Origin: a virus
Lineage: Duplodnaviria > Caudoviricetes
Virus record (IMG/VR): IMGVR_UViG_3300021478_000029
Span: 1-63,565 of that record
Strand: one strand, 5' to 3'
DNA length: 63,565 bases
The stretch's first letter is position 1; each line of letters begins with the position of its first letter. Below are positions 1 through 63,565 of the stretch, piece by piece. A program made the position numbers and the translations under genes. The notes below the pieces were generated by a model, which had not been told where the DNA came from, did not search any database, and saw nothing but the letters and a program-made list of their open reading frames with translations.

Positions 1-50
1 GCAAATGTATCGCGCTGACACAACTCAAGGACGGGAATCCTGCCGCGACG

Positions 51-290
51 ATGGAAACGGCCAGGTGTCTCCGATGCGGTCCCTCTGCCGCAGCGGAGCG
101 CACTTACGATAATGTCCAGTTGCTATGCCGCCGATGCAATCGTCATAAGGGCGCCTCACGGATAGTCGGTCAGTTGCCGCTTTTCCCGAGGCCTACGCCG
201 GAGATCATCATTCGTGCGCGCTTGCCGCGCTCCCACCTCTGGCGGTCAGCCGCGGGTCCCGCGCTCCCCGTTAGCGCGTCGTCCGGTTGA
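51..290 (+). pseudogene. HNH endonuclease remnant
   Basis: DNVQLLCRRCNRHKG is the second half of an HNH motif; the upstream DH motif is absent. Confidence 0.45.
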
Positions 291-458
291 ACCGCCTTGG
301 TCAAACGGACTCCCGGAAAGATTGGCGCTCCGCCGCCGGGAGCTCACCTTGCAGGACGGGCAAACGGAGCCGCGGTCACGCGTGGCGAACGGCCGTGTGC
401 ACAGTGAGCAAGTGCGCTTGGTCATTCCCGGCGGAGGTGTCCAGTCATCGCCTTCCAT
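246..458 (-). CDS. Small Zn-ribbon protein
   Basis: CSLC...CPSC in a 70-aa ORF from ATG 458; follows 463-1125 in the same operon. Confidence 0.5.
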   Translation of the reverse strand: MEGDDWTPPPGMTKRTCSLCTRPFATRDRGSVCPSCKVSSRRRSANLSGSPFDQGGSTGRRANGERGTRG

Positions 459-462
459 TGCG

Positions 463-1125
463 CTACGCTCCCGCTGATGCAGCGTGGTCAACCATCCCGC
501 CGACCACCGCCTCAATTTCCTCCGGGGAGTGTTCTTCCTCCCGCATCATGACCCGGTCATCAAACTCATGCCATGCGCCGTCCTCGCACAGTGGCGGCGC
601 GGCCAGGACGATGCCGGTCCGGTTGTCAAAGCGCACGAGTGCAGCGCACCGCCACCGCTCCGCCTGGCGCACGAGCCACGCGCGGAGCTCCGGGTCCCGG
701 TGCGCGTTCCGGTGCGCCGGGTCGCACCATATCTGGATCACGGGGACCTTGGCGGAGCTCCCGTCATCATTCTGCCGGACGATGAAATCCAAGGTCATGT
801 CGATCACGTAGTGGGAGCGGTCCGGGCGGCGGAGGCCCGCCGTTGTTTCGTCAATGAGCCACCGGCAGGCCCATGTGGCGCACGCGACGGGACGATCAGC
901 GTAGATCGAGCAACCCTTGCCGAAGCGGGCATACTGACACCGCTGGCCGGCGGCCTTGTTGAGCGGGACGGGGACGGGGACAAGCGTGCAACAGAGTGTG
1001 CACGTGCCGCACACTCGGCCGGAGGCCTCCCGGTTGAATGTGAGCTCCATGGAGCCGTCATCGTGCTCCACCATCTTCATGTGATCGCCGGCCAGTTCAT
1101 AATCCGGTGCTATGCGGGGCGGCAT
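463..1125 (-). CDS. CxxCxxCC (YkgJ-like) Zn/Fe-chelating protein
   Basis: CGTCTLCC...CQY...CSIYADRPVACATWACRW; true start may be ATG 1080. Confidence 0.7.
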   Translation of the reverse strand: MPPRIAPDYELAGDHMKMVEHDDGSMELTFNREASGRVCGTCTLCCTLVPVPVPLNKAAGQRCQYARFGKGCSIYADRPVACATWACRWLIDETTAGLRRPDRSHYVIDMTLDFIVRQNDDGSSAKVPVIQIWCDPAHRNAHRDPELRAWLVRQAERWRCAALVRFDNRTGIVLAAPPLCEDGAWHEFDDRVMMREEEHSPEEIEAVVGGMVDHAASAGA

Positions 1126-1298
1126 CAGGTGCGCCCTTCAATTTCCGCCAGGGTCCGCCGCGCCAGGTCACAGAGCGTTACCGTGGTCGCCTCCGTGGCG
1201 CCGGCCAGGGCCTCCCACGCGGCTCTATCCTCGGGGGACCATGGTCCGCCGCGGTGGAACAGTAAGACGGCCCGTGCAAGGCGCTCAGCCGGCGTCAT
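1125..1298 (-). CDS. Hypothetical protein (57 aa, below ORF-track cutoff)
   Basis: MTPAERLARAVLLFHRGGPW...; fills the gap between 1317-1583 and 463-1125; stop overlaps the next start. Confidence 0.55.
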   Translation of the reverse strand: MTPAERLARAVLLFHRGGPWSPEDRAAWEALAGATEATTVTLCDLARRTLAEIEGRT

Positions 1299-1316
1299 GG
1301 TCCGGGCCGGTGTCGC

Positions 1317-1583
1317 TCATGCCGGCGGCCTCCCCGTCCCGAACCCCTGATACTCCCAACCCTCTTTGCGGAGCCGGCGCAGCAAGTAGGGGAATTGCGC
1401 GAGCAGGTTCAGCAGTGCGGCGGCCTCCCCGGGGACCGTGGTCGCGCCTTGTGCCCAACGCTCAACGCGTCGGCGGATCGTAAGCGGCTCCGCGGTGTCC
1501 CCAAGGTGTCCGAGCAGGCGCGCCAATGCCCCTTGTGACAGTTGCAGCGCGTCCAAGGTGCTGCGGAATTCGTCCGTTGTCAT
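1317..1583 (-). CDS. Small XRE-type HTH regulator, candidate repressor of the left-end regulon
   Basis: MTTDEFRSTLDALQLSQGALARLL...RRVERWAQGATTVPGEAAALL matches the HTH-XRE pattern; preceded by a conserved hairpin and SD. Confidence 0.75.
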   Translation of the reverse strand: MTTDEFRSTLDALQLSQGALARLLGHLGDTAEPLTIRRRVERWAQGATTVPGEAAALLNLLAQFPYLLRRLRKEGWEYQGFGTGRPPA

Positions 1584-1599
1584 GGTTCTCTCCGGCGCT

Positions 1600-1622
1600 C
1601 CGCCGGCGCCAATCGCCGGCGG
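1600..1622 (-). promoter_or_regulatory. Conserved 5'-UTR hairpin, copy 1
   Basis: RNA CCGCCGGCG-AUUGG-CGCCGGCGG, 16 nt upstream of ATG 1583. Confidence 0.75.
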
Positions 1623-1635
1623 TTCCGCTTTCAGT

Positions 1636-1971
1636 CTAGTGCAGATATTCCGCTAGACCCATCCGGGTGACGGCCTCGATGATGGGCGTGGAGCACATGC
1701 CGTCTATACCAATGAAATAGCCGGCTTGCTTCTGCCACTCACAGGCCTCCCGGACCGCGGTCACGAATTCCGCCGCATCAGCGCACTCCGTCACCACGAC
1801 ATCGCCCTCAGCGTATGAGCAAAGCCGGAGGGTGAGGGGATTGATCCAGTTGCCGTAATACCAAGCGTCTTGCTTGGTATCGAGTTGAGCCCAGCCGTCC
1901 CTGAAATGGCACAGCTTGAAGTCATAGCGGTATCGGTCGCCCATAGGCTCAAAGGCGCGCGTGACCTTCAC
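1636..1971 (-). CDS. Hypothetical phage protein
   Basis: 111 aa, WAQLDTKQDAWYYGNWINP; GTGA overlap with the upstream gene. Confidence 0.75.
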   Translation of the reverse strand: MKVTRAFEPMGDRYRYDFKLCHFRDGWAQLDTKQDAWYYGNWINPLTLRLCSYAEGDVVVTECADAAEFVTAVREACEWQKQAGYFIGIDGMCSTPIIEAVTRMGLAEYLH

Positions 1972-2306
1972 CGGCCGGCCCTCCGGTCCTGGCGGCGCAT
2001 GGAGCGCAGCACGAGGCTCGCCGCGGTTTCCGGTGACAGGTTGAGGCGCTTCTCATTCAACCAATCCGCCACGGCCCGCATGGTTGACTCGTCACCGAAT
2101 GCAAACCGTTCCGGTAGAGGATAGTGGCCGGTCACGCCTTCAATAACTATGGACAGGATATAAGCGCCGCGATCCATAGTGGCCGTGAAGCAAAAGGGCA
2201 CACGTCCGCGGCCGTTCATTTCGAGGACCCGGTTTTCCAGGGCAGTGCAGAGCTCGTCGGCCGGGAGGGCGGCAGGCTCAGCGTTGACGGGCAATTTGTC
2301 AGACAT
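1968..2306 (-). CDS. Hypothetical protein
   Basis: Start re-called at ATG 2306 (MSDKLP) using GGAG SD, hairpin and promoter. Confidence 0.7.
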   Translation of the reverse strand: MSDKLPVNAEPAALPADELCTALENRVLEMNGRGRVPFCFTATMDRGAYILSIVIEGVTGHYPLPERFAFGDESTMRAVADWLNEKRLNLSPETAASLVLRSMRRQDRRAGR

Positions 2307-2323
2307 TGGAGGCTCCACAAGTT

Positions 2324-2346
2324 CCACCGGCGCCAATCGCCGGCGG
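2324..2346 (-). promoter_or_regulatory. Conserved 5'-UTR hairpin, copy 2
   Basis: CCGCCGGCG-AUUGG-CGCCGGUGG (one G-U pair), 17 nt upstream of ATG 2306. Confidence 0.75.
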
Positions 2347-2354
2347 CAGTGAGT

Positions 2355-2383
2355 ATAATACCAACATTTCATTGGTATGTCCA
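2355..2383 (-). promoter_or_regulatory. sigma70-like promoter with operator O1
   Basis: -35 TGGACA, 17 nt, -10 TATTAT; inverted repeat ATACCAAC-ATTTC-ATTGGTAT at 2358-2378. Confidence 0.8.
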
Positions 2384-2419
2384 GTGAACTTGCGGCGCGC
2401 ATCAAACGGAGCTCCGCTT

Positions 2420-2608
2420 ATGGACCTGTTGCTGATTATCGTCGTGTTGTTCCTGCTATTCGGCGGAGGCGGGGGACTATACCGTTACGGGTCACGCGCC
2501 AGTTGGGGACCGTCATACTACGCCGGCGGCGGCCTGGGGCTGATCCTGCTGATCGTGTTGGTTGTGTTGCTGCTCGGTGGCGGCGGCCTTCCGCACTGGC
2601 GCTACTGA
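2420..2608 (+). CDS. Small two-TM Gly-rich membrane protein (DUF3309-like)
   Basis: MDLLLIIVVLFLLFGGGGG...GGGLGLILLIVLVVLLLGG; GGAG SD. Confidence 0.7.
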   Translation: MDLLLIIVVLFLLFGGGGGLYRYGSRASWGPSYYAGGGLGLILLIVLVVLLLGGGGLPHWRY

Positions 2609-3231
2609 CGCGTCAGGACCTCAAGCGGCTCCACCTGCAAGCCCATTTCCTTCAACTCTTCCAGGAGCGCTTGAGCCGCGCGCTTCTCGGCGTCAGTGGC
2701 CAGGCGGGCCGGCAGAATGTTGATGATTTCACCCTCGACCCTCCCGCCGTGTATTGAGACTTTCCGGAGGCCGGTAGGCATGCCGCTGGCGCGCCGCTCA
2801 ATCTCCCGCATGTCCTGGATTGTCCGCCGCTCGCCAGTGGCGTTATCACGCCAAGTCAACATGCACCATATGACCTCTTTTCGATCTGACGCCTTGCTTG
2901 GCGGGAGCTCCGTGGCGCGCCGTTTATGATCCGCGTCAGTCTCGCCGGGCAGTTGCCCCACATCACGAATCCACGCCTCACCGATTGAGCACAGTGCGAC
3001 CGCATCATGGATGACGCAGAGCAACCGGAGCACACGATAGAAGTTTTGCTTGTCATGCAGCATCAGTGCCGGGATCACAAGCGGCCCCTCCGCCCGGTGC
3101 AGTATGAACATCGGGAGGACCTGGCCTTTATCGAGCAAGATTTGCCGGGCAAATGTCACGTCGAATTCGACCTGCTCTTGCCAGCGCTCGGGCACGTTGG
3201 CGCCTCCCGCGCTCCGTGGCCGGACGGTCAT
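2602..3231 (-). CDS. Hypothetical protein
   Basis: 209-aa ORF in the leftward operon; overlaps the upstream gene by 4 nt. Confidence 0.7.
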   Translation of the reverse strand: MTVRPRSAGGANVPERWQEQVEFDVTFARQILLDKGQVLPMFILHRAEGPLVIPALMLHDKQNFYRVLRLLCVIHDAVALCSIGEAWIRDVGQLPGETDADHKRRATELPPSKASDRKEVIWCMLTWRDNATGERRTIQDMREIERRASGMPTGLRKVSIHGGRVEGEIINILPARLATDAEKRAAQALLEELKEMGLQVEPLEVLTRQ

Positions 3232-3449
3232 AGCTCGTCCTCCGCGGCCGGTTCATACGCGTCATCGAATATCTCAACCGCCGGCATGCCCAACTCCGCA
3301 CGCTTCTCGTTGATCTTGTCCATGCAGGACCGGCACACCGGCTCCCGCGTCCCGGTGAACGCCGTCGTGCTCGGGACACGGACCGGATTGTAAGAAAACA
3401 CTTGATGGCACGTGATGCACGGACCCATGCAGAATACGAATCCCATCAC
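3228..3449 (-). CDS. Small Cys-rich protein
   Basis: CITC...CRSC; GGAGG SD. Confidence 0.7.
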   Translation of the reverse strand: MMGFVFCMGPCITCHQVFSYNPVRVPSTTAFTGTREPVCRSCMDKINEKRAELGMPAVEIFDDAYEPAAEDEL

Positions 3450-3469
3450 TAATCCTCCCGTTTGATGTT

Positions 3470-3706
3470 TCAGGGTAGCGCCTCCGCCTCCCGCCGGCGC
3501 CAGCTCGTGTAGTTTGCCACGTCAACCGCGAGTTGCCGGGCAAGCTGGTAAGGGCGGTAGAGCGCGTCCTGCTCTTCCCGCGGCTTGTCGAAGTCAACGC
3601 GTTGATCGTACTGCTTGAACAGGCGCCACGCGTCCTCAATACACTTGTCCGCGTGCCAGCCTGACCAGTTCTCCGGGTCCTTTGGAAGCCTGACCATAGC
3701 CGTCAC
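3470..3706 (-). CDS. Hypothetical protein
   Basis: 78 aa, 4-nt overlap with 3703-3924. Confidence 0.6.
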   Translation of the reverse strand: MTAMVRLPKDPENWSGWHADKCIEDAWRLFKQYDQRVDFDKPREEQDALYRPYQLARQLAVDVANYTSWRRREAEALP

Positions 3707-3924
3707 TCCGGCAGGCTGAGCGTGGCACTGTAGCGCCGCGCCAGGTCCTTCGCCGCCTTCACGGCCGCGGACTGCGATCGAAAAAACTGCTCGGACACCG
3801 TGCGGCCGAGTGCGTTGAAATCATCGTCCGGCAGGCCGAAACAACGGACCCGCCAGCCACGGCCGCTCCCGCGGTAGCCTCGCGGTTGCGTCCAATCAGT
3901 GACCGTCACTGTGTAGTGCATCAT
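3703..3924 (-). CDS. Hypothetical protein
   Basis: 73 aa in the tightly packed leftward operon. Confidence 0.6.
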   Translation of the reverse strand: MMHYTVTVTDWTQPRGYRGSGRGWRVRCFGLPDDDFNALGRTVSEQFFRSQSAAVKAAKDLARRYSATLSLPE

Positions 3925-4093
3925 GACACGGCTTCCATCAGTTTTAACTCAGCGGACAACAGAGCAATGTGCTCACGGCTCAACGGCTCAACCGGAGCCG
4001 GCTTCCACGGGCCGCGGGTCAGTGAAAGCAACGCGTCAATTTCCGCGTCCGTCAACGGGATTAGTTTTGTATCACGCATCATCTTGCCCTCCG

Positions 4094-4282
4094 TCAGCTA
4101 TCCGCTTGGGCGCGGTAGTAATCACGCATCAACCGCAAGGTTTCCAAGGCTTGCGTGATATTGCCGATCTCCACGTGTGCGACCAGCAGACCCAACGTTG
4201 TCGCTAGCATCATTTCGAGATGGCGGCGCGTGCGTTGTATTTCGACCAAAAGGCGGCCGATCTCTTCATTGAGTTCCATCAC
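4094..4282 (-). CDS. Hypothetical helical protein
   Basis: 62 aa, overlaps the stop of 4279-4620. Confidence 0.55.
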   Translation of the reverse strand: MMELNEEIGRLLVEIQRTRRHLEMMLATTLGLLVAHVEIGNITQALETLRLMRDYYRAQADS

Positions 4283-4620
4283 CGCTTCCCGCTCATGAGG
4301 TAGGTCATGCCATACGGGCCGCAGCCTGACAGTGGCTCAGCGTTGTGGAGGTTGCCGCGCGGATGGCGTGCCGGCGTCTTCCAACCGTCCGACTTCAGCA
4401 GGTTGCCGGTGGCGATCTCGATGAAGCCATAAGCGTATCGGCTTGATGGATTGTCCTCCACGACGATCCGGGAGTAGCGCGCGCCAGGCATTATCAGCAC
4501 GCGCGGAGGCGCGCCGACATTCCGGTTGGTAGTGTGATGCGCGGCCAGCATTGCCTCAAGGGCGGCGCGGAAGGCTTCGATTTCCGCCGCCGTCACTGGC
4601 GGGATAGAGCTCTGTGTCAT
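4279..4620 (-). CDS. Conserved phage protein (RYSRIV...GFI..ATGNLLKSDGWKTPARHPRGN family)
   Basis: Motif common in phage early genes; start re-called at ATG 4620 with GAGGA SD and hairpin. Confidence 0.75.
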   Translation of the reverse strand: MTQSSIPPVTAAEIEAFRAALEAMLAAHHTTNRNVGAPPRVLIMPGARYSRIVVEDNPSSRYAYGFIEIATGNLLKSDGWKTPARHPRGNLHNAEPLSGCGPYGMTYLMSGKR

Positions 4621-4637
4621 GGGGAAATCCTCAAATC

Positions 4638-4660
4638 CCGCCGGCGCCAATCGCCGGCGG
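4638..4660 (-). promoter_or_regulatory. Conserved 5'-UTR hairpin, copy 3 (intercistronic)
   Basis: CCGCCGGCG-AUUGG-CGCCGGCGG, 17 nt upstream of ATG 4620; no operator nearby. Confidence 0.75.
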
Positions 4661-4680
4661 CAGGCACGGCACGGCACGGG

Positions 4681-4893
4681 TCAGGTCAGGACCCGGACCA
4701 CCACGCAGCCGTTGAAACCCTTGGGCGCCATCTGCTTGATCGTCCGCCGCATCCAAGCCTTCGCAGCGCTATAGGTGCTTGAGGGAGCCCAAATCGGATC
4801 AGAGCCATCAAAGGAGAAGGCCCAACCGCCATAACCGCGAGGCTCGCGGCTGTGGGTCCAAACGTAGGTGACTGTGTCAAATTCAAAGGTCAT
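4681..4893 (-). CDS. Hypothetical protein
   Basis: 70 aa (HSREPRGYGGWAF); GAGGA SD, hairpin and promoter upstream. Confidence 0.75.
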   Translation of the reverse strand: MTFEFDTVTYVWTHSREPRGYGGWAFSFDGSDPIWAPSSTYSAAKAWMRRTIKQMAPKGFNGCVVVRVLT

Positions 4894-4913
4894 GGGGAAG
4901 GGTCCTCAATGCC

Positions 4914-4933
4914 ACCGGCGCCTATTCGCCGGC
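4914..4933 (-). promoter_or_regulatory. Conserved 5'-UTR hairpin, copy 4 (loop variant)
   Basis: GCCGGCG-AAUAGG-CGCCGGU, 20 nt upstream of ATG 4893. Confidence 0.7.
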
Positions 4934-4942
4934 AACAATTGG

Positions 4943-4971
4943 AATATACCAACATAACGTTGGTATGTCCA
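4943..4971 (-). promoter_or_regulatory. sigma70-like promoter with operator O2
   Basis: -35 TGGACA, 17 nt, -10 TATATT; perfect inverted repeat ATACCAAC-ATAAC-GTTGGTAT at 4946-4966. Confidence 0.8.
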
Positions 4972-4991
4972 GCGCAATCATCCAGCCTCTC

Positions 4992-5351
4992 TCAAATCAT
5001 GCCGAAAATCAGCAGCCAGGACGGAGCTCCGTCCGGACCCGTGCCGTCCGGTTCGACACGGTCGCCGGTGGGAGTTTCACAGACGCCGTCACTGACCCAT
5101 TCTTCCAGGCACGCCATGGAAGGAAGGCACTTCACGTCGCGGCGCCACGCCGGCAGTGATTCAACAAACGCAACTTTGCGCGCGCGCCACTCCGCCAACG
5201 TAAGCTCAGCCTTCTTGTGGCCAAACAGTTTCCAGGTCCGGTCATAGACGGACTTGCAAAGCACAACGCCGTCCTCGCGCGCGCTCAGCAAACGGCCGCC
5301 CTTGCCGATGTAACGGGCAAACTCGGGACCGTGGGCAGATAGTTTGGCCAT
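4992..5351 (-). CDS. Hypothetical phage protein
   Basis: Start re-called at ATG 5351 (MAKLSAHG); C-terminal EWVSDGVCETPTGDRVEPDG motif. Confidence 0.75.
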   Translation of the reverse strand: MAKLSAHGPEFARYIGKGGRLLSAREDGVVLCKSVYDRTWKLFGHKKAELTLAEWRARKVAFVESLPAWRRDVKCLPSMACLEEWVSDGVCETPTGDRVEPDGTGPDGAPSWLLIFGMI

Positions 5352-5369
5352 GGAAGGCACTCCCTCAAG

Positions 5370-5392
5370 CCACCGGCGCCAATCGCCGGCGG
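5370..5392 (-). promoter_or_regulatory. Conserved 5'-UTR hairpin, copy 5
   Basis: Identical to copy 2; 18 nt upstream of ATG 5351. Confidence 0.75.
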
Positions 5393-5400
5393 ACAAATGA

Positions 5401-5429
5401 AACATACCAACATTCCATTGGTATTGCCA
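5401..5429 (-). promoter_or_regulatory. sigma70-like promoter with operator O3
   Basis: -35 TGGCAA, 17 nt, -10 TATGTT; ATACCAAC-ATTCC-ATTGGTAT at 5404-5424. Confidence 0.75.
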
Positions 5430-5477
5430 GTTTAATCGCTATGCATCGGCGGAGTGTCCAGCGTGCGCTGATAACGC

Positions 5478-5506
5478 ATGACATACCAACTGAATGTTGG
5501 TATAGT
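5478..5506 (+). promoter_or_regulatory. sigma70-like promoter with operator O4, driving the 5533-9479 operon
   Basis: -35 ATGACA, 17 nt, -10 TATAGT; perfect inverted repeat ATACCAAC-TGAAT-GTTGGTAT at 5483-5503; AAGGAG SD downstream. Confidence 0.8.
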
Positions 5507-5532
5507 GTTTCCTGTAAGAAGGAGACACGCAC

Positions 5533-5745
5533 ATGACCACCGAAACCAAGTTGACCTGGCGCCGCGCATCAAAAAACAACGGCTTCTATGCCAAGGGTCC
5601 CGACGGTGAGTTCCACGTCTATCGCGCCGAGAAGGGGCGCCGCGCACATGAGGCCACGTTGAATGGTGAGGTCATCGGCAAGTGGAACGACGCCGCTGAC
5701 GCCATGGCGGACATTGAGCGCAGCCTCCGCGTGGAGGCCGAGTAA
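5533..5745 (+). CDS. Hypothetical protein
   Basis: 70 aa, strong AAGGAG SD. Confidence 0.75.
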   Translation: MTTETKLTWRRASKNNGFYAKGPDGEFHVYRAEKGRRAHEATLNGEVIGKWNDAADAMADIERSLRVEAE

Positions 5746-6134
5746 TGGCCTCCCGCCGCACCTGGATTGACGTTTGCGCGCACTGCGGCCGGACCGCTGA
5801 TACCAACGTCCCGCCGATCCCTCCGGAAACCGCCTGGGGCGGCGTCTGCATGGCGTGCAACGCCAAGCACGGATTGAGCGAGGCCTATACCGCCTGGCGC
5901 ACCGCGTGGATCGCCACCGCAAAGGCGGAGTCCCGGGCCAAGGGTGAGGCCGTTTGGCAGGCCAAGGGGATCAAGGTCGGGGAGCGCGTGCGCGTGTGGG
6001 GCCGGTCATTGCTCGGCGCGTTCCCGATCACCGGCATTGCCCGCGTCGGCGCCTCCGGCGCCTATGTCCAAGCGAAAGGGTATGGCCGCCTTGACCCGCG
6101 CGGCGCTCAGCGCGTGGAGGACCCGCAAGCGTGA
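5745..6134 (+). CDS. Zn-finger-containing hypothetical protein
   Basis: CAHC...CMAC; TAATG coupling to the upstream gene. Confidence 0.7.
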   Translation: MASRRTWIDVCAHCGRTADTNVPPIPPETAWGGVCMACNAKHGLSEAYTAWRTAWIATAKAESRAKGEAVWQAKGIKVGERVRVWGRSLLGAFPITGIARVGASGAYVQAKGYGRLDPRGAQRVEDPQA

Positions 6135-6844
6135 ATGATGCGATAGTCGAAATTCAAAACCCGCCCGTCGCCGCGGCGCTCGTGGCCAGCGGCTTTGATG
6201 GCATCGCACCACGCTATGACAGCGTGTTTCATTCGCGTCGTTGCTGCGCCGAGGACCGGCTCTTGGCCGCCAGGCTCCGCCCGTTCCTTCGCGGCTCCAT
6301 GGGCCAGCTCTTGGATGTCGGTTGCGGCACTGGCGCACTATTGCGCCTGGTCACGTGGCCGGTGTGGCGATACTCCGGCATTGACGTGTCAGCCGGCATG
6401 CTGGCGGAGGCCTCGCGACAGTATCCGGGCGCCGAGTTCTTTCGGGCCTCCGTGGAGGCCATGCCGTTCGGTGATGAACAGTTTGAGCGAGTAATCTCGA
6501 TCTTCTCCGCGCTCTCCTACGTCTCCGGACCTGCAAGGGCAGTCCGCGAGATTTATCGTGTTCTGCGGCCTGGCGGCCGGTGCCTCGTGATGGTTTATGC
6601 GCCGCGGTGGTATCGCCGCAACGCAGACTGTGCCGGTGACCTGCATGTGCACCTGGCGCCGGCCGCGTGGAGCGCATGGCAAGCCATCACGAGGTTCCGT
6701 GTGGCCGGCTTTGATCCGGGCTCCATCCGCCTGTCAGCGTTCTCGATCCTGCCGACGCCTCTGCTGTGCTTTGACGGCTTGCTAGCGCGACGGTTCCCGG
6801 AGGCCGGTCGCTATCTCATCATTGAGGCCGCGCGTCCGGCATGA
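6131..6844 (+). CDS. Class I SAM-dependent methyltransferase (small-molecule/UbiE-like fold)
   Basis: LLDVGCGTG, GIDVSAGML, MPFGDEQF, IYRVLRPGG. Confidence 0.9.
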   Translation: MNDAIVEIQNPPVAAALVASGFDGIAPRYDSVFHSRRCCAEDRLLAARLRPFLRGSMGQLLDVGCGTGALLRLVTWPVWRYSGIDVSAGMLAEASRQYPGAEFFRASVEAMPFGDEQFERVISIFSALSYVSGPARAVREIYRVLRPGGRCLVMVYAPRWYRRNADCAGDLHVHLAPAAWSAWQAITRFRVAGFDPGSIRLSAFSILPTPLLCFDGLLARRFPEAGRYLIIEAARPA

Positions 6845-8004
6845 CTAAGTCGCGGTCACGGACCGGGCTTGATGTGTTTGAGCAAGCCTTGCAGCGGCTC
6901 CATGAGCTCTACGCTGGCGGGCACACCGTGGTCGTGGCGTTCTCCGCCGGCAAGGACTCCGGAGTGTGCCTTGAGCTCGCCATCATGGCGGCCAGGATGA
7001 CCAATCGGCTCCCGGTGCACGTCTCGATGCGTGATGAAGAGGTCATGCTCCCGGGGACGTTTGAATATGCGGAGCGGGTCGCCGCGCGGCCCGAGGTTGA
7101 TTTCCGGTGGTGCGTGGCCAACCAACCGATTGTCAACGTATTCAACCGGCGCGCGCCGTATTGGTGGGTGTTTGACCCGGAGCTCCGCCCGGACCAATGG
7201 GTGCGTCAACCGCCGGAGTGTGCGACCCGGATTGACGCTCTCGACATCACGCGGATTATCACGCGGCAGACGTATCCTACGGCGCCAGGTAAAGACATTT
7301 ACGCGGTCATTGGTATCCGCGCGAGTGAAAGTCAAAACCGGCGCTACAGCGTGTTCGCCGCCGGCGGGCACCTGACCAAGCCGAACGCCATGGGGACCCG
7401 GAATTGCCGGCCGATCTATGACTGGCAGGACGCGGACGTGTGGCGCGCGGTCCGTGACAACAAGTGGGATTTTAATCAGGCCTACAATACCATGATCCGG
7501 TTCAACATCCCTCTGTCGAAAATGCGGATCGCACCGCCCACGCTCAACTCCGCTTCCGTGTATCTGTTGGAGATGGCGCGGAAGGCCTGGCCGCGATGGT
7601 TTGATAAGGTGGAGGACCGGCTCCCCGGCGTCAAAACCATATCGCAGTTCGGCGCGCGCGCCGTCATGCCGCACCGGCGCATTGATGAAACCTGGCATGA
7701 CACCTTCATGCGGGAGTGCATCACGGAGGCGCCGGCGCCGTGGATCGCGGAGCGCTCAACGAACGTCATGCGCGCGCTGCTATCACTCCACGGCCAACAC
7801 TCGACGGCACCGTTCCCGGACGTGAAGCCTTGCTATATGTGCGTCGGCAACATGGGCGCCTGGCGCTCGCTGGCGATGGCGCTTTACAACGGGGACCCGT
7901 TCGCACTGAAGACGCAAGGGATCGGCGGCAACCGCGCGATGGAACCGGAGTTCTTCCGCCACGGCGCGGGCAGTTGGGGCGGTCACTCACCGACCTGGTC
8001 ATGA
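6841..8004 (+). CDS. PAPS reductase-like / IbrA-YbdN-type PP-loop protein
   Basis: VAFSAGKDS PP-loop, GIRASESQNR, PIYDWQDADVW. Confidence 0.85.
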   Translation: MTKSRSRTGLDVFEQALQRLHELYAGGHTVVVAFSAGKDSGVCLELAIMAARMTNRLPVHVSMRDEEVMLPGTFEYAERVAARPEVDFRWCVANQPIVNVFNRRAPYWWVFDPELRPDQWVRQPPECATRIDALDITRIITRQTYPTAPGKDIYAVIGIRASESQNRRYSVFAAGGHLTKPNAMGTRNCRPIYDWQDADVWRAVRDNKWDFNQAYNTMIRFNIPLSKMRIAPPTLNSASVYLLEMARKAWPRWFDKVEDRLPGVKTISQFGARAVMPHRRIDETWHDTFMRECITEAPAPWIAERSTNVMRALLSLHGQHSTAPFPDVKPCYMCVGNMGAWRSLAMALYNGDPFALKTQGIGGNRAMEPEFFRHGAGSWGGHSPTWS

Positions 8005-8672
8005 ATTGGCATTACGCCTCCACCGGAGGCCTCAACTATCCGGTTCAACCTGGCGAAGTGTGGCGTGCTGATCACCACGTGATCGCATGCGGGGATTTGG
8101 AGGCCGGGGATGGGCTCCGGCTCATTGACCGGTTCGGAGCTCCGGACCTGGTCTATTCCGACCCGCCATGGAATGACGGCAACGCCGGCGCGTTCCGATC
8201 GAAAGCCGGGATACCGCGTAAGGTGAACTTCACCGAATTCCTGGATCAGTTGCTCACCGTGGTTCGGATGGCGCGCCGTGACGTGTTCCTGGAAATGGGG
8301 ATCGCCAACACGCCGCATCTGATGGACCTGGCGGAGCTCCACGGCGGGGAGGTCGTCCGGCGCTGGCCGATCACCTATTACCGGCGGCATCCCTGCATGC
8401 TTCTGCATCTGCGCTGGCAGGGTCCGGCCGCAGACGTGGACGGGCTCGCCGGGATGGATGACGAGGATACGCCAGGGGCAGCGCTCAAGGCCTGCATGCG
8501 GCCCGGCGACGTCGTAATGGACCCTTGCACCGGCCGTGGCCTGACCGCCTTCACGGTGGCTACGGCGGGCCGCACGTTCCATGGGCTTGAGCTCTCGCCG
8601 TGGCGCATGTCGTGCACGCTGACGCGCCTGGCGGCGGCAGGTTGCACCATCGAGCGTGAAGGACCCTTGTAG
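8001..8672 (+). CDS. Amino (N6A/N4C) DNA methyltransferase-like protein, beta-type motif order
   Basis: Start ATG 8001 (ATGA overlap); catalytic DPPW before SAM-binding DPCTGRG and GLELS. Confidence 0.8.
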   Translation: MNWHYASTGGLNYPVQPGEVWRADHHVIACGDLEAGDGLRLIDRFGAPDLVYSDPPWNDGNAGAFRSKAGIPRKVNFTEFLDQLLTVVRMARRDVFLEMGIANTPHLMDLAELHGGEVVRRWPITYYRRHPCMLLHLRWQGPAADVDGLAGMDDEDTPGAALKACMRPGDVVMDPCTGRGLTAFTVATAGRTFHGLELSPWRMSCTLTRLAAAGCTIEREGPL

Positions 8673-9479
8673 ATGGCGAAACGCGCCGGAAAGAAAACTC
8701 CGCCGATCAAAACCAACGTGGCACTGGAAACGCTGGTCATCGAGTATGTGCCAATCGAGTCAGTGAAGCCGAACGAATACAATCCCAACCGGATGTCAGA
8801 GAAGGACTTTGAGCTTCTGCTGCGCTCCATGCGGGAGGACGGTTTCACGCAACCCGTCATCGTGCAACGCGAGACGCGGGTCATTGTTGACGGGGAGCAC
8901 CGCTGGCGCGCCGCGGCGCATCTCGGCATGACGACGCTCCCGGTCGTGCTGGTGAGCATGTCCCCGGAGCAAGCGCGGATCGCCACGCTCCGTCACAATC
9001 GAGCTCGTGGCGCCGAGGACCTGCAACTCTCCGCGGAGGTCCTCCGGGACCTGGAAAAGCTCGGCGCGCTTGAGTGGGCCGCGGACAGTCTGATGCTCAG
9101 TGACGCGGAGATTGAAAAGCTACTCGCAGACGTGCCGGCTCCGGACGCGCTGGCCGGCGCTGAATACTCAACGGCATGGGCGCCCGGGGAACGGCCAGAG
9201 GACGCGGAAATCACGGACCGCGCCACCGACACGAACGGCTCCGGGATTGTCCAGACATCCGCCGCGTCAGTGAATGCGCTTGAGGTGCAGCGGCGCCAGG
9301 AAGCGGCAATGGCGACGGCACGCACGGAGGAAGAGCGGGAGCTCGCCCGGAAGGATGGCACGTTCTACCGCATCAACCTGATGTTCGCAGATGATGAGGC
9401 GAAGGTTATCAAAACGGTGCTCGGGGACCGGCCCGCGGAGCGCCTGTTGCAAATCTGCCGGGATCTCGTGCCGGCTTAG
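8673..9479 (+). CDS. ParB/Srx-like N-terminal domain protein (IbrB/YbdM-like)
   Basis: KPNEYNPNRM, GFTQPVIV, IVDGEHRWRA, TLRHNRARG. Confidence 0.88.
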   Translation: MAKRAGKKTPPIKTNVALETLVIEYVPIESVKPNEYNPNRMSEKDFELLLRSMREDGFTQPVIVQRETRVIVDGEHRWRAAAHLGMTTLPVVLVSMSPEQARIATLRHNRARGAEDLQLSAEVLRDLEKLGALEWAADSLMLSDAEIEKLLADVPAPDALAGAEYSTAWAPGERPEDAEITDRATDTNGSGIVQTSAASVNALEVQRRQEAAMATARTEEERELARKDGTFYRINLMFADDEAKVIKTVLGDRPAERLLQICRDLVPA

Positions 9480-9643
9480 TGCAACATGGTGCGTTCACTA
9501 TTTTCTCACGACAACCGCCTTATGGTAGGCGGAACTTGGTTTGGGATGGCCATAATGCACACGCTTGAAGGCCGCTTTCTCTATGGCGCCATTACCTTTG
9601 GGGTGGCCATGGTGATTCTGCCTTACGCGCCGACCAATCGCAC

Positions 9644-10012
9644 CTAGGCCGCAGCGTCGCCGCCCTCGGGCTTTGCGAAGTCCTCCGGCTTTACCGGGAT
9701 GTCCCGGTTGATGATTTTGCTGATCGCGAGATTGGTCGTCATGGCCCAATACTTGAAGCCGTCGCCGAGCTCCAAATACTTGTTCTTCCGGCCGCGAAAG
9801 GTGCCGGTGTAGCCGTGCTGATGGATGGCATGGAACAGGCGGACATAGACCGCCTCAATCTCCGGGCTCCGCATGATATACCAATGGGGAACCTCCGGCA
9901 TGGTCTTAGCGAATCGGAACGGGAGGCCTTTGACGGCCTCCCGCAGCTCAACGATTTCCGGTAGCTCTGCTATTTCCAAGGCGGCGCCTCCAATCCGGTT
10001 GTGGTCACGCAA
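9644..10012 (-). CDS. Conserved hypothetical protein (FAKTMP..PHWY family)
   Basis: FRFAKTMPEVPHWYIMR...YLELGDGFKYWAM. Confidence 0.7.
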   Translation of the reverse strand: MRDHNRIGGAALEIAELPEIVELREAVKGLPFRFAKTMPEVPHWYIMRSPEIEAVYVRLFHAIHQHGYTGTFRGRKNKYLELGDGFKYWAMTTNLAISKIINRDIPVKPEDFAKPEGGDAAA

Positions 10013-10833
10013 ACCTCACCGTTCGCGCTGTTACCGCGGAGTTCTATCATACCGCGGCGGCGGAGTGCACCGGTCAAACCGGGCAACTGACCTTTGGCCA
10101 GGTTGTGCGGCGTGTTGCTATCGTGGATGGCCTTGTATTTGACCCAAACGCCGGCCCGCTCTTTGAGCGGCTTGTCCGTCAGTGCCTTGCAGTCAATCAG
10201 CGCCATCAACAGGCGATCTTGCTCGGGCGTGAGGCCTTGAGCGGCGCCAGCTAATGACACGGGCTTTGACGCCGGAGCCGGCGTGGCGGGCGCCTCACTC
10301 GGGCGCTTTAGGCCAACGATGCCAAGAAAAGGACCGGTTGAGTTCGCCGGAGCGGGAGCGGCCAGGTGGCCGAGGCGGGTCCGGGCACGCTTGGCAACCT
10401 TGGCCGCCTCGCGCTCTAGCCGGGCCTGGCGGAGCTCCTTCACCGAGTCCTTGGCAATCTTGGCCGCGGCCTTTTCCGGATCACCCTCAACGGTCCGGAT
10501 CGGACCATGCAGTGACCGGAGCTCCACGATGTTCCCGCTCACCGCGTCAATGGCCGTGGGGACAAACGCCGCGGCGCGGACTTCTACGACTGCGCCATGG
10601 CGCTCAACGCCATCCGCTACCGCCTTCTTGAGCGCCGCCAGCGGTACATTCACCGGGACCGCGAGGCCTGCTCGCGCCATGGCAACCGGCGCCGTGACGT
10701 TCATGCGGTCAAGCTCCGCAATAGTCAGCGCCAGGGCGCGCGCATGGGATTCAAACTTGCGGACCGGCTTCTCGCGGTCCGTCACCGCGTTGAACACTTT
10801 GACCAGTTGCGCGGCAGAGAGTTTGTCAAGCAT
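9970..10833 (-). CDS. Hypothetical protein, possible C-terminal winged helix
   Basis: Start re-called at ATG 10833 (AGGAG SD, hairpin, promoter); C-terminal GALRRRGMIEL...VTTTG resembles wHTH. Confidence 0.7.
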   Translation of the reverse strand: MLDKLSAAQLVKVFNAVTDREKPVRKFESHARALALTIAELDRMNVTAPVAMARAGLAVPVNVPLAALKKAVADGVERHGAVVEVRAAAFVPTAIDAVSGNIVELRSLHGPIRTVEGDPEKAAAKIAKDSVKELRQARLEREAAKVAKRARTRLGHLAAPAPANSTGPFLGIVGLKRPSEAPATPAPASKPVSLAGAAQGLTPEQDRLLMALIDCKALTDKPLKERAGVWVKYKAIHDSNTPHNLAKGQLPGLTGALRRRGMIELRGNSANGEVCVTTTGLEAPPWK

Positions 10834-10854
10834 CGGATAGCTCCTAAACGCGTC

Positions 10855-10873
10855 ATCGGCGCCAATCGCCGGC
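10855..10873 (-). promoter_or_regulatory. Conserved 5'-UTR hairpin, copy 6
   Basis: GCCGGCG-AUUGG-CGCCGAU, 21 nt upstream of ATG 10833. Confidence 0.7.
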
Positions 10874-10881
10874 AACACCCC

Positions 10882-10910
10882 CTTATACCAACGTTCCGTT
10901 GGTATTCATA
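10882..10910 (-). promoter_or_regulatory. Promoter with operator O5
   Basis: -10 TATAAG, weak -35; perfect inverted repeat ATACCAAC-GTTCC-GTTGGTAT at 10885-10905. Confidence 0.75.
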
Positions 10911-11003
10911 CATCAATCGTTAATCATGCCATGCGACTGACGCTTTTATGTGCGGCACTCACTGCATGGCACCGATCCACGCGGCAATGAAGCGGTGCAA
11001 CAA

Positions 11004-11600
11004 ATGAAGGCAGGACGGAAACCAACACCGGCGGCCCTACTCAAATTGAAGGGCACAGAGAACGTCACTAGGGCGCGTGAGCGCGGCCCGGAGCCGGAGG
11101 CGCCGGGGGACTTGCTGGCAGAGCCGCCCGACTGGCTCTCAGACGGCCAGGCGGCTTCCTGGCGCTATGCCGTTGAGCATGCGCCGCGAAGCATCCTCCG
11201 CTTGATCGACCGCGGCTTGCTCACCGTCTGGTGCGAGGCGGAGGACCGCCACCGGCGGGCCACGGAAGCACAAGCGATGCTCGACAAGCGCTCCCCGCGT
11301 CTACCGTTCATGATGTTACGGCGCAAAGCGCCTCCCAAGGCCAAGAAGGGGGACGATGACGCCAAGAAGGACGGTGAGGCCGCGCCGGCGCCGGCGGCAG
11401 AAATGCCGGAGCTATCGGTGAGCCCATATCTCTCGATCATCAACCAAGCGGCGCAAGTCATGATCCGCGCCGCGTCGGAAATGGGCTTCGCGCCGGCGGC
11501 ACGGCCGCGCCTGGCGGAGACGAATCCCGGGGCGGCCGTGCCGAACGACTCCCCGTGGCACAAGCTCCGGGTCCTGCAAGGCGGCCGTGAGAGCGCTTAG
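11004..11600 (+). CDS. terS: Terminase small subunit (P27 family)
   Basis: GRKPTPAALLKLKG, PPDWL, EMGFAPAARPRL; directly upstream of terL; start re-called at ATG 11004. Confidence 0.9.
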   Translation: MKAGRKPTPAALLKLKGTENVTRARERGPEPEAPGDLLAEPPDWLSDGQAASWRYAVEHAPRSILRLIDRGLLTVWCEAEDRHRRATEAQAMLDKRSPRLPFMMLRRKAPPKAKKGDDDAKKDGEAAPAPAAEMPELSVSPYLSIINQAAQVMIRAASEMGFAPAARPRLAETNPGAAVPNDSPWHKLRVLQGGRESA

Positions 11601-11605
11601 CGGTC

Positions 11606-13333
11606 ATGGCGCGCCGCTCCCGTAGCCGACCGATCGACGTAACCGGCTATCCGCCGGGCGTCATCAAGGGCATTCGCTACGCGGCCTCGCTTGAGAGCGG
11701 GGACATTCCGGCCTGTAAGCTGGCCATCGCCGCGGCGCGCCGATTCCTAGGTGATCTGCGGAAGGCGGAGGCGGGCCGCGGTGAATGGGAGTTCCGCGCC
11801 GGTGCCGCCGAGGCCTCCATGCTGTTCGCGTCCTTACTGCCGAACATCAAGGGTCCGCTCGCCGGCAAGGCGCTAATCTTGATGCCGTGGCAATGCTTTA
11901 TCATGGCCAATTTGTTCGGTTTCTACGAGCGCGGCACTGATGCGCGACGCTTCCGCCAGGCGGTGATATTTGTTCCGAGAGGGAATGGAAAAACTTCATT
12001 AGCCGCTCCGGTGGCGCTCTATCTGACCTTCTGTGAAGGGGAGGGCGGAGCGGAAGGATACGCCGCGGCCGTCACGCGTTCACAGGCACGCATCCTATTC
12101 GACACCGCTCAAGAAATGGTCCGACGCTCCCCGGAGTTCCGGAGCGAGTATGGCGTTGATACCCTGACCAACGCGATATTTCAACAGCGCTCCGCCTCCA
12201 AGTTCGTGCCGATTTCCAGTGACGCAAAGGCCTTGGACGGGTTGAACGTGCACGTGGCCGTCTGCGACGAGATAGCGTCACACCGCACGTCACACGTCTA
12301 TGACGTGCTGCTCACTGCCATGGGGAAGCGGCTCCATCCGCTGCTCATTTCGATCAGCACCGCCACGGCGAACAATTCAGGGATCGGGCGGAGCCTCTGG
12401 AATTACGCCGTGCGCGTGCTTGAGGGGCGCCAGGCGGACCCGCGGCTCTTCGCGCTGATCCATTGCGCGGATGATGATGATGACATCTGGGATGAGCGGA
12501 CCTGGGTCAAGGCAAATCCGAACTGGGGAGTCAGTGTTCAACCGGACGCGATCCGCGCCATCGCGCGCCAGGCCCGTAACAACCCGGTGCAGGAGTCGGT
12601 GTTCAAAACCCGTCATCTCAACCTATGGGTCGGCGCCGATGATGCGTTGTTCTCCATGCGGGCCTGGCGGGAGTGCGCGCGTCCGCTGAAGCTTGATGAC
12701 TTCGTTGGGCAGCACTGCGACATCGCGGTTGATTTGGCGGCAAAGACGGACCTGGCGGCCGTGCAGCTGACGTTCTCGCGGGAGGACCCGGAAACCGGGC
12801 AACTCCGCTACAGCACGTTCGGCCGATACTACACGCCGGAGGCGGTCATACTTGAGGCGCGCCAGGCGGAATATGCGGCATGGGCGGCCGGTGGGCACAT
12901 GGTTGTCACGCCTGGCAATGAAATCGACTTCACGACCATTGAAGAGCACCTTCTGGAAGACTGCGCTCGGTTCCAAGTGGGCTCCGTGGCCTATGACCCG
13001 TGGAGCGCAACACAGTTGGCGCAGCGGCTCAGCGCGCAAGGTGTGCCGGTCATCGAGTTCCGGCCGACCACGCAGAATTTCTCGGAACCGACCAAAGAGC
13101 TCGACGCGGCCATGCAGGCGGCCAGGATTGAGCATGACGGCAATCCGGTCCTGGAATGGTGCATCGGCAACGTGGTCGGTCACTATGACGCGCGCGGCAA
13201 CGTCTATCCCCGGAAAAATCGGCCGGAACAAAAGATCGACGGCGCGATTGCGCTCATCATGACGTTGGGCCGCGCGATGACCGCGCGGGAGGAAATACCA
13301 TACGGGGACGGTCGCGGCCTGCTGATCGTGTGA
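11606..13333 (+). CDS. terL: Terminase large subunit (HK97-type)
   Basis: Walker A VPRGNGKTS, Walker B AVCDEIASH, WVKANPN, KIDGAIA. Confidence 0.97.
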   Translation: MARRSRSRPIDVTGYPPGVIKGIRYAASLESGDIPACKLAIAAARRFLGDLRKAEAGRGEWEFRAGAAEASMLFASLLPNIKGPLAGKALILMPWQCFIMANLFGFYERGTDARRFRQAVIFVPRGNGKTSLAAPVALYLTFCEGEGGAEGYAAAVTRSQARILFDTAQEMVRRSPEFRSEYGVDTLTNAIFQQRSASKFVPISSDAKALDGLNVHVAVCDEIASHRTSHVYDVLLTAMGKRLHPLLISISTATANNSGIGRSLWNYAVRVLEGRQADPRLFALIHCADDDDDIWDERTWVKANPNWGVSVQPDAIRAIARQARNNPVQESVFKTRHLNLWVGADDALFSMRAWRECARPLKLDDFVGQHCDIAVDLAAKTDLAAVQLTFSREDPETGQLRYSTFGRYYTPEAVILEARQAEYAAWAAGGHMVVTPGNEIDFTTIEEHLLEDCARFQVGSVAYDPWSATQLAQRLSAQGVPVIEFRPTTQNFSEPTKELDAAMQAARIEHDGNPVLEWCIGNVVGHYDARGNVYPRKNRPEQKIDGAIALIMTLGRAMTAREEIPYGDGRGLLIV

Positions 13334-13348
13334 TGGAGGGCCAGGCCG

Positions 13349-14683
13349 ATGGCAGGTTATTGGTCCCGGATCGCAGACGCGATTCTTGGCAAAGACGCGG
13401 ACGATAACGGCTCCGGGCTCCCGGACGGATTTGGCGAGTGGGGCATGTCAGAGGCCGGAGCTCCGGTCAATTCATGGTCCGCAATGCATCACGGGCCGGT
13501 CATGGCGGCCGTGTCGATACTGGCGGAGGACCTGGCGAAAATCCCAGTAGGTGTATACCGCCGCCGGGATGACGGCGGCAAAGAGCCTGCGACGGACCAC
13601 GTGCTCCACAAGCTACTCAAGAAGCCGAACGATTATCAAACGGGCTTTGAGTGGAAGGAAATGATGCAGGCGGCGCTTGTCCTCCGGGGCAACGCCTATT
13701 CAGTCATAGTGCGGAACGGACGCGGGGAACCTCTTTCCCTCGTGCCGATCCATCCCGACCGGGTCATGCTTTGGGAGGCGCCGAACGGCGATTACTTCTA
13801 CCTGGTCACGCGCAACGGCTTGCATGAAATGGCAATGCTGCGTTCCATGCCATCGCTCATTCCGTCTGAGGACATACTGCATCTGCGATGGATGCAGTTC
13901 TTTCATTCGTTGATGGGGAGCTCCCGCATCAGCCTAGGCCGCGAGCCCATAGGCCTCGGCATGAGCCTGGCGGAGCACCATAGCCGCTTCGCCGGCCAGG
14001 GGACGCGGCTTGCCGGCTACCTCTCCACCGACAAAAGCCTGCCGGATGACGCGCGGAAGGACCTGAAGAGCGCTTGGGAGAAAAACTACGCCGGCCCGCG
14101 CTCGGCCGGGCGGACGGCGGTCCTGGAATACGGCCTCAAATGGCAGCAACTCGGCATGAGCATGGTCGATGCCGAATTCATGGCGTCCCGGGAGTTTCAG
14201 CTTCGTGAGGTCGCACGCGTGTTCGGCCTCCCGCCTTACAAGCTCGGCATCATGGGCGCTGACAGCGGTCCGTCGCTTGTGCAGCAAGGCCAGGAATATC
14301 TCAACGGCCCGATGTCTGGATACTGTGAACGGTGGAAGGCATCGCTGGAACGGCAATTCGACATAGACGGAGACGACACCTTCATATTTTGGGACTATTC
14401 GCATTGGTTGCGTGCAGACATTCAAACGCGCTTCACGGCTTATCGTCAAAGCGTCGGCGCGCCGTGGATGGCCGTCAATGAAGCAAGACGCTCGGAAGGC
14501 CTGCCGGAGCAAGAGCACGGTGACGACGTGTTGCAACCAACCAACCTCGCACCGCTCGGATGGGAGCCGCCGGAAAAGCCCGCCGGCGGTGCATCGGGCA
14601 GTGATCAAACGGGCTCACCAGGCCAGGGCGGGGACGGGGACGCGGACAAGCTCCCTGGCGAAGAGCCGGCGCCAACCAACTGA
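13349..14683 (+). CDS. Portal protein (HK97 family)
   Basis: LRGNAY, PIHPDRV, EVARVFGLPP, NEARRSEGL. Confidence 0.95.
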   Translation: MAGYWSRIADAILGKDADDNGSGLPDGFGEWGMSEAGAPVNSWSAMHHGPVMAAVSILAEDLAKIPVGVYRRRDDGGKEPATDHVLHKLLKKPNDYQTGFEWKEMMQAALVLRGNAYSVIVRNGRGEPLSLVPIHPDRVMLWEAPNGDYFYLVTRNGLHEMAMLRSMPSLIPSEDILHLRWMQFFHSLMGSSRISLGREPIGLGMSLAEHHSRFAGQGTRLAGYLSTDKSLPDDARKDLKSAWEKNYAGPRSAGRTAVLEYGLKWQQLGMSMVDAEFMASREFQLREVARVFGLPPYKLGIMGADSGPSLVQQGQEYLNGPMSGYCERWKASLERQFDIDGDDTFIFWDYSHWLRADIQTRFTAYRQSVGAPWMAVNEARRSEGLPEQEHGDDVLQPTNLAPLGWEPPEKPAGGASGSDQTGSPGQGGDGDADKLPGEEPAPTN

Positions 14684-14694
14684 AGGAGTGAGCT

Positions 14695-15144
14695 ATGAGT
14701 GATACGAAAGCCGCCGCTGACAAACAGGCCGCTGACCGCACGGCCGCCGACAAAGAAGCCGCTGACCGCCAGAAGGCCGTCAAAACTGATCCCAAGCAGG
14801 ACGCATTGCATGATGCGTTCGGGCACGTGGATAACGCGCTAGCCGGCGGACGTGACGGTGACGTGCGCTCCGTGGCCGCGGCCGTCGTGCATCTGGTGAA
14901 TATCATGCGGTTGCATCTGTGTCCGGATACCGTTGCCGCAAAGGCAGAGGCGGACGCGAAGGCCGCGGATGATGCCGCGGCAAAGGCGGACGCGGAGACG
15001 AAGGCAATCCAGGAAGAGGCGGAGCGCATCGCAGCGCAGGCGGAAAAGGATCGTAAAACCGCACTGGCGCAGGCGGAGGCGGACCGCATCACCGCCGCGG
15101 CGCAGGTGGAAGCGGACCGCCAGGCGGCCTCACAGGCGGCTTAG
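14695..15144 (+). CDS. Ala/charged coiled-coil protein
   Basis: AAGGAG SD; AADK/AADR repeats. Confidence 0.7.
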   Translation: MSDTKAAADKQAADRTAADKEAADRQKAVKTDPKQDALHDAFGHVDNALAGGRDGDVRSVAAAVVHLVNIMRLHLCPDTVAAKAEADAKAADDAAAKADAETKAIQEEAERIAAQAEKDRKTALAQAEADRITAAAQVEADRQAASQAA

Positions 15145-15235
15145 CATACGCTATCCCAACATTCCTACGGACTGACGCGGTGGTGAGACACCGCGCCAGT
15201 CCTGACCGATCAACCCGCTTATACGGAGCGAGGCA

Positions 15236-16141
15236 ATGGCTGCGTTGCAACTTACGCTCGACTTGCGCTGTGATGAAGTCCCATCCCTTCGAGTCAGGTC
15301 CCGCACCGGGGCTAAAGTGCCATGTGATCATTGCGGCAGACTACATTGGCGCAAGAAACGGAGACTCAATAGGAACAACACTCCCGCAAGACTGCATCCA
15401 AGCAGCGGAGGATGGTTCTGCTCTAGACAATGCCGAGGAAAGGCAGAGAGAAGCAAAAGGATACGCCTTACCTGCCTTCACTGCGGAACGCCCGTTGAAC
15501 GGACCACAAGTCAAGTGCGCAAGAGGACCTTCTGTTCTCGATCTTGCAAGGACACTTACGGCCTATCAGAGGTTAGGTGTTGCTGGCCCGGATGCGTGAT
15601 CATGTTGCCTTGTCGTATCACGGACGGAGTAGATCGGCACGGGCAGCCACTTCGAGAACATAAAACCGTGCTGCTCAAGCGCGGCGTCTATGTAAAGCAT
15701 CCTATGTGCTCGAAACACAGACGAATTGCTTTTGAATATCTAGGCCGCAACTCTCGTGTCACGACCGGACGCACAAGATTGGGATACGGGGAAGAATACG
15801 ATACGAGAGGGGCATCCAGCCTGTTTCTCCGCATGGTGCTGTTCGAGAGGGCAGGGAAGCGATGCGAGGAATGCTCAATAGCGCTTGAATTCACGGCGCC
15901 TAAGTCCTGGCAGACCGATCATATAGTTCCAGTATTCAAGGGCGGCCGGACTACGCTGACTAACCTAAGAACCCTCTGCAAAAAGTGCCATGATGTGAAA
16001 ACTGCGGCAGAAAAATCAGAGGCCGCACTTGAACGCCATCAAAATACCAAATTGCATCGGTGGATGACCCACTATCAAAAGGACCGCTTGATTGAAAGGC
16101 TCCGCGCCCGTCTATCAGAATTAGGGGCGCCGACGGACTGA
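15236..16141 (+). CDS. HNH endonuclease with N-terminal Cys-rich Zn motifs (probable homing endonuclease)
   Basis: FCSRQC/FCSRSC repeats; CEEC...TDHIVP...GG...NLRTLCKKCH; visibly lower GC than neighbours. Confidence 0.85.
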   Translation: MAALQLTLDLRCDEVPSLRVRSRTGAKVPCDHCGRLHWRKKRRLNRNNTPARLHPSSGGWFCSRQCRGKAERSKRIRLTCLHCGTPVERTTSQVRKRTFCSRSCKDTYGLSEVRCCWPGCVIMLPCRITDGVDRHGQPLREHKTVLLKRGVYVKHPMCSKHRRIAFEYLGRNSRVTTGRTRLGYGEEYDTRGASSLFLRMVLFERAGKRCEECSIALEFTAPKSWQTDHIVPVFKGGRTTLTNLRTLCKKCHDVKTAAEKSEAALERHQNTKLHRWMTHYQKDRLIERLRARLSELGAPTD

Positions 16142-16167
16142 GGTCCTTTGCGCGCGAGAGGAAAGAC

Positions 16168-17373
16168 ATGACAGCCCTGATCAGCGTCGAACAATTCCGC
16201 AAGGATGCGAAGGCAAAGCGAGACCCAAGGCCAGTCTTTCGCGTAAGTCTGGAACCTGCCGCGGATGTAGAGGGTGCGTCCCGCACGAAGCGGTTTTGTT
16301 TCAGTGACGGTTCTATTGATAGAATGGGCGACACAATCGACCCGGCAGGATGGGACCTCACTGATTTCACACTAAACCCGGTAGCGTTGTGGGCTCATTC
16401 CTCGATGGACCCGCCGATAGGAAGGGCAAGCAACGTAGCGGTCGAGGGCCAGCGGTTAATGGGCGATATCGAGTTCGCGCCAATCGAAACTTATGCGTTC
16501 GCCGACACGATATTTCGTCTCGTTGACAGCAAGTTTATCAGCGCGTGTTCAGTGGGATTCCTTCCTGTTGAATACTCATTCGTCGAGAATGACCCAGAGC
16601 GAGGATGGGGTATTGATTTCAAAATGCAACAATTACTTGAGATAAGTTTGTGTCCGATTCCTGCCAACCCGAACGCACTGTTGGAGGCCCGGAACAAAGG
16701 TATTGACCTCCGTCCACTCTTTGAATGGGCTGAACGCACGCTTGACAGCGGCGGGATGAGCGTCCTGCCACGTGCTGACCTTGAGAAGCTACGGAAGGAT
16801 GCAGCCATGACCACAAAACGGACGCCAGGCAAGCCGCGTCTCCGCGCGGATGACGAGAACCCGGATGACAAGCCGCCGGAGGACAAGGTTCAAGCCACAT
16901 GCGGACGCAAGGCGGACGCGGAGTGCGGCCTCAAAGACGCGTCCGAGTGCGCGATCCACGGCAAGGCGGAGGACCCGGGCGATAAGCCGGATGACAAGCC
17001 GGACGACGAGAAGCGGCTCCGGGCGCTTCTGTTGCGCTTGCTCGGCGGGACCGCGCCGGTGCGCCGCGAGGCGGACCCGGATGACCTGCCGATGGAGCAC
17101 CATGACGCCATCCGGCTCGCGCACAAATCCATGAAAACGTGCAAGTCATTCCTCGGGGAAGCGATGGGTCACTACGCTAAGGCGATGGACCTGATGGGGC
17201 CGGTCGTGGAAGCACTCAACGAGGGAGCCAGCAACGGGGACGGTGACGACGACTCCGGGAACGGCAACGGAGGCGGCGGCAACGGGGACGGCGATAAACC
17301 GGATGACGCTGACAAGGCGGCGCAGTTGCGTCGTGCTGCGGAGCTTCGCGCGCGGATCAGGCGAGCGGCCTGA
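16168..17373 (+). CDS. Prohead protease (HK97 family) with C-terminal extension
   Basis: DRMGDTI, NPVALWAH, PIG, SVGF, LLEISLCPIPANPNAL. Confidence 0.92.
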   Translation: MTALISVEQFRKDAKAKRDPRPVFRVSLEPAADVEGASRTKRFCFSDGSIDRMGDTIDPAGWDLTDFTLNPVALWAHSSMDPPIGRASNVAVEGQRLMGDIEFAPIETYAFADTIFRLVDSKFISACSVGFLPVEYSFVENDPERGWGIDFKMQQLLEISLCPIPANPNALLEARNKGIDLRPLFEWAERTLDSGGMSVLPRADLEKLRKDAAMTTKRTPGKPRLRADDENPDDKPPEDKVQATCGRKADAECGLKDASECAIHGKAEDPGDKPDDKPDDEKRLRALLLRLLGGTAPVRREADPDDLPMEHHDAIRLAHKSMKTCKSFLGEAMGHYAKAMDLMGPVVEALNEGASNGDGDDDSGNGNGGGGNGDGDKPDDADKAAQLRRAAELRARIRRAA

Positions 17374-17440
17374 GCGGGGCTGACACATTCCGCCTTTTCG
17401 CCCTTGGGCAAGGCTTCGGACAATTAGGAGAGACAAAGTC

Positions 17441-18811
17441 ATGGCTACACTCGCGTCGCTCCGCCAGGCCCTCGGCAAGGCGGTTGATGAGCTTCCTGAC
17501 CTGGCGGGCACAAAGGATTTCGCCGAGGCGGAAAAGGCAATCGACGCGCTTGAGCGCCAGATTGCGGACCTTGAGCGGGCGCAGCGGCGCAGCGCGGCGC
17601 TGGCGCGTCCTGCCGGCGCCACCGGCTCCCTCGGCGCCGTTGATGAAACGAACCCGATGGAGCGGACCCTCACGCAGATACGCGCGATGGAGCCGGCCCG
17701 CGGCAAGCTCCGGGGCTTTGATGATTACCTGGCGCTGGCGCGCAAGGGGCTTGAATTCACGCCGGCACGTGACACGCACTACCGGAGCCTCGGCGAGCAG
17801 CTTCAATCCATTGCCCGGTATTATCTCGGCAAGGGCACTGATATGGACCCGCGCCTCGTCCGTGCGCCAACCGGCGCCAGTGAGGTCGATCCGACCGGCG
17901 GCGGCTTCCTTGTGCAAGTGGATTTCGCCGCGGCCATCTTCATGCTCGCGCACGACATGGGGCACCTGTTGGCGGAGGTGAACAAAATCCCGATCAGTGC
18001 CGGGTCCAATGGCCTGAAAATCCCCGGCGTTGATGAAACGTCCCGCGCCACCGGCTCCCGTTGGGGCGGCGTCACGTCAACCTGGATCGGGGAGGGGACA
18101 ACCGTCACACCGTCGCGGCCGAAATTCCGCATCGTGGAGTTCGACCTGAAGAAAATGATGTCACTGATGTATGTCACTGATGAGTTGCTTCAGGACAGCA
18201 CCGCATTGACCGGCATCGCTTCGCAGGCCTTCGCGGAGGAAATTGTCTGGATGACGGAGGACGCCATTTTCGAGGGGAGCGGCGCCGGTATGCCGCTCGG
18301 GATCATGGGGAGCGGCGCCAAGATCGCCGTGGCGAAGGATAGCGGCCAGCTCACCGGCACGTTCACGGCTTCCAACGCCATGAATATGTGGTCGCGTCTC
18401 TGGGCGCGGAGCATGTCAAACGCGAAGTGGTATATGCAACAGGACGTTCTACCTCAGTTGATGGGCATGAGTGTCGGCGTCAGCACCGCCGGCGGTCAGT
18501 TGGTTTACATGCCGCCGGGCGGACTGTCCGGAGCTCCCTACGGGACCTTGATGGGCCGCGAAGTGATCTTCACTGAGTATGCCAACGCGCTCTCCACGGA
18601 GGGGGACGTGATGCTCGCGGACCTGTCGCAATACACGCTCGTTGATAAAAACGGCGTCCAGGCCGCAACGAGCGTGCACGTGGCCTTCAACACTGATGAA
18701 ATGGTTTTCCGCATCACGTATCGCGTCGATGGCAAGCCGATGTGGTATTTGCCGTTAACGCCGGCCAAGGGCGCAACCAAGAGCCCGTTCATCACGCTGG
18801 CCACACGCTGA
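17441..18811 (+). CDS. Major capsid protein (HK97 fold, N-terminal delta domain)
   Basis: GGFLV, TDELLQDS, GSGAGMPLGI, FRITYRVDG; AGGAG SD. Confidence 0.95.
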   Translation: MATLASLRQALGKAVDELPDLAGTKDFAEAEKAIDALERQIADLERAQRRSAALARPAGATGSLGAVDETNPMERTLTQIRAMEPARGKLRGFDDYLALARKGLEFTPARDTHYRSLGEQLQSIARYYLGKGTDMDPRLVRAPTGASEVDPTGGGFLVQVDFAAAIFMLAHDMGHLLAEVNKIPISAGSNGLKIPGVDETSRATGSRWGGVTSTWIGEGTTVTPSRPKFRIVEFDLKKMMSLMYVTDELLQDSTALTGIASQAFAEEIVWMTEDAIFEGSGAGMPLGIMGSGAKIAVAKDSGQLTGTFTASNAMNMWSRLWARSMSNAKWYMQQDVLPQLMGMSVGVSTAGGQLVYMPPGGLSGAPYGTLMGREVIFTEYANALSTEGDVMLADLSQYTLVDKNGVQAATSVHVAFNTDEMVFRITYRVDGKPMWYLPLTPAKGATKSPFITLATR

Positions 18812-18922
18812 ATCCGGCGCGCCTGGCGCCGCTTCCCGCAATACTTTGACTGACGCCGGCGCGGCTCCCCATCGCGCCGTTTTCAATTTGCCGCTTTGGG
18901 GGGCGGTAGGAGTAACAGTCAA

Positions 18923-19411
18923 ATGGCTCGGCAATTCTCACTGGTCGCACAAATCCCGCCCGTCATGCTCTTGGCACCGGCCGCGGATGCCGCGGGGCGT
19001 GCGGCTCCGTTCCGCTCGCTCCGCAACGCGCTCAAGGCCTACATCGTCGCGCATATCAACCAAGGCGCCGCGAACACCGTGCAGCTTTCCGTGATGCAGG
19101 CAACCAACGTCGCCGGCGCCTCCGGCAAGGCCGTGACCGCCGTGCCGATCTGGTCAAACCTCAACACCGCGACGAATGATACGCTCGCCGCACGGACCGC
19201 CGCGGCTACCTACACGACGGACGCCGGCCTGACGGACAAACTCGTGGTCTTTGAGATAACGCCGGAATCCTGCATGGACCTGGCCAACGGGTTTGACTGC
19301 ATCAGCTTGAGCACCGGCGCGTCAAACGCCTTGAACATCACTGAGGCGCAACTCCACGTGCTCGGCAGCTTCCAGGGTGCAACGCCGATCAACACCTATA
19401 CCGACATCTGA
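18923..19411 (+). CDS. Probable head decoration/cement protein
   Basis: Beta-rich protein directly after capsid; ATG 18923 with AGGAG SD. Confidence 0.6.
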   Translation: MARQFSLVAQIPPVMLLAPAADAAGRAAPFRSLRNALKAYIVAHINQGAANTVQLSVMQATNVAGASGKAVTAVPIWSNLNTATNDTLAARTAAATYTTDAGLTDKLVVFEITPESCMDLANGFDCISLSTGASNALNITEAQLHVLGSFQGATPINTYTDI

Positions 19412-19440
19412 CAATGAAGGGCGGGGACTATGAGGACCGC

Positions 19441-19569
19441 ATGATGCGGTCCTCCCGCTACCTGACCAAGAAGGGCAAGGGCAAGGCAACGCGCGAGGCG
19501 CTGAAGGCGCAACGCAAGTCGGGCCGTAAGGGCGGAGCTTCACCGCCAGGCCAGCCGGAGCGGCGCTAG
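19441..19569 (+). CDS. Small highly basic peptide (42 aa)
   Basis: GAGGA SD; MMRSSRYLTKKGKGKATREALKAQRKSGRKGG...; stop abuts ATG 19570. Confidence 0.5.
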   Translation: MMRSSRYLTKKGKGKATREALKAQRKSGRKGGASPPGQPERR

Positions 19570-20214
19570 ATGCAGCGCGCGGTGACCATCAAAACGCCTC
19601 CCACGAACGAGCCGGTCACACGGGAAGTTGCCAAGCAACACGCGCGCATCTTCCATGATTCTGATGACACGCTGATCGACGGCTATTTGACCGCGGCGCG
19701 CGTCATGGTGGAGGCGCATACCTCACGCGCACTGGTCACGCAGACACTCACATGGTTGGAACAACCGGAGAACCCGCTCCGGCCCGTTGAGTGGCACTAT
19801 TACCGCCGCGGACGGCCTTTGATCTTCCCGCGCGCGCCAGTGCAAGCCGTGAACAGCGTTACCGTCACGGACCTGCTCGGCAACGCCTCCACCATTGCGC
19901 CGGCCGCGCTCCCGATTCCGCCGCCGACCTTGTTGAACGGCTACGCCACGGACCTGTTGATCTCACCGCAATGGTTGCGGTTCGGTCCGCAAACAGTCCT
20001 CGCGGACGGCCGCGCGCTCTGCCAGGTGAACATGGCGCACCTGGCCGTGGAGTTCATCGCCGGCTATCCGGACGGGACCGCCATCCCGCAACCGATCATT
20101 CAGGCGATCCTGCTCACCTTCGCGTTCCTCTATGAACACCGGGGTGATGCGGTGGCGGAGCTCCCGGACGCGGTTCAATGGTTGCTGACGCCGTATCGCC
20201 TGTTCTGGACCTAG
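19570..20214 (+). CDS. Head-tail connector (gp6-like)
   Basis: EPVTREVAKQHARI, QAILL...LYEHRGD, LLTPYR. Confidence 0.88.
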   Translation: MQRAVTIKTPPTNEPVTREVAKQHARIFHDSDDTLIDGYLTAARVMVEAHTSRALVTQTLTWLEQPENPLRPVEWHYYRRGRPLIFPRAPVQAVNSVTVTDLLGNASTIAPAALPIPPPTLLNGYATDLLISPQWLRFGPQTVLADGRALCQVNMAHLAVEFIAGYPDGTAIPQPIIQAILLTFAFLYEHRGDAVAELPDAVQWLLTPYRLFWT

Positions 20215-20320
20215 CCGACCGGATCAGCCTGCTTTCGGTTCATTGCCCGATTTGCAGCTGATGGAGGCGGCGGGACTGCCGCGGTCCCGCCGTCCTCTCT
20301 TCATTGATGGAGTGTTCCCC

Positions 20321-20635
20321 ATGACGGCACCGCGCCTCGGCGTCCTGCCCGTCGCCGCTGACTTGCCGACAGAGGTCCGCGCCTTGCTCCCGCCAGGCCA
20401 TGCCATCGTCGGGGAGGACCGGGCGGGGGACCGCTCAGTGATCCACCTGCTGATCGAGGGTCCGGACATGCCGGAATTCAAGCGTGAGGACCCGGCAACG
20501 GTTCTGCTAATGATCTTGCGTTTGGAGGCCGGGCCGCCGCGCCGACGCTTCGCCAGGTGGGAGCACCTGCCGGCGAAAGAGTGGGAGCTCCCGGCAGATA
20601 CCGTCCTGCATGGCTCACCGCTCCGGGAGGATTGA
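20321..20635 (+). CDS. Hypothetical protein
   Basis: ATG 20321 with GGAG SD. Confidence 0.55.
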   Translation: MTAPRLGVLPVAADLPTEVRALLPPGHAIVGEDRAGDRSVIHLLIEGPDMPEFKREDPATVLLMILRLEAGPPRRRFARWEHLPAKEWELPADTVLHGSPLRED

Positions 20636-20641
20636 GACGCC

Positions 20642-21031
20642 ATGCGAGTTGACCATTACGTGCACTTTGATCCGCTGATTATCACGGAGCAATCCGCGGC
20701 CTCCGTTGATGCGCTTGCCGCTCTCACCGCTGCGGTCAATGACTTACGAAAGGACATCGAAACTATGTCGGCAACTCAAAGCCAACTCGACGCTGATATT
20801 GCGGACCTGCAATCCAAGGTCGCCGCAAACACGAGCGAATCGCAATCCGCTGTCACGCTCATGAACGGTATCCCGGGCATGATTTCTGATGCGGTCAGCA
20901 AGGCGGTTGCAGCCGGCGCGTCCCCGACGCAACTGGCGGCCATCACAGCGCTTGGCGACGCGCTCGCCGCCAACACGACCGGCCTTGCCGGCGCCGTCAC
21001 GGCGAACACGCCGTCAGCGCCGACGGCATAA
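20642..21031 (+). CDS. Ala-rich helical phage protein
   Basis: Heptad-like LDADIADLQSKVAAN...LAGAVTANTP. Confidence 0.7.
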   Translation: MRVDHYVHFDPLIITEQSAASVDALAALTAAVNDLRKDIETMSATQSQLDADIADLQSKVAANTSESQSAVTLMNGIPGMISDAVSKAVAAGASPTQLAAITALGDALAANTTGLAGAVTANTPSAPTA

Positions 21032-21216
21032 CCCTCCGGCATGGAGGTGTCGGACGTGCCGCCACCGCCGCACCTGGCGGAATTTGAGGCGACTATCATG
21101 GCGGACACCTATCCTGCCGTCATCATGATCGACCGTGATCTGGCGCGCCACCTATTGCGGTATGTCCGTGACGTGGAGCGGCGGCTCACGGCCGCTGAAG
21201 AAGGGTCCTTCTGGTA

Positions 21217-21582
21217 ATGGCGGACCCGTTTGAAATCGGCCAACTTCGGCATCCCGTCACCATCGCGGAGCGAAACCAAGCCGCCGCGGCCGGTGGCGGG
21301 ATCTCGGAAACCTTGACCAACCTGGCCTCCGTGTGGGCTCAAATTGAGCCGGTTGGCGCGCTGACGTTCTACTCCGGCGTTCAAGTGGATACGCCGATCA
21401 CTCATAGGGTCCGGCTCCGTTGGATGGACTGGATTGACACGACACACGTGTTGATCCGGGAGCTCCGCCGCCCGGACGGCACGATCCGGACGGAAACCTA
21501 TCGAATCCGCCGCGTCAAAGAGGACAGCACGGCCGGGCTCCGGTGGAGCGATCTTGAGTGTGAATTGGAAAAGCGGGAATGA
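21217..21582 (+). CDS. Head closure / head-tail adaptor
   Basis: GQLRHPVTI, VWAQIEP, THRVRLRW. Confidence 0.85.
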   Translation: MADPFEIGQLRHPVTIAERNQAAAAGGGISETLTNLASVWAQIEPVGALTFYSGVQVDTPITHRVRLRWMDWIDTTHVLIRELRRPDGTIRTETYRIRRVKEDSTAGLRWSDLECELEKRE

Positions 21583-21592
21583 GGCCTAGGCC

Positions 21593-21775
21593 ATGAGTGA
21601 GCTATCTGACCAACTCATTGCCGGCCTAGAACGGCTAGGCAGTGACGCCTATCGACTTGAACTCGTGGCACTCAACGGCAGTGTGCCGGAGGATGTTCGT
21701 AAGCAGGTAAGTGACATCGCTGGACGCCTGGCGGTGGGAATCGACGCGTTACGGACGCTTGCCGGGGGAGCGTGA
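21593..21775 (+). CDS. Hypothetical protein
   Basis: 60 aa filling a gap in the late operon. Confidence 0.5.
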   Translation: MSELSDQLIAGLERLGSDAYRLELVALNGSVPEDVRKQVSDIAGRLAVGIDALRTLAGGA

Positions 21776-21778
21776 CCC

Positions 21779-22303
21779 ATGGCCTCCGGCCTCAAGATCG
21801 TCGTCCCCGCCTATACCCTGAGTTACGACCGGGCCGCGCTTCGTAAGGTTCTCCGGAGCGCTGGCGCTGAAGTCGCCGCGCTGGCGCGCTCCATGATCCG
21901 GAACGCGAGCGGCGGGGGGCGAACCTACTCAAAGCCCGGCGGAGGCCGCTACAGCGCGTCCGTGGCGGGCTCACCGCCGGTTTCCCGGACGGGAGCGCTG
22001 GCGAGCTCCATCCGCGTCCAGACGCGCTCGAAAGGGCTTTCCGTGCGGATCATTGATGCGATGTTCTACAGCCGATTCCTGGAAACCGGCGCGCAAGGCG
22101 GCGGGGGCGCGAAGGGCTCACGCAACGTCCGCAAACGGGTCAGCGGCCGGCGTGGCAAATACGTGCTGATGCAAGTGGTCGGCCGGCGGCAGATGGCGCC
22201 GCGGCCGTTCCTCTCCGTCGCCATGGAGCAAAAGGGCGATTCGATCAGCGTCCGCGTCCGGGACGCCGTGATCCAGGGTATTGCGTTCAAACGCCAGAAA
22301 TGA
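21779..22303 (+). CDS. HK97 gp10-like neck/tail-completion protein
   Basis: SRTGALASSI, FLETG, MAPRPFL. Confidence 0.82.
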   Translation: MASGLKIVVPAYTLSYDRAALRKVLRSAGAEVAALARSMIRNASGGGRTYSKPGGGRYSASVAGSPPVSRTGALASSIRVQTRSKGLSVRIIDAMFYSRFLETGAQGGGGAKGSRNVRKRVSGRRGKYVLMQVVGRRQMAPRPFLSVAMEQKGDSISVRVRDAVIQGIAFKRQK

Positions 22304-22866
22304 ATCTCGTCACCGTCATCGACCAGGTCCGCACCTATTGCCCGGCGCTCGGCGGACGCGTGTCCGGGGCGGCTGACTTCGCCGCCGGTCTGGAAAGCAC
22401 CGTCAACCTGGCGCTTCCGTCCGCCTTCATTCTCCGCCTTGAGGATGCGGTCACGGACAATGACCAGCAACCCGGGCTTCAACAGTTGGTCACGGAGCGC
22501 ATGGGCGTTGTCGTGGAGTTTGACAACACGACCAACGGGGACGCGGACCGCCGGACCGGCTTCGCCGGCACGAATCAGACGGATGATATGCGGGGCGCGC
22601 TATGGGCAGCGCTGCTCACCTGGCTTCCGCCGGAGCTCACGGGGCGGGCGCGTCAGGGCTTCAGCTATGGCGGCGGGCACCTGCTCGACTTTGACCGCGC
22701 GCGGCTTTTCTGGCAATTTGAATTCACGTTGGAACTCACACTGACTGACGCGGACGGCTTCCCGCTCCGTGGCGATCCGCTGAGGGACGCGCAAGGCACC
22801 ATCACGGTCGCCGTTAACGCGCCTGCTGTGCCGGTCATTACCTTCGACGTTCTTGTGCCGCCGTGA
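22300..22866 (+). CDS. Tail terminator-like protein
   Basis: Position before the sheath; LWAALLTW, YGGGHLLDFDRARLFWQFEF. Confidence 0.7.
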   Translation: MNLVTVIDQVRTYCPALGGRVSGAADFAAGLESTVNLALPSAFILRLEDAVTDNDQQPGLQQLVTERMGVVVEFDNTTNGDADRRTGFAGTNQTDDMRGALWAALLTWLPPELTGRARQGFSYGGGHLLDFDRARLFWQFEFTLELTLTDADGFPLRGDPLRDAQGTITVAVNAPAVPVITFDVLVPP

Positions 22867-22887
22867 CCCCCTAAACGGAGCTCCACC

Positions 22888-23121
22888 ATGTATGTCAAAC
22901 CCGCGCCACGTCCGGAGCACCTGAAGACGCCGGAGGCTCCGGACCATCTGATCGTGCGCGACCCTGTCAGCGGCCAGGTCATGCCGGCAGAGGGCCGCCA
23001 CGTGCCGGACAATGACCTCTACTGGCACAAGCGCTTGCTTGAAGGGGACATCATCGAGGCGAAACCGCCGGCCGCTCCGGAGCCGGAGCAAGAGCCGGCC
23101 GCGCCGTCAGACAAAGCATAA
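22888..23121 (+). CDS. Mu gp38-like (DUF2635) protein
   Basis: MYVKPAP...VRDP...PAEG..VP...YWHKRLLEGDI. Confidence 0.8.
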   Translation: MYVKPAPRPEHLKTPEAPDHLIVRDPVSGQVMPAEGRHVPDNDLYWHKRLLEGDIIEAKPPAAPEPEQEPAAPSDKA

Positions 23122-23133
23122 GGGGACCGCATC

Positions 23134-24618
23134 ATGGCCGCGCTCGGGTTCAAATACTTTCCCGCAATGTCCTGGCGCCCGAGTGGCGTCTATGCGGAGT
23201 TCGATCCAAGCCAAGCGAACACCGCGCCGCAAAACATGCGCGCGCTCATCGTGGGGCAAATTCTGGCGTCCGGGAGTGCCGTCCCGAACGTCCCCGTGTT
23301 GGCCTACAGCCAAGATCAGGTCAACGCACTTTGCGGCCCGTTCTCCATGCTGGCGCTGATGTATGCCGCCTATCGGTTGCAGGATCAGTATGGCGAGGTT
23401 TGGATACTGCCGGTGCAGGACGCGGGCGCCGGCGTAGCCGGCACGCAGACTTTGACACTCGGCGGGACCGCTACCGGCGCCGGCACGCTCGCGCTCTATA
23501 TCAACGGCGTGCCGCTCCCGGTTGCCGTCAACAGCGGGGACACTGCCGCCGTCGTCGCCGGCAACGTCCTGCTCGCCGTCAATGCCGCGGCCGTCCCGGT
23601 CACCGCCTCCGCCGCCGGGCCGATCATAACCCTGACATCCGACCACAAGGGCCTGGCCGTCGCGGACATGGATGTTCGCGTGAATTACTACGGGATCGCT
23701 AACGGGGAGGTCCTGCCGGCCGGCATCACGGCCGCGGTCGCCGCCGGCGTTGCCGGCACGACCAACCCAACATTCACCACGGCTTTCGCCAACCTCGGGA
23801 CGCAGCCTTTCGATTTCATCGTGTTCCCCTACACGGACGCGGTATCAATGATCGCGGTGGAGGGCCTGCTATCCGATCAAAGCGGCCGGTGGAGCGCGGT
23901 TCAAATGCTCTACGGTCACGCCTTTACTGCCACGCGCGGCACGGTGGGGACCCGTGCGACGTTCGGCAACACGCGCAACAGTCAGCACGTCACCTGCCTC
24001 GGCTATTACGATTCCCCGACGCCGATCTATATTGCAGCGGCGGACTTCGCCGGCGCGCACGCGGCGCGCCTCCGGGTCAATCCCGCGCAAGGCGTGGCGG
24101 AGCAATCCCTAAACCTGCTCGCGCCTCCGCTGGCCTCGCAGGACTCGATTGGCAACCGAAACACCTTGCTATGGGATGGCATCTCGACATTCTACGTCGA
24201 CTCCGCCGGACAGTGCCGGATCGACCGCTCCGTGACGATGTATCAGAAAAACGCAGCAGGGAGCTTTGACGACTCCTACCTCAACACGAACCTGCTCTTC
24301 CAGGCGGCCTATGCGGCACGCTACATCGCGGCCCGCCTCGCGAGTGAGTTCATTCAGCCCGGGCGCATCCTGGTCGCGGACGGCACGAGCATCCCCATGG
24401 GAGCTCCCGCCACAACGCCGTCACTGATCTTTCAAGCGGTGTGCGGCTATTACTCCTACCTGACGAGCATCTTCATTGTGCAGAACCTTCAGACATTCTC
24501 GCGCAACGGCTACGCTCAACCTGGTTCAAAAGGGCAGGTGCAGTTGTTCTTGCCGTTCGACTTCAGTGACCAAGTAATACAGATTGCGGCTTTAATACAG
24601 TTCCGTCAAAGCACGTAA
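23134..24618 (+). CDS. Tail sheath protein (Mu gpL-like)
   Basis: YAEFDPSQAN, FDFIVFPYTD, RNTLLWDGIST, YQKNAAGSFDDSYL. Confidence 0.93.
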   Translation: MAALGFKYFPAMSWRPSGVYAEFDPSQANTAPQNMRALIVGQILASGSAVPNVPVLAYSQDQVNALCGPFSMLALMYAAYRLQDQYGEVWILPVQDAGAGVAGTQTLTLGGTATGAGTLALYINGVPLPVAVNSGDTAAVVAGNVLLAVNAAAVPVTASAAGPIITLTSDHKGLAVADMDVRVNYYGIANGEVLPAGITAAVAAGVAGTTNPTFTTAFANLGTQPFDFIVFPYTDAVSMIAVEGLLSDQSGRWSAVQMLYGHAFTATRGTVGTRATFGNTRNSQHVTCLGYYDSPTPIYIAAADFAGAHAARLRVNPAQGVAEQSLNLLAPPLASQDSIGNRNTLLWDGISTFYVDSAGQCRIDRSVTMYQKNAAGSFDDSYLNTNLLFQAAYAARYIAARLASEFIQPGRILVADGTSIPMGAPATTPSLIFQAVCGYYSYLTSIFIVQNLQTFSRNGYAQPGSKGQVQLFLPFDFSDQVIQIAALIQFRQST

Positions 24619-24631
24619 CGAGTAGGTAATA

Positions 24632-24949
24632 ATGCGCCTAGCATTGCTCACGTGTGTCCTGGCGGTGGCGTGCTCCACGGCGCAACAAGGGCAGATGACT
24701 TCAGCACTCGATACTCCGCCCGGGCAACTCTTCTGCAAATTACAGACAAACGGCGGTGGCGCGCTGATCGTCGCGGTGGTGAATGTTGCCGTGTCAGCCT
24801 ATGCGGCGCCGGTGGCGCCGATGGCAGTCATTGCCACCGGAGCGACCAAGGCAACGGTAGATCAAGCCTGCAATCAAGCGGGCGGCGTGCCAGTGCCGCC
24901 GCCGCCTGATCCGGCCAGCGCGCCGAAAGTTCTAGTGTCCGTCTCCTAG
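24632..24949 (+). CDS. Lipoprotein
   Basis: Lipobox LAVA-C after MR and a hydrophobic stretch. Confidence 0.65.
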   Translation: MRLALLTCVLAVACSTAQQGQMTSALDTPPGQLFCKLQTNGGGALIVAVVNVAVSAYAAPVAPMAVIATGATKATVDQACNQAGGVPVPPPPDPASAPKVLVSVS

Positions 24950-24967
24950 GATTGAAAAGGCAAGGTC

Positions 24968-25369
24968 ATGTCAGGAACACTCGCACCGTCTACCCCAACC
25001 AATCGCAGAGTTGCAGGTGTGACTAGCTTCTCGGTAAATGGAAGCATGTTCGCCGTTACTGAGTTTGCGTGGGACCCGGGCACGATCCAACGGGAAACCA
25101 TGACATCCCTCTCCGGTGTGGACGGCTACCGTGAGACGCCAATCTCGCCCTACATCAGCGGTAAGTTCCGTGACAGTCAAAACGTCAACGTCACCGGCTT
25201 CGTCGGACTGACCAATGCAACCGTGGTCGTGCAGTTGGCGAACGGGAAGCAGGTCGTGGGTCATAATCTTTGGTTCGTCGGCCGTCCTGGCGTCAGTGGA
25301 GCGGATGGGACGTTTGATTTTCGTTTTGAGGGCACCGCCGGGACGGTCACTGAGCTCGGTAACGCATGA
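24968..25369 (+). CDS. Tail tube protein (Mu gpM-like)
   Basis: RETMTSLSGVDGYRETPISPYISG, TNATVVVQLANGK. Confidence 0.9.
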   Translation: MSGTLAPSTPTNRRVAGVTSFSVNGSMFAVTEFAWDPGTIQRETMTSLSGVDGYRETPISPYISGKFRDSQNVNVTGFVGLTNATVVVQLANGKQVVGHNLWFVGRPGVSGADGTFDFRFEGTAGTVTELGNA

Positions 25370-25740
25370 TGGATACAGCGGTCCTCGCCACGCCGGCGGC
25401 GGATGACCTGCCGGCTTACCAAGCGCCTCCCGAGCCCGTCACCTGGACATTTCCCTCGCCGATCCAATTCGGTTCCGCTTCCTACACGTCATTGACGCTC
25501 CGGGCGCCGACTGCGGCGGAGGTCCTGAAAGCCAACGCGCTCCCGGGCACCGCGCCGCTTGATATGACCGTGCGGCTGATCTGTGCCGTCAGTGGCGACG
25601 CCATCCCCTATGAGGCCGCGATCCTGTTGCCGGCGTGGATCATCGGCCAGATGGCGGACTATATGGACAGCTTCGCCGGAGCTCCGTTGCCGGTCCCTTT
25701 GGAAATCTGGCGCCGGGCTCGCGTCGCCGCGTTGCGCTAG
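25366..25740 (+). CDS. Tail assembly chaperone
   Basis: Between tube and tape measure; LTLRAPTAAEV. Confidence 0.8.
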   Translation: MMDTAVLATPAADDLPAYQAPPEPVTWTFPSPIQFGSASYTSLTLRAPTAAEVLKANALPGTAPLDMTVRLICAVSGDAIPYEAAILLPAWIIGQMADYMDSFAGAPLPVPLEIWRRARVAALR

Positions 25741-25937
25741 AGCGCATCCCGTTCGCCTTCGCGCCGATGCCGGTCCTCCGCCTCGCGGTGGCGGATAGCG
25801 GCCTGGCGGCGGCGGCGGCCGTGGTCGGGCGCTTCTACGGTGAGGGCTTGCTATGGGCGCTCCACCTGCCGCTCCCGGAGCTCATCGCCTGGCGCGCGCT
25901 GATCCCCGCAGTGCGGAGGGCCGAAAATGTCTGGTAG
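25695..25937 (+). other. Probable -1 programmed frameshift extension of the tail chaperone
   Basis: C-CCT-TTG (X XXY YYZ) at 25695-25701; the -1 frame stays open to 25937 and ends in gpE'-like GRFYG...LPLPELIAW. Confidence 0.6.
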
Positions 25938-28062
25938 GTCCGGCTTCGGCATTTCGATCAGCGCCACGGACAGCGGCGCCAGTGCGGTAATCGACAAGCT
26001 CAACAAGGGTATTCAATCCCTCACCGCCTCCGGTGAGCGGACCGGCAAGGCACTGGAAAAGTTCGGTGAAGTATCCGGGATCAACAAACTCAATGAAGGC
26101 ATGCAGGGCCTTCGTCGGACCGCGACGGACACATTCCGCGCGATTGACCAAACCGGGAGCTCGCTTGGCGCACTGATCGCGCCATTGACTGTTGCCGGCG
26201 TCGTGGAGCTCACGCGCCGGTGGGGCGCCTTCGGTCAGAGCATGACCAACATGGCATACCGGCTCCAACTGCCGGTGGAGGCCTTGAGCCGTCTACAGAA
26301 CGCGGCGCGACTAGCTGGCGTGCCAGCGGAGGCGATGACGGGTGCGCTCGCGGCGTTGCAGGAAAAACTCTACGGCGCCGCGTGGAATACTGACCCTGCC
26401 GCCGTGCACATCCTCCGGGACGTGCTGAAGATTGACCCGGGCGCACCTGGCCACGTGAAGAATACCGCCGCGGCATTTGCCGAGGTTGCGGAGGCACTGA
26501 AGAAGGTTGGCGATCCGCATACCAAACAGTTGATCTTAGATGCGCTTGGTTGGGACCGCGCGCTTATACCACTGCTTGATAATTACCAAAAGTTCCAAAA
26601 GGACGCAGACGCCACCGGCGCGAACATTACGAAGGATCAAGCCGCGCACGCCACGGCACTGATGGAGTCATGGGATCGGCTAAGCCTGGACTTGGAAGGT
26701 ATCTACAACAAAATTCTCGATAGTTGGTCAGGCACGATTACCAAGGCCGTCTCCGCAAGCTCCACCTGGATTGAGGCCAACAAGGAAACGGCAAAGAGCA
26801 TCACGGAAATCGGCTCCGCCGTTGGCGCCATCGCGCTACTGAAGCCCGCGGCCTGGGTCCTCCGGTTGCTTGGGCTTGGCGGTGTGGCTAGTGCGGCGGG
26901 GACCGCGGCCGTGCTCGCGTCACCGCTGGCTCTTAGTGGCAGCACGGCGCAGGCCGATATGGGGCCGAAAGACCTGGCCGAGAAGGCCGGAAAGGACTGG
27001 TCAAAGCTATCTGATGCGGAAAAGGAAGTTTACCGCAAAGGATACAATGAGCGGCCGGGTGTCATCAGCCGCGCATGGGAAGGCTCTTGGTTGCAGCGGG
27101 GGCTCCACGGCCTCGGTGATAGGTTGCTCCACGGGCCGGAAGACGTGCGGCGTGAAAGCGAGCGCCAACGCCAACACAGTGACGCCGGCAGGCCTACTGG
27201 CAATCAGTTCGCCGGTCCCGGCGTGCCGACCGGGGATCTCGGACCCGGCAAGAGCTACGTGAGTTGGAACCCGTCACGCTGGTATCATCCGCCCGGCATG
27301 GTTGATGAAACGCAAAAGGAAATGGGCGAAGACCTCAAGCGGATCGGCGACACGTTGGAACGTATGGAGGGTGAGGGCGGACTTGGCGGCGGCGGGCGCC
27401 GCGGTGGCAGCGGTGGCAGCGGTATAGGGTCCTCACCTTTGACGGTCCCCAAGGGGCCTACCGCGGCGGCCGGCAATATGCGGACGATCCATGATTATTT
27501 CCGCGGCAAGGGCATGTCTGAGCAGGAGATCGCCGGCGTTCTGGTAAACGCTAGTGCGGAATCCGGTTTTGATCCTAGTGCTTGGGGTGACAACGGCACG
27601 AGTTACGGCGTTTTTCAACATCACGGATCACGGCTTGAGGCTATGCAACGGTGGTCAGGCTCTCAAACGCCATCACTTAATCAGCAATTGGACTACACGT
27701 GGATGGAGCTTCAAACATCCAAATCCGGCACGCTCGCCGCGCTGCATGGGTCAACAAGTTCCGGCCAAGCCGGCGCCGTCTGGTCCTCCGGCTTTGAGGC
27801 GCCCGGCGGCGGCGCGGCAGAGGGCTTCCGCCGCGGAGCCGCTGCGCCTCAGTTTGAGTCAGCCTTTCAACCGCCCCCAGCCGCGCCACACGTCGGCGCA
27901 TTGCCATCGTCACCGGCGGGTGCTCCCGGCGCGACGGGCCACGTGCAAGTGGACGTGCACCTTCGCGGAGCTCCACCGGGAACGCAGGCCAACGTGACCA
28001 CATCCGGCCGCGTGCGCGCCGCGCCGCCTCGCGTCGAAACGCCTCTACCGCACGCGGCGTAG
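25927..28062 (+). CDS. Tape measure protein with C-terminal tail lysozyme domain
   Basis: Helical Ala/Gly-rich body; IAGVLVNASAESGFDP...SYGVFQ...QQLDY. Confidence 0.88.
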   Translation: MSGRSGFGISISATDSGASAVIDKLNKGIQSLTASGERTGKALEKFGEVSGINKLNEGMQGLRRTATDTFRAIDQTGSSLGALIAPLTVAGVVELTRRWGAFGQSMTNMAYRLQLPVEALSRLQNAARLAGVPAEAMTGALAALQEKLYGAAWNTDPAAVHILRDVLKIDPGAPGHVKNTAAAFAEVAEALKKVGDPHTKQLILDALGWDRALIPLLDNYQKFQKDADATGANITKDQAAHATALMESWDRLSLDLEGIYNKILDSWSGTITKAVSASSTWIEANKETAKSITEIGSAVGAIALLKPAAWVLRLLGLGGVASAAGTAAVLASPLALSGSTAQADMGPKDLAEKAGKDWSKLSDAEKEVYRKGYNERPGVISRAWEGSWLQRGLHGLGDRLLHGPEDVRRESERQRQHSDAGRPTGNQFAGPGVPTGDLGPGKSYVSWNPSRWYHPPGMVDETQKEMGEDLKRIGDTLERMEGEGGLGGGGRRGGSGGSGIGSSPLTVPKGPTAAAGNMRTIHDYFRGKGMSEQEIAGVLVNASAESGFDPSAWGDNGTSYGVFQHHGSRLEAMQRWSGSQTPSLNQQLDYTWMELQTSKSGTLAALHGSTSSGQAGAVWSSGFEAPGGGAAEGFRRGAAAPQFESAFQPPPAAPHVGALPSSPAGAPGATGHVQVDVHLRGAPPGTQANVTTSGRVRAAPPRVETPLPHAA

Positions 28063-28063
28063 C

Positions 28064-29467
28064 ATGTCCTTTACGTCCCTCACCGGCTTTGCCGGCGGCT
28101 CCGTGGGCTCCGGCTTCATGGGTGCGCTGCAAAAGGCCTACTGGCGCGGTGTGCCTTTCAGCGTGACGGGTGAGGTCACGCGCAAAGGACGCAAGGTCGC
28201 GGTGCACGAATATCCGTTCCGTGACGGCGGTTGGGCGGAGGATATGGGGCGCCAGATGCGCGTCTTTTCCTTCACCGGCTACCTGACCGGTGACATCGCG
28301 CCGATTATGCAGATGCTCTTGGACAGTGCCGCGGAGGCGCCAGGCCCGGGGCTCTTGCTGCATCCGACCATCGGCATGCAGCGCGTCATGCTTCTTTCCT
28401 GCTCAACCGCGGTCCGCAAAGAGGCGATGCGGGTCATCGAGTGCCAGTTTGAATTCATTGAGGCGGGTGAACCGAATTTCATAATGAGCCTGGTCGCCAC
28501 GGCGATTCAGGTTGTTTCCGCCGCAACGTCCGGACTGACGTCCTTCGGCGGCTCCATCGGCTCCGGCGCCGGTCCTGCCGCAACTGCGGGCTCCGCCGTG
28601 ATCGGGGAGGGTGTGGCCGTCACGCGTGCATTTGGCACCGTGTGCACGATGGCCGCGATGGACCCGGGCGGCCTGGTCAGCTTGGCAACCGGGATCAACG
28701 TGCCGGACCCGGACCGCTCTCTCGGTCGCTATCAATTCGGCAACGTCTCCGTCATGACGCCGTGTGACCTTGACGTGAACGGCAACCCGGACGTGGCACA
28801 AACCGTCGCGGACATGACCGCCACCGTCGCCGCGGCCCGCGCAACCCTTGTGCAAGCCGTCGCCGCCTCCACCGTCGCCGCGGCCGTGTTCTCCGCCGCC
28901 TCCGGCGCCGCCATGGTCACCGCGCTCGCCGCAGTCACGGAAGCGGTGCGCGCGACCATGGTTGACCCTGCCGACCAGGTACGCGTGTTCACCGGCCTGG
29001 CCGCGTGGAGCTATGCCGACTCCGTTGCAAACGCCGGGCTCACCGGGCTTCCGGCCTACATGGCAACCATGCGCGATTCCATGGCCGCCACGGCCCGCCG
29101 CGTGGCGCTGACCAGCCTGGCGCAAGCCGCGGCATCCTACAGGCCCGTCTCCTACGAGGACGCTCTCAGCGTGCGGGAGGCGGTTTCCGGGGCCATTGAA
29201 ACGGAGATGGTCGCCGCCGGGGACGCCGGGGACGATGACGCATATGCGGCGCTCCGGTTGCTTCGCCTCGCCGTGTGGCAGGACCTGACCACGCGGGGCG
29301 CCACACTGCCGCAAGTGGTCACTGTGACGCTCCCGGCGCCCATGCCGGCGCTGACGGTTGCGCAGCGGCTCTACCGGGACGCCTCCCGCTCGGACGAGGT
29401 GACGGCCGCGGCCAACGTGCCGCATCCGGCCTTCCTGCCGACCACCATGCAGGTCCTCGCGCAATGA
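28064..29467 (+). CDS. Mu gpN-like DNA circularisation protein
   Basis: WRGVPF, GRKVAVHEYPFRD..EDMGR, LHPTIG, RLYRDASRSDE, HPAF. Confidence 0.9.
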   Translation: MSFTSLTGFAGGSVGSGFMGALQKAYWRGVPFSVTGEVTRKGRKVAVHEYPFRDGGWAEDMGRQMRVFSFTGYLTGDIAPIMQMLLDSAAEAPGPGLLLHPTIGMQRVMLLSCSTAVRKEAMRVIECQFEFIEAGEPNFIMSLVATAIQVVSAATSGLTSFGGSIGSGAGPAATAGSAVIGEGVAVTRAFGTVCTMAAMDPGGLVSLATGINVPDPDRSLGRYQFGNVSVMTPCDLDVNGNPDVAQTVADMTATVAAARATLVQAVAASTVAAAVFSAASGAAMVTALAAVTEAVRATMVDPADQVRVFTGLAAWSYADSVANAGLTGLPAYMATMRDSMAATARRVALTSLAQAAASYRPVSYEDALSVREAVSGAIETEMVAAGDAGDDDAYAALRLLRLAVWQDLTTRGATLPQVVTVTLPAPMPALTVAQRLYRDASRSDEVTAAANVPHPAFLPTTMQVLAQ

Positions 29468-29480
29468 GCGGCGGCACGCC

Positions 29481-30725
29481 TTGAGTGGCCTGCTTAGCGT
29501 GTTCTCCGGTGCGCCAGGCGTGCCGGCCGGGGCGGACCCGGACGAGGTATCAATCCAGGTTGGCAACCGCCGTATCACGGGCTGGCAGACGGTTGGGATC
29601 ACGCGAAGCGTGGAGGCCATCCCGAACAGCTTTCAGGTGACGGCCGCGGACCAATATCCGACTGATCCGACCCGCGTGATCTTCTATCCCGGGCAGACCG
29701 GAGGGGAAGAGCTCACCATTCGCATCGGCACGGACCTGGTCATCACCGGCTATGCGGACCGCTATGCAATCCAGATCGGGCCGCGCCAGCATGAGGTCAT
29801 TATCAGCGGCCGGGGCAAAACGCAGGACCTCGTGGATTGCTCGGCGGACGTTATCAAAACGCCGGACCTGCAAGGCGCCTCGCTCAGTGCGCCAAATCTC
29901 CGGGACCTGGCACAGCGGCTATGCCGTCCGTTCGGATTGACGGCGCGCTCCGCGGTGGAGGACCTGGGCAAGCCGATTCCAAACTTCACCGTCGCCATCG
30001 GTGAAACGAGCTATGAGATATTGGAGCGCATCGCGCGCTTTGCCGGCTACCTGATCTATGAGGACGAAACCGGCAACGTCGTGCTTGATCGCGTGGGGAC
30101 CGCGAAAATGTCCTCCGGCTTCGTCATGCCGGGCAACATTGAAGGCGCGTCCTCCACCTTGGCGATTGACGGCCGTTTCAGTGACTACACCGCGGTCTGG
30201 CAGTCAGTGAACGCCTATGCGGAAATCAATCCGCTCGGCAACCAACGCGCCACGGCGCACGACAAAACCATGCCGCGCTACCGGCCGCGGATCATGGTCA
30301 GTGAACAGACAGACAATGACGCGACCCTGGCGCAGCGGCGCGTTGACTGGGAAATGGCGCGGCGCATCGGGCGCAGTCAAAGCATCTATCTCACGTGCGA
30401 TTCCTGGCGGGACACCGCGGGGCGCCTCTGGACGCCGAATCGTCTGGCGAAGGTTTCCGCGCCGTATCTGAAGCTCAAAGACGTGGAGTGGATCATCGGC
30501 AACGTGACGTTCCGGAAGGATCAGAGCGGGACGCATGCGGACCTGATCCTGATGCCGCCGGATGCTTACGCCGTGGAGCCGGCGCCGCTCTACCTCTGGA
30601 ATCGGGAGCTTGAGCAAATGCCGCCATCCTCGCAGGCGCCAAATCCGGCGGGAGCCGTTGCACAAACCGCTCCCGCTCCGGCTTCGGCAGGACTTCCGAC
30701 TCAACCCGCACCATTTAATCATTGA
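29481..30725 (+). CDS. Baseplate hub (Mu gpP/gp44-like)
   Basis: GWQTVGITRSVE, GRGKTQDLVDCS, RYRP, LWTPN; start uncertain. Confidence 0.9.
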   Translation: MSGLLSVFSGAPGVPAGADPDEVSIQVGNRRITGWQTVGITRSVEAIPNSFQVTAADQYPTDPTRVIFYPGQTGGEELTIRIGTDLVITGYADRYAIQIGPRQHEVIISGRGKTQDLVDCSADVIKTPDLQGASLSAPNLRDLAQRLCRPFGLTARSAVEDLGKPIPNFTVAIGETSYEILERIARFAGYLIYEDETGNVVLDRVGTAKMSSGFVMPGNIEGASSTLAIDGRFSDYTAVWQSVNAYAEINPLGNQRATAHDKTMPRYRPRIMVSEQTDNDATLAQRRVDWEMARRIGRSQSIYLTCDSWRDTAGRLWTPNRLAKVSAPYLKLKDVEWIIGNVTFRKDQSGTHADLILMPPDAYAVEPAPLYLWNRELEQMPPSSQAPNPAGAVAQTAPAPASAGLPTQPAPFNH

Positions 30726-30734
30726 GCGTGACGC

Positions 30735-31268
30735 GTGGATTTGGAAGCGCGAGTCGCTCTGCTAGAGCGAGAGCTTGCACGGCTGACGCGCCAGCGCGGC
30801 CAGGCGATCAGCTTCGCGCGAAGCACCATGGCGCCCGTTGACACCGGGGCCGTGCAGACATCGCAAGGGCAGTTTGACGCCTTGAGCATTCGGGACGCCA
30901 TGCCGGTCCTGCAACACTACGGATTTGCCTCCGCCATGCCGGTGAACGGTGACAAGGTTGTGGCGCACATTGGCGGTCAACGCTCTCTGGCGGTGGTCAT
31001 CGCCACCGGGCATCAAACCTACCGCCAGCGCAATCAAGCGGTGGGAGAGGTCACGCTCTACGATATGTGGGGCCGCACCATCCGCCTCACGTCAACCGGC
31101 ATCACGATAAACTGCGGCGCGGTTCCCATGACGATCACGGGCAATTTGCGTGTGACCGGCTCCATCACTGCCGGCTACGGCGGCGCCGATCAAGTGGGCT
31201 TGCAGTCGCACCGCCACGGAACGGGCGCTGCGGCGGCCGGAACCTCAATCCCCACGGCGGGGACCTAA
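30735..31268 (+). CDS. Baseplate spike (Mu gp45-like)
   Basis: QHYGFAS, GEVTLYD, C-terminal HRH. Confidence 0.88.
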   Translation: MDLEARVALLERELARLTRQRGQAISFARSTMAPVDTGAVQTSQGQFDALSIRDAMPVLQHYGFASAMPVNGDKVVAHIGGQRSLAVVIATGHQTYRQRNQAVGEVTLYDMWGRTIRLTSTGITINCGAVPMTITGNLRVTGSITAGYGGADQVGLQSHRHGTGAAAAGTSIPTAGT

Positions 31269-31271
31269 CCG

Positions 31272-31754
31272 ATGTCGGACCTGCCGCCGCAAGGTGACGT
31301 TAGGCTGTCATGGGACCCGGTTAATGCACGGGCGGACGTGACCATGTTTGCCTCCGGGTCATTTCTGGAAACCGGGCACGATCTAGAAAGCGCAGTGCTA
31401 ATCAGCCTGTTCACGGATCAAACGGCGGACCCGGATGACGTGCTCCCGCCGGACATGGTCAATGACCCGCGGGGCTGGTGGGCTGACACTTACACCGGCG
31501 ATCTCATCGGTTCAAAGCTCTGGCAGGTTTTGGGGCGCGTCCGCAATCAGGACACACTCAACTTTGCCGGTGACGCGACGCGCAAGTCGCTAGCGTGGAT
31601 GCTCACTGATGGCGTGGCGAGCTCAGTGGAAGTGGTGCCGAGCTTCTACGGCTCCGGAGGCCTCCGCCTGGATATTGCCATCACGGGGCCAACCGGGATG
31701 ACGAGCCGCTTTTCATTCGTGTGGCAGGCGCCGGCGGGGCTCAGGCTCCCATAG
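31272..31754 (+). CDS. Baseplate protein (Mu gp46-like)
   Basis: LESAVLISLFTD, RGWWAD, GSKLW, LAWMLTDGVA. Confidence 0.9.
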   Translation: MSDLPPQGDVRLSWDPVNARADVTMFASGSFLETGHDLESAVLISLFTDQTADPDDVLPPDMVNDPRGWWADTYTGDLIGSKLWQVLGRVRNQDTLNFAGDATRKSLAWMLTDGVASSVEVVPSFYGSGGLRLDIAITGPTGMTSRFSFVWQAPAGLRLP

Positions 31755-31784
31755 CTGACCGCGCACGCAGCCGGAGCACGTGCC

Positions 31785-32903
31785 ACGCCATTTTCGCGAC
31801 CAACCTTAACGGCATTACGCCAACAGGCGATGCAGGATGTCACCGCGTCCGATTTACCGGGCGCGGACGGCTTCTTGCGTCGCTCCGTGTTGCGCGTGCT
31901 CGCTTGGGTTCAAGCCGGCATGGCGCATCTGCATTACGGCTATCTGGACTGGATCAGCAAAGAGTCGATCCCGATCACGTGCGATGCGGAGTTCCTGGAA
32001 GCGTGGGCAGGCCTAAAAGGTGTAGTGCGGGAGCCGCCGACCTTCGCTACCGGCACATGGTCCGGGACCGGGACCGTGGGAACGGACCTGCCGGCTTTAA
32101 CGCCGATCCTCCGTAATGACGGGTTTCAGTATCAAACGACCGCGGATGCAACGGTCGGCGGAGGGAGCACCGTCACGGCGCCGATCATAGCGCTAACGGC
32201 CGGGAGCTCCGGCAATGCGGACGCCGCGACGCCGCTCAACCTGGCCCTGGTCATCGCGGGCCTCAACACCGTGGGCTCCGCCTCTGGTGCAATCATTGGC
32301 GGGGCGGACCTGGAAACGGACGACTCACTCCGGGCGCGCATGTTGGCGATCTATCAGTATCCGCCGCAGGGCGGCTCCAAATCAGACTATGTTGAATGGT
32401 GCATGGCTGTGCCAGGCGTCACGCGTGCATGGTGTGCGCCGATGCTGGCCGGCGCCGGGACCGTTACCGTCTATACGATGTGGGATGTCGTGGAGGCGGC
32501 GCACGCGGGATTTCCGCAAGGCACGAACGGCGGAGCAACCGGGGAGTCGCGCAACACGGACGCCACCGGGGATCAACTCATTGTTGCGAATTATATCTAC
32601 CCGCGTCAGCCCGTGACGGCGCTGGTCGATAGCCGGGCTCCGGTGGCGCAGCCGCTCGCGTTCACGGTGGCCGGGCTCATTCCGTCCAATACCACGACGC
32701 AGGCGGCCGTCACCGCCGCACTGCAAGGCATGCTCTACCTGAAGGCGTCCCCGCTGGCAGATACGCTGATAGATCAAAGTGACGCGGATGCCGCGATCAG
32801 TGCCGCACCTGGCGTTGTCTCATTCCGTGTCACCGCGCCGACATTTCCGCAGACGCCGACGGCGGGAAACATTTTCACGCTCGGCGTCATCACTTGGGCG
32901 TAG
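31785..32903 (+). CDS. Baseplate J-like wedge protein (Mu gp47-like)
   Basis: PPQGGSKSDYVEW, VPGVTRAW, GTVTVY; conserved-looking N-terminus PFSRPTL follows ACG 31785, first ATG is 31830. Confidence 0.9.
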   Translation, partial: TPFSRPTLTALRQQAMQDVTASDLPGADGFLRRSVLRVLAWVQAGMAHLHYGYLDWISKESIPITCDAEFLEAWAGLKGVVREPPTFATGTWSGTGTVGTDLPALTPILRNDGFQYQTTADATVGGGSTVTAPIIALTAGSSGNADAATPLNLALVIAGLNTVGSASGAIIGGADLETDDSLRARMLAIYQYPPQGGSKSDYVEWCMAVPGVTRAWCAPMLAGAGTVTVYTMWDVVEAAHAGFPQGTNGGATGESRNTDATGDQLIVANYIYPRQPVTALVDSRAPVAQPLAFTVAGLIPSNTTTQAAVTAALQGMLYLKASPLADTLIDQSDADAAISAAPGVVSFRVTAPTFPQTPTAGNIFTLGVITWA

Positions 32904-32906
32904 CGC

Positions 32907-33455
32907 ATGGCAGGACCCGTTTTTGATGATGATGACTACACGCAAGCGATGGCAAACCTCCTGCCGCGCGGACGCGCCTGGCCGCGGGACCCGGACGCCT
33001 TTCTCATGGCGCTCTTGCGGTCCCTTGCGCCGACCTATTCCCGGAGCGGCGCAGCGGCGGCGGGCCTTATCGATGACGTGTTTCCCGCAACGACCAACTC
33101 ATTCCTAACTGAGTGGGAGGAATCACTCGGCCTGCCGGACCCGTGCACCGTATTGGGCGCGACGGTCACGCAGCGGCGCAACTCTGTGCTGGCGAAGCTG
33201 GTCGGCAATCCAGGACAGACGGAGGCCTATTTTATCGCGGTCGCCGCGGCGCTTGGTTTCACCATCACGATCACTGAGGGCGCCGCTGGAACGCATCAAT
33301 GGACGATCCACGCGTCATTGAACAACATCGTGTATTTCAAGGCGGGCATCTCCGTTGCCGGTGATCCTTTGGCGTCATGGGGCAACTCAGAATTGGAGTG
33401 TCGATTGAACATGCTCAAGCCGGCGCATACGCAACTCTTGTTCGCCTATACCTGA
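32907..33455 (+). CDS. Baseplate protein (Mu gp48 / YmfQ, DUF2313-like)
   Basis: LLPRGRAW, EWEESLGLPD, LECRL..LKPAHT. Confidence 0.9.
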   Translation: MAGPVFDDDDYTQAMANLLPRGRAWPRDPDAFLMALLRSLAPTYSRSGAAAAGLIDDVFPATTNSFLTEWEESLGLPDPCTVLGATVTQRRNSVLAKLVGNPGQTEAYFIAVAAALGFTITITEGAAGTHQWTIHASLNNIVYFKAGISVAGDPLASWGNSELECRLNMLKPAHTQLLFAYT

Positions 33456-33467
33456 CGCGGGCGCTCC

Positions 33468-34289
33468 ATGTATCGCATCGACAATGCAACCGCGGTCCCG
33501 TCCGGAAGCGGCATACCGGCGCCAGCGGCGCCAGGTCCGCGGCCGAACGGGTATTTCACGGTGGGCAATCCATCTGGACCCGTGCCGGCGACGGTCGTTG
33601 ATGCTGACTGGCTCAACTGTATCCAAGAGGAAATCTGCACCGTCATTGCGGCCGGCTCCATCGCGTTGAGCAAGGGCTCCCAACGCAACCTGCTTGATGC
33701 GCTATTCGCCATGCACGGCGTTCAAGTGTTTCATGCAACTGGCACATTCACGGTGCCGGCCGGCGTGACCAGATGCGATGCTGAAGTATGGGGCGGCGGC
33801 GGTGGTGGCGGCGCCTCGTCAGGCGCTAATTATGGCGGCGGCGGGGCCGGCGGAGGGTATTCACGCAAATTATGCACAGTGACGCCGGGACAGGTTATTA
33901 CGGTCACAGTCGCCCCAAGCGCAATCGGCGGCGCTGCCGGAGGGTTTAACGGTGCCGGCGGAGCAACATCCTCCTTCGGCGCATTCTGCACCGCGACCGG
34001 CGGGGCTGGCGGTTTCGGTTCGACGGCGGGCGGCGGTCCGAGCACGGTCGTTGGTGTCGGCGCCAGCGGCGATATAAATTTCAACGGCACGTCCGGCGGT
34101 GACGGTAGTTTGGCGCTCGGCGGCGGCGGCTTCAGTGGCGCCTCATTCGGCGGGGCCAGTTCGCCGCAGGTGTCCTCTGGATCAAAACCGCAGACGGCGG
34201 CCTTTCCCGGTGTTGGCGGGAGAGGGGCGTCAAACGGCTCAGTGGCCGGTGGTGATACGGCCGGCGGCCTTGTCGTGGTAAGGTGGTGA
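33468..34289 (+). CDS. Tail fibre with Gly-rich domain
   Basis: MYRID, GYFTVGNP, ADWLNCIQEE; FTVPAGVT...GGGGGG. Confidence 0.85.
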   Translation: MYRIDNATAVPSGSGIPAPAAPGPRPNGYFTVGNPSGPVPATVVDADWLNCIQEEICTVIAAGSIALSKGSQRNLLDALFAMHGVQVFHATGTFTVPAGVTRCDAEVWGGGGGGGASSGANYGGGGAGGGYSRKLCTVTPGQVITVTVAPSAIGGAAGGFNGAGGATSSFGAFCTATGGAGGFGSTAGGGPSTVVGVGASGDINFNGTSGGDGSLALGGGGFSGASFGGASSPQVSSGSKPQTAAFPGVGGRGASNGSVAGGDTAGGLVVVRW

Positions 34290-34294
34290 ACGCC

Positions 34295-34822
34295 ATGGCG
34301 GATTACGCTCGCATTGCTGATGGCGTCGTAGCGGAGCTCTTCACGCCACCGCCAGGCGTTGTGATCGCTGACTGCTTTGTGGTTGAGGTCGCACGGACCT
34401 TCGTTGAAGTTCCGGCCGGTGTGACGCCGGAGCAAGGATGGACGTTCAACGGCACATCCTTTGCTGCTCCCGTTGTGACGCCTCCGCCTCCGCCGACCTT
34501 GCAGCAACAGGCCATGGCGCTATTGGCGGGGCCGGTCAACGTAGCATGCGCCAGCGTGCCAGCGCTCAACGGGAGCTATCCGCTTGACGCGGTGAGCCAA
34601 GCGCAGATCACCGGCATTGCGTCAGCGATTTCCGCCGGCCTCGGCCTGCCATCCGGAGCGGCCACATTCAACTGGCCGGATGCTTTCGGAGCTCCGCACG
34701 CCTGGCCGGCGCCGCAGTTCACCGCGTTCGCCAAGGGCGTGATGCAGTTCCTCTACGCGGCGGCGCAAGTGGCGCAAGGCCATAGCACGACACTACCCTC
34801 CGCCACGCTCACGCTGACGTAA
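34295..34822 (+). CDS. Tail fibre assembly-like protein
   Basis: YARIADGVVAE, GWTFNGTSFAAP; directly after the fibre. Confidence 0.65.
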   Translation: MADYARIADGVVAELFTPPPGVVIADCFVVEVARTFVEVPAGVTPEQGWTFNGTSFAAPVVTPPPPPTLQQQAMALLAGPVNVACASVPALNGSYPLDAVSQAQITGIASAISAGLGLPSGAATFNWPDAFGAPHAWPAPQFTAFAKGVMQFLYAAAQVAQGHSTTLPSATLTLT

Positions 34823-34833
34823 CGGCTCCCGCA

Positions 34834-35289
34834 GTGCCATCCCTATCCCGCACCGTCGCCGTGCCGCTCCCGTCCGCGGCCTACGGGCACAAGATCAACC
34901 GCGGCCCGATCATCCTACCGGCGCAGAGCCCGAGTGATCTTCTGGATTACACACTGGACTTGAGCGCCTGGCTCGGAGACGCCAATGACCAACTCGCGTC
35001 CGCCTCCGTTGTGCCGCTCGCTGTCAATCCTTTGGCCATCGCGATTCAAACGCTGACGATACAGGGGAGCGCGATCACCGCGTGGATCACGGCGGGAGCT
35101 CCGGGCATTTGCTATGCAATGGAGTTTGAGATTGTGACACGGAACGGCCGTGTTTTGATCCTAGAGTGCAGTATTGACATCATTGATGGGCCGCTGGCGC
35201 CTCCGGCGGCAATGCCGGTGTGGACGCCGGCAGGCGGTATGGATTTCCGCTCCGCGGTGAATATCGCGAATTACCCGCTCATTCTCTAG
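34834..35289 (+). CDS. Putative fibre/spike adaptor protein
   Basis: PSDLLDYTLDLSAWL...TAWITAG...TRNGR. Confidence 0.6.
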   Translation: MPSLSRTVAVPLPSAAYGHKINRGPIILPAQSPSDLLDYTLDLSAWLGDANDQLASASVVPLAVNPLAIAIQTLTIQGSAITAWITAGAPGICYAMEFEIVTRNGRVLILECSIDIIDGPLAPPAAMPVWTPAGGMDFRSAVNIANYPLIL

Positions 35290-35307
35290 CTTCAAAAGGG
35301 GCCGCGA

Positions 35308-35736
35308 ATGCCGCAGACGACAACCTCCGTGGAAATTTATGACGCGGCCGGAGTGCGCCAGAATTTTGTCGTTGAGAGAGACAGTGCAACGGGCACGTTT
35401 ACGCCGCATCATGTCACGACCGCACCTGTTATCGCCTCGACCGCTCTTGAGGGCTCACACGTGTTCGCCGTGGGGGAGGCAAATGTTTTTGCCGTAACGG
35501 CAACCGGCCTTTCAGCGTTCGCATGGTTGATGCTCTTTGACGCGGCTGCCGTTCCGGCGGACGGCCCGGTGACGCCGCTGGCGGCAATCCAGGCAACCTC
35601 ACTGGCAGTCGTTCAAATAGCGTGGGGCGGTGTCGCGGCCTCATTGGGGGCCGGCGTCGTGGCCGTGCTCAGCACAACCGGGCCGTTCACAAAGACGGCC
35701 GGGCCGACCGGCTTCCTGTCCGCGCTCGTAGCCTGA
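35308..35736 (+). CDS. Beta-rich putative virion protein
   Basis: WLMLFDAAAVPADG..TP; resembles the C-terminal domain of 37719-38645. Confidence 0.55.
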   Translation: MPQTTTSVEIYDAAGVRQNFVVERDSATGTFTPHHVTTAPVIASTALEGSHVFAVGEANVFAVTATGLSAFAWLMLFDAAAVPADGPVTPLAAIQATSLAVVQIAWGGVAASLGAGVVAVLSTTGPFTKTAGPTGFLSALVA

Positions 35737-35739
35737 CCA

Positions 35740-35914
35740 CGCCGCACCCTCGACCGGAGACGCCTGCATGATCCGATGGCTTCTCGCTGCGCTGGCGTTG
35801 CTGGCGCTTGCGCTCCCCGCCGCTGCACAACCGAACGCGCCTCCGCCGAGCGCTCAAAACCCGGTCTATACCTATTGTTGGAACGGAACGGCGATGGCGG
35901 TGTGTGGCTCGCCG
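35740..35914 (+). repeat. Imperfect ~175-bp direct repeat, copy 1 (RBS, signal peptide, Cys loop)
   Basis: Matches 37691-37865 at a constant 1951-bp offset. Confidence 0.9.
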
Positions 35915-36229
35915 ATCATCGGCACTTACGCGAACGGTGCCGTAGCGATGTCCACGGCCGCGGCTCAAGTGTTCCCGGCAAACGCGGCGCGCGTGCGGAT
36001 CAAGCTGCTCAACAATAGCGGCATCGGCACGGCCGGCGGAACGGCAATCGTCATCTGGTGCCGTTGGGGCACGGTTGGCGCCGCGCCAGCGGTGCCAGGC
36101 GGCGTCGGTTCATTCGCCCTACAGCCGAACGGCGGCGGGATTGATGACCAAGGGCCGGGCATAAATCAGTCCGCGCTGAACTGTGCCTCTGAAAGCGGGA
36201 CGCCAACACTTTATGCGGAGCAATACTGA
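35768..36229 (+). CDS. Sec-signal-peptide protein, module A adaptor
   Basis: MIRWLLAALALLALALPAAA-Q; GGAG SD. Confidence 0.8.
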   Translation: MIRWLLAALALLALALPAAAQPNAPPPSAQNPVYTYCWNGTAMAVCGSPIIGTYANGAVAMSTAAAQVFPANAARVRIKLLNNSGIGTAGGTAIVIWCRWGTVGAAPAVPGGVGSFALQPNGGGIDDQGPGINQSALNCASESGTPTLYAEQY

Positions 36230-37521
36230 TGAAGCGACGCAAGCTGCTATCTGGGGCTGCGGCCGTAGCGGCGGTCGCTGGTTTGCCGCGTGACGCTCGG
36301 GCGGCAATCGTAAATCCGCCGGCGCCGCCTATCCCGCCTTTCGTGACGACTGCGGCAAACTTGGCGCCAGTTTATCGTAACCTCGCGACCAAATGTGCAT
36401 TTGCGAATGCCGGGGCCGTCACAGGCAACACCAACTACCGCGGCAGGATAAGGCTTACCGCTGTAGCGGATATCGTCGATCCGGTGGTGGTATATGGCAA
36501 CTTCTCGGGGGGGCTTCTACCCGAAGTAGACCCTGTCAATAATGGGATCACGTTCCGCGCCGCCATCGAGTACCCGATTGGAACGGGCCTTACGCCACTC
36601 TGGTACAACGGCTCGCGGGATATGGTGCTTGCCCCCGGTGGGCAAGGCGGGTTCGACGCAGCCGGCATTCTGATCCCGGCAGGCTCAGCATTCTACGCCC
36701 ACACGCGGATGATCGTTGGGACAACCGGTGAGACGATCGGCCCGACCAGCACGATCATTCAGGGCACAACGGACGGCTATCAGCTAGATCAACTCACGAC
36801 TGACAATACGTCTACGATCGGCGCGACCTACGCGACGACAAATCAAAACTTTAATATTGGCCCTTTGGCTGTTCTTGGACGCCTCCGCGCCTCCGTAGGA
36901 GTTCCGTCCGTGCTCATCCTTGGGGACAGCATTGCGGCGGCAACAGGCGATACCAATAGGGATTACTCAGGCTTTATCGCGCGCGGCATCGGAGCGACGT
37001 TGCCTTTTATGACGTTAGCAAAATCGAGCGCGCAAGCGAACCATTGGACCGCCTCTCGAATTTACTCACACGTCGCGGCTGCGGCTGCTTGCGGGGCGAC
37101 GCATGCGATTAGTGATATGGGCACTAATGACCTCGGAGCCGGGCGCACGGTCGCGCAAATTCAAGCTGATCTGATCGCCTTTTGGACGTTGTTCACGTCA
37201 CGCCGGATCAAAGTCTGGCAGACGACGCAGACGCCGCACACAACCAGCACTGACACGTGGGCCACTTTGGGCAACCAGACGCCCCTTGCGGCTTATTCTA
37301 CGAACAACGCCTGGGCGACGCTCAACGACTGGATCAGGACGACGCCCGCGCCCCTCTCGGGTTACATCGAAGTCGCGGATACCGTGACGCCATCACGCAA
37401 CACTTGCGCGTGGAATGTAGGCTCCGTCTATCTCACGGACGGATTTGGTCTACACCCCAGCCCGGCCGGGCACGCGGCAATGGCCGTCCCCGTTGCTGCT
37501 GCTGTAGCGACCTTCACCTGA
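36229..37521 (+). CDS. SGNH/GDSL esterase with Tat-like signal peptide
   Basis: MKRRKLL...ARA; LGDSI, GTND, DGFGLHP. Confidence 0.85.
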   Translation: MKRRKLLSGAAAVAAVAGLPRDARAAIVNPPAPPIPPFVTTAANLAPVYRNLATKCAFANAGAVTGNTNYRGRIRLTAVADIVDPVVVYGNFSGGLLPEVDPVNNGITFRAAIEYPIGTGLTPLWYNGSRDMVLAPGGQGGFDAAGILIPAGSAFYAHTRMIVGTTGETIGPTSTIIQGTTDGYQLDQLTTDNTSTIGATYATTNQNFNIGPLAVLGRLRASVGVPSVLILGDSIAAATGDTNRDYSGFIARGIGATLPFMTLAKSSAQANHWTASRIYSHVAAAAACGATHAISDMGTNDLGAGRTVAQIQADLIAFWTLFTSRRIKVWQTTQTPHTTSTDTWATLGNQTPLAAYSTNNAWATLNDWIRTTPAPLSGYIEVADTVTPSRNTCAWNVGSVYLTDGFGLHPSPAGHAAMAVPVAAAVATFT

Positions 37522-37690
37522 TGCATTTGATGTGGCTACCGTGGCCAACGTCATAGCGACGGTCACGCTGACCCCCATTTGAAGGATAAATTTCCGTGAG
37601 CGGACTGTTCTTAACTGACGCCGGTCGGCGCGGGGCCGATCAAAGCATGGTTGGGTTAGTCCCGTCAGTAGCGGGTCATTGATGCCCGCG

Positions 37691-37865
37691 CGCCGCACCC
37701 TCGACCGGAGACACTTGCATGATCCGATGGCTTCTAGCCGCGCTGGCGTTGCTGGCGCTTGCGCTCCCTGCCGCTGCGCAACCGACCGCGCCGCCAGTGA
37801 GCGCTCAAAATCCAGTCTATACCTACTGCTGGAATGGCACATCGGTCGCAATCTGCGGGTCACCG
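37691..37865 (+). repeat. Imperfect direct repeat, copy 2
   Basis: See copy 1; differences are largely synonymous. Confidence 0.9.
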
Positions 37866-38645
37866 GGCACGTCACCGTCTGTTGGCGTGCTTCAGCAAGG
37901 CCCGTGGACGCTTTCTCAGCCGGATGCCGATGTCGGCCTCGATCAGACCTATACGGCGGCATTCACCACAACCGCGCAGTCTCTCACATTCGCCACGACC
38001 GGCTTCGGCTCGATCAGCGTCGTTACCGACTTCACCTCCGGTGTGGGAACCCTAGCATATCAGGAAGGACCGACGAACAGTGGCCCATGGTCCAACACAC
38101 GGTGCCTTACTGACAATGCCAACGCCAACATATCGACCTCGGCATCCGTCCTCTCGTCTACCGTCACGACATCCATCACCTGTCCGGTACAGTCGCTTTA
38201 TTTTCATATCGTCGCCAACCCGGTAACATCCGGCACGATCAACGTCACGGCAATGGGGCGCTTCGTTCCGAAGCAAACCGCGATCCAGGTACTTAAATCG
38301 CCTGCGACATTCACGCGTATAATGAGCGCGGCCACTACCAACGCCACGCCCGTGGCAGGTTCTCCGGCCCTTCTGTATCAGATATTTGCATGCAACTCGA
38401 ATGCCGCCGCGCGCACAGTCCACGTCTATAATACCAACGGGACTCCAACGGCAGGATCAGGAACTCCGGTTATCTCGGTTCTAGTGCCTCCGGCGAATTG
38501 TTCCCCCACGTTTGGCGTCGATAGAAGCGTCTTGTTCCCGAGCGGAATAGGCTTGACGATAACTGCGGGATTTGTCGATAGCGACGCGGTTGCCGTTGCA
38601 GCAGGAGATGTCTCGGTCACTGTTCTGTGGGCCACTTCGCCATGA
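37719..38645 (+). CDS. Sec-signal-peptide protein, module B adaptor
   Basis: Shares its first ~49 residues with 35768-36229; Thr/Ser-rich beta domains follow. Confidence 0.8.
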   Translation: MIRWLLAALALLALALPAAAQPTAPPVSAQNPVYTYCWNGTSVAICGSPGTSPSVGVLQQGPWTLSQPDADVGLDQTYTAAFTTTAQSLTFATTGFGSISVVTDFTSGVGTLAYQEGPTNSGPWSNTRCLTDNANANISTSASVLSSTVTTSITCPVQSLYFHIVANPVTSGTINVTAMGRFVPKQTAIQVLKSPATFTRIMSAATTNATPVAGSPALLYQIFACNSNAAARTVHVYNTNGTPTAGSGTPVISVLVPPANCSPTFGVDRSVLFPSGIGLTITAGFVDSDAVAVAAGDVSVTVLWATSP

Positions 38646-40006
38646 GGAACGCAATTGCGCTGTTGCTGGCAATGGGTCTGCTGACCGGAACAGCCCATGC
38701 CTATTGCGCGGGACCATCGCGCGCCTCTGGCAACATCACCGTTAGCGGTGCCACGATCCTGAAGGACGGCACCCCGTGGATCATGAAAGGCACGACAGTC
38801 CTGGGGGCGCAGGGCACGAATGCCTACAACGCGACCGATGCTGGCATAGCAGCATCTGTGGCGGCATGGGGACAGGCTGAGATTGCTGCCATCAAGGCAA
38901 TCGGCGTCGATACGGTCAGGGTACAGGTGCAGCAAGTCTATGCCGACCCAGGTTCGGCGCATTACGACGCCGCCTATCTCGCGCTTGTGATCTCTGCCAT
39001 TAGGCAACTACGTGATGCCGGTTTTGTCGTCATGCCGACGATGTTCTGGCTGCACGTCGATGCGAACAATATCGGCACGCCGGACGGACCAAGCCCGGCA
39101 ACCTGGCGAGCGTGGCGCGCGGTGATGCCGCAGTTCGCCTGCGATCAGGGCGTTGTGCCAGATATCGCCAACGAGCCGCTGGCCGAGGCGGACAGCATCC
39201 CGCAATCATGGTGGGCATGGCAGGCGCAACATCAGCCGATCGTCGATATGTTCCGCTCGTGGGGAGCGAAGAACGCCATCATCGTCGAGGGCATGCTCGA
39301 TGCCGGCTACATGACCGGAGCCAATGCTGCGACGGCCGGGACAGGCTACGTCGTGGGCGATGTGCTGTCGGCTGTCGGTGGTACCTACGGCTATCCCGCG
39401 AGGTTCTCGATCACGACGGTGGATGGCGGCGGCGGATGCGTAACGCTGACGCTCAAAAGCAAAGGCTCGTACTATCCTGGGGCGTTCTATCTGCCAATCA
39501 ATCCGGCCGCTACGACAGGCGGCCACGGCAGTGGGTGTACGCTGACGCTGTTGCCGACCACGCACGCGGCATTGAGCGGGCAGACAGCCACGGCGGCAAC
39601 GCTGGCCCTGGTCGGCGTCTCGGGCCTCGCTGACCCCCGCAAGAGCCTGATTTATTCGATTCACCTCTATGTCAATGCCGGACTTGGGACGCCAGATACA
39701 TGGGCTGCGCGGTGGACCTATCTGTCCGGGGTGCTTCCGGTGCAGATCGGCGAGTGGGACCTTGCGTCGCAGTTGGCATGCAATACCGATCTGGCGACGT
39801 ACGTCACGACGTTTCTACAAACGGTACAGTCTGCCGGGTATGGCCTATCCGTCTGGGCCTACGATCAGACGCCGGAAATGGTGACTGACCTCGCGACGTT
39901 CACACCGACAACCTACGCCGCGTTTGCCTGCGGCGGCGCGAACGTCGGCGGTCCCGGCAATACGATCTCGAACTACTGGAAGACGGGAACAGTGACCATC
40001 CAATGA
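38642..40006 (+). CDS. Glycoside hydrolase family 5-like enzyme with signal peptide
   Basis: ATG 38642 (ATGA overlap), MRNAIALLLAMGLLTGTAHA; GVDTVRV, DIANEP, YSIHLY, IGEW, VWAY. Confidence 0.82.
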   Translation: MRNAIALLLAMGLLTGTAHAYCAGPSRASGNITVSGATILKDGTPWIMKGTTVLGAQGTNAYNATDAGIAASVAAWGQAEIAAIKAIGVDTVRVQVQQVYADPGSAHYDAAYLALVISAIRQLRDAGFVVMPTMFWLHVDANNIGTPDGPSPATWRAWRAVMPQFACDQGVVPDIANEPLAEADSIPQSWWAWQAQHQPIVDMFRSWGAKNAIIVEGMLDAGYMTGANAATAGTGYVVGDVLSAVGGTYGYPARFSITTVDGGGGCVTLTLKSKGSYYPGAFYLPINPAATTGGHGSGCTLTLLPTTHAALSGQTATAATLALVGVSGLADPRKSLIYSIHLYVNAGLGTPDTWAARWTYLSGVLPVQIGEWDLASQLACNTDLATYVTTFLQTVQSAGYGLSVWAYDQTPEMVTDLATFTPTTYAAFACGGANVGGPGNTISNYWKTGTVTIQ

Positions 40007-40155
40007 GCACCCCAACAGTGTCATCCTTCTGGTGATGAGCGGGACAGTGGTGACGTGCCTGTTCCAATCGCGCCCCGTTGCATGCCAAGCCGTCAAGCAA
40101 TGGGTTCCGCCGCGATTGCTGAAGGACATTCCAAGCTCCTGCCAATGATGGATTG

Positions 40156-40503
40156 ATGATGCCAGCGCGTCGCATTCTGATAGTTGAAGACGATTTGATG
40201 CTCTCTGAGATGCAGCGGGACTTGCTGACCAGGGCCGGCTTTGAGGCAACGGTCCTGGGGAGCCTGCTTGACGCCTATCAGCGCGAGACATGGACCGGCA
40301 TCGACATCGCCATCGTTGATCTATGGTTGCCGCCGCCGATGAAGGGCACAGAAGTTATGGCCTTCCTGGCGTCAAATTTTCCGGCGATCCGGCGCGTCAT
40401 GGTCACCGCTGATGATGAGGCACCGCAGACGGCGCGCGATCTTGCCCACGTCGTGCTGATCAAACCTTATACCGGGCCGGTCCTGATCGGGGCGCTAGAG
40501 TAA
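40156..40503 (+). CDS. Single-domain response regulator (CheY-like receiver)
   Basis: ILIVEDD, IAIVDLWLP (phosphoacceptor D), VMVTA, LIKPY. Confidence 0.9.
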   Translation: MMPARRILIVEDDLMLSEMQRDLLTRAGFEATVLGSLLDAYQRETWTGIDIAIVDLWLPPPMKGTEVMAFLASNFPAIRRVMVTADDEAPQTARDLAHVVLIKPYTGPVLIGALE

Positions 40504-40506
40504 CGC

Positions 40507-41004
40507 ATGGCCGAGCCTGAAGACCGCGCCAGCTTCGCCTCCCGCGCCGAGGCGCAGCGGATGGAGTTGCTGGCTGAATTGCGCCAGCAGCTTCAGCCCG
40601 AGAACAAGAAATGGCTCAACTTCTCCACGCGGATCGATCTCGGACACTTGCTGACGGCGCTGACAATCGTGGTCGGCGCATTGGTCTATGTGCTAGGCTA
40701 TGCCAACAAGACTGATGAGGCGATCAAGACGGCGAATGATGTGAAGGTAACTGTTACATCCCAGATCACGGAACTAAAGACGACGATCAATGACGGCAAC
40801 AATGAGATCAAGCGTCAGATCGCCAATTTGCCGGACGTAGCAGCACGGCTCCACGGGGCCGAACAGCGGCTTGATCAGAATGAGGCGGACCGCCACCGCA
40901 TTGACGGTGAGATTTCCCGGCTCGGCATCGTCGCAGCGCAAAATCGGTCAGACATCGACAACCTCATGCGGGCATCCTCGTATCCGCTTGGTCCGCGCCG
41001 GTGA
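40507..41004 (+). CDS. Single-TM coiled-coil protein (i-spanin-like)
   Basis: TM LLTALTIVVGALVYVLG followed by heptads; precedes a lipoprotein and the endolysin. Confidence 0.6.
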   Translation: MAEPEDRASFASRAEAQRMELLAELRQQLQPENKKWLNFSTRIDLGHLLTALTIVVGALVYVLGYANKTDEAIKTANDVKVTVTSQITELKTTINDGNNEIKRQIANLPDVAARLHGAEQRLDQNEADRHRIDGEISRLGIVAAQNRSDIDNLMRASSYPLGPRR

Positions 41005-41309
41005 GGCGTTTGCTGATACTGTTGCTGCTCGCCGGTTGCCGCACTGATCCGCCGCCGGCGCCGCGGGCACCGCCGCCGCCGCAGATTGATCTACCGTCTG
41101 ATCTACGGACCTGCTCGGGGACCGTGCACAAGCCGCCGGTGCCTCCCCGCATCCGGACGATAGAAAGCGTCGTGGTCTATGCCAACGCGCTTGAGGCTGC
41201 ACTGATGCAGTCGGAAGACGTGCGAACCGCATGCGCCCGCCGGCTCAATCGCGTCATCGAGAAGGTCGATGCCGCCAATGCCGCCGCCGCAGAGAGGACA
41301 CCGCAATGA
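41001..41309 (+). CDS. Pro-rich lipoprotein (o-spanin-like)
   Basis: MRRLLILLLLAG-C lipobox, poly-Pro, internal Cys residues. Confidence 0.7.
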   Translation: MRRLLILLLLAGCRTDPPPAPRAPPPPQIDLPSDLRTCSGTVHKPPVPPRIRTIESVVVYANALEAALMQSEDVRTACARRLNRVIEKVDAANAAAAERTPQ

Positions 41310-41863
41310 CCGTTGACGCCTTCACGGTGTGGGGGGCTTTCCTTATGACCGCGGAGGGGGAGCTCAGCACGGACCCGCGCGACGCCGGGAATTGGACTTC
41401 CGGCATGTGCTTCATCGGGACATGCAAGGGGACAAAATTCGGGATCTCAGCCGCCGCCTATCCGGACCTGGACATCGCCAACCTAACGTCTGAAGCCGCG
41501 CTCGCTCTCGCCAGGCGGGACTATTGGACGCCGTGCCATTGTGACGCGTTCCCGCCAGCGCTCGCCGTGGTCGTCGCAGACGCGGCCTACACGTCCGGGC
41601 CGCTCACGGCCAAGCGGGCACTTCAGCGCGCGCTGCTCGTGACGGCGGACGGTATTATCGGACCGGAGACGCTAGCCGCGGTCGCCAGTGCCGCGGTGGC
41701 GCATTCGGTCGCCGGGCTCCGCTCTGGCTTGGAGGACCTGCTCGTGGAGTTCATGGCGCAGCGTGAGGTTTACGAGACGGGCCTATCGAGTTTCCGGACC
41801 TTCGGCCTCGGATGGACCCGGAGGAATGCGCGAGCGCTCATGGTGGCGTGCACCTTGCTCTAA
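41306..41863 (+). CDS. Endolysin, glycoside hydrolase family 108
   Basis: EGELSTDPRDAGNWT...GTKFGISAAAYP...DGIIGPET...FGLGWTRR; ATG 41306. Confidence 0.9.
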   Translation: MTVDAFTVWGAFLMTAEGELSTDPRDAGNWTSGMCFIGTCKGTKFGISAAAYPDLDIANLTSEAALALARRDYWTPCHCDAFPPALAVVVADAAYTSGPLTAKRALQRALLVTADGIIGPETLAAVASAAVAHSVAGLRSGLEDLLVEFMAQREVYETGLSSFRTFGLGWTRRNARALMVACTLL

Positions 41864-41881
41864 CTCCGGCGTCATGGCCTC

Positions 41882-42080
41882 TGACAGCGTATATACGGCA
41901 TCAAGCCTGTAGGACGGGCCGTGAAGGCCTCTTCACTGTCCAGGTATCAGCGGGACCGGGACTAACAAGGGCATTCACGGGGGCCGTCAACTACCCTCCC
42001 ATTTGCGTCAGTTAGTCCGACATCAGCTGGCGTAACTACGCCCACTCTACACTGTCGTATATACTAAGTTCAAGTTGTCA
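41882..42080 (+). ncRNA. Putative structured non-coding RNA of unknown class
   Basis: Nested helices 41889-41900/42053-42064, 41959-41966/42011-42018, 41921-41936, 42029-42042; G-U pairs favour the + strand. Confidence 0.5.
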
Positions 42081-42143
42081 CTGCGGCACAGGGGTTACTT
42101 GCGTTTGGATTTTGTCAAATCGTGTTATTTCATGTTAATTCGG

Positions 42144-42174
42144 GGCCGGCGGGGCAACCTGCCGGCCTTTTCTT
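42144..42174 (+). terminator. Rho-independent terminator at the end of the late operon
   Basis: GGCCGGCGGG-GCAA-CCTGCCGGCC-TTTTCTT. Confidence 0.85.
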
Positions 42175-42202
42175 GTGCCCGGGCTCCGGGCAGAATCACC
42201 GC

Positions 42203-42511
42203 ATGCCAGACCTCATTCCCAACTTCACGACGCCGGAGGGCCGCGAGCTCGGCCGCCACATGGCGCGGCTCTGTGACGTGGAGCTCCTCGGCAAGCCGGA
42301 TCGCCGGTGTGCAACGTGCGCCTTTCGCGCCGGGGATCACTTGGCGAACGGGTCCCCGATAACCTTGATGTGCGCGCTCAAGTGTTCATTGGAGGGGACG
42401 CCGTTCTACTGCCACGAGGCAGACCGGCCGTGTGCCGGATGGTCCGCGATGCACGCGCGGCCGGGCAAGGCTATCCGGACTCTGTGGGAGCACTGCTGCG
42501 GATTCGATTAG
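42203..42511 (+). CDS. Cys-rich hypothetical protein
   Basis: CATCAFR...FYCHE...CAGW. Confidence 0.65.
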   Translation: MPDLIPNFTTPEGRELGRHMARLCDVELLGKPDRRCATCAFRAGDHLANGSPITLMCALKCSLEGTPFYCHEADRPCAGWSAMHARPGKAIRTLWEHCCGFD

Positions 42512-42541
42512 GGCGGGTTCGCGAATCGGGAATGGCGGGGA

Positions 42542-43060
42542 TCAACCCGAGTCATTGCGCCGTTTTTCTTGCCACCGCCGGGCAAGTTCCGCCTCTCGTC
42601 GCCGCGCAATCGCCGCCAGGGAGGGCAGGGCGGGGCCGCCGCGCCACTCAGGAGCCTCTTCCTTCCTAAAACTTACTTGCTTCCTTGCGGGCGCGTTCTT
42701 GCCACCATAGCGGAGCCGCACGTCCGGCCGCGGGATCGCCGGGCCGTTGGGCATGGTGCGCTCGTAGATATTGGCCTCCCGCCTCCTGAGAACGCCGTCA
42801 GCGGCCGTGCGGTAGGACCGGCGCCAGTGTAGCAGGCCAAGGGCTCCCGCCCGCCGTAGCGCCTCCCCTACGGTCCGCCGGTGGCAATGCGTGGCCGCCG
42901 CAAGCTCCGCGTGGGTCACCTGGCAGTGCCCGGCGTCCGCCATGTCCGCGACCAGGCTGATAATCACCCGATGGTTCTCGGTGATATTGTGGAGCGCCCG
43001 CTCAATCTGAAGCCGGAGCCGCCAGGTAAACAGGGTATCCGTCTCAAGCGAATATAGCAT
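42542..43060 (-). CDS. Winged-HTH protein resembling plasmid replication initiators
   Basis: ATG 43060 with GAGGGG SD; THAELAAATHCHRRTVGEALRRA..LGLLHW...REANIY. Confidence 0.65.
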   Translation of the reverse strand: MLYSLETDTLFTWRLRLQIERALHNITENHRVIISLVADMADAGHCQVTHAELAAATHCHRRTVGEALRRAGALGLLHWRRSYRTAADGVLRRREANIYERTMPNGPAIPRPDVRLRYGGKNAPARKQVSFRKEEAPEWRGGPALPSLAAIARRREAELARRWQEKRRNDSG

Positions 43061-43573
43061 CCGTCCCCTCTTCCGAGGGCGGCCCGCAAGACGTGCTCCA
43101 CCGCGGCAAGCTCGGGGCTTGCTTTTCCGGCCGGGGGATGGCACATGGATCGCCTGGTGTTGGCGATGTTCCCCGCTTCCAACGGGGGCGTGCTTTTCCG
43201 GAGACGGAAGCGGTGGGCGGTCTTTGTTGGGCCGCCCTACGTTTTTCAGCGCATTGCTATGACATCCTCTACCGCAGAATCGGCCGCGGGTCGCAAACCC
43301 TTGCACAACCGCAGGATTCTGGCGAGAGGCTATTCAATGGTGCGCGAGCGATACGTCCCGCCAGGCGCCGCGGCGCCACACTTTCACGCCGGCGTTGATC
43401 TAGATCAATGCCAAATCAACCCAGACGCGCTACGGTAGCGGCGTATTCTATATTCCGGCGCCGCGGGCCTACTCGGTTCGCTTCCGGACACCGGCCGGAT
43501 CGGCTATGAGCGCCGGTCGGCTCGCGGCGCTGCACTCCCGATCCATAGGCGTTCCGGCCATTGTGGCGTCCTC

Positions 43574-43849
43574 TCACTCAGGCGCGGTAACAACCGGGGC
43601 GATGCGGTCCGCCTTGACCAGCACGGCCGCGCGCGGGTCATCATCCCACGCCACGAAATAGCCGATGCCAGCGCGTCCGCCGTCAACGGAGCCGAGGACC
43701 GTGGCCAGGGTGCCGTCCGGGTGCCCGTCCCGCGGCTCACTGTTGACCTTGCGGACCCGACTCCCGTTGCGGAGTGCGCCAGGCGCTTCATCGCGAACGT
43801 GGAGGCCTTGCCAGCCCGGGAACAGCCGAAACGGGAGCTCCGCCATCAA
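43574..43849 (-). CDS. Hypothetical protein
   Basis: GSRVRKVNSEPRDGH...YFVAWDD; overlap-coupled. Confidence 0.65.
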   Translation of the reverse strand: MMAELPFRLFPGWQGLHVRDEAPGALRNGSRVRKVNSEPRDGHPDGTLATVLGSVDGGRAGIGYFVAWDDDPRAAVLVKADRIAPVVTAPE

Positions 43850-44184
43850 CCGGCCGTTGGCGGCACATAATCCGCCGGCGGCCGGACGAAGAGCGTTCCG
43901 TCATCCTCCGCAATCCATCCCTGCTCACGGCAGAATTTGGTGATGTCCTCACCGGCGGCCTCATGGAGCATCATCAGCATTTTCGCGTGCTCCAGTGGAA
44001 ACAGGGCGATCACACGGGACACGTCTTTCGGCACGTGCTGAAGCACGGCGCGGCGCATCGCGGCGAAGCCGGAGGCCTGGCCGGCGTTCAACATGGTCAC
44101 GATCGCCTCTTGGGATAGGCGCGGGTCCGTGGTCGTCACCTGCAACATCACCGCGAAGCTGAAGCGCTTTTCACTGTCCGCCAT
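43846..44184 (-). CDS. Hypothetical protein
   Basis: GGAG SD, 112 aa. Confidence 0.65.
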   Translation of the reverse strand: MADSEKRFSFAVMLQVTTTDPRLSQEAIVTMLNAGQASGFAAMRRAVLQHVPKDVSRVIALFPLEHAKMLMMLHEAAGEDITKFCREQGWIAEDDGTLFVRPPADYVPPTAG

Positions 44185-44199
44185 TGGATTGGAGCTCCC

Positions 44200-44511
44200 C
44201 TATTTCACCGCCTGATAGAGCGCGTCGAGTGCGCGGACCGCCGCCACGTAAAGCCGAAACACGTCCGACGAGGCGTATTGCAGGCCGCCTTTCGCCGCTT
44301 GAAGTCGAACTATCCCGTCCGCCGCCGCGTCCCCGAGGTTGTGGAGGACAAGCGCAGTGACCAACGCTCGCTCTTCCGCTGTGGCCGGCGCGTCGGTGTG
44401 CGGGTCAGGCATCGGCAGGCGCGCACCGCGGCCCTTGCCGTTCTCGCCGATGTGTTCCCACGTCGCCCAGAACTTGCACGAGTGGCAGGCTTCACCGCTC
44501 GGGTTTCGCAT
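44200..44511 (-). CDS. Hypothetical protein
   Basis: CHSCKFW at the N-terminus; AAGGGG SD. Confidence 0.55.
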   Translation of the reverse strand: MRNPSGEACHSCKFWATWEHIGENGKGRGARLPMPDPHTDAPATAEERALVTALVLHNLGDAAADGIVRLQAAKGGLQYASSDVFRLYVAAVRALDALYQAVK

Positions 44512-45155
44512 CGTATCCCCTTCTATAACTTGAGCGTTTGCAGGCGTGCCCCATCAGTCAGGCGCGGTAAGTGTCGGAGCGGCCTGTAAGGTGCGACGCT
44601 TCCAGGCGATGAACTCCTCAAGCCCGTCGAGCATGTGGTCGTCCTGCGCACCGCGGACGATCAGCCGGATGTAGTGCCCCTCTCGCGCCTCAACGCGGAA
44701 CACTTCTCGCTCTCCCTGCTCATTCGCCATTCAGCCCCTCCCTTGCATCCCGAGCGTTTGCAGGTCGAGTAACCGCTGTTGCTGCTGGTAATCGAGCCGC
44801 CCATTGGCTGCCTTCCCGCAAGCGAACGCGATTTCATCCATGCCGATCCGCGGCACCGTCCCCGCCTTCAGATCGGCGTGCAACTGGTCCGCCACCGTTT
44901 CGGCTATCTGCCGCAGGTCATCCATCGGACTGTCCCCTGTATGGCAGCAACCAGTCGGGGCAAGCATCTGGCGGCAGGACATTCGCGACGCGGCTACGTA
45001 GGCTGTCCAGCCCATCGTTTGACCAGTTCGCACCCTCGTCAGTCAGAGCATCGGACAGGGCCGCAATTAGCTGCCAGTGCGTCCGCATCATCTGCCAATG
45101 TACTGCGCTTGCTCGCTGTCTGTTGCGCGTCTCATATTCAATGTTACCCATCAGC

Positions 45156-45416
45156 CTACTCCCTCGGCTCGGGCGGCGGCGGCAGCGGCATCCAATGTGT
45201 TGGTTCCGACCATGGGGGATTGCCGTCTTTGGCAAACACCCACATGCCAGGACGATCCCGGCGCCAGATGTCCCATAGCAAGATCCCCCACCAATGGTCG
45301 CCCGCCACGACGCCGCGTTGCGCATCGGGCGGCGAGCCAGTGTGGCGGCCGTAAAAGAGTGCAGCATTGCCGTCCTTCGGGGCAGTCTCGATCGGCTGCC
45401 AGGGCGTTTGAATCAT
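45156..45416 (-). CDS. DUF551-like protein
   Basis: WQPIETAPKDG...PTHWMPLPPPP. Confidence 0.8.
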   Translation of the reverse strand: MIQTPWQPIETAPKDGNAALFYGRHTGSPPDAQRGVVAGDHWWGILLWDIWRRDRPGMWVFAKDGNPPWSEPTHWMPLPPPPEPRE

Positions 45417-45483
45417 CGGCCTACTCCCTATCGGACACTCGCAATTCGGCCACGGGCACACCGTAGGATGCTGGCAAATTCGC

Positions 45484-45744
45484 TCACAGGCGCAGCAGCC
45501 AGGACACAGCGAGCACGCCACCGATGAACCAGACAGGCCACCAGTAGGTGGCCCATGAAAAGAAGTCGTTGCGCGGCGGTCGCCACCAAGCGGTCTTGTG
45601 CGGGCAATCCGACCACGGACATCCTGGCCCGACGTCCTTCATGGTGATGTAGCAGGTGGAGCACCATGGACCGACGCCAGCAGGCTTGCGCGGGGCAATC
45701 AGCCGCTTGGCAAACTCTGGCGTGATTTCCTTCCTATCGCTCAT
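45484..45744 (-). CDS. Cys-rich protein with C-terminal TM segment
   Basis: CSTC...CPWSDCP; WWPVWFIGGVLAVSWLL. Confidence 0.5.
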   Translation of the reverse strand: MSDRKEITPEFAKRLIAPRKPAGVGPWCSTCYITMKDVGPGCPWSDCPHKTAWWRPPRNDFFSWATYWWPVWFIGGVLAVSWLLRL

Positions 45745-45807
45745 GGTGTCTCACAAATCTATCTGACGTTTGGAAACGGTCGGTTGCGCAGGCATTGTGA
45801 ATCTGGC

Positions 45808-46077
45808 TCATCGCAATGGCGGCCCGACGCGGACCAGGATCAGGCCCATCAAGTGCGGATTTCGGTCGATGATCCGGATGCCAGGGAACTTCGCTTGGAG
45901 CTTTCTGATGTAGCGGTCGGCCTTGGCGTCATCTTCGACCACAAAGCCGTTCATGGGCGGCTTGTCGGCTGAGGTATCCGGAGCGTCCATAACCGACCTG
46001 CCAATCATCTCGATGCGCTGATCCTCGCTCAGACGATGGGTGTCCAGGAACGCCTTGACCATCGGCCACTCCTTCAA
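45808..46077 (-). CDS. Hypothetical protein
   Basis: LSEDQRIEMIG...KADRYI. Confidence 0.6.
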   Translation of the reverse strand: MKEWPMVKAFLDTHRLSEDQRIEMIGRSVMDAPDTSADKPPMNGFVVEDDAKADRYIRKLQAKFPGIRIIDRNPHLMGLILVRVGPPLR

Positions 46078-46243
46078 TCGCGCTGGGCATTAGACAACCA
46101 ACGGAGTTTGCGGCTTCGTCTCCATGCGACGCGGCCACGCTGGATCGTGCGGACAGGTTGGCGGTAGCGCCTCGTCGATCCAGATCGGAAAGGCGTTCGG
46201 ATCGCCGCAGACCGGGCAAGGTAGCTTGGCCATCAGCCACTCC

Positions 46244-46477
46244 TTATGTCGGCGGGTCCTGTTCCTCCACCGTGCCGTCGGGCCAGATCAGCCTGATCTT
46301 GACCGGGCAGCCGATCTGCTTGGCGAGTGGCGGAATGTAGACGTTCTCTGCCCTTTTTATCGTCCGCTCCCACACGACCGTGCCATCGCGTGTGCTGAGA
46401 GCCTGGACCACGAACGGAAAGCAGTCTTGCGGGAGGTCGTGTCTGGCTACCGGCAATGCCATCGGCCACTTCTCCAA
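46244..46477 (-). CDS. Hypothetical protein
   Basis: 77 aa in the leftward operon. Confidence 0.55.
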   Translation of the reverse strand: MEKWPMALPVARHDLPQDCFPFVVQALSTRDGTVVWERTIKRAENVYIPPLAKQIGCPVKIRLIWPDGTVEEQDPPT

Positions 46478-46492
46478 TCGTTCATTTGTGCA

Positions 46493-46711
46493 TCACTTGT
46501 CCAACTGGCGAACCAGTCGATAGACCCGCACGCGCGGCCATGGTCGGTCAGCCCATAAACCGACGATCGCGCCGCGCCGCTCTAGTCTCATCAGTGCCGG
46601 ATAAAGGGTCCCGGGAAGCCAGATTTTCGCGGTCGAAGCCAGCCTAACGGCGGATGCCGGTCCATCTTCGAGAGCTTTCAGCAAGCGGGCCTCCACGCGG
46701 TTGATCGCCAT
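46493..46711 (-). CDS. PadR-like winged-HTH protein
   Basis: GTLYPALMRLERRG...W...RVRVYRL; ATG 46711. Confidence 0.75.
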   Translation of the reverse strand: MAINRVEARLLKALEDGPASAVRLASTAKIWLPGTLYPALMRLERRGAIVGLWADRPWPRVRVYRLVRQLDK

Positions 46712-46864
46712 CGGCAGGCGAGCTATCAGGAATGCGCTGTGCCAGAGGCTTTTCCGCAGCTTTTGCAGAGTCCTAGGCTGTTGGCGACTTCGGCAGGATC
46801 GTGGTTCATGTGTTCCGCTCCGTGATTGCGTGGGCACCATCGCCCTATGCTGCATTGTGCGGTC

Positions 46865-47245
46865 TCAGCAGTCTTTCGGCATTTTCCGTTTCAGCGTGGT
46901 CGCAATGGAGGACTCCGCGTCCGCCAATTGGCGCCGGAGGCCCGCCACGATTTCCGCGTGACCGACCTCCGCCTCTGCCCATGACGTGTATCGGCGTTGC
47001 TCTCCGGTTTCCCCGGATTCCTCATCACTGAAGACTAGCGTCTCAAAGAGCACCGGCGGTCCGTCCTGAAACATGCTGTGGTCAAGCGCGAGGAACACGG
47101 TGGAGACGGAGAGCCCCGGCATAATCACGTCTGAGGCCACGCGACGACCGGCACTGTCCTCAAGGACGCGCTCCGCTTCTTCCGCCGTGCATGGGACCGG
47201 CAGGCGGCCGATCAGGCGATACCAGGTGGACCGCCCGCGGCTCAC
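46865..47245 (-). CDS. Conserved phage hypothetical protein
   Basis: VSTVFLALDH...PVLFETLVF...RYTSWAEAEVGH. Confidence 0.75.
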   Translation of the reverse strand: MSRGRSTWYRLIGRLPVPCTAEEAERVLEDSAGRRVASDVIMPGLSVSTVFLALDHSMFQDGPPVLFETLVFSDEESGETGEQRRYTSWAEAEVGHAEIVAGLRRQLADAESSIATTLKRKMPKDC

Positions 47246-47709
47246 GGCGGGGCAGACCTTGCCGATGCCGGTTCGAACGCTTGGAGCTCCGCACAGACGG
47301 CGCGCCTCGCCATCCGTTGCGCCTTGCTGTCCTTCCCGTCCGGCGTGAGCTCACACGCCAGACGCGCGAGCGTGGCCAGGTGCGCCAGGCGGCCCGGCGG
47401 AGCACCGTCATTCGCCGGTAGGCCGGGCAGGTTATGATTGTTAGGCCCTACGGTGAGCATAGTGCGACCTGTTGCCCGCGGCGGCGGGAGCACGGCGTTG
47501 CCGGCTTCTTGGGCGTCAAGCAGGTCAAGGGCGCGGCCGACGCGCTCCCCGATGGGCTCCCCGCGCTTCGCCGCACCGTTGCGGGCCTGCATCTTGCGAT
47601 GCAAGGGCACGTTCTTGATTGTCCAGTTGGCGCGGTGGTTCAGGTTGGCGTCATCAAGTGGAACACCATCCGCCTCGTCCGGGTCCGGCGCCAGGTCAGC
47701 CGCGTCCAT
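47242..47709 (-). CDS. Ribbon-helix-helix-like DNA-binding protein
   Basis: WTIKNVP...ARNGAAKRGEPIGERVGRAL strand-helix-helix pattern. Confidence 0.55.
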   Translation of the reverse strand: MDAADLAPDPDEADGVPLDDANLNHRANWTIKNVPLHRKMQARNGAAKRGEPIGERVGRALDLLDAQEAGNAVLPPPRATGRTMLTVGPNNHNLPGLPANDGAPPGRLAHLATLARLACELTPDGKDSKAQRMARRAVCAELQAFEPASARSAPP

Positions 47710-47977
47710 CTTAGGCCCTCCAAGTTATGACTGTCATACCTAGCCGGGTGTAACCATAGGAGGACCGCGCCGCAAGCGCCTCAAATCCACCGGACCGCCA
47801 CGACGAAAATCAACGGCGGGCAGTGCAGCGCTGCGAACTCCGCCCGGGCGTCGCGACCCTTGGCGCAATCCACAAGCTCCACGTAATCCCATGCAGCCTC
47901 GTCCCAAACACGGAGGCGGGCGAACGTGTTGCGCTCCCCGCCAAGCTCCCCGCGCTTCACGGGCTCCGCGGTGGCGC

Positions 47978-48199
47978 TCATTTGCCGAACATGGCGCCGG
48001 CGGCGCCGGCAAGCTGAAGGCCGAACAGGAACCAACCCCAAGCGTTTGTCGGCGTTCCGACCGCGAGCGCCTGGCCAGCAGTGATCGCCAGGGCAGTGAC
48101 GCCGGCCATGGTGGAGCCCGGGTGCGCCATGACGTTCGCCGGATGAAAAGCTGGTTGCTGCGCCGTCGCTTGCAGTGCCGTGGGCAGTGTCGCGCTCAT
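47978..48199 (-). CDS. Two-TM membrane protein (holin-like)
   Basis: AAGGAAGGA SD; two hydrophobic helices; C-terminal Lys. Confidence 0.6.
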   Translation of the reverse strand: MSATLPTALQATAQQPAFHPANVMAHPGSTMAGVTALAITAGQALAVGTPTNAWGWFLFGLQLAGAAGAMFGK

Positions 48200-48212
48200 G
48201 GTGCGTCCTTCC

Positions 48213-48479
48213 TTACTGGATCAGGTCCGGTTGCGCTCCGGTCCCGGTGGAGCTCCCGGCGGCGGCCTTCTTGCCGCGCCGCGTGACCGGCGGCGTGCGC
48301 TGCTCGGGACCCTGCAACACATCGACCGTGCTCCAATGGATGCGCGGACCCTGCCCGTCGCCCTCAATGTGCTCAGTCCCGCCTTGGCCGATCAGCCGTT
48401 GCAGGCGGGGCTTGAGCTCTGCGAGGCCGATCTCGTCATCAACGGCCAGGATGACGCGGACGGAGAGCAGTTTGGTCAT
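48213..48479 (-). CDS. Hypothetical protein
   Basis: 88 aa, overlap-coupled to the ATPase. Confidence 0.6.
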   Translation of the reverse strand: MTKLLSVRVILAVDDEIGLAELKPRLQRLIGQGGTEHIEGDGQGPRIHWSTVDVLQGPEQRTPPVTRRGKKAAAGSSTGTGAQPDLIQ

Positions 48480-49777
48480 GGGATCAGTGCACCTTGCGTT
48501 GGGGCGGCTTTCGGGTCCGTGCGTTTCCAGGACGCCTTCAGCGCGGGCTCAATAACGTCAAGCCACAGCGGGCGTCGGTGCTTCTTGATCCACTCAAAAC
48601 TGCCGCGCGTGTCTTTGTCATCGACCAGCCGCAAATGGTCCGTCCGGGTTTTAGTGGCCTTAAACAGCTCGGCAATCTCAGCGGCCTTGCGCGCGATCCG
48701 CGCCTCGGCCGGGTCCTCCGGCGGGTCCGGGTCCTCCGGCGGACCGCCGGGCGGAGCTCCGTCACCGGGTGCGGCGTCCTCTGGCGGCGGCGGGTCCTCC
48801 GGGGGATTCCCTCCCGGCGTTCCGCTAAGCGGGGCGTCACCGCCGCTTGACGGCCCGGCACGGGGCACATCACCGCCTGGCGGAGCGGAGTCGGCCGAAT
48901 CGAGCGGGCTTTGACCGCCAGGTGCCGCAGGCTCAGTCTTGCCGCTCTTGGAGTCGCTATTATCCTCCCCGAACCTACGGCCCGTCACCGGAGCGGTGGC
49001 GGGTCCTTTTTCACCGCGGGACCATGCCAGGATCGCGGCGCCGGTAGCCTCATCAATAGGCCTGTCCAGGCGGATGATCGGCTTTAGTGCCGTGAGTAAC
49101 GCCTTGATCGGGACGGGGACGCCTGGCGCCTTCACGTCCGGGAGCATGACGCTCAACGTCATTGCCCATGGGATGTCCTGGCCGCAAATGGGCTGAAGGC
49201 CCTGGTCAACCGGGATCGTCTTGCCGCGGTCCTTTCCCTCCGTCTGTTTGACCATGGCCATCTTGCGCTCTGCGCCAACAGCCAAGATCACCGGCATATT
49301 CAACTGATACAGCCGTTCGCGCATCCGCTTGTGCGCGGCTTTGGGCTCGATCCACGCCAGCATCTTCGTTGACTCCAACTTTTCAGCGTTCCCGCGCGCC
49401 ATGCGGATATTGATTTCGTTATGCCAATCCAACAGGCCGCCAGGTCCGGCGTGCTCAGCCATGAAGTTGTCTATGACCAGGACCGTCGCACCTTGCTTTT
49501 GTGCCTGGCGCGCCGCTTCCTCAAAGATCATCGGCCGAAACGGCTCATGCAGGTTCAAATGCTCAAACTGGAAATCATCAGCATAGAACAAAGCGCGGCC
49601 GTTATCTGTATCAGCGTAACAAATCTTCCCGCCGTGCGCGAGGCCGGTGGCCAGGCGGAGCGCGGAGAGAGTTTTCCCCGTGCCGGGCGGCCCGGAAATC
49701 ATAATCAACGGAGCGGTCGCGCCGCGGACCGCGCGCTTGTAAACGTAGCTATCCTGGATCGTGCCGCCGTCAGGCAT
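48476..49777 (-). CDS. AAA ATPase (Sak4-like recombination ATPase) with Pro/acidic linker
   Basis: GPPGTGKT, ADTDNGRA, VLVIDN; PPEDP repeats; lies in the same operon as the exonuclease. Confidence 0.8.
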   Translation of the reverse strand: MPDGGTIQDSYVYKRAVRGATAPLIMISGPPGTGKTLSALRLATGLAHGGKICYADTDNGRALFYADDFQFEHLNLHEPFRPMIFEEAARQAQKQGATVLVIDNFMAEHAGPGGLLDWHNEINIRMARGNAEKLESTKMLAWIEPKAAHKRMRERLYQLNMPVILAVGAERKMAMVKQTEGKDRGKTIPVDQGLQPICGQDIPWAMTLSVMLPDVKAPGVPVPIKALLTALKPIIRLDRPIDEATGAAILAWSRGEKGPATAPVTGRRFGEDNSDSKSGKTEPAAPGGQSPLDSADSAPPGGDVPRAGPSSGGDAPLSGTPGGNPPEDPPPPEDAAPGDGAPPGGPPEDPDPPEDPAEARIARKAAEIAELFKATKTRTDHLRLVDDKDTRGSFEWIKKHRRPLWLDVIEPALKASWKRTDPKAAPTQGALIP

Positions 49778-50016
49778 GGGCTCGGTTCGGCGGGCTCAAC
49801 GGGTCCGCCCGGGTCAAACGGTTGTCCTCAATCCACGCGCGGTTTGAGTTGCCGTTGTGCAGATACGCGACCTCCACTTGGAGAGGTCCGTCAACGCGCC
49901 AGAGGAACGCCGTAATCGTGGCCGTCAGTGACGTATCCGCGTCAATGTGCACAAGGTCCCCGAATGCGTGCACCGTGCTGAAACGGGCTCCCATGTGGCC
50001 TACCCTCCCAGAGCCG

Positions 50017-50259
50017 TTAGAACGTGATTGCCGCCTTGGTGGCGGAACTAAACTTGTCAGGCTCCGGCTCTGGCTCCGCGACATCTGCCATGGCGATATT
50101 GTCCAGCCACGGCGTCTGGTACTCGATCACATAGTACGGCCCTTGGTAGCCGTTCTGCTTCACCGCTTTCATGCGTGAGGCAATGTCCAGTAGTGCTACC
50201 GCGTCAGCTTTCTCGACCGTGTAATCCTGGCATCCAATCCGCACGATAAACTGCTTCAT
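50017..50259 (-). CDS. Hypothetical protein
   Basis: 80 aa directly after the exonuclease. Confidence 0.6.
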   Translation of the reverse strand: MKQFIVRIGCQDYTVEKADAVALLDIASRMKAVKQNGYQGPYYVIEYQTPWLDNIAMADVAEPEPEPDKFSSATKAAITF

Positions 50260-50262
50260 GTC

Positions 50263-51231
50263 CTACCCTCCCATATTTCCCGCTTTTATCATCCGCTCGA
50301 TCAAGCCCGGGTCCTCCACGGCGCGCCCGATGCCGCCGATCTTGGTTTCCTCCCATGCGCGCACGACCCACGGCGGCGGGAGAATCCATTCAATCTCTGG
50401 TGGATAAGACGGCCAGGCCTCCGCCGGGTCCTGGCGGAGCTCCACGCGTGCACGGTGCTCACGGAGGCACTGCGACCATGCAGCGCGGGCCGCCTGAGAC
50501 TTGGCACGGCCGACCTCTTCCGCCACCGGGTCCATCCCGAACACGCGGACCGCATGCGGCGGGCTCGTTTCTACGACCACGAACAGGACGCCGGCGGGCG
50601 GCTCCCCGCGGATGTGCTCCACACCGCGGGGATACATTGACGCTTGGATGTCGGCGCCGTGCTCGAAACAGGCGCGTCCCCACGCTTGGGGCGTCGCCAG
50701 GCCGCCGGTCGTTTTCAAATCGAGAAGCGGCGCCGCCGGATCATCCGGCAACCAATCAAGCCGAGCCCGGCACCATAGCTCCGGGTCCTCTTGCCAAAAC
50801 ACGCTCTGCTCAGCCTTGCCATCTGTGAACATGCCAGTCCGGGCCTGCCATTTCCGCAACGCTGAGATGGAGCGCATGGCGTTATCATAGGCCGCCGTCT
50901 TGAGCGGTATCTTGCCGGCGGCCAGGGCGTCCGCCTTCATGGCCTTGGCCGCATTGCTGCGCCAGGCGTCAACCGGGCAGTGCGCTATTCGATCCTCACC
51001 CTGAAGGAACGCGGCATGGATCGCGCTCCCCACATCCATGTCTTCGTCGCCGGAGCCGATGGACGTTTTGGGAGTTCCACCGAGGCGCGGATGCTCAGCG
51101 TAGGCGTGCGCCGGGCTCGCCCCGATGATCGTCACGGCAATGGAGCGTGACAGTGACGGTAAAACGCACGGGTCCGCGTGATATTCCAGTTCCTTCATGC
51201 CGTCATAGATGCCCGGCGCCGTGATGGTCAT
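50263..51231 (-). CDS. RecE/ExoVIII-like PD-(D/E)xK exonuclease
   Basis: PGIYDGM..EYHAD, GSAIH, CRARLDWL, DLKTT, QASMY; ATG 51231 with GGAGG SD. Confidence 0.88.
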   Translation of the reverse strand: MTITAPGIYDGMKELEYHADPCVLPSLSRSIAVTIIGASPAHAYAEHPRLGGTPKTSIGSGDEDMDVGSAIHAAFLQGEDRIAHCPVDAWRSNAAKAMKADALAAGKIPLKTAAYDNAMRSISALRKWQARTGMFTDGKAEQSVFWQEDPELWCRARLDWLPDDPAAPLLDLKTTGGLATPQAWGRACFEHGADIQASMYPRGVEHIRGEPPAGVLFVVVETSPPHAVRVFGMDPVAEEVGRAKSQAARAAWSQCLREHRARVELRQDPAEAWPSYPPEIEWILPPPWVVRAWEETKIGGIGRAVEDPGLIERMIKAGNMGG

Positions 51232-51479
51232 TGCGGCGCCTCCGCGAGCATGTCCGGTTGCGTGGCGGTTGGCTGACCAGTGAGCGCGCGGAGGGTGTCC
51301 AGGACCGCTTGCATATGCCACGCCTCGCGCGTGGCTTCCTCGACGGTCATGCGGCCTTGGCTGACGAAGCGCGGATAGACGCGCCGGCGCATCGCAAGCT
51401 CACGCGTGACGCACGCCATTTGATCCCGGAGCGGCACAGTATCGCCGGCGCGCACGGGTGCAGCCGCGTGCTTCATCAC
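51228..51479 (-). CDS. Conserved phage hypothetical protein
   Basis: CVTRELAMRRRVYPRFV..GRMT. Confidence 0.75.
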   Translation of the reverse strand: MMKHAAAPVRAGDTVPLRDQMACVTRELAMRRRVYPRFVSQGRMTVEEATREAWHMQAVLDTLRALTGQPTATQPDMLAEAPQ

Positions 51480-51928
51480 CGGAGCGCCTGGTCGGTGGAT
51501 AGCAGGCGCGTCACGTCAGCATCCGGCACGGCGAGTTCGTCCAGGACCGTGCGGACATCAACAGAGCGGAGCTCCACCTCAAGCAGTGCTTTCAGGTCCG
51601 GGTCAGAAGCCGCAATCGTGCAGATAAACGCGCCGATCATGAGGCCCTTGCTGGAGCGCCCGAGCCATAGCCGGGCCGGCGCACCGTTGGCCTCAATGAT
51701 CTTGTCCGTTGGTTGCACACGGATAGTCGCGTGGGGCTCCGCGAGTTCCATGGCCAGCATGCGCCGGGTCATGTCGGCGGAGAGCACGTAAACCGGCGGG
51801 ACCGCGATGATTTCCGCGATAAAGGCGATACCAAGCTCCACGCCGTCCCCGCCCATGACGCGCCACAAGGCAACCGGGAGATCGCCAACGAGTGCCGTGT
51901 TCAGGGTCCGCTCTAGCTGAAGTTCCAT
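51476..51928 (-). CDS. Hypothetical protein
   Basis: 150 aa, overlap-coupled. Confidence 0.6.
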   Translation of the reverse strand: MELQLERTLNTALVGDLPVALWRVMGGDGVELGIAFIAEIIAVPPVYVLSADMTRRMLAMELAEPHATIRVQPTDKIIEANGAPARLWLGRSSKGLMIGAFICTIAASDPDLKALLEVELRSVDVRTVLDELAVPDADVTRLLSTDQALR

Positions 51929-52069
51929 CTGTGCCCATCTCTGCCAGTTGAGGCTGTGCTTGCCGGGTGCAGCCGCGGTGGCCTTGACGGTTGCAATCCG
52001 GCGGCAGCGCTTCCATCAGTGTGAAACCGCCGGTATCATCCGTCAACGGCCTGATTGACGCCGGTCGGA

Positions 52070-52170
52070 TAGAATTAATAATGCGGTATTTCTAAGATAA
52101 TAACAGAATGTAGTTACGCAAGTCATAGTAATGTCTATGATTAACACAAATATAACGGAAGTAAGTCACG
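52070..52170. promoter_or_regulatory. AT-rich control region, probable leftward early promoter/operators
   Basis: Sharp AT island upstream of the leftward operon; TCATAG-N6-CTATGA inverted repeat. Confidence 0.5.
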
Positions 52171-52337
52171 CTTGTCGGCATGCTGGAACCGGCGCACACT
52201 CTTGACTTGTCGCAAAGTTTATAAGGTGGAACAGTTAGCGGGCCGCGGCGTCAATGGCGCAGCGTCAAGGTATGGGAAGGAAGGCAATATGGCTCAAGCG
52301 CGCGCGCTCAATGCGTCGGAGGCGTCTGCCGAGTCGC

Positions 52338-53006
52338 TTACCGGCACATATTGCCGTCATGCTGAGGCGTGTGATTGCTGGCGTCGGAAGCGGAACCGGA
52401 TTGGTCAACGTCTGACGCTGATTGTGTATCCGGAGCCTGGTCTGTCACTTCCCGGAGTTCCGGATGGGCCGCCAGCAGAGCGGTCAGGAGTTTGGGCTCA
52501 ATACTGTCCGCCAGGCTCCCAAGATACAGAAAATCCAGGGAAATCCCGAAGCGAAGCGCGGTTTCAATCCCGATCCGTACGGGGACCGGGTCAGTCCCGT
52601 CCTCATACCGCTGCCATTGATCCGGCGTGACCTGCATCACGTGGGCAATCCGCTCAATCGACGGCTCCAATAGTCTCCGGGTCCATCGCAGACGCATCCC
52701 GGGCGTGATTTCCTCGTGACTGGGCGTGACCAGGTCCGCCACGCCGGCGGGGAGGCCGCAGATCAGGTAATCCAGGGAAATCCCGGTCAGCCGGCGCACC
52801 GCGGCCAGGACTTTCATCGGCGGCTCGATGCGTCCGTTGTCGTACCGGCGGTATGCGGCGGCCGTGATGTGGATACCAAGCGCGCGCACGAAATCCGCTT
52901 GAGAGAGCCCGGGCTTTCCCTGAGAAGCACCGTAAACAGCGCGCACCTGGCGCAGCCGGCGAGCAAACCCGCTCCGAAGTGACTCCGGCTTTGTGATGCG
53001 ACCCAT
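52338..53006 (-). CDS. CI-like repressor with two tandem XRE-HTH domains
   Basis: RLRQVR...SQADF...YRRYDNG...ISLDYL, then RLRWTR...WQRYEDG...ISLDFL; divergent from the Cro-like gene. Confidence 0.85.
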   Translation of the reverse strand: MGRITKPESLRSGFARRLRQVRAVYGASQGKPGLSQADFVRALGIHITAAAYRRYDNGRIEPPMKVLAAVRRLTGISLDYLICGLPAGVADLVTPSHEEITPGMRLRWTRRLLEPSIERIAHVMQVTPDQWQRYEDGTDPVPVRIGIETALRFGISLDFLYLGSLADSIEPKLLTALLAAHPELREVTDQAPDTQSASDVDQSGSASDASNHTPQHDGNMCR

Positions 53007-53107
53007 GGCCGCAATGTATGGAACAGCCGGTAGCAATCCTGCAAGGGAGGCCGACTCGAAATCGTCCCTCTTGCATTGGCACGGTGAGTTTCAATACGAT
53101 GGGCTCC

Positions 53108-53371
53108 ATGGACCGGGAAATCATCTATACGGTCCCGCTGAAGGAGATATTGGAACAGCGGGGAATATCCGGCGAACTCTTCGCCGTCGCGGCGGGCGTC
53201 ACAATGGCGTCCTATCGGGCCTACTGCCGCGGCGTCCGCCAGCCATCCCCGGAGACGGTCATCACCGTGGAGCGCTTGCTTAAAATCGAGCGGTATGAAT
53301 TGCGGCCGGACCTATGGCCGCCTCCCAAGGGCCAACGAACCAAGCGAACGGCTTGCCGTAAGGCCGCCTAG
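53108..53371 (+). CDS. Cro-like HTH protein
   Basis: LKEIL...FAVAAGVT...GVRQPSPE...IERYELRPDLW. Confidence 0.85.
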   Translation: MDREIIYTVPLKEILEQRGISGELFAVAAGVTMASYRAYCRGVRQPSPETVITVERLLKIERYELRPDLWPPPKGQRTKRTACRKAA

Positions 53372-53405
53372 CCGACCAGCCACATCAAACCGGGGAGGGT
53401 ACCCC

Positions 53406-54029
53406 ATGGTCGCGTCACTCGCAGAAACTCAGTCGCACAACGTGCCGCCGGAGACCTTCCTCCGCCATTACCGGACGATCCGTGACGCCGCCGCTGCCCA
53501 TAAAGACAGCGGCATGGCTCTGGCGCGCTGCAAGAAGGCCGCCAAGGGGGACGGGATCGACCTGGACGCGCTGAGGCTCATGCAGGGCTTCGCTCGCCTC
53601 GACTCGGACGAGGCGGAGCTCCAATTCCGCAACCTGATCCGCTACGCGAAGTGGGCCGAAATACCGCTCGGCACGCAGGCCGATATGTGGGGGGAAGACT
53701 CCTACCCGAAGGTCCCCGACTCGGCGCGGGCGGATCAACAGGAATGGGAGGCCGGTGACGCAGGCCTATCGGCCGGGCGCTCCGGACGGGAACGGACCGA
53801 GAATCCGCACCTGGCCGGGTCACGCGAGCATGTGGCTTGGGATCGTGAATGGGCGAAGGGTCATAAGACATGGCTCGCCGGGCAAAAGCAGCTCGCCGGG
53901 GAGCTCGGCGCGAATGCCGGCGTGCCAGCGGACAAGGTCAAGCTCAACGGCGCGGTCAATGGCGCCAGCAACGGCAAGGGGCGTAAGGCCAAGCCTGCCG
54001 CAGTTGAGGAAGCGCAGCTTCCCGTGTAG
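53406..54029 (+). CDS. GapR-like (DUF2312-like) DNA-binding protein with extra C-terminal motif
   Basis: KKAAKGDGIDLDAL...LDSDEAE...LIRYAKW; ATG 53406 with GGAGG SD. Confidence 0.6.
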   Translation: MVASLAETQSHNVPPETFLRHYRTIRDAAAAHKDSGMALARCKKAAKGDGIDLDALRLMQGFARLDSDEAELQFRNLIRYAKWAEIPLGTQADMWGEDSYPKVPDSARADQQEWEAGDAGLSAGRSGRERTENPHLAGSREHVAWDREWAKGHKTWLAGQKQLAGELGANAGVPADKVKLNGAVNGASNGKGRKAKPAAVEEAQLPV

Positions 54030-54035
54030 CGCGCC

Positions 54036-54461
54036 GTGTCGGCGCGCGCTCCCCTCGTGCTCGTCCCCGATATGCCGGACGAGCATGAGCTCCAAATCCA
54101 GTGTTCCGATATGTTCGCGATCATCCTGTTGCCGGAGGTGTGCTGGCGCGCGGTCGATCACGCGCACACGCTCGACATGCGGATCGGCCGGCATGGCGTC
54201 CCCATTGGCGTCTTAGAGGCCAAGAAGCGGCTACGCCGAGGGATTCGCGGCGGAATTCTAGATTATCTGTTCTGGCACCGGAGCCGCGGGTTTGCGCTTG
54301 AGCTCAAAGTCGGGGACGGCAAGCTGACTGATGGCGAAACGGATTTCATCCAGGACATGATCCGGGCGGAGTGCGAGTGTAAAGTCTGCTGGAATAAAGA
54401 CCAGGTCTTTGAGACGGTCCGGGCGTGGGGCCTGACCCGTCCCATGCAGGTGATGGCGTGA
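54036..54461 (+). CDS. VRR-NUC-like nuclease
   Basis: EHELQIQ, GIRGGILDY, ALELKVGDGKLT. Confidence 0.8.
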   Translation: MSARAPLVLVPDMPDEHELQIQCSDMFAIILLPEVCWRAVDHAHTLDMRIGRHGVPIGVLEAKKRLRRGIRGGILDYLFWHRSRGFALELKVGDGKLTDGETDFIQDMIRAECECKVCWNKDQVFETVRAWGLTRPMQVMA

Positions 54462-55057
54462 TGGCGCGTGCGGTCCCTCACCTAATGCCGGTCGATCTCA
54501 CCGGCATCCCGCGCGCCGACGCACAGATACAGCGCACGATTGAGACGTTGCGCGTTGCTCAGTTCGACCAGGACCCGCTTTTCGACGCCGGGGATAGCTT
54601 CCGCGTTTCCCTCTGTTCGTCCGCTGTCAAACGGGAAGGCGCCATCATTGAGGCGGCCATTATGGACGCCGTTGAACAGGCGGCGCATTTACGATTACTC
54701 CCGGTCAATCGACGCTTGCAGCGCGTCCCGGATGTTCAATTTGAAATACTCGATGCCGGATGGCTGGTCGCATTGGAGGTCAAGCGCGGCACGTTGCATG
54801 ACTCCGGCGCGCTCCGACGCTTCAGGACTGACTTGACTGCCATCCCGGCGTTGCTTCGCACGTCCCTGCCGTTGTTCCCGGCGGAGTGCGTTCACTATCA
54901 CATCGTGTTCGTAAGTGGTGAGCCTCCAATACGCGAAGGCCTGCGCCTGGATGATTTGGGCGGGCTCTATGACCTGCATGTGCGCTCCCACATCATGACC
55001 GCGCGGCAACGATATTCATTTGCCATCAAAGCCATCTTGCGGGAGCGCGGACTATGA
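54461..55057 (+). CDS. PD-(D/E)xK nuclease-like protein
   Basis: REGAIIE...VPDVQ...ALEVKRG. Confidence 0.6.
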   Translation: MARAVPHLMPVDLTGIPRADAQIQRTIETLRVAQFDQDPLFDAGDSFRVSLCSSAVKREGAIIEAAIMDAVEQAAHLRLLPVNRRLQRVPDVQFEILDAGWLVALEVKRGTLHDSGALRRFRTDLTAIPALLRTSLPLFPAECVHYHIVFVSGEPPIREGLRLDDLGGLYDLHVRSHIMTARQRYSFAIKAILRERGL

Positions 55058-55069
55058 CGGGAGGCTACA

Positions 55070-56098
55070 ATGCCTGACGGCTCAATGACCGCGCATGATC
55101 TAGATGATCTATTCCGGTGGCGTGGTGAAGCTCGTGAGAGGGTCCTTGAGCTACCACGGGGCATGTCACTCAAGCAGTGGAGAGAGGCCGGGCAAATCAT
55201 AGGTGAGCTCCATCGCGGCGTCGGCTGGCTCGTCGGTGAATGGTGGCTATATGGGCCATGGGATGAGGCGGATCGTGTAGCAACCGTCACCGCGGATGGA
55301 TGGAGCGGACCCGCATTAACAACCTGCAAGCTGGCGGCGCAATGTTGCAAAACCTTTCCGAAGGCCCGACGTCGAGCCTTGGTTCCGTATTCCCATCATC
55401 TTGAGGTTCTAAGTCTCTCAACAGTTGAGGCGGACCAACTGTTAGATCAGGCGCAACAGAAAGCGTGCGAGACCGGCAATCCTCCGGCGGTGCGGGCGGT
55501 CCGCAATGAGGTCAAACGCCGCAAGCGCAAGCAACGTGAGCAAGAGCTCGCAGGCGCTACGGAAGCCGCCTCCGCGGAGCTCGGGAGTAAAGTGTTCGGC
55601 GTGGTCTATGCTGACCCGCCGTGGCGTTTTGAGCCGTATTCCCGTGACACCGGCATGGATCGTGCCGCGGACAATCACTACCCAACGGAGCCGGTTGAAC
55701 GCATCTGCGCCATGCAGGTGCCCGCGGCGGATGATGCGGTGCTCTTCCTCTGGGCCACAACGCCGATGCTACCCCAAGCGCTCACTGTTATGGAGGCGTG
55801 GGGCTTCACCTATAAATCCCATTGCGTCTGGCGGAAGGACCATGACGGGACAGGTTATTGGTTCCGCAACCGCCATGAGCTCTTGCTTGTAGGGACCCGC
55901 GGCAACGTGCCGGCGCCGGCGCCAGGTGAACAGTATTCCTCCGTGATTGAGGCCGCACTTGGCCGGCACAGTGAGAAGCCGGCCGCGTTCGCGGAAATGA
56001 TCGAAGAAATGTTCCCCAACGTCCCTGCCGTGGAGCTCTTCGCGCGCGGCCCGCGGCTTGGTTGGGCCGTGTGGGGCAATGAGGCGGTGTCGGCGTGA
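55070..56098 (+). CDS. MT-A70 family adenine methyltransferase with N-terminal extension
   Basis: YADPPW, LFLWAT, AWGFTYK, GTGYWFR..HELLLVG, HSEKP, ELFAR. Confidence 0.93.
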   Translation: MPDGSMTAHDLDDLFRWRGEARERVLELPRGMSLKQWREAGQIIGELHRGVGWLVGEWWLYGPWDEADRVATVTADGWSGPALTTCKLAAQCCKTFPKARRRALVPYSHHLEVLSLSTVEADQLLDQAQQKACETGNPPAVRAVRNEVKRRKRKQREQELAGATEAASAELGSKVFGVVYADPPWRFEPYSRDTGMDRAADNHYPTEPVERICAMQVPAADDAVLFLWATTPMLPQALTVMEAWGFTYKSHCVWRKDHDGTGYWFRNRHELLLVGTRGNVPAPAPGEQYSSVIEAALGRHSEKPAAFAEMIEEMFPNVPAVELFARGPRLGWAVWGNEAVSA

Positions 56099-56587
56099 CC
56101 CTCCCGTGGCAAGAGCCGGCAATCTGGCGCCGGCCGTCCGGGCTTGTGGCCGATGCGCCGATGGCATGCGTCGTCTGCGGTTGCACGGATGATGACTGCA
56201 CCGGATGCATTGAACGCACCGGAAAGCCGTGCTTCTGGGTCCGGGACAATCTGTGCAGCGCGTGCGCCAACCCGGACACCGCGCCACCATGACGGCCGCG
56301 GCGCGCATTGCGGGTCCGGACTGCGCCGCTCTCGCCACCTGGCAAGCGGAGCTCACCGCACAATTCACCGCGCGTCGCTGTAAGTGTGGAGCTCCCGCCA
56401 CCTGGATCAAGCCCGGGCAGGCCTATGCGCGCGAAACCGTCCCGGGCGGCTTCACCATCCGCGGCCGGGACCGTCCCGACACCGGGCGGTGTCTCACGTG
56501 CGCCTTGGTTCGACATAGGGCCTACAGTGCTAACTCAGAGGGCCTACCGGCTTCGAACCGCCTCCCGACCCGCCGGAGGATCAGCGC

Positions 56588-57421
56588 ATGACCAAGGCGC
56601 CGCGCGGCCGGCACGTCAGCGCCAAGACGACCGCGGGCAAGCTCTGCTATTGCGGTCGCGCGTTCGGCCATACCGGGCGGCACGTCAACTCTCCCGTCAA
56701 GATTGATCCTGGCGCCAGGCTTCTCGACAAGGCGCGGGCGGAAATCGACCGTCACCATGCGGCCATCGCCAAACTGAAAAGCGAGATACGCGAGCGCCAA
56801 GACGCGTTGCTCACGGTGGAGTCACGCCTCTCCCCGCTCGTGGAGTTCGTCTCCGCATGGGCGGATGTCCCCGCGCTCTCGGCGCCGAGGCTTATGGCCG
56901 CACCGCCGGCGCCGGTCGTTAACCGGGCGCCGGCGGACGTGGCGCCGCCTGGCCTTCACGTGCAACCCGTTGAGGAAAGCCGGTCAAGCCCATCAAGCGT
57001 TCCGGCAGTAGCCGCACCGGCACTCAAGTGTGACGGACCCGACGCGACACCGCTCACGGTCACTGACCCGCATGTGCCAACCGTGTCAACACGGTGCAGC
57101 ACGTGCCGGCGCTTCCGCCCGGGGATCGAGTTCATTGAGGGTATCGGCAAGTGCGCCGACTGCCGCGCCAAGGCGGGAAAGACGGCACCCGGCGCCAGCG
57201 CCTTCAGGACGGTCGTGCCGGCGGCGGCCGAGCCGGCGGACCCGGTGGAAGCCGGATTTGAGGCCGTTGCCGCATGGGCAGCACCGCGTGGGATTTCGTT
57301 ACTCAGTTGGGAGGACCTGCCGCGGGTCAACCGCAAGCGCGAGGATCTCGGATTGGCACTGTTCAAGCGGCAAATGGCAAAGGTCCGCCCGGGCCGCCTG
57401 GCCGCGGCCATGGCGCTATGA
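56588..57421 (+). CDS. Zn-finger / coiled-coil hypothetical protein
   Basis: CYCG..GHTGRH, coiled coil, CSTC...CADC. Confidence 0.65.
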   Translation: MTKAPRGRHVSAKTTAGKLCYCGRAFGHTGRHVNSPVKIDPGARLLDKARAEIDRHHAAIAKLKSEIRERQDALLTVESRLSPLVEFVSAWADVPALSAPRLMAAPPAPVVNRAPADVAPPGLHVQPVEESRSSPSSVPAVAAPALKCDGPDATPLTVTDPHVPTVSTRCSTCRRFRPGIEFIEGIGKCADCRAKAGKTAPGASAFRTVVPAAAEPADPVEAGFEAVAAWAAPRGISLLSWEDLPRVNRKREDLGLALFKRQMAKVRPGRLAAAMAL

Positions 57422-57716
57422 CGGCCTCTCCGCGGGGCGGTTATCCGCCGGGCGGCCGTGACGCCGCTGAGCAAGCCGTCAGCGGTCCTGGCGCGGCCGT
57501 TTGCGGGCTCCGCCCGTTTGCTAGTGAACGTGACCCGTTCCACGGCGCGCACCTGTTCGTTGAGGCGGGCAACCGCATTGTGGAGCTCCATTGGCACGCG
57601 TCAACGCTCACCGTGCGGACGCCGAACGGTTGCGTCCGGCTCACACCGGCCAGGGCGCGTGAGCTCGGGGAAGAGCTCCGGCGCATGGCGGACGCGGTGG
57701 AGCGGGAGGTTTTAAC

Positions 57717-57923
57717 GTGAAGCCGCGGACGCGCGCGGAGGTCACCACGATGCGCCAGGTGGAGCACCGTGGGGAGAAGCGTCGCGCCACTATCGCTGAC
57801 TACATCCGCCGTGAGCATGAGGCCGGGCGCGCCACGCCGACGGTGGCGGCCGTAGCAGCGCTCTTCGCTATGTCGCCGCTCCGCGTGGCGTTCCATTACC
57901 GCGCGCTCGGACTGCCGTCATGA
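57717..57923 (+). CDS. Small HTH-like protein
   Basis: IADYI...PTVAAVAALFAMS...VAFHY resembles a LexA-type HTH. Confidence 0.55.
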   Translation: MKPRTRAEVTTMRQVEHRGEKRRATIADYIRREHEAGRATPTVAAVAALFAMSPLRVAFHYRALGLPS

Positions 57924-58210
57924 GCGGCCAGGACGCGGAAGAGGCCAAGATTGCGGACGCCATGGAGCTCTACAACTTGTTGCAGATGGCATGCGCCGGC
58001 TTAGAGCCGGACGTTGCGCTCTGTGCTCATGGTGAGAGCCTTGGCGCCATCATCGCCTTTGCATCGAACACTCTCGCGGACGCGGACGCCACAATCGACA
58101 AATGTCCGCAACAGTTGCGGCGCGTCGTGCGTGAACGATGGGGTGAAAGCCGCACGGCTCGCGCCGCCGCAGTGCACGTCAGCAGTCCGGCGGCCGGGAG
58201 GCCGAACTGA
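57920..58210 (+). CDS. Hypothetical protein
   Basis: 96 aa, ATGA coupling. Confidence 0.6.
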   Translation: MSGQDAEEAKIADAMELYNLLQMACAGLEPDVALCAHGESLGAIIAFASNTLADADATIDKCPQQLRRVVRERWGESRTARAAAVHVSSPAAGRPN

Positions 58211-58211
58211 C

Positions 58212-58703
58212 ATGCCATTGGTTCAATCCATCCTCCGTGATCCGGTTGCGCCGTCCGTGGCAACGTCAACGCCGGCGTCACGCATCCATTGGATCAGAGA
58301 GTGTCACCGCCTCTATGCGCGGGACCTCGCGGTGGAGCACCTGCTCGCGCCACGGGACCCGGAATTACTCACCTGTAGAACGGAGGCCTTCACCGCCGCC
58401 CTTGGTTTCGGGGAGCAATGCCAGGCGACGGACCATGAAATCATCATGGCGGCTGACGCTGAATGGGCAGACGCCATGCGCGCCGCAACGGAGGGCGTTG
58501 AATTGGTGCGCCGGTGCACCTGGCGCTTGTGCGCCTCCGGCATGCCGGCGGAGGCCATCCGCAGAGCGGCGGAGGACGCTTGTGAGCGCCGCGGCATTTG
58601 GATTGTGGAGGAATTGCTCGCGCCATTGCTGACTTCAGTTTGGAAAGCCGCACAACCGCGGCGACGTGGAAAATTGGGGGTGAGTTATGGCCGCTCCGCC
58701 TGA
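58212..58703 (+). CDS. Hypothetical protein upstream of the helicase
   Basis: ATG 58212 with GGAGG SD. Confidence 0.6.
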   Translation: MPLVQSILRDPVAPSVATSTPASRIHWIRECHRLYARDLAVEHLLAPRDPELLTCRTEAFTAALGFGEQCQATDHEIIMAADAEWADAMRAATEGVELVRRCTWRLCASGMPAEAIRRAAEDACERRGIWIVEELLAPLLTSVWKAAQPRRRGKLGVSYGRSA

Positions 58704-59916
58704 TTTCACGACCAAGCCCGGACGCATCGAAAGCAAAGAGCAAGCGCACCTTGAGGTTGTCCATCCGCCGGGACCGTTCCGCTTGCAGGCGGCGCACATG
58801 AAGGACCCGCGTGACATTCCGCCGCGTGATTGGATTTACGGCACGCACCTCGTGCGAAACTACGTCACGTTGCTTGTGGCCGCCGGTGGGACTGGCAAAT
58901 CCTCACTCGTGCTCGCGCTCTGTGTTTCCATAGCAATCAACCGGCCGTTGCTCGGCGTCAAAATCCACGAACAATGCAACACGGCATTATTGAACCTTGA
59001 GGACCCGGAGGAAGAGGTCGATCGCAGGCTCGCGGCGCTCGGCAAGTATTACAACGTCAATGACACTGACCTGGCCGGGCGGTTCTTTATGTCCCCGGCG
59101 GATCAGACAGTGACCATAGCCTCTGCGTCCGAGGACGGCTTTGAGGTCATTCACCCGGACCAGAACGCCATCATTGACCGCGTGTTGCGGGAGAATATTG
59201 GCGTCCTCGCGGTTGATCCGTTCGCGGAGTCTCACTCGTTGGAAGAGAACAGCAATCCACAAATGGTCAAAGCGGCGGCGGCCTGGCGGCGCGTGGCCAG
59301 GCTCGGCAACTGCGCCGTCCTCCTATGCCATCACGTCCGCAAGGGCGTCATCGAGTCGATTGAGGCCGCGCGCGGCGCCAAGGCGCTGTCCGATAGCGCT
59401 CGCGTCGGCCTGTTGCTGACGCCAATGGTGGAGGCGGAGGCCGAAGGCCTCGGCATCCCGGCGGACGAGCGCTTGTCCTACGTGAGGCTGGATGACGCCA
59501 AGGCGAATTTGGCGCCGCGGGCCGGGACCGCTTCATGGTTCCACCTCAACACCGTCGCCTTGGACAATGGCACCGAGAAGCATCCTCACGGGGACAGCGT
59601 CGGCGTCATTGAGCGATGGCGCCCGGAATCCCCCCTAGAAAACCTCTCAACCGCTGATTGCAACCTGGCGCTCGACCGGATCGCGGCAGGCATGGAGAAC
59701 GGTGATGCATACACATGGGCGAAACAATCAAAGCGTTGGGGCGGCCGTGTCCTCTGCGACTTGTTCGGTAAGACGGACGGCCAGGCGGCGGAAATCATCC
59801 GCATCTGGCTCGCCAACAAGGTGCTCTTTCAGGACCGGAAATGGACCGGATCACGCAACAGTCGCGGGGCGCTCCGGGTCAATGAGGTCAACCGGCCGGG
59901 CACCTCCTACGACTAG
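58687..59916 (+). CDS. RepA/AAA_25-type SF4 replicative helicase
   Basis: AAGGTGKS, NLEDP, VLAVDPF, LCHHVRK, ARGAKALSDSAR. Confidence 0.9.
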   Translation: MAAPPDFTTKPGRIESKEQAHLEVVHPPGPFRLQAAHMKDPRDIPPRDWIYGTHLVRNYVTLLVAAGGTGKSSLVLALCVSIAINRPLLGVKIHEQCNTALLNLEDPEEEVDRRLAALGKYYNVNDTDLAGRFFMSPADQTVTIASASEDGFEVIHPDQNAIIDRVLRENIGVLAVDPFAESHSLEENSNPQMVKAAAAWRRVARLGNCAVLLCHHVRKGVIESIEAARGAKALSDSARVGLLLTPMVEAEAEGLGIPADERLSYVRLDDAKANLAPRAGTASWFHLNTVALDNGTEKHPHGDSVGVIERWRPESPLENLSTADCNLALDRIAAGMENGDAYTWAKQSKRWGGRVLCDLFGKTDGQAAEIIRIWLANKVLFQDRKWTGSRNSRGALRVNEVNRPGTSYD

Positions 59917-60080
59917 GGAGACTGACGAAAAGAATGACGATGGACTGACGATTTGCCCGGGAAACAGCCCCGGCGGAGGGGTTCTTCGTCAGTCTATGGC
60001 CGTAAAGGCCATTGAGACTGACGAAAGACTCCACCTCGAAGCCGCAGACTGACGACTGAGACTGACGAACACTGACGATG
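59917..60080. repeat. Iteron cluster, probable replication origin
   Basis: ACTGACGA at 59921, 59944, 60017, 60048, 60061 and 60071, an inverted copy near 59986 and a degenerate copy near 59934. Confidence 0.75.
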
Positions 60081-60091
60081 GAGGGGCGGCA

Positions 60092-60556
60092 ATGGTAACG
60101 CCTAGCGGATGGCACGAGGACGCTCTCCGGCGGGATGCCGGGCATGATGCAATGCACCTGGCGGTGTGGCGGTTCCATTCGATCCCGGACAGTTACGGGT
60201 CATGGACCCGGGATGTTCATTTTGAGTGGCCTGTCTTGGCCCTCCGTGGCGGAATACGGGCGTTCGCGGACATCGCTGAAATCTATTGGTCGGGAGCTCC
60301 GCCGCCCGGACGGTCCTATAAACAGTGGGTTCGTGTTTACCTCTATGAAATCAAGCCTACTGTTAGCACGGTCGGCGGCATCGTGCGCCAGTGTGCCGCC
60401 TTGGAAGCCGCCGCAACTCCCTATGTGCGGAGATTGAATGGCCGCGTAGAGCTCTCCGTAATGCCAGTCATCCCGCATGATAACGGGATGCTCAGGGAGC
60501 TCTTGGAAGTCATCGACTGCTACCGTTGGGATAAAGACGCCGGGCGGTTGCTATGA
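60092..60556 (+). CDS. PD-(D/E)xK-like protein
   Basis: FEWPV...FADIA...LYEIKP...GGIVRQ. Confidence 0.6.
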   Translation: MVTPSGWHEDALRRDAGHDAMHLAVWRFHSIPDSYGSWTRDVHFEWPVLALRGGIRAFADIAEIYWSGAPPPGRSYKQWVRVYLYEIKPTVSTVGGIVRQCAALEAAATPYVRRLNGRVELSVMPVIPHDNGMLRELLEVIDCYRWDKDAGRLL

Positions 60557-60822
60557 TGTCCTGGGATCGCCGGCAGGCTCAGCGGGGCGCGAACATGGTG
60601 GTCATGCGTCCGCCGCCGGAGCACGTCCCGGATCAAGGCTGGCACCGCCTCCGGACCCATCTCGGGGAGCGCGTGCTTCTGTGGCATCCCGGGATTGACG
60701 TCTGGAAGGACCGGGATGGCCAACGATGGACGGCGGAGTTCGCCGGCGATCTGAAGTGGCAATGGCTCAGCCTGGCGGAGCCGCCGGCCGCCGCAACCTT
60801 GCCGAGAGCTCGTGCGCCATGA
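60553..60822 (+). CDS. Trp-rich hypothetical protein
   Basis: 89 aa, overlap-coupled. Confidence 0.55.
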   Translation: MMSWDRRQAQRGANMVVMRPPPEHVPDQGWHRLRTHLGERVLLWHPGIDVWKDRDGQRWTAEFAGDLKWQWLSLAEPPAAATLPRARAP

Positions 60823-61009
60823 CCGCCGGCCGGGACCATGAATGGATAGAGGTCGGGCTCCGGCGGTGGTGCACCGGATGCGACGCTTTCCAGGTGCGTC
60901 GCGCTCATGGCGAGTGGACGCCACGGTTCGGTGAGGATTGTCCGTGCTCAACGCCGCGTGCGAAGCGGCGCGTCAATGGCGCGGAGCCGGAGCCGGCGAA
61001 GGCCGGACC

Positions 61010-61159
61010 ATGACCCGATGCCGCAAAGGGCACGCGCTGCACCGGAAAAACACGGTTGAGGTCCGGCATTCACGGACGGGCAAGCGCTGGCGCCGTTGCT
61101 TGATCTGTCACGCGGAACGCCAACGGCAATTCCGCGCGCGGCGTCGGGTGTCACTATGA
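61010..61159 (+). CDS. Small Zn-binding protein (CxxGH...CxxC)
   Basis: CRKGHAL..KNT...RRCLICH, similar to the C-terminal motif of phage HNH proteins. Confidence 0.6.
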   Translation: MTRCRKGHALHRKNTVEVRHSRTGKRWRRCLICHAERQRQFRARRRVSL

Positions 61160-61336
61160 CCCGCCCGGAGCTCATTGCCGCCTATCACCAGGCGCTCAAG
61201 GGTGCGATGGAAGCCAAACATGATGACGCGGCTTTCGTGCTTGGCGTCCGGCTCCGGAGCCTTGAGCTCGGCCTCGGTGCTGAACCATCGGGTGAACAAC
61301 CTGGTGGGAAGCCTGCCACCATCACGGAGCCTGCCC

Positions 61337-61600
61337 ATGACTGAGGACATGACCGTGCACATTGCGCGCCTTGAGCCGGCGCCAGGCGCGATCGGGCTCT
61401 ACATCATGCACAGCAGTAGGCTGGTCTCCGCGGAAACCGCGGCTCACTTCAGGCGTGCGTGGCAAGCCGCGTGGGAAAGTGCCGGCCGCCAGGCGCCCGG
61501 GCTCTTAATCATGGATAGCAGCCTGACCATCGAGACGCTGGCGGACGGGGACCTGAAGGAGCTTGGCCTCATGCGTATTCCCGGGGACGGCACGCCGTGA
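61337..61600 (+). CDS. Hypothetical protein
   Basis: ATG 61337 with GGAG SD. Confidence 0.55.
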   Translation: MTEDMTVHIARLEPAPGAIGLYIMHSSRLVSAETAAHFRRAWQAAWESAGRQAPGLLIMDSSLTIETLADGDLKELGLMRIPGDGTP

Positions 61601-62505
61601 CGGAGTTTCGAACCGTTGTCACGCTCCGGGCACGCTTCCTTGACGGTACGCCCGAGGTCGGCGCGTTCATGGCCGCTGGCCAGGCCAATCGGCCGATGTT
61701 CTACCGGATCGTCCAGGTTGTTCGGCTGACCCGGGTCGGCTCCCCGGCGCAATCCCGCTTCAGGCTCATTTGCGCGCGCGTGACGGCCGCGGAGCTCCCG
61801 GACGGCGCGGTAGTGCATGCGTGGCGTTGGGATCGTCTGACACCGCCTCCACGGCCTGCCACGGCGGAGCCGTCGCCAGAGTCCCGCCCGGCTCCGATGA
61901 AGGCGGTCCCGTCGGCCGCCAGGTCCCGCCGGCTTGTAAAGCGCACGGTGAGCTCGGCCAGGCACAACCGGGATTGGTCGGGCGTTGACTTTGGGCCGTC
62001 CCTCCGCCGCCGTCCCGTTCGAGACCATAAGGGCAAAATCATCCGAACTCCGGACGTGGAGCTCACTGAAGGTCCGGACCCGGCAAGCCCGAACCGCCGC
62101 ATTCGACGCGCCGTCCGTGCGGACCCGTTGACCGCACTGTTGCGCGCCGGCTCCATTACCGGGGACGAAGTAGAGGCGGCGGAAATCCTCCGTGCACACT
62201 TGGAGCGCTTGTCGCCAACCATGGTCGGCGCGCCAGAGGCCGTGGGGCATGTCAATTGGTTCAACCGCCACGCCATCACGGAGATTCAGATCAAGGCCGC
62301 TGGGTTCGTGCGTCGTGCAGCGGCCAATCTTGGTGAGCTTTGGTGGCCGGTTCTATGGGTCTGCTACGGCGGCACAGTGACCGGCATGGCCGCGAAGCGA
62401 CACGTCCGGGAGGCAACCGCAAGGGCCGCAGTCCAGGATGGATTGAAGGCACTGGCGGATCATGTGGAGGGTCGGCGCCGGCCAGTCTCATCACATGCCG
62501 CTTGA
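61597..62505 (+). CDS. Late regulator / antiterminator Q-like protein (DUF6456-like C-terminus)
   Basis: DPLTALLRAGSIT...AAEIL...VLWVCYG...LKALADH; last gene of the rightward early operon. Confidence 0.65.
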   Translation: MTEFRTVVTLRARFLDGTPEVGAFMAAGQANRPMFYRIVQVVRLTRVGSPAQSRFRLICARVTAAELPDGAVVHAWRWDRLTPPPRPATAEPSPESRPAPMKAVPSAARSRRLVKRTVSSARHNRDWSGVDFGPSLRRRPVRDHKGKIIRTPDVELTEGPDPASPNRRIRRAVRADPLTALLRAGSITGDEVEAAEILRAHLERLSPTMVGAPEAVGHVNWFNRHAITEIQIKAAGFVRRAAANLGELWWPVLWVCYGGTVTGMAAKRHVREATARAAVQDGLKALADHVEGRRRPVSSHAA

Positions 62506-62581
62506 CACGCGGGCCGGTGTTGCGTCACAAAAACCTATCACTGGCTCATTGCGAGCACCCGAATCCTTAGCATCCAATTTG

Positions 62582-62824
62582 TCAGTGGTCAGTGAAATAG
62601 CACCGCCGGACGATCGGGCTGGCGCCGGAGTGCCAGTAAGCCGTCTCGTTCTGGCACTGTATGCCGCCGGGCGCACTCTCCACCGTCACAGTGTAAGGCG
62701 CTTCGCCCGGGTGAAGGTCCTGCCAGGTGGGCAGCGTCGCGAACTGGTAGCCACGGTCGGGAGTTCCGGCGCAAGCCGCCAGAAACCCCGCGCTCAGCAG
62801 GGCGGCAAATGTCATCAGTTTCAT
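62582..62824 (-). CDS. Lipoprotein (moron-like)
   Basis: MKLMTFAALLSAGFLAA-C lipobox; opposite strand to its neighbours. Confidence 0.7.
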   Translation of the reverse strand: MKLMTFAALLSAGFLAACAGTPDRGYQFATLPTWQDLHPGEAPYTVTVESAPGGIQCQNETAYWHSGASPIVRRCYFTDH

Positions 62825-62887
62825 GGTCCGCGTCCATAATGTTGCAGTGCGACATTATACGCGCAACCTGTAACGAAGTCATTGTTT

Positions 62888-63202
62888 ATGCCTAACCGTC
62901 CGCCTCTGCACGCTCCACCGTGGGCCGCCACCGTGCGCCAGGTAGCAGCACGGGAGCGCAATCAGCGTCGCCTCCCGTCCAACGAACGCGGCTATGACTG
63001 GGCCTGGCGCAAGTTCCGGATCGGCTATCTGTCAGCGCATCCGTTGTGCATGGACTGTGCAGAGCAAGGCATCACACGGCCAGCCACGGAGCCGCATCAC
63101 ATCCTCAAGGTGGCGGATCATCCTGACCTACGAATGGTTGAGCGCAATCTACGTGCACTCTGTCATGACTGCCACGCTATACGCACGGGCAAGGGTGAGT
63201 GA
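62888..63202 (+). CDS. Packaging-associated HNH endonuclease (HK97 gp74-like)
   Basis: RGYDWAWRK.R..YL..HPLCMDC...HHI...NLRALCHDCH. Confidence 0.9.
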   Translation: MPNRPPLHAPPWAATVRQVAARERNQRRLPSNERGYDWAWRKFRIGYLSAHPLCMDCAEQGITRPATEPHHILKVADHPDLRMVERNLRALCHDCHAIRTGKGE

Positions 63203-63519
63203 GCCGTCATGTTCGTAACCATTGGTCTCGCCGCTCTGGTCGCGTTCCTCGTTGGCGTTGGCGCTGGCTTCGCCTTTGGCGTGTTTATGGCTGGCTTGGA
63301 CAATGAGCCAATCCTTTGATGCGCGTTGAGCGCCAGGCGTTGCTGCGTGCAGCGCGTGCAATGCAGGCGGCAACACGATTGCTGCGGTGTGGTCGATCTG
63401 AGGATGCGCTTGTGACGCTGGTCAATGCTCACTGGATCGCGCGGGATGATGCGCGTGAGCTCTGGCGTCGGGAGCGGCAGGGGGCACCGGCCTGTGACGC
63501 GTCACGAGGGCCGTCAGTC

Positions 63520-63565
63520 ACCCCATAGGGGGGCCTCAAAGGATCGGAAACGAGTTTCCGCAACA
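63520..63565. other. Probable cos-proximal sequence
   Basis: GGGGGGCCTCAAA downstream of the gp74-like HNH, where cos lies in HK97-like phages. Confidence 0.4.

What the first reader, a model, noticed from the sequence alone, without database searches (positions are those of the whole stretch)
1317..10910. Left-end regulon: five operator-containing promoters, six conserved RNA hairpins and one small HTH gene (Aca2-like dual DNA/RNA control?)
Seen: the 21-bp inverted repeat ATACCAAC-N5-(G/A)TTGGTAT occurs at 2358, 4946, 5404, 5483 and 10885, each time filling the 17-nt spacer of a sigma70-like promoter. A separate hairpin CCGGCG-AUUGG-CGCCGG lies 16-21 nt upstream of six start codons. One of these genes (1317-1583) encodes an 88-aa XRE-HTH protein downstream of the O1 promoter, so autoregulation is possible. 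Established: anti-CRISPR operons use strong promoters repressed by Aca HTH proteins at inverted repeats, and Aca2 also binds a 5'-UTR RNA stem-loop to repress translation. Inference: this is a multi-promoter immediate-early regulon, possibly controlled by one HTH at both DNA and RNA level, whose ~15 small unknown genes are candidate anti-defence or host-takeover factors.
Basis: partly seen in the sequence, partly recalled or inferred. Interest (0 to 1): 0.88.

Follow-up and report, generated by a model that had tools for sequence, protein, structure and literature searches.

The report
Repressor-controlled phage promoter set with RNA hairpins
An uncultivated temperate phage drives about 23 accessory genes from five near-identical promoters that each carry the same palindromic operator, most followed by a conserved RNA hairpin, probably under a small self-regulating helix-turn-helix protein, a layout recently described for anti-CRISPR regulators.

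Summary
The 21-bp palindrome ATACCAAC-N5-RTTGGTAT occurs exactly five times in the 63.5-kb record (0 expected). Each copy spans a 17-nt promoter spacer. Six GC-stem hairpins lie about 20 nt before start codons. I found a sixth, wider operator-like palindrome at 1858-1880. The whole module recurs in three other IMG/VR contigs, giving 19 promoters and 23 hairpins. G.U wobble pairs show the hairpin acts in the sense RNA. It starts 9-11 nt after the -10, so at the predicted 5' end of the mRNA. The 88-aa protein hits no Pfam, PHROG or NCBIfam model. It is nonetheless an XRE-type HTH: HigA2 profile E 2e-5, and VIA-align Z about 8 to MqsA, HigA2 and Aca2. It models as a dimer. No result here ties this protein to either motif beyond co-occurrence and operon position. 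A 2026 paper (PMC13551039) already describes this architecture for Aca1 and Aca2, including multi-operon regulons and hairpins between genes. I read it as a new member of a known kind. Binding of both DNA and RNA by the one HTH stays unproven, and a 5'-terminal mRNA stabiliser is a strong rival for the hairpin. The same stretch was also noted in this scan as e1-6291321.

The parts
2358..2378 (-). Operator O1 inside a leftward promoter (-35 TGGACA 2383-2378, -10 TATTAT 2360-2355, TG before the -10)
4946..4966 (-). Operator O2 inside a leftward promoter (-35 TGGACA 4971-4966, -10 TATATT 4948-4943)
5404..5424 (-). Operator O3 inside a leftward promoter (-35 TGGCAA 5429-5424, -10 TATGTT 5406-5401). 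The hexamers are weaker and the generic scan does not list it.
5483..5503 (+). Operator O4 inside the rightward promoter (-35 ATGACA 5478-5483, -10 TATAGT 5501-5506). No hairpin follows. Centre-to-centre distance to O3 is 79 bp, and 79-80 bp in two relatives.
10885..10905 (-). Operator O5 inside a leftward promoter (poor -35 TATGAA 10910-10905, -10 TATAAG 10887-10882, TGG before the -10)
1858..1880 (.). Sixth operator-like site: the perfect palindrome ATACCAAGC-N5-GCTTGGTAT. Its outer 7 bp match the operators but the site is 2 bp wider. It lies inside gene 1636-1971, about 280 nt upstream of the HTH start, and is identical in relative L076.
   Evidence: also seen
2327..2343 (-). RNA hairpin (core CCGGCG-AUUGG-CGCCGG; extended 9-bp stem, -17.6 kcal/mol). 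It starts 11 nt after the O1 -10 and ends 20 nt before the ATG at 2306.
4915..4932 (-). RNA hairpin with loop AAUAGG. It starts 10 nt after the O2 -10 and ends 21 nt before the ATG at 4893.
5373..5389 (-). RNA hairpin. It starts 11 nt after the O3 -10 and ends 21 nt before the ATG at 5351.
10856..10872 (-). RNA hairpin with one mismatch at the stem base. It starts 9 nt after the O5 -10 and ends 22 nt before the ATG at 10833.
4641..4657 (-). Hairpin between two genes of the O2 operon, 20 nt before the ATG at 4620 (DUF7717 gene)
1603..1619 (-). Hairpin between genes, in front of the HTH gene, 19 nt before the ATG at 1583. It overlaps a weaker alternative hairpin at 1592-1606 (-9.4 against -19.5 kcal/mol).
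1317..1583 (-). 88-aa XRE-type HTH protein, third gene of the O1 operon and the candidate repressor
463..2306 (-). O1 operon: ORFs 2306-1968, 1971-1636, 1583-1317 (HTH), 1298-1125 and 1125-463
2602..4893 (-). O2 operon: eight small ORFs (70, 113 [DUF7717], 62, 53, 73, 78, 73 and 209 aa)
4992..5351 (-). O3 gene, 119 aa, no family hit
5533..9647 (+). O4 operon: two small ORFs, a SAM methyltransferase, a PAPS-reductase-like protein (weak BrxP/DndC hits), a DNA methylase, a ParB_N protein and a 53-aa hydrophobic ORF
9644..10833 (-). O5 operon: a 287-aa and a 122-aa ORF, with no family hit, conserved in all three relatives
1703..1720 (-). Operator half-site plus TATAGA inside the 3' end of gene 1636-1971. 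In relative L047/L090 the same half-operator and -10 lie directly in front of the HTH gene. It may be a weak promoter of the HTH gene itself.

Best explanation
This is a negative-feedback regulon of an uncultivated temperate phage, which also carries a CI/Cro-like gene pair.

Promoters and operator (shown from sequence). Five sigma70-type promoters of the extended -10 kind (TGn before the -10) each hold the same 21-bp perfect palindrome across the spacer. A protein bound there would exclude RNA polymerase.

Repressor (inferred). The most likely binder is a dimer of the 88-aa XRE-type HTH protein (1317-1583). It is itself transcribed from promoter O1. On entry all five promoters would fire, the HTH would accumulate, and it would then shut down about 23 accessory genes together with its own gene. 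This is the logic of Aca regulators and of restriction-modification controller proteins. The cargo includes a DNA-modification operon (two methyltransferases, a PAPS-reductase-like protein and a ParB_N protein).

Hairpin position and strand (shown from sequence and covariation). The four leftward promoters are followed, 9-11 nt after the -10, by a conserved and very stable hairpin. It therefore forms the predicted 5' end of the mRNA and ends about 20 nt before the start codon. Two more copies lie between cistrons. The hairpin works in the sense RNA.

Hairpin function (inferred). It is a post-transcriptional element. It either protects the mRNA 5' end or marks a processed 5' end, or it is a protein-binding site next to the ribosome-binding site. 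I put the HTH as its ligand at about 1 in 4.
For: Operator:
- 5 sites against 0 expected, and none elsewhere in the record.
- In 19 aligned promoters from 4 genomes, the TACCAA and TTGG+TAT cores are invariant. The base flanking the central N5 is C in 16 of 19 on the left and G in 18 of 19 on the right. The -35 and the rest of the -10 vary. So selection acts on the palindrome itself.
- All 19 have TGG before the -10.
- A sixth, wider palindrome lies just upstream of the HTH gene.

HTH:
- The profile of 9 homologues matches the HigA-2 HTH at E 2e-5.
- The AF2 model has pLDDT 89.1 and five helices.
- VIA-align gives MqsA C-domain Z 8.2, HigA2 Z 8.1, Aca2 Z 7.9, Aca10 Z 7.0 and Aca1 Z 6.7.
- The homodimer model scores 0.64 against a best control of 0.01. 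Runs agree in at least 97% of contacts and the partner pLDDT is at least 78. This mark was reached by 20 of 30 proteins solved as pairs of one chain and 1 of 23 solved as single chains. Related XRE dimers are solved, so this pass may be recall from likeness.
- The gene is present with the operator in all 3 genomes where the region is available: the window, L047/L090 and L076/L089.
- In L047 the gene has its own degenerate half-operator promoter.

Other candidates:
- The CI/Cro intergenic region has an unrelated inverted repeat and no operator.
- The ParB_N protein matches ParB and Noc only in the N-terminal domain.

Hairpin:
- 23 copies in 5 contigs.
- The inner 4 pairs are invariant. The outer pairs are kept through G.U wobble, with 11 GU against 10 GC at one pair.
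- Overall 89.6% of cells are paired, against 30-71% when the partners are slid. The covariation score is 0.213 against 0.145 in shuffles, reached by 0 of 500.
- The distance from the -10 to the stem is 9-11 nt in 16 of 16. The distance from the stem to the start has a median of 20 nt.
- The hairpin alone folds at -17.6 to -19.5 kcal/mol.

Precedent: PMC13551039 describes the same layout for Aca1 and Aca2. That covers an inverted repeat in the promoter, an RNA motif directly after the TSS ending about 20 nt before the start, motifs between genes, several operons, and DNA-modification enzymes among the cargo (Results parts 1-2 and Discussion read).
Against: - No experiment or covariation links this HTH to the operator.
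- The third relative (L010, a 14.3-kb fragment) has 4 operators but no HTH gene in the DNA available.
- The HTH is the third gene of its operon, not adjacent to O1.
- No TSS is mapped, and no sequencing run could be listed.
- The host is unknown.
- L088 keeps the identical hairpin. Its HTH recognition helix differs and no canonical operator is present in 20.2 kb.
- In L047 the hairpin in front of the HTH gene has a different loop, CCCC.
- O4 has no hairpin.
- Stem and operator share no sequence. Only the loop AUUGG resembles the half-site core ATTGG, and that likeness was noticed after the fact.
- No cargo gene matches a known anti-defence family.
Confidence: 0.55

Rival explanations
1. The same HTH binds both the DNA palindrome and the RNA hairpin. 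It represses transcription at five promoters and translation at six ribosome-binding sites, as Aca2 does.
For: - The architecture equals that published for Aca1 and Aca2.
- The HTH fold is as close to Aca2 as to its other best neighbours.
- The hairpin ends 6-9 nt before the Shine-Dalgarno sequence, by my count from the flanks, so a bound dimer could block the 30S subunit.
- The loop keeps A at its 5' end and GG at its 3' end in 22 of 23 copies, which suggests sequence-specific reading.
- The commonest loop, AUUGG, equals the ATTGG of the half-site variant at O1 and O3.
- Copies between genes fit the RNA motifs 'between adjacent genes' of PMC13551039.
Against: - L088 has the same hairpin but a changed recognition helix and no canonical operator.
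- The hairpin of the HTH leader in L047 has loop CCCC.
- O4 lacks a hairpin.
- For Aca10 and Aca12, predicted RNA motifs of this kind were not bound in EMSA. For Aca1, no translational silencing was seen.
- Aca2 binds two hairpins, and here there is one.
Confidence: 0.25
2. The hairpin needs no protein. It is a 5'-terminal stem-loop that shields the transcripts from decay that depends on the 5' end. Between genes it would mark or protect processed ends. The operator and its repressor act on DNA only.
For: - The stem begins at the predicted +1: the core is 9-11 nt after the -10 in 16 of 16, and the extended stem starts 3-4 nt earlier.
- It is very stable.
- It persists in L088 without the canonical operator.
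- It is absent from O4, so the two motifs can be separated.
- mRNA stabilisation by 5'-terminal stem-loops is established. I saw Emory, Bouvet and Belasco 1992 and Bouvet and Belasco 1992 only as entries in the reference list of PMC3997798, and I recall their content.
Against: - A pure stabiliser needs neither a conserved loop (A...GG in 22 of 23) nor a fixed distance to the start codon (median 20 nt).
- Copies inside operons are not at a primary 5' end.
Confidence: 0.4
3. The palindrome is read by a different regulator: a host protein, the phage CI-like repressor, or the ParB_N protein acting like KorB. The 88-aa HTH would then be an unrelated antitoxin-like or local regulator.
For: - There is no direct link between the HTH and the operator.
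- The nearest sequence relative of the HTH is an antitoxin, HigA-2.
- The ParB_N protein is conserved in all four genomes.
- L010 shows operators without an HTH gene in the fragment available.
Against: - The operator is absent from the CI/Cro switch.
- The ParB_N protein lacks a detectable ParB-type HTH domain.
- No toxin-like partner lies next to the HTH, and L047 lacks the upstream neighbour altogether.
- The module scan of 185,579 species genomes gave only 3 hits, which look like chance matches.
- A full-text search for the two half-site words plus 'operator' found 3 papers, none about a regulator.
Confidence: 0.2
4. The conserved block is a recognition site for a dedicated sigma factor or activator, so control is positive. 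Alternatively, the hairpins are RNA decoys that mimic CRISPR repeats.
For: - The -35 hexamers are weak at O3 and O5.
- Solitary repeat-like hairpins in phages have been reported as RNA anti-CRISPRs. This is recalled and was not checked here.
Against: - The spacer is 17 nt, with a TGn extended -10 and near-consensus hexamers at 3 of 5 promoters. No activator is needed.
- Perfect two-fold symmetry points to a dimeric binder in the spacer.
- The hairpins sit at a fixed distance from start codons and have no repeat-like flanks.
- No Rfam family matches.
Confidence: 0.05

Closest known systems
Aca1/Aca2-type anti-CRISPR-associated regulators with promoter inverted repeat plus 5'-UTR RNA motif (PMC13551039, 2026; Results parts 1-2 and Discussion read)
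   Same: - A small HTH encoded in an operon that it would repress.
- An inverted repeat overlapping the promoter.
- An RNA hairpin directly after the predicted TSS that ends about 20 nt before the start codon.
- Further hairpins between genes.
- Several neighbouring operons with the same DNA motif.
- DNA-modification enzymes among the cargo.
   Different: - No known acr gene is present.
- The HTH belongs to no described Aca family or Pfam family.
- There are five or six DNA sites and six RNA sites, against 'up to three' motif pairs in the paper.
- There is a single continuous 9-10-bp GC stem. Aca2 has two hairpins and Aca1 a bipartite stem.
- The paper's supplements were closed. I could not check whether this HTH cluster appears in its candidate lists.
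HigA2 (Vibrio cholerae) and MqsA C-terminal XRE HTH domains
   Same: - Best sequence match (profile E 2e-5) and best fold matches (Z 8.1-8.2).
- Dimeric HTH that autoregulates through a palindromic operator in its own promoter. The biology is recalled.
   Different: - No toxin partner gene.
- No N-terminal toxin-neutralising segment (HigA2) and no zinc domain (MqsA).
- The operator is repeated at five promoters over 10 kb.
Restriction-modification controller (C) proteins
   Same: - A small XRE HTH dimer binding a palindrome inside a promoter to time the expression of DNA-modification genes.
- Structural matches at Z 4.9-5.5.
   Different: - No restriction endonuclease gene was recognised.
- The operator is unrelated to C-boxes (recalled).
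- The regulon is much larger.
5'-terminal stabiliser stem-loops (ompA, papA type)
   Same: A stable stem-loop at the very 5' end of the transcript. The position here is a prediction.
   Different: - The loop is conserved.
- The distance to the start codon is fixed.
- Copies lie inside operons.

Membership tests
XRE-family HTH (HigA2/MqsA-C/Aca2-like subgroup) | Sequence similarity to family members | tested here: met
   phmmer against PDB finds HigA-2 at E 0.0026. The profile of 9 homologues finds it at E 2e-5. Pfam HTH models give no hit at E up to 10.
XRE-family HTH (HigA2/MqsA-C/Aca2-like subgroup) | Five-helix HTH fold | tested here: met
   AF2 pLDDT 89.1 with five helices. VIA-align Z 8.2, rmsd 1.7 A over 62 residues to MqsA-C. 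Z 8.1, rmsd 2.2 A over 64 residues to HigA2. Foldseek E-values are weak, at 0.05 or more.
XRE-family HTH (HigA2/MqsA-C/Aca2-like subgroup) | Homodimer that fits a two-fold symmetric site | tested here: met
   Model score 0.64 against a best control of 0.01. Contacts agree in at least 97% and the partner pLDDT is at least 78. The mark was reached by 20 of 30 proteins solved as pairs of one chain and 1 of 23 solved as single chains. This is a model only and may reflect likeness to solved XRE dimers.
Aca2 family | Sequence membership | tested here: not met
   No Pfam family at E up to 10. Neither phmmer nor the profile search of PDB sequences retrieves any Aca2 chain at E up to 10.
Aca2 family | N-terminal HTH plus C-terminal dimerisation domain (chains of 115-124 residues) | tested here: not met
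   The protein has 88 aa. The alignment covers only Aca2 residues 1-57 (7ezy_A, Z 7.9, rmsd 1.4 A over 56 residues).
Aca2 family | [quoted passage not shown] | tested here: not met
   There is one hairpin per leader. The two-hairpin description is from PMC13551039.
Aca regulators in general | Encoded in an operon with a validated acr or anti-defence gene | tested here: inconclusive
   The unknown cargo ORFs have no Acr or anti-defence family hit in Pfam, PHROGs or NCBIfam. Dedicated anti-defence libraries such as dbAPIS were not available.
Aca regulators in general | Inverted repeat overlapping the promoter of its own operon | tested here: met
   O1 at 2358-2378 spans the spacer of the promoter that heads the operon containing the HTH gene.
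Aca regulators in general | The protein binds that repeat and represses | not testable with these tools
   This needs EMSA and reporter assays.
HigBA2-type toxin-antitoxin module | Adjacent RelE/HigB-like toxin gene | tested here: not met
   The neighbours 1636-1971 and 1125-1298 have no toxin family hit. For 1636-1971, the PDB sequence search gives only calpain chains at E 0.1 or more. L047 lacks the upstream neighbour.
5'-terminal mRNA stabiliser hairpin | Stem within a few nt of the transcript's 5' end | tested here: inconclusive
   The core stem lies 9-11 nt after the -10 in 16 of 16, so it is predicted to be at +1. No TSS data exist.
Rfam RNA families | Match to a curated covariance model | tested here: not met
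   cmscan of 1-12000 at E up to 1 gives only a chance mir-354 hit, away from the hairpins.

The most novel reading that the evidence does not exclude
One 88-aa HTH of a previously undescribed family reads a DNA palindrome at six sites. With the same surface it also reads the AUUGG-loop hairpin at six mRNA sites, where the loop mimics the operator half-site core. That would be the largest dual DNA/RNA regulon of the Aca type, covering about 23 genes in five operons. It would also flag about 20 unknown small proteins, and a methyltransferase/PAPS-reductase/ParB_N operon, as co-regulated early counter-defence genes.
Probability: 0.2. Interest if true: 0.7.

Novelty: new member of a known kind. 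Interest (0 to 1): 0.5.

Why it matters
If the HTH is the repressor, this is a compact and clean example of Aca-style control. It has identical operators and a single hairpin type, is conserved in four genomes, and extends to five operons. It would come from a new HTH family in a GC-rich phage probably of Alphaproteobacteria. This guess rests on the best terL hit, Brucella phage BiPBO1 at 43.5%, and on one family member from an Acetobacteraceae MAG. The operator would serve as a marker for a set of about 20 unknown co-regulated early genes worth screening for counter-defence activity. The system also offers a simple way to separate two roles of post-TSS hairpins, protein binding and 5'-end protection. 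PMC13551039 left that question open for Aca1.

Tried and rejected
Searches for relatives and context:
- Close phage isolates. megablast of 1-12000 against the phage collection gave no match. tblastn of the HTH against the same collection gave no match at E up to 1e-3.
- Prophage or host context. The module pattern in genome contigs gave 3 stretches, all with no homologue and no hairpin, which I judge to be chance. The HTH profile found 0 of 401 sampled genomes of one class, so it was not found in those searched.
- More diverged relatives for covariation between protein and operator. HTH searches of viral contigs and metagenome contigs gave only L088 and the 1.2-kb L091 beyond the three close relatives. 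The PAPS-reductase query returned the same three contigs. I aligned those proteins (94% mean identity) but did not spend another scan on them.
The 58-71-kb contigs that carry the homologues P0006-P0008 and P0014 could therefore not be read.
- Of the 71 stretches, I examined only the 4 that come from the three multi-site contigs. The other 67 single-site stretches were not examined.

Expression: no RNA holder was listed, and no run at all was listed.

Annotation and literature:
- Rfam gave no family for the hairpin.
- The protein Atlas gave no usable lead for 1968-2306 (best score 0.78) or for the O5 protein.
- PADLOC gave no hit for 9 left-arm proteins. The PAPS-reductase-like protein gave weak BrxP and DndC hits.
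- The Aca2 Nature paper, looked up by a DOI recalled from memory, is not held. What I say about Aca2 comes from PMC13551039.
- The supplements of PMC13551039 were not opened because supplements are closed. They may list this HTH cluster.

Rejected readings:
- CI as the operator binder. The switch region has a different inverted repeat.
- The hairpin as an intrinsic terminator. No U-tract follows it.
- A switch between hairpins 1603-1619 and 1592-1606. The first is 10 kcal/mol more stable.

Full report
WHAT THE WINDOW IS. The window is one complete IMG/VR virus record of 63,565 bp, classed linear, with a CheckV completeness estimate of 100. GC content is about 63% and there is no tRNA gene. No close isolate exists. 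megablast of the first 12 kb against 50,697 phage records found nothing. The large terminase is at best 43.5% identical, to Brucella phage BiPBO1. A CI-like gene (52338-53036, HTH_31/HTH_3) and a Cro-like gene (HTH_3) face each other near 53 kb, so the phage looks temperate.

ATACCAAC-N5-RTTGGTAT occurs at 2358, 4946, 5404, 5483 and 10885 and nowhere else. This holds even with two mismatches allowed, and 100 shuffles gave none. In each case the palindrome covers the last base of a -35 hexamer, a 17-nt spacer and the first three bases of a -10 hexamer. Four promoters fire leftward and the one at 5483 fires rightward. A generic consensus scan ranks the promoters at 5483, 4946 and 2358 as the three best sigma70-like sites in the first 11.7 kb, each 10 of 12 with TG before the -10. 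It does not list those at 5404 and 10885, whose hexamers are weaker.

The hairpin 17-mer is exact on the minus strand at 1603, 2327, 4641 and 5373, with one mismatch at 10856. A variant with a 6-nt loop lies at 4915-4932.

It is the perfect palindrome ATACCAAGC-N5-GCTTGGTAT at 1858-1880, with the same outer seven bases but two bp wider. It lies inside the gene just upstream of the HTH gene and is identical in one relative.

GENE MAP.
- O3 drives one gene (5351-4992).
- O2 drives eight small genes (4893-2602).
- O1 drives five (2306-463), of which the HTH gene is the third.
- O5 drives two (10833-9644).
- O4 drives seven rightward genes (5533-9647). These include a SAM methyltransferase, a PAPS-reductase-like protein, a DNA methylase and a ParB_N protein.

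That makes about 23 ORFs. Apart from DUF7717 (4279-4620) and two PHROGs of unknown function, the small proteins match nothing in Pfam, PHROGs, NCBIfam or PADLOC.

CONSERVATION. A scan of 2.9 million IMG/VR contigs for the operator gave 71 stretches. Only three contigs carry several sites: L010 (4), L008+L047 (1+5) and L076 (4 exact plus one with a mismatch). I did not examine the 67 single-site stretches. The three contigs are syntenic relatives. Their terminase is 83-97% identical and their PAPS-reductase-like protein 86-97%.

Aligning all 19 promoters shows that the TACCAA and TTGG+TAT cores are invariant. The base flanking the central N5 is C in 16 of 19 on the left and G in 18 of 19 on the right. 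The -35 and the last three bases of the -10 vary. The palindrome itself is therefore under selection, beyond what a promoter needs. That is the signature of an operator for a dimeric protein. The TGG before every -10 also makes these extended -10 promoters, which explains why poor -35 hexamers are tolerated.

THE HAIRPIN. I collected 23 copies in five contigs, each followed by a Shine-Dalgarno sequence and an ORF of at least 62 codons.
- The inner four pairs never vary.
- The three outer pairs are kept largely through G.U wobble, with 11 G.U against 10 G-C at one pair.
- 89.6% of cells pair, against 30-71% when the 3' partners are slid.
- The covariation score exceeds all 500 shuffles.

Wobble pairs exist only in RNA and only on the sense strand. 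So the element works in the mRNA, not as a DNA palindrome. The caveat is that the sequences are related and the inner stem is uninformative.

The core stem begins 9-11 nt after the -10 in 16 of 16 promoter-linked copies. With its outer pairs, the stem therefore starts at the predicted +1. It ends a median of 20 nt before the start codon, with a range of 16-25. For the 5373 copy the script took an earlier GTG, and I use the ATG at 21. Alone it folds at -17.6 to -19.5 kcal/mol.

Two window copies (1603, 4641) lie between cistrons. No Rfam family matches. A 59%-identical HTH homologue on L091 is preceded by a hairpin with a different, compensated stem sequence.

THE 88-AA PROTEIN. It has no hit in Pfam even at E up to 10, and none in PHROGs, NCBIfam or PADLOC.
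- phmmer finds the HigA-2 antitoxin HTH at E 0.0026.
- A profile of nine homologues improves this to 2e-5.
- The AF2 model is confident, at pLDDT 89.1 with five helices.
- Foldseek E-values are weak, at 0.05 or more.
- VIA-align gives Z 8.2 to the MqsA C-domain, 8.1 to HigA2, 7.9 to Aca2 (rmsd 1.4 A over 56 residues), 7.0 to Aca10 and 6.7 to Aca1.
- A homodimer model passes its controls, at 0.64 against 0.01. This may reflect likeness to solved XRE dimers.

The family is tiny. Only 18 proteins were found among 5.8 billion, none with a Pfam domain on record, and one from an Acetobacteraceae MAG.

LINK BETWEEN HTH AND OPERATOR. This step is inferred.

Points in favour:
- The gene lies in the O1 operon.
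- It co-occurs with the operator in all three genomes where that region is available.
- In L047 a degenerate half-operator with a -10 sits directly in front of the gene. In the window the same half-site lies about 120 nt upstream of the gene.
- The extra palindrome at 1858-1880 lies next to it.
- The recognition helix is invariant among the nine closest homologues.

Other candidates look worse:
- The CI/Cro switch has a different inverted repeat and no operator.
- The ParB_N protein matches ParB and Noc only in the N-terminal domain.
- No host regulator with this site turned up in a full-text search.
- The module is absent from 185,579 species genomes apart from three chance matches.

Points against: there is no covariation test, and the fragment L010 has operators but no HTH gene in its 14.3 kb.

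WHAT THE HAIRPIN DOES. This is open. The published precedent is close. PMC13551039 (abstract, Results parts 1-2 and Discussion read) reports the following:
- Aca2 and Aca1 bind an inverted repeat in their promoter.
- They also bind an RNA motif that starts directly after the TSS and ends about 20 nt before the start codon.
- Such motifs also occur between genes.
- One Aca can serve up to three neighbouring operons.
- DNA-modification enzymes are among the cargo.

The same paper also reports that the predicted motifs of Aca10 and Aca12 were not bound. For Aca1 it saw no translational silencing, and it discusses titration or mRNA stability instead.

Here the conserved loop (A...GG in 22 of 23 copies), the fixed distance to the start codon, and the likeness of AUUGG to the half-site core all favour a protein ligand. 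Three facts favour a protein-independent 5'-terminal stabiliser, or at least a ligand other than the HTH recognition helix:
- The position is exactly at +1.
- O4 has no hairpin.
- L088 keeps the identical hairpin with a changed recognition helix (R38T, Q45S) and no canonical operator in 20.2 kb.

Stabilisation by 5'-terminal stem-loops is established knowledge. I saw the primary papers only as entries in the reference list of PMC3997798.

COMPARISON AND VERDICT. The system works like an Aca or C-protein feedback circuit. It is not a member of the Aca2 family: there is no sequence match, no C-terminal domain, and one hairpin instead of two. No acr gene is recognisable, so 'Aca' is an analogy and not a classification. 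It is not a HigBA-type toxin-antitoxin pair either, because it has no toxin partner.

I rate it a new member of a known kind. The mechanism is plausible for the DNA level (about 0.55-0.6) and uncertain for the RNA level (about 0.25 for HTH binding). The concept has been in print since September 2026. Interest is 0.5. The system is clean, has more sites than the published examples, and marks about 20 unknown co-regulated genes. Set against this, the host is unknown and nothing here is categorically new.

Noticed in passing
window 1858-1880: Perfect 9+9 palindrome ATACCAAGC-N5-GCTTGGTAT. It is operator-like but 2 bp wider and lies inside gene 1636-1971, upstream of the HTH gene. It is identical at L076 13037-13059. 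It may be an auxiliary or roadblock site.
   Followed up: partly
window 1703-1720; L090 about 9930-9950: An operator half-site fused to TATAGA lies inside the 3' end of gene 1636-1971. In L047/L090 the same element lies directly in front of the HTH gene. It may be a weak promoter of the regulator's own gene.
   Followed up: partly
window 2420-2608 (+): A 62-aa glycine-rich, hydrophobic ORF (DUF3309, E 1.3e-6) on the opposite strand, between O1 and the end of the O2 operon. It is conserved in L076. Its promoter is unclear and may overlap O1.
   Followed up: no
window 5425-5482 and the equivalent stretches in L047 and L076: The spacing between the divergent O3 and O4 operators is 79-80 bp in three genomes. 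A conserved block between them contains the small palindrome CAGCG-N2-CGCTG. A 'CGATTG'-like block lies 3 nt upstream of the -35 in about 11 of 19 promoters, by my count.
   Followed up: no
window 1592-1606 (-): A second hairpin, CCGGCG-GAG-CGCCGG, overlaps the 3' arm of the HTH leader hairpin and abuts the Shine-Dalgarno sequence. It is conserved in L076 and L047 but is 10 kcal/mol weaker than the main hairpin.
   Followed up: partly
window 52338-53371: A CI-like and a Cro-like HTH pair. The intergenic region (about 53009-53108) carries an inverted repeat (TGCAAGGGA...TCCCTCTTGCA) unrelated to the left-end operator.
   Followed up: partly
window 6841-8004 (+): The PAPS-reductase-like protein gives weak hits to the PADLOC models BrxP (E 7.9e-9) and DndC (E 1e-4). 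It lies between two methyltransferases and a ParB_N protein, which suggests a DNA-modification operon under O4.
   Followed up: no
leaders after the hairpins, e.g. window 4894-4914 and 5352-5372: Most leaders share GAGGACC(C/T)TCCC just before the ATG. This is a Shine-Dalgarno sequence followed by a pyrimidine run that can pair back onto it (small second stem).
   Followed up: no
L088 about 6029-6045: The more distant relative has the palindrome CACCAA-N5-TTGGTG in its divergent promoter region. It has the same CCAA/TTGG core at a shorter spacing and could be the diverged operator of its diverged HTH.
   Followed up: no
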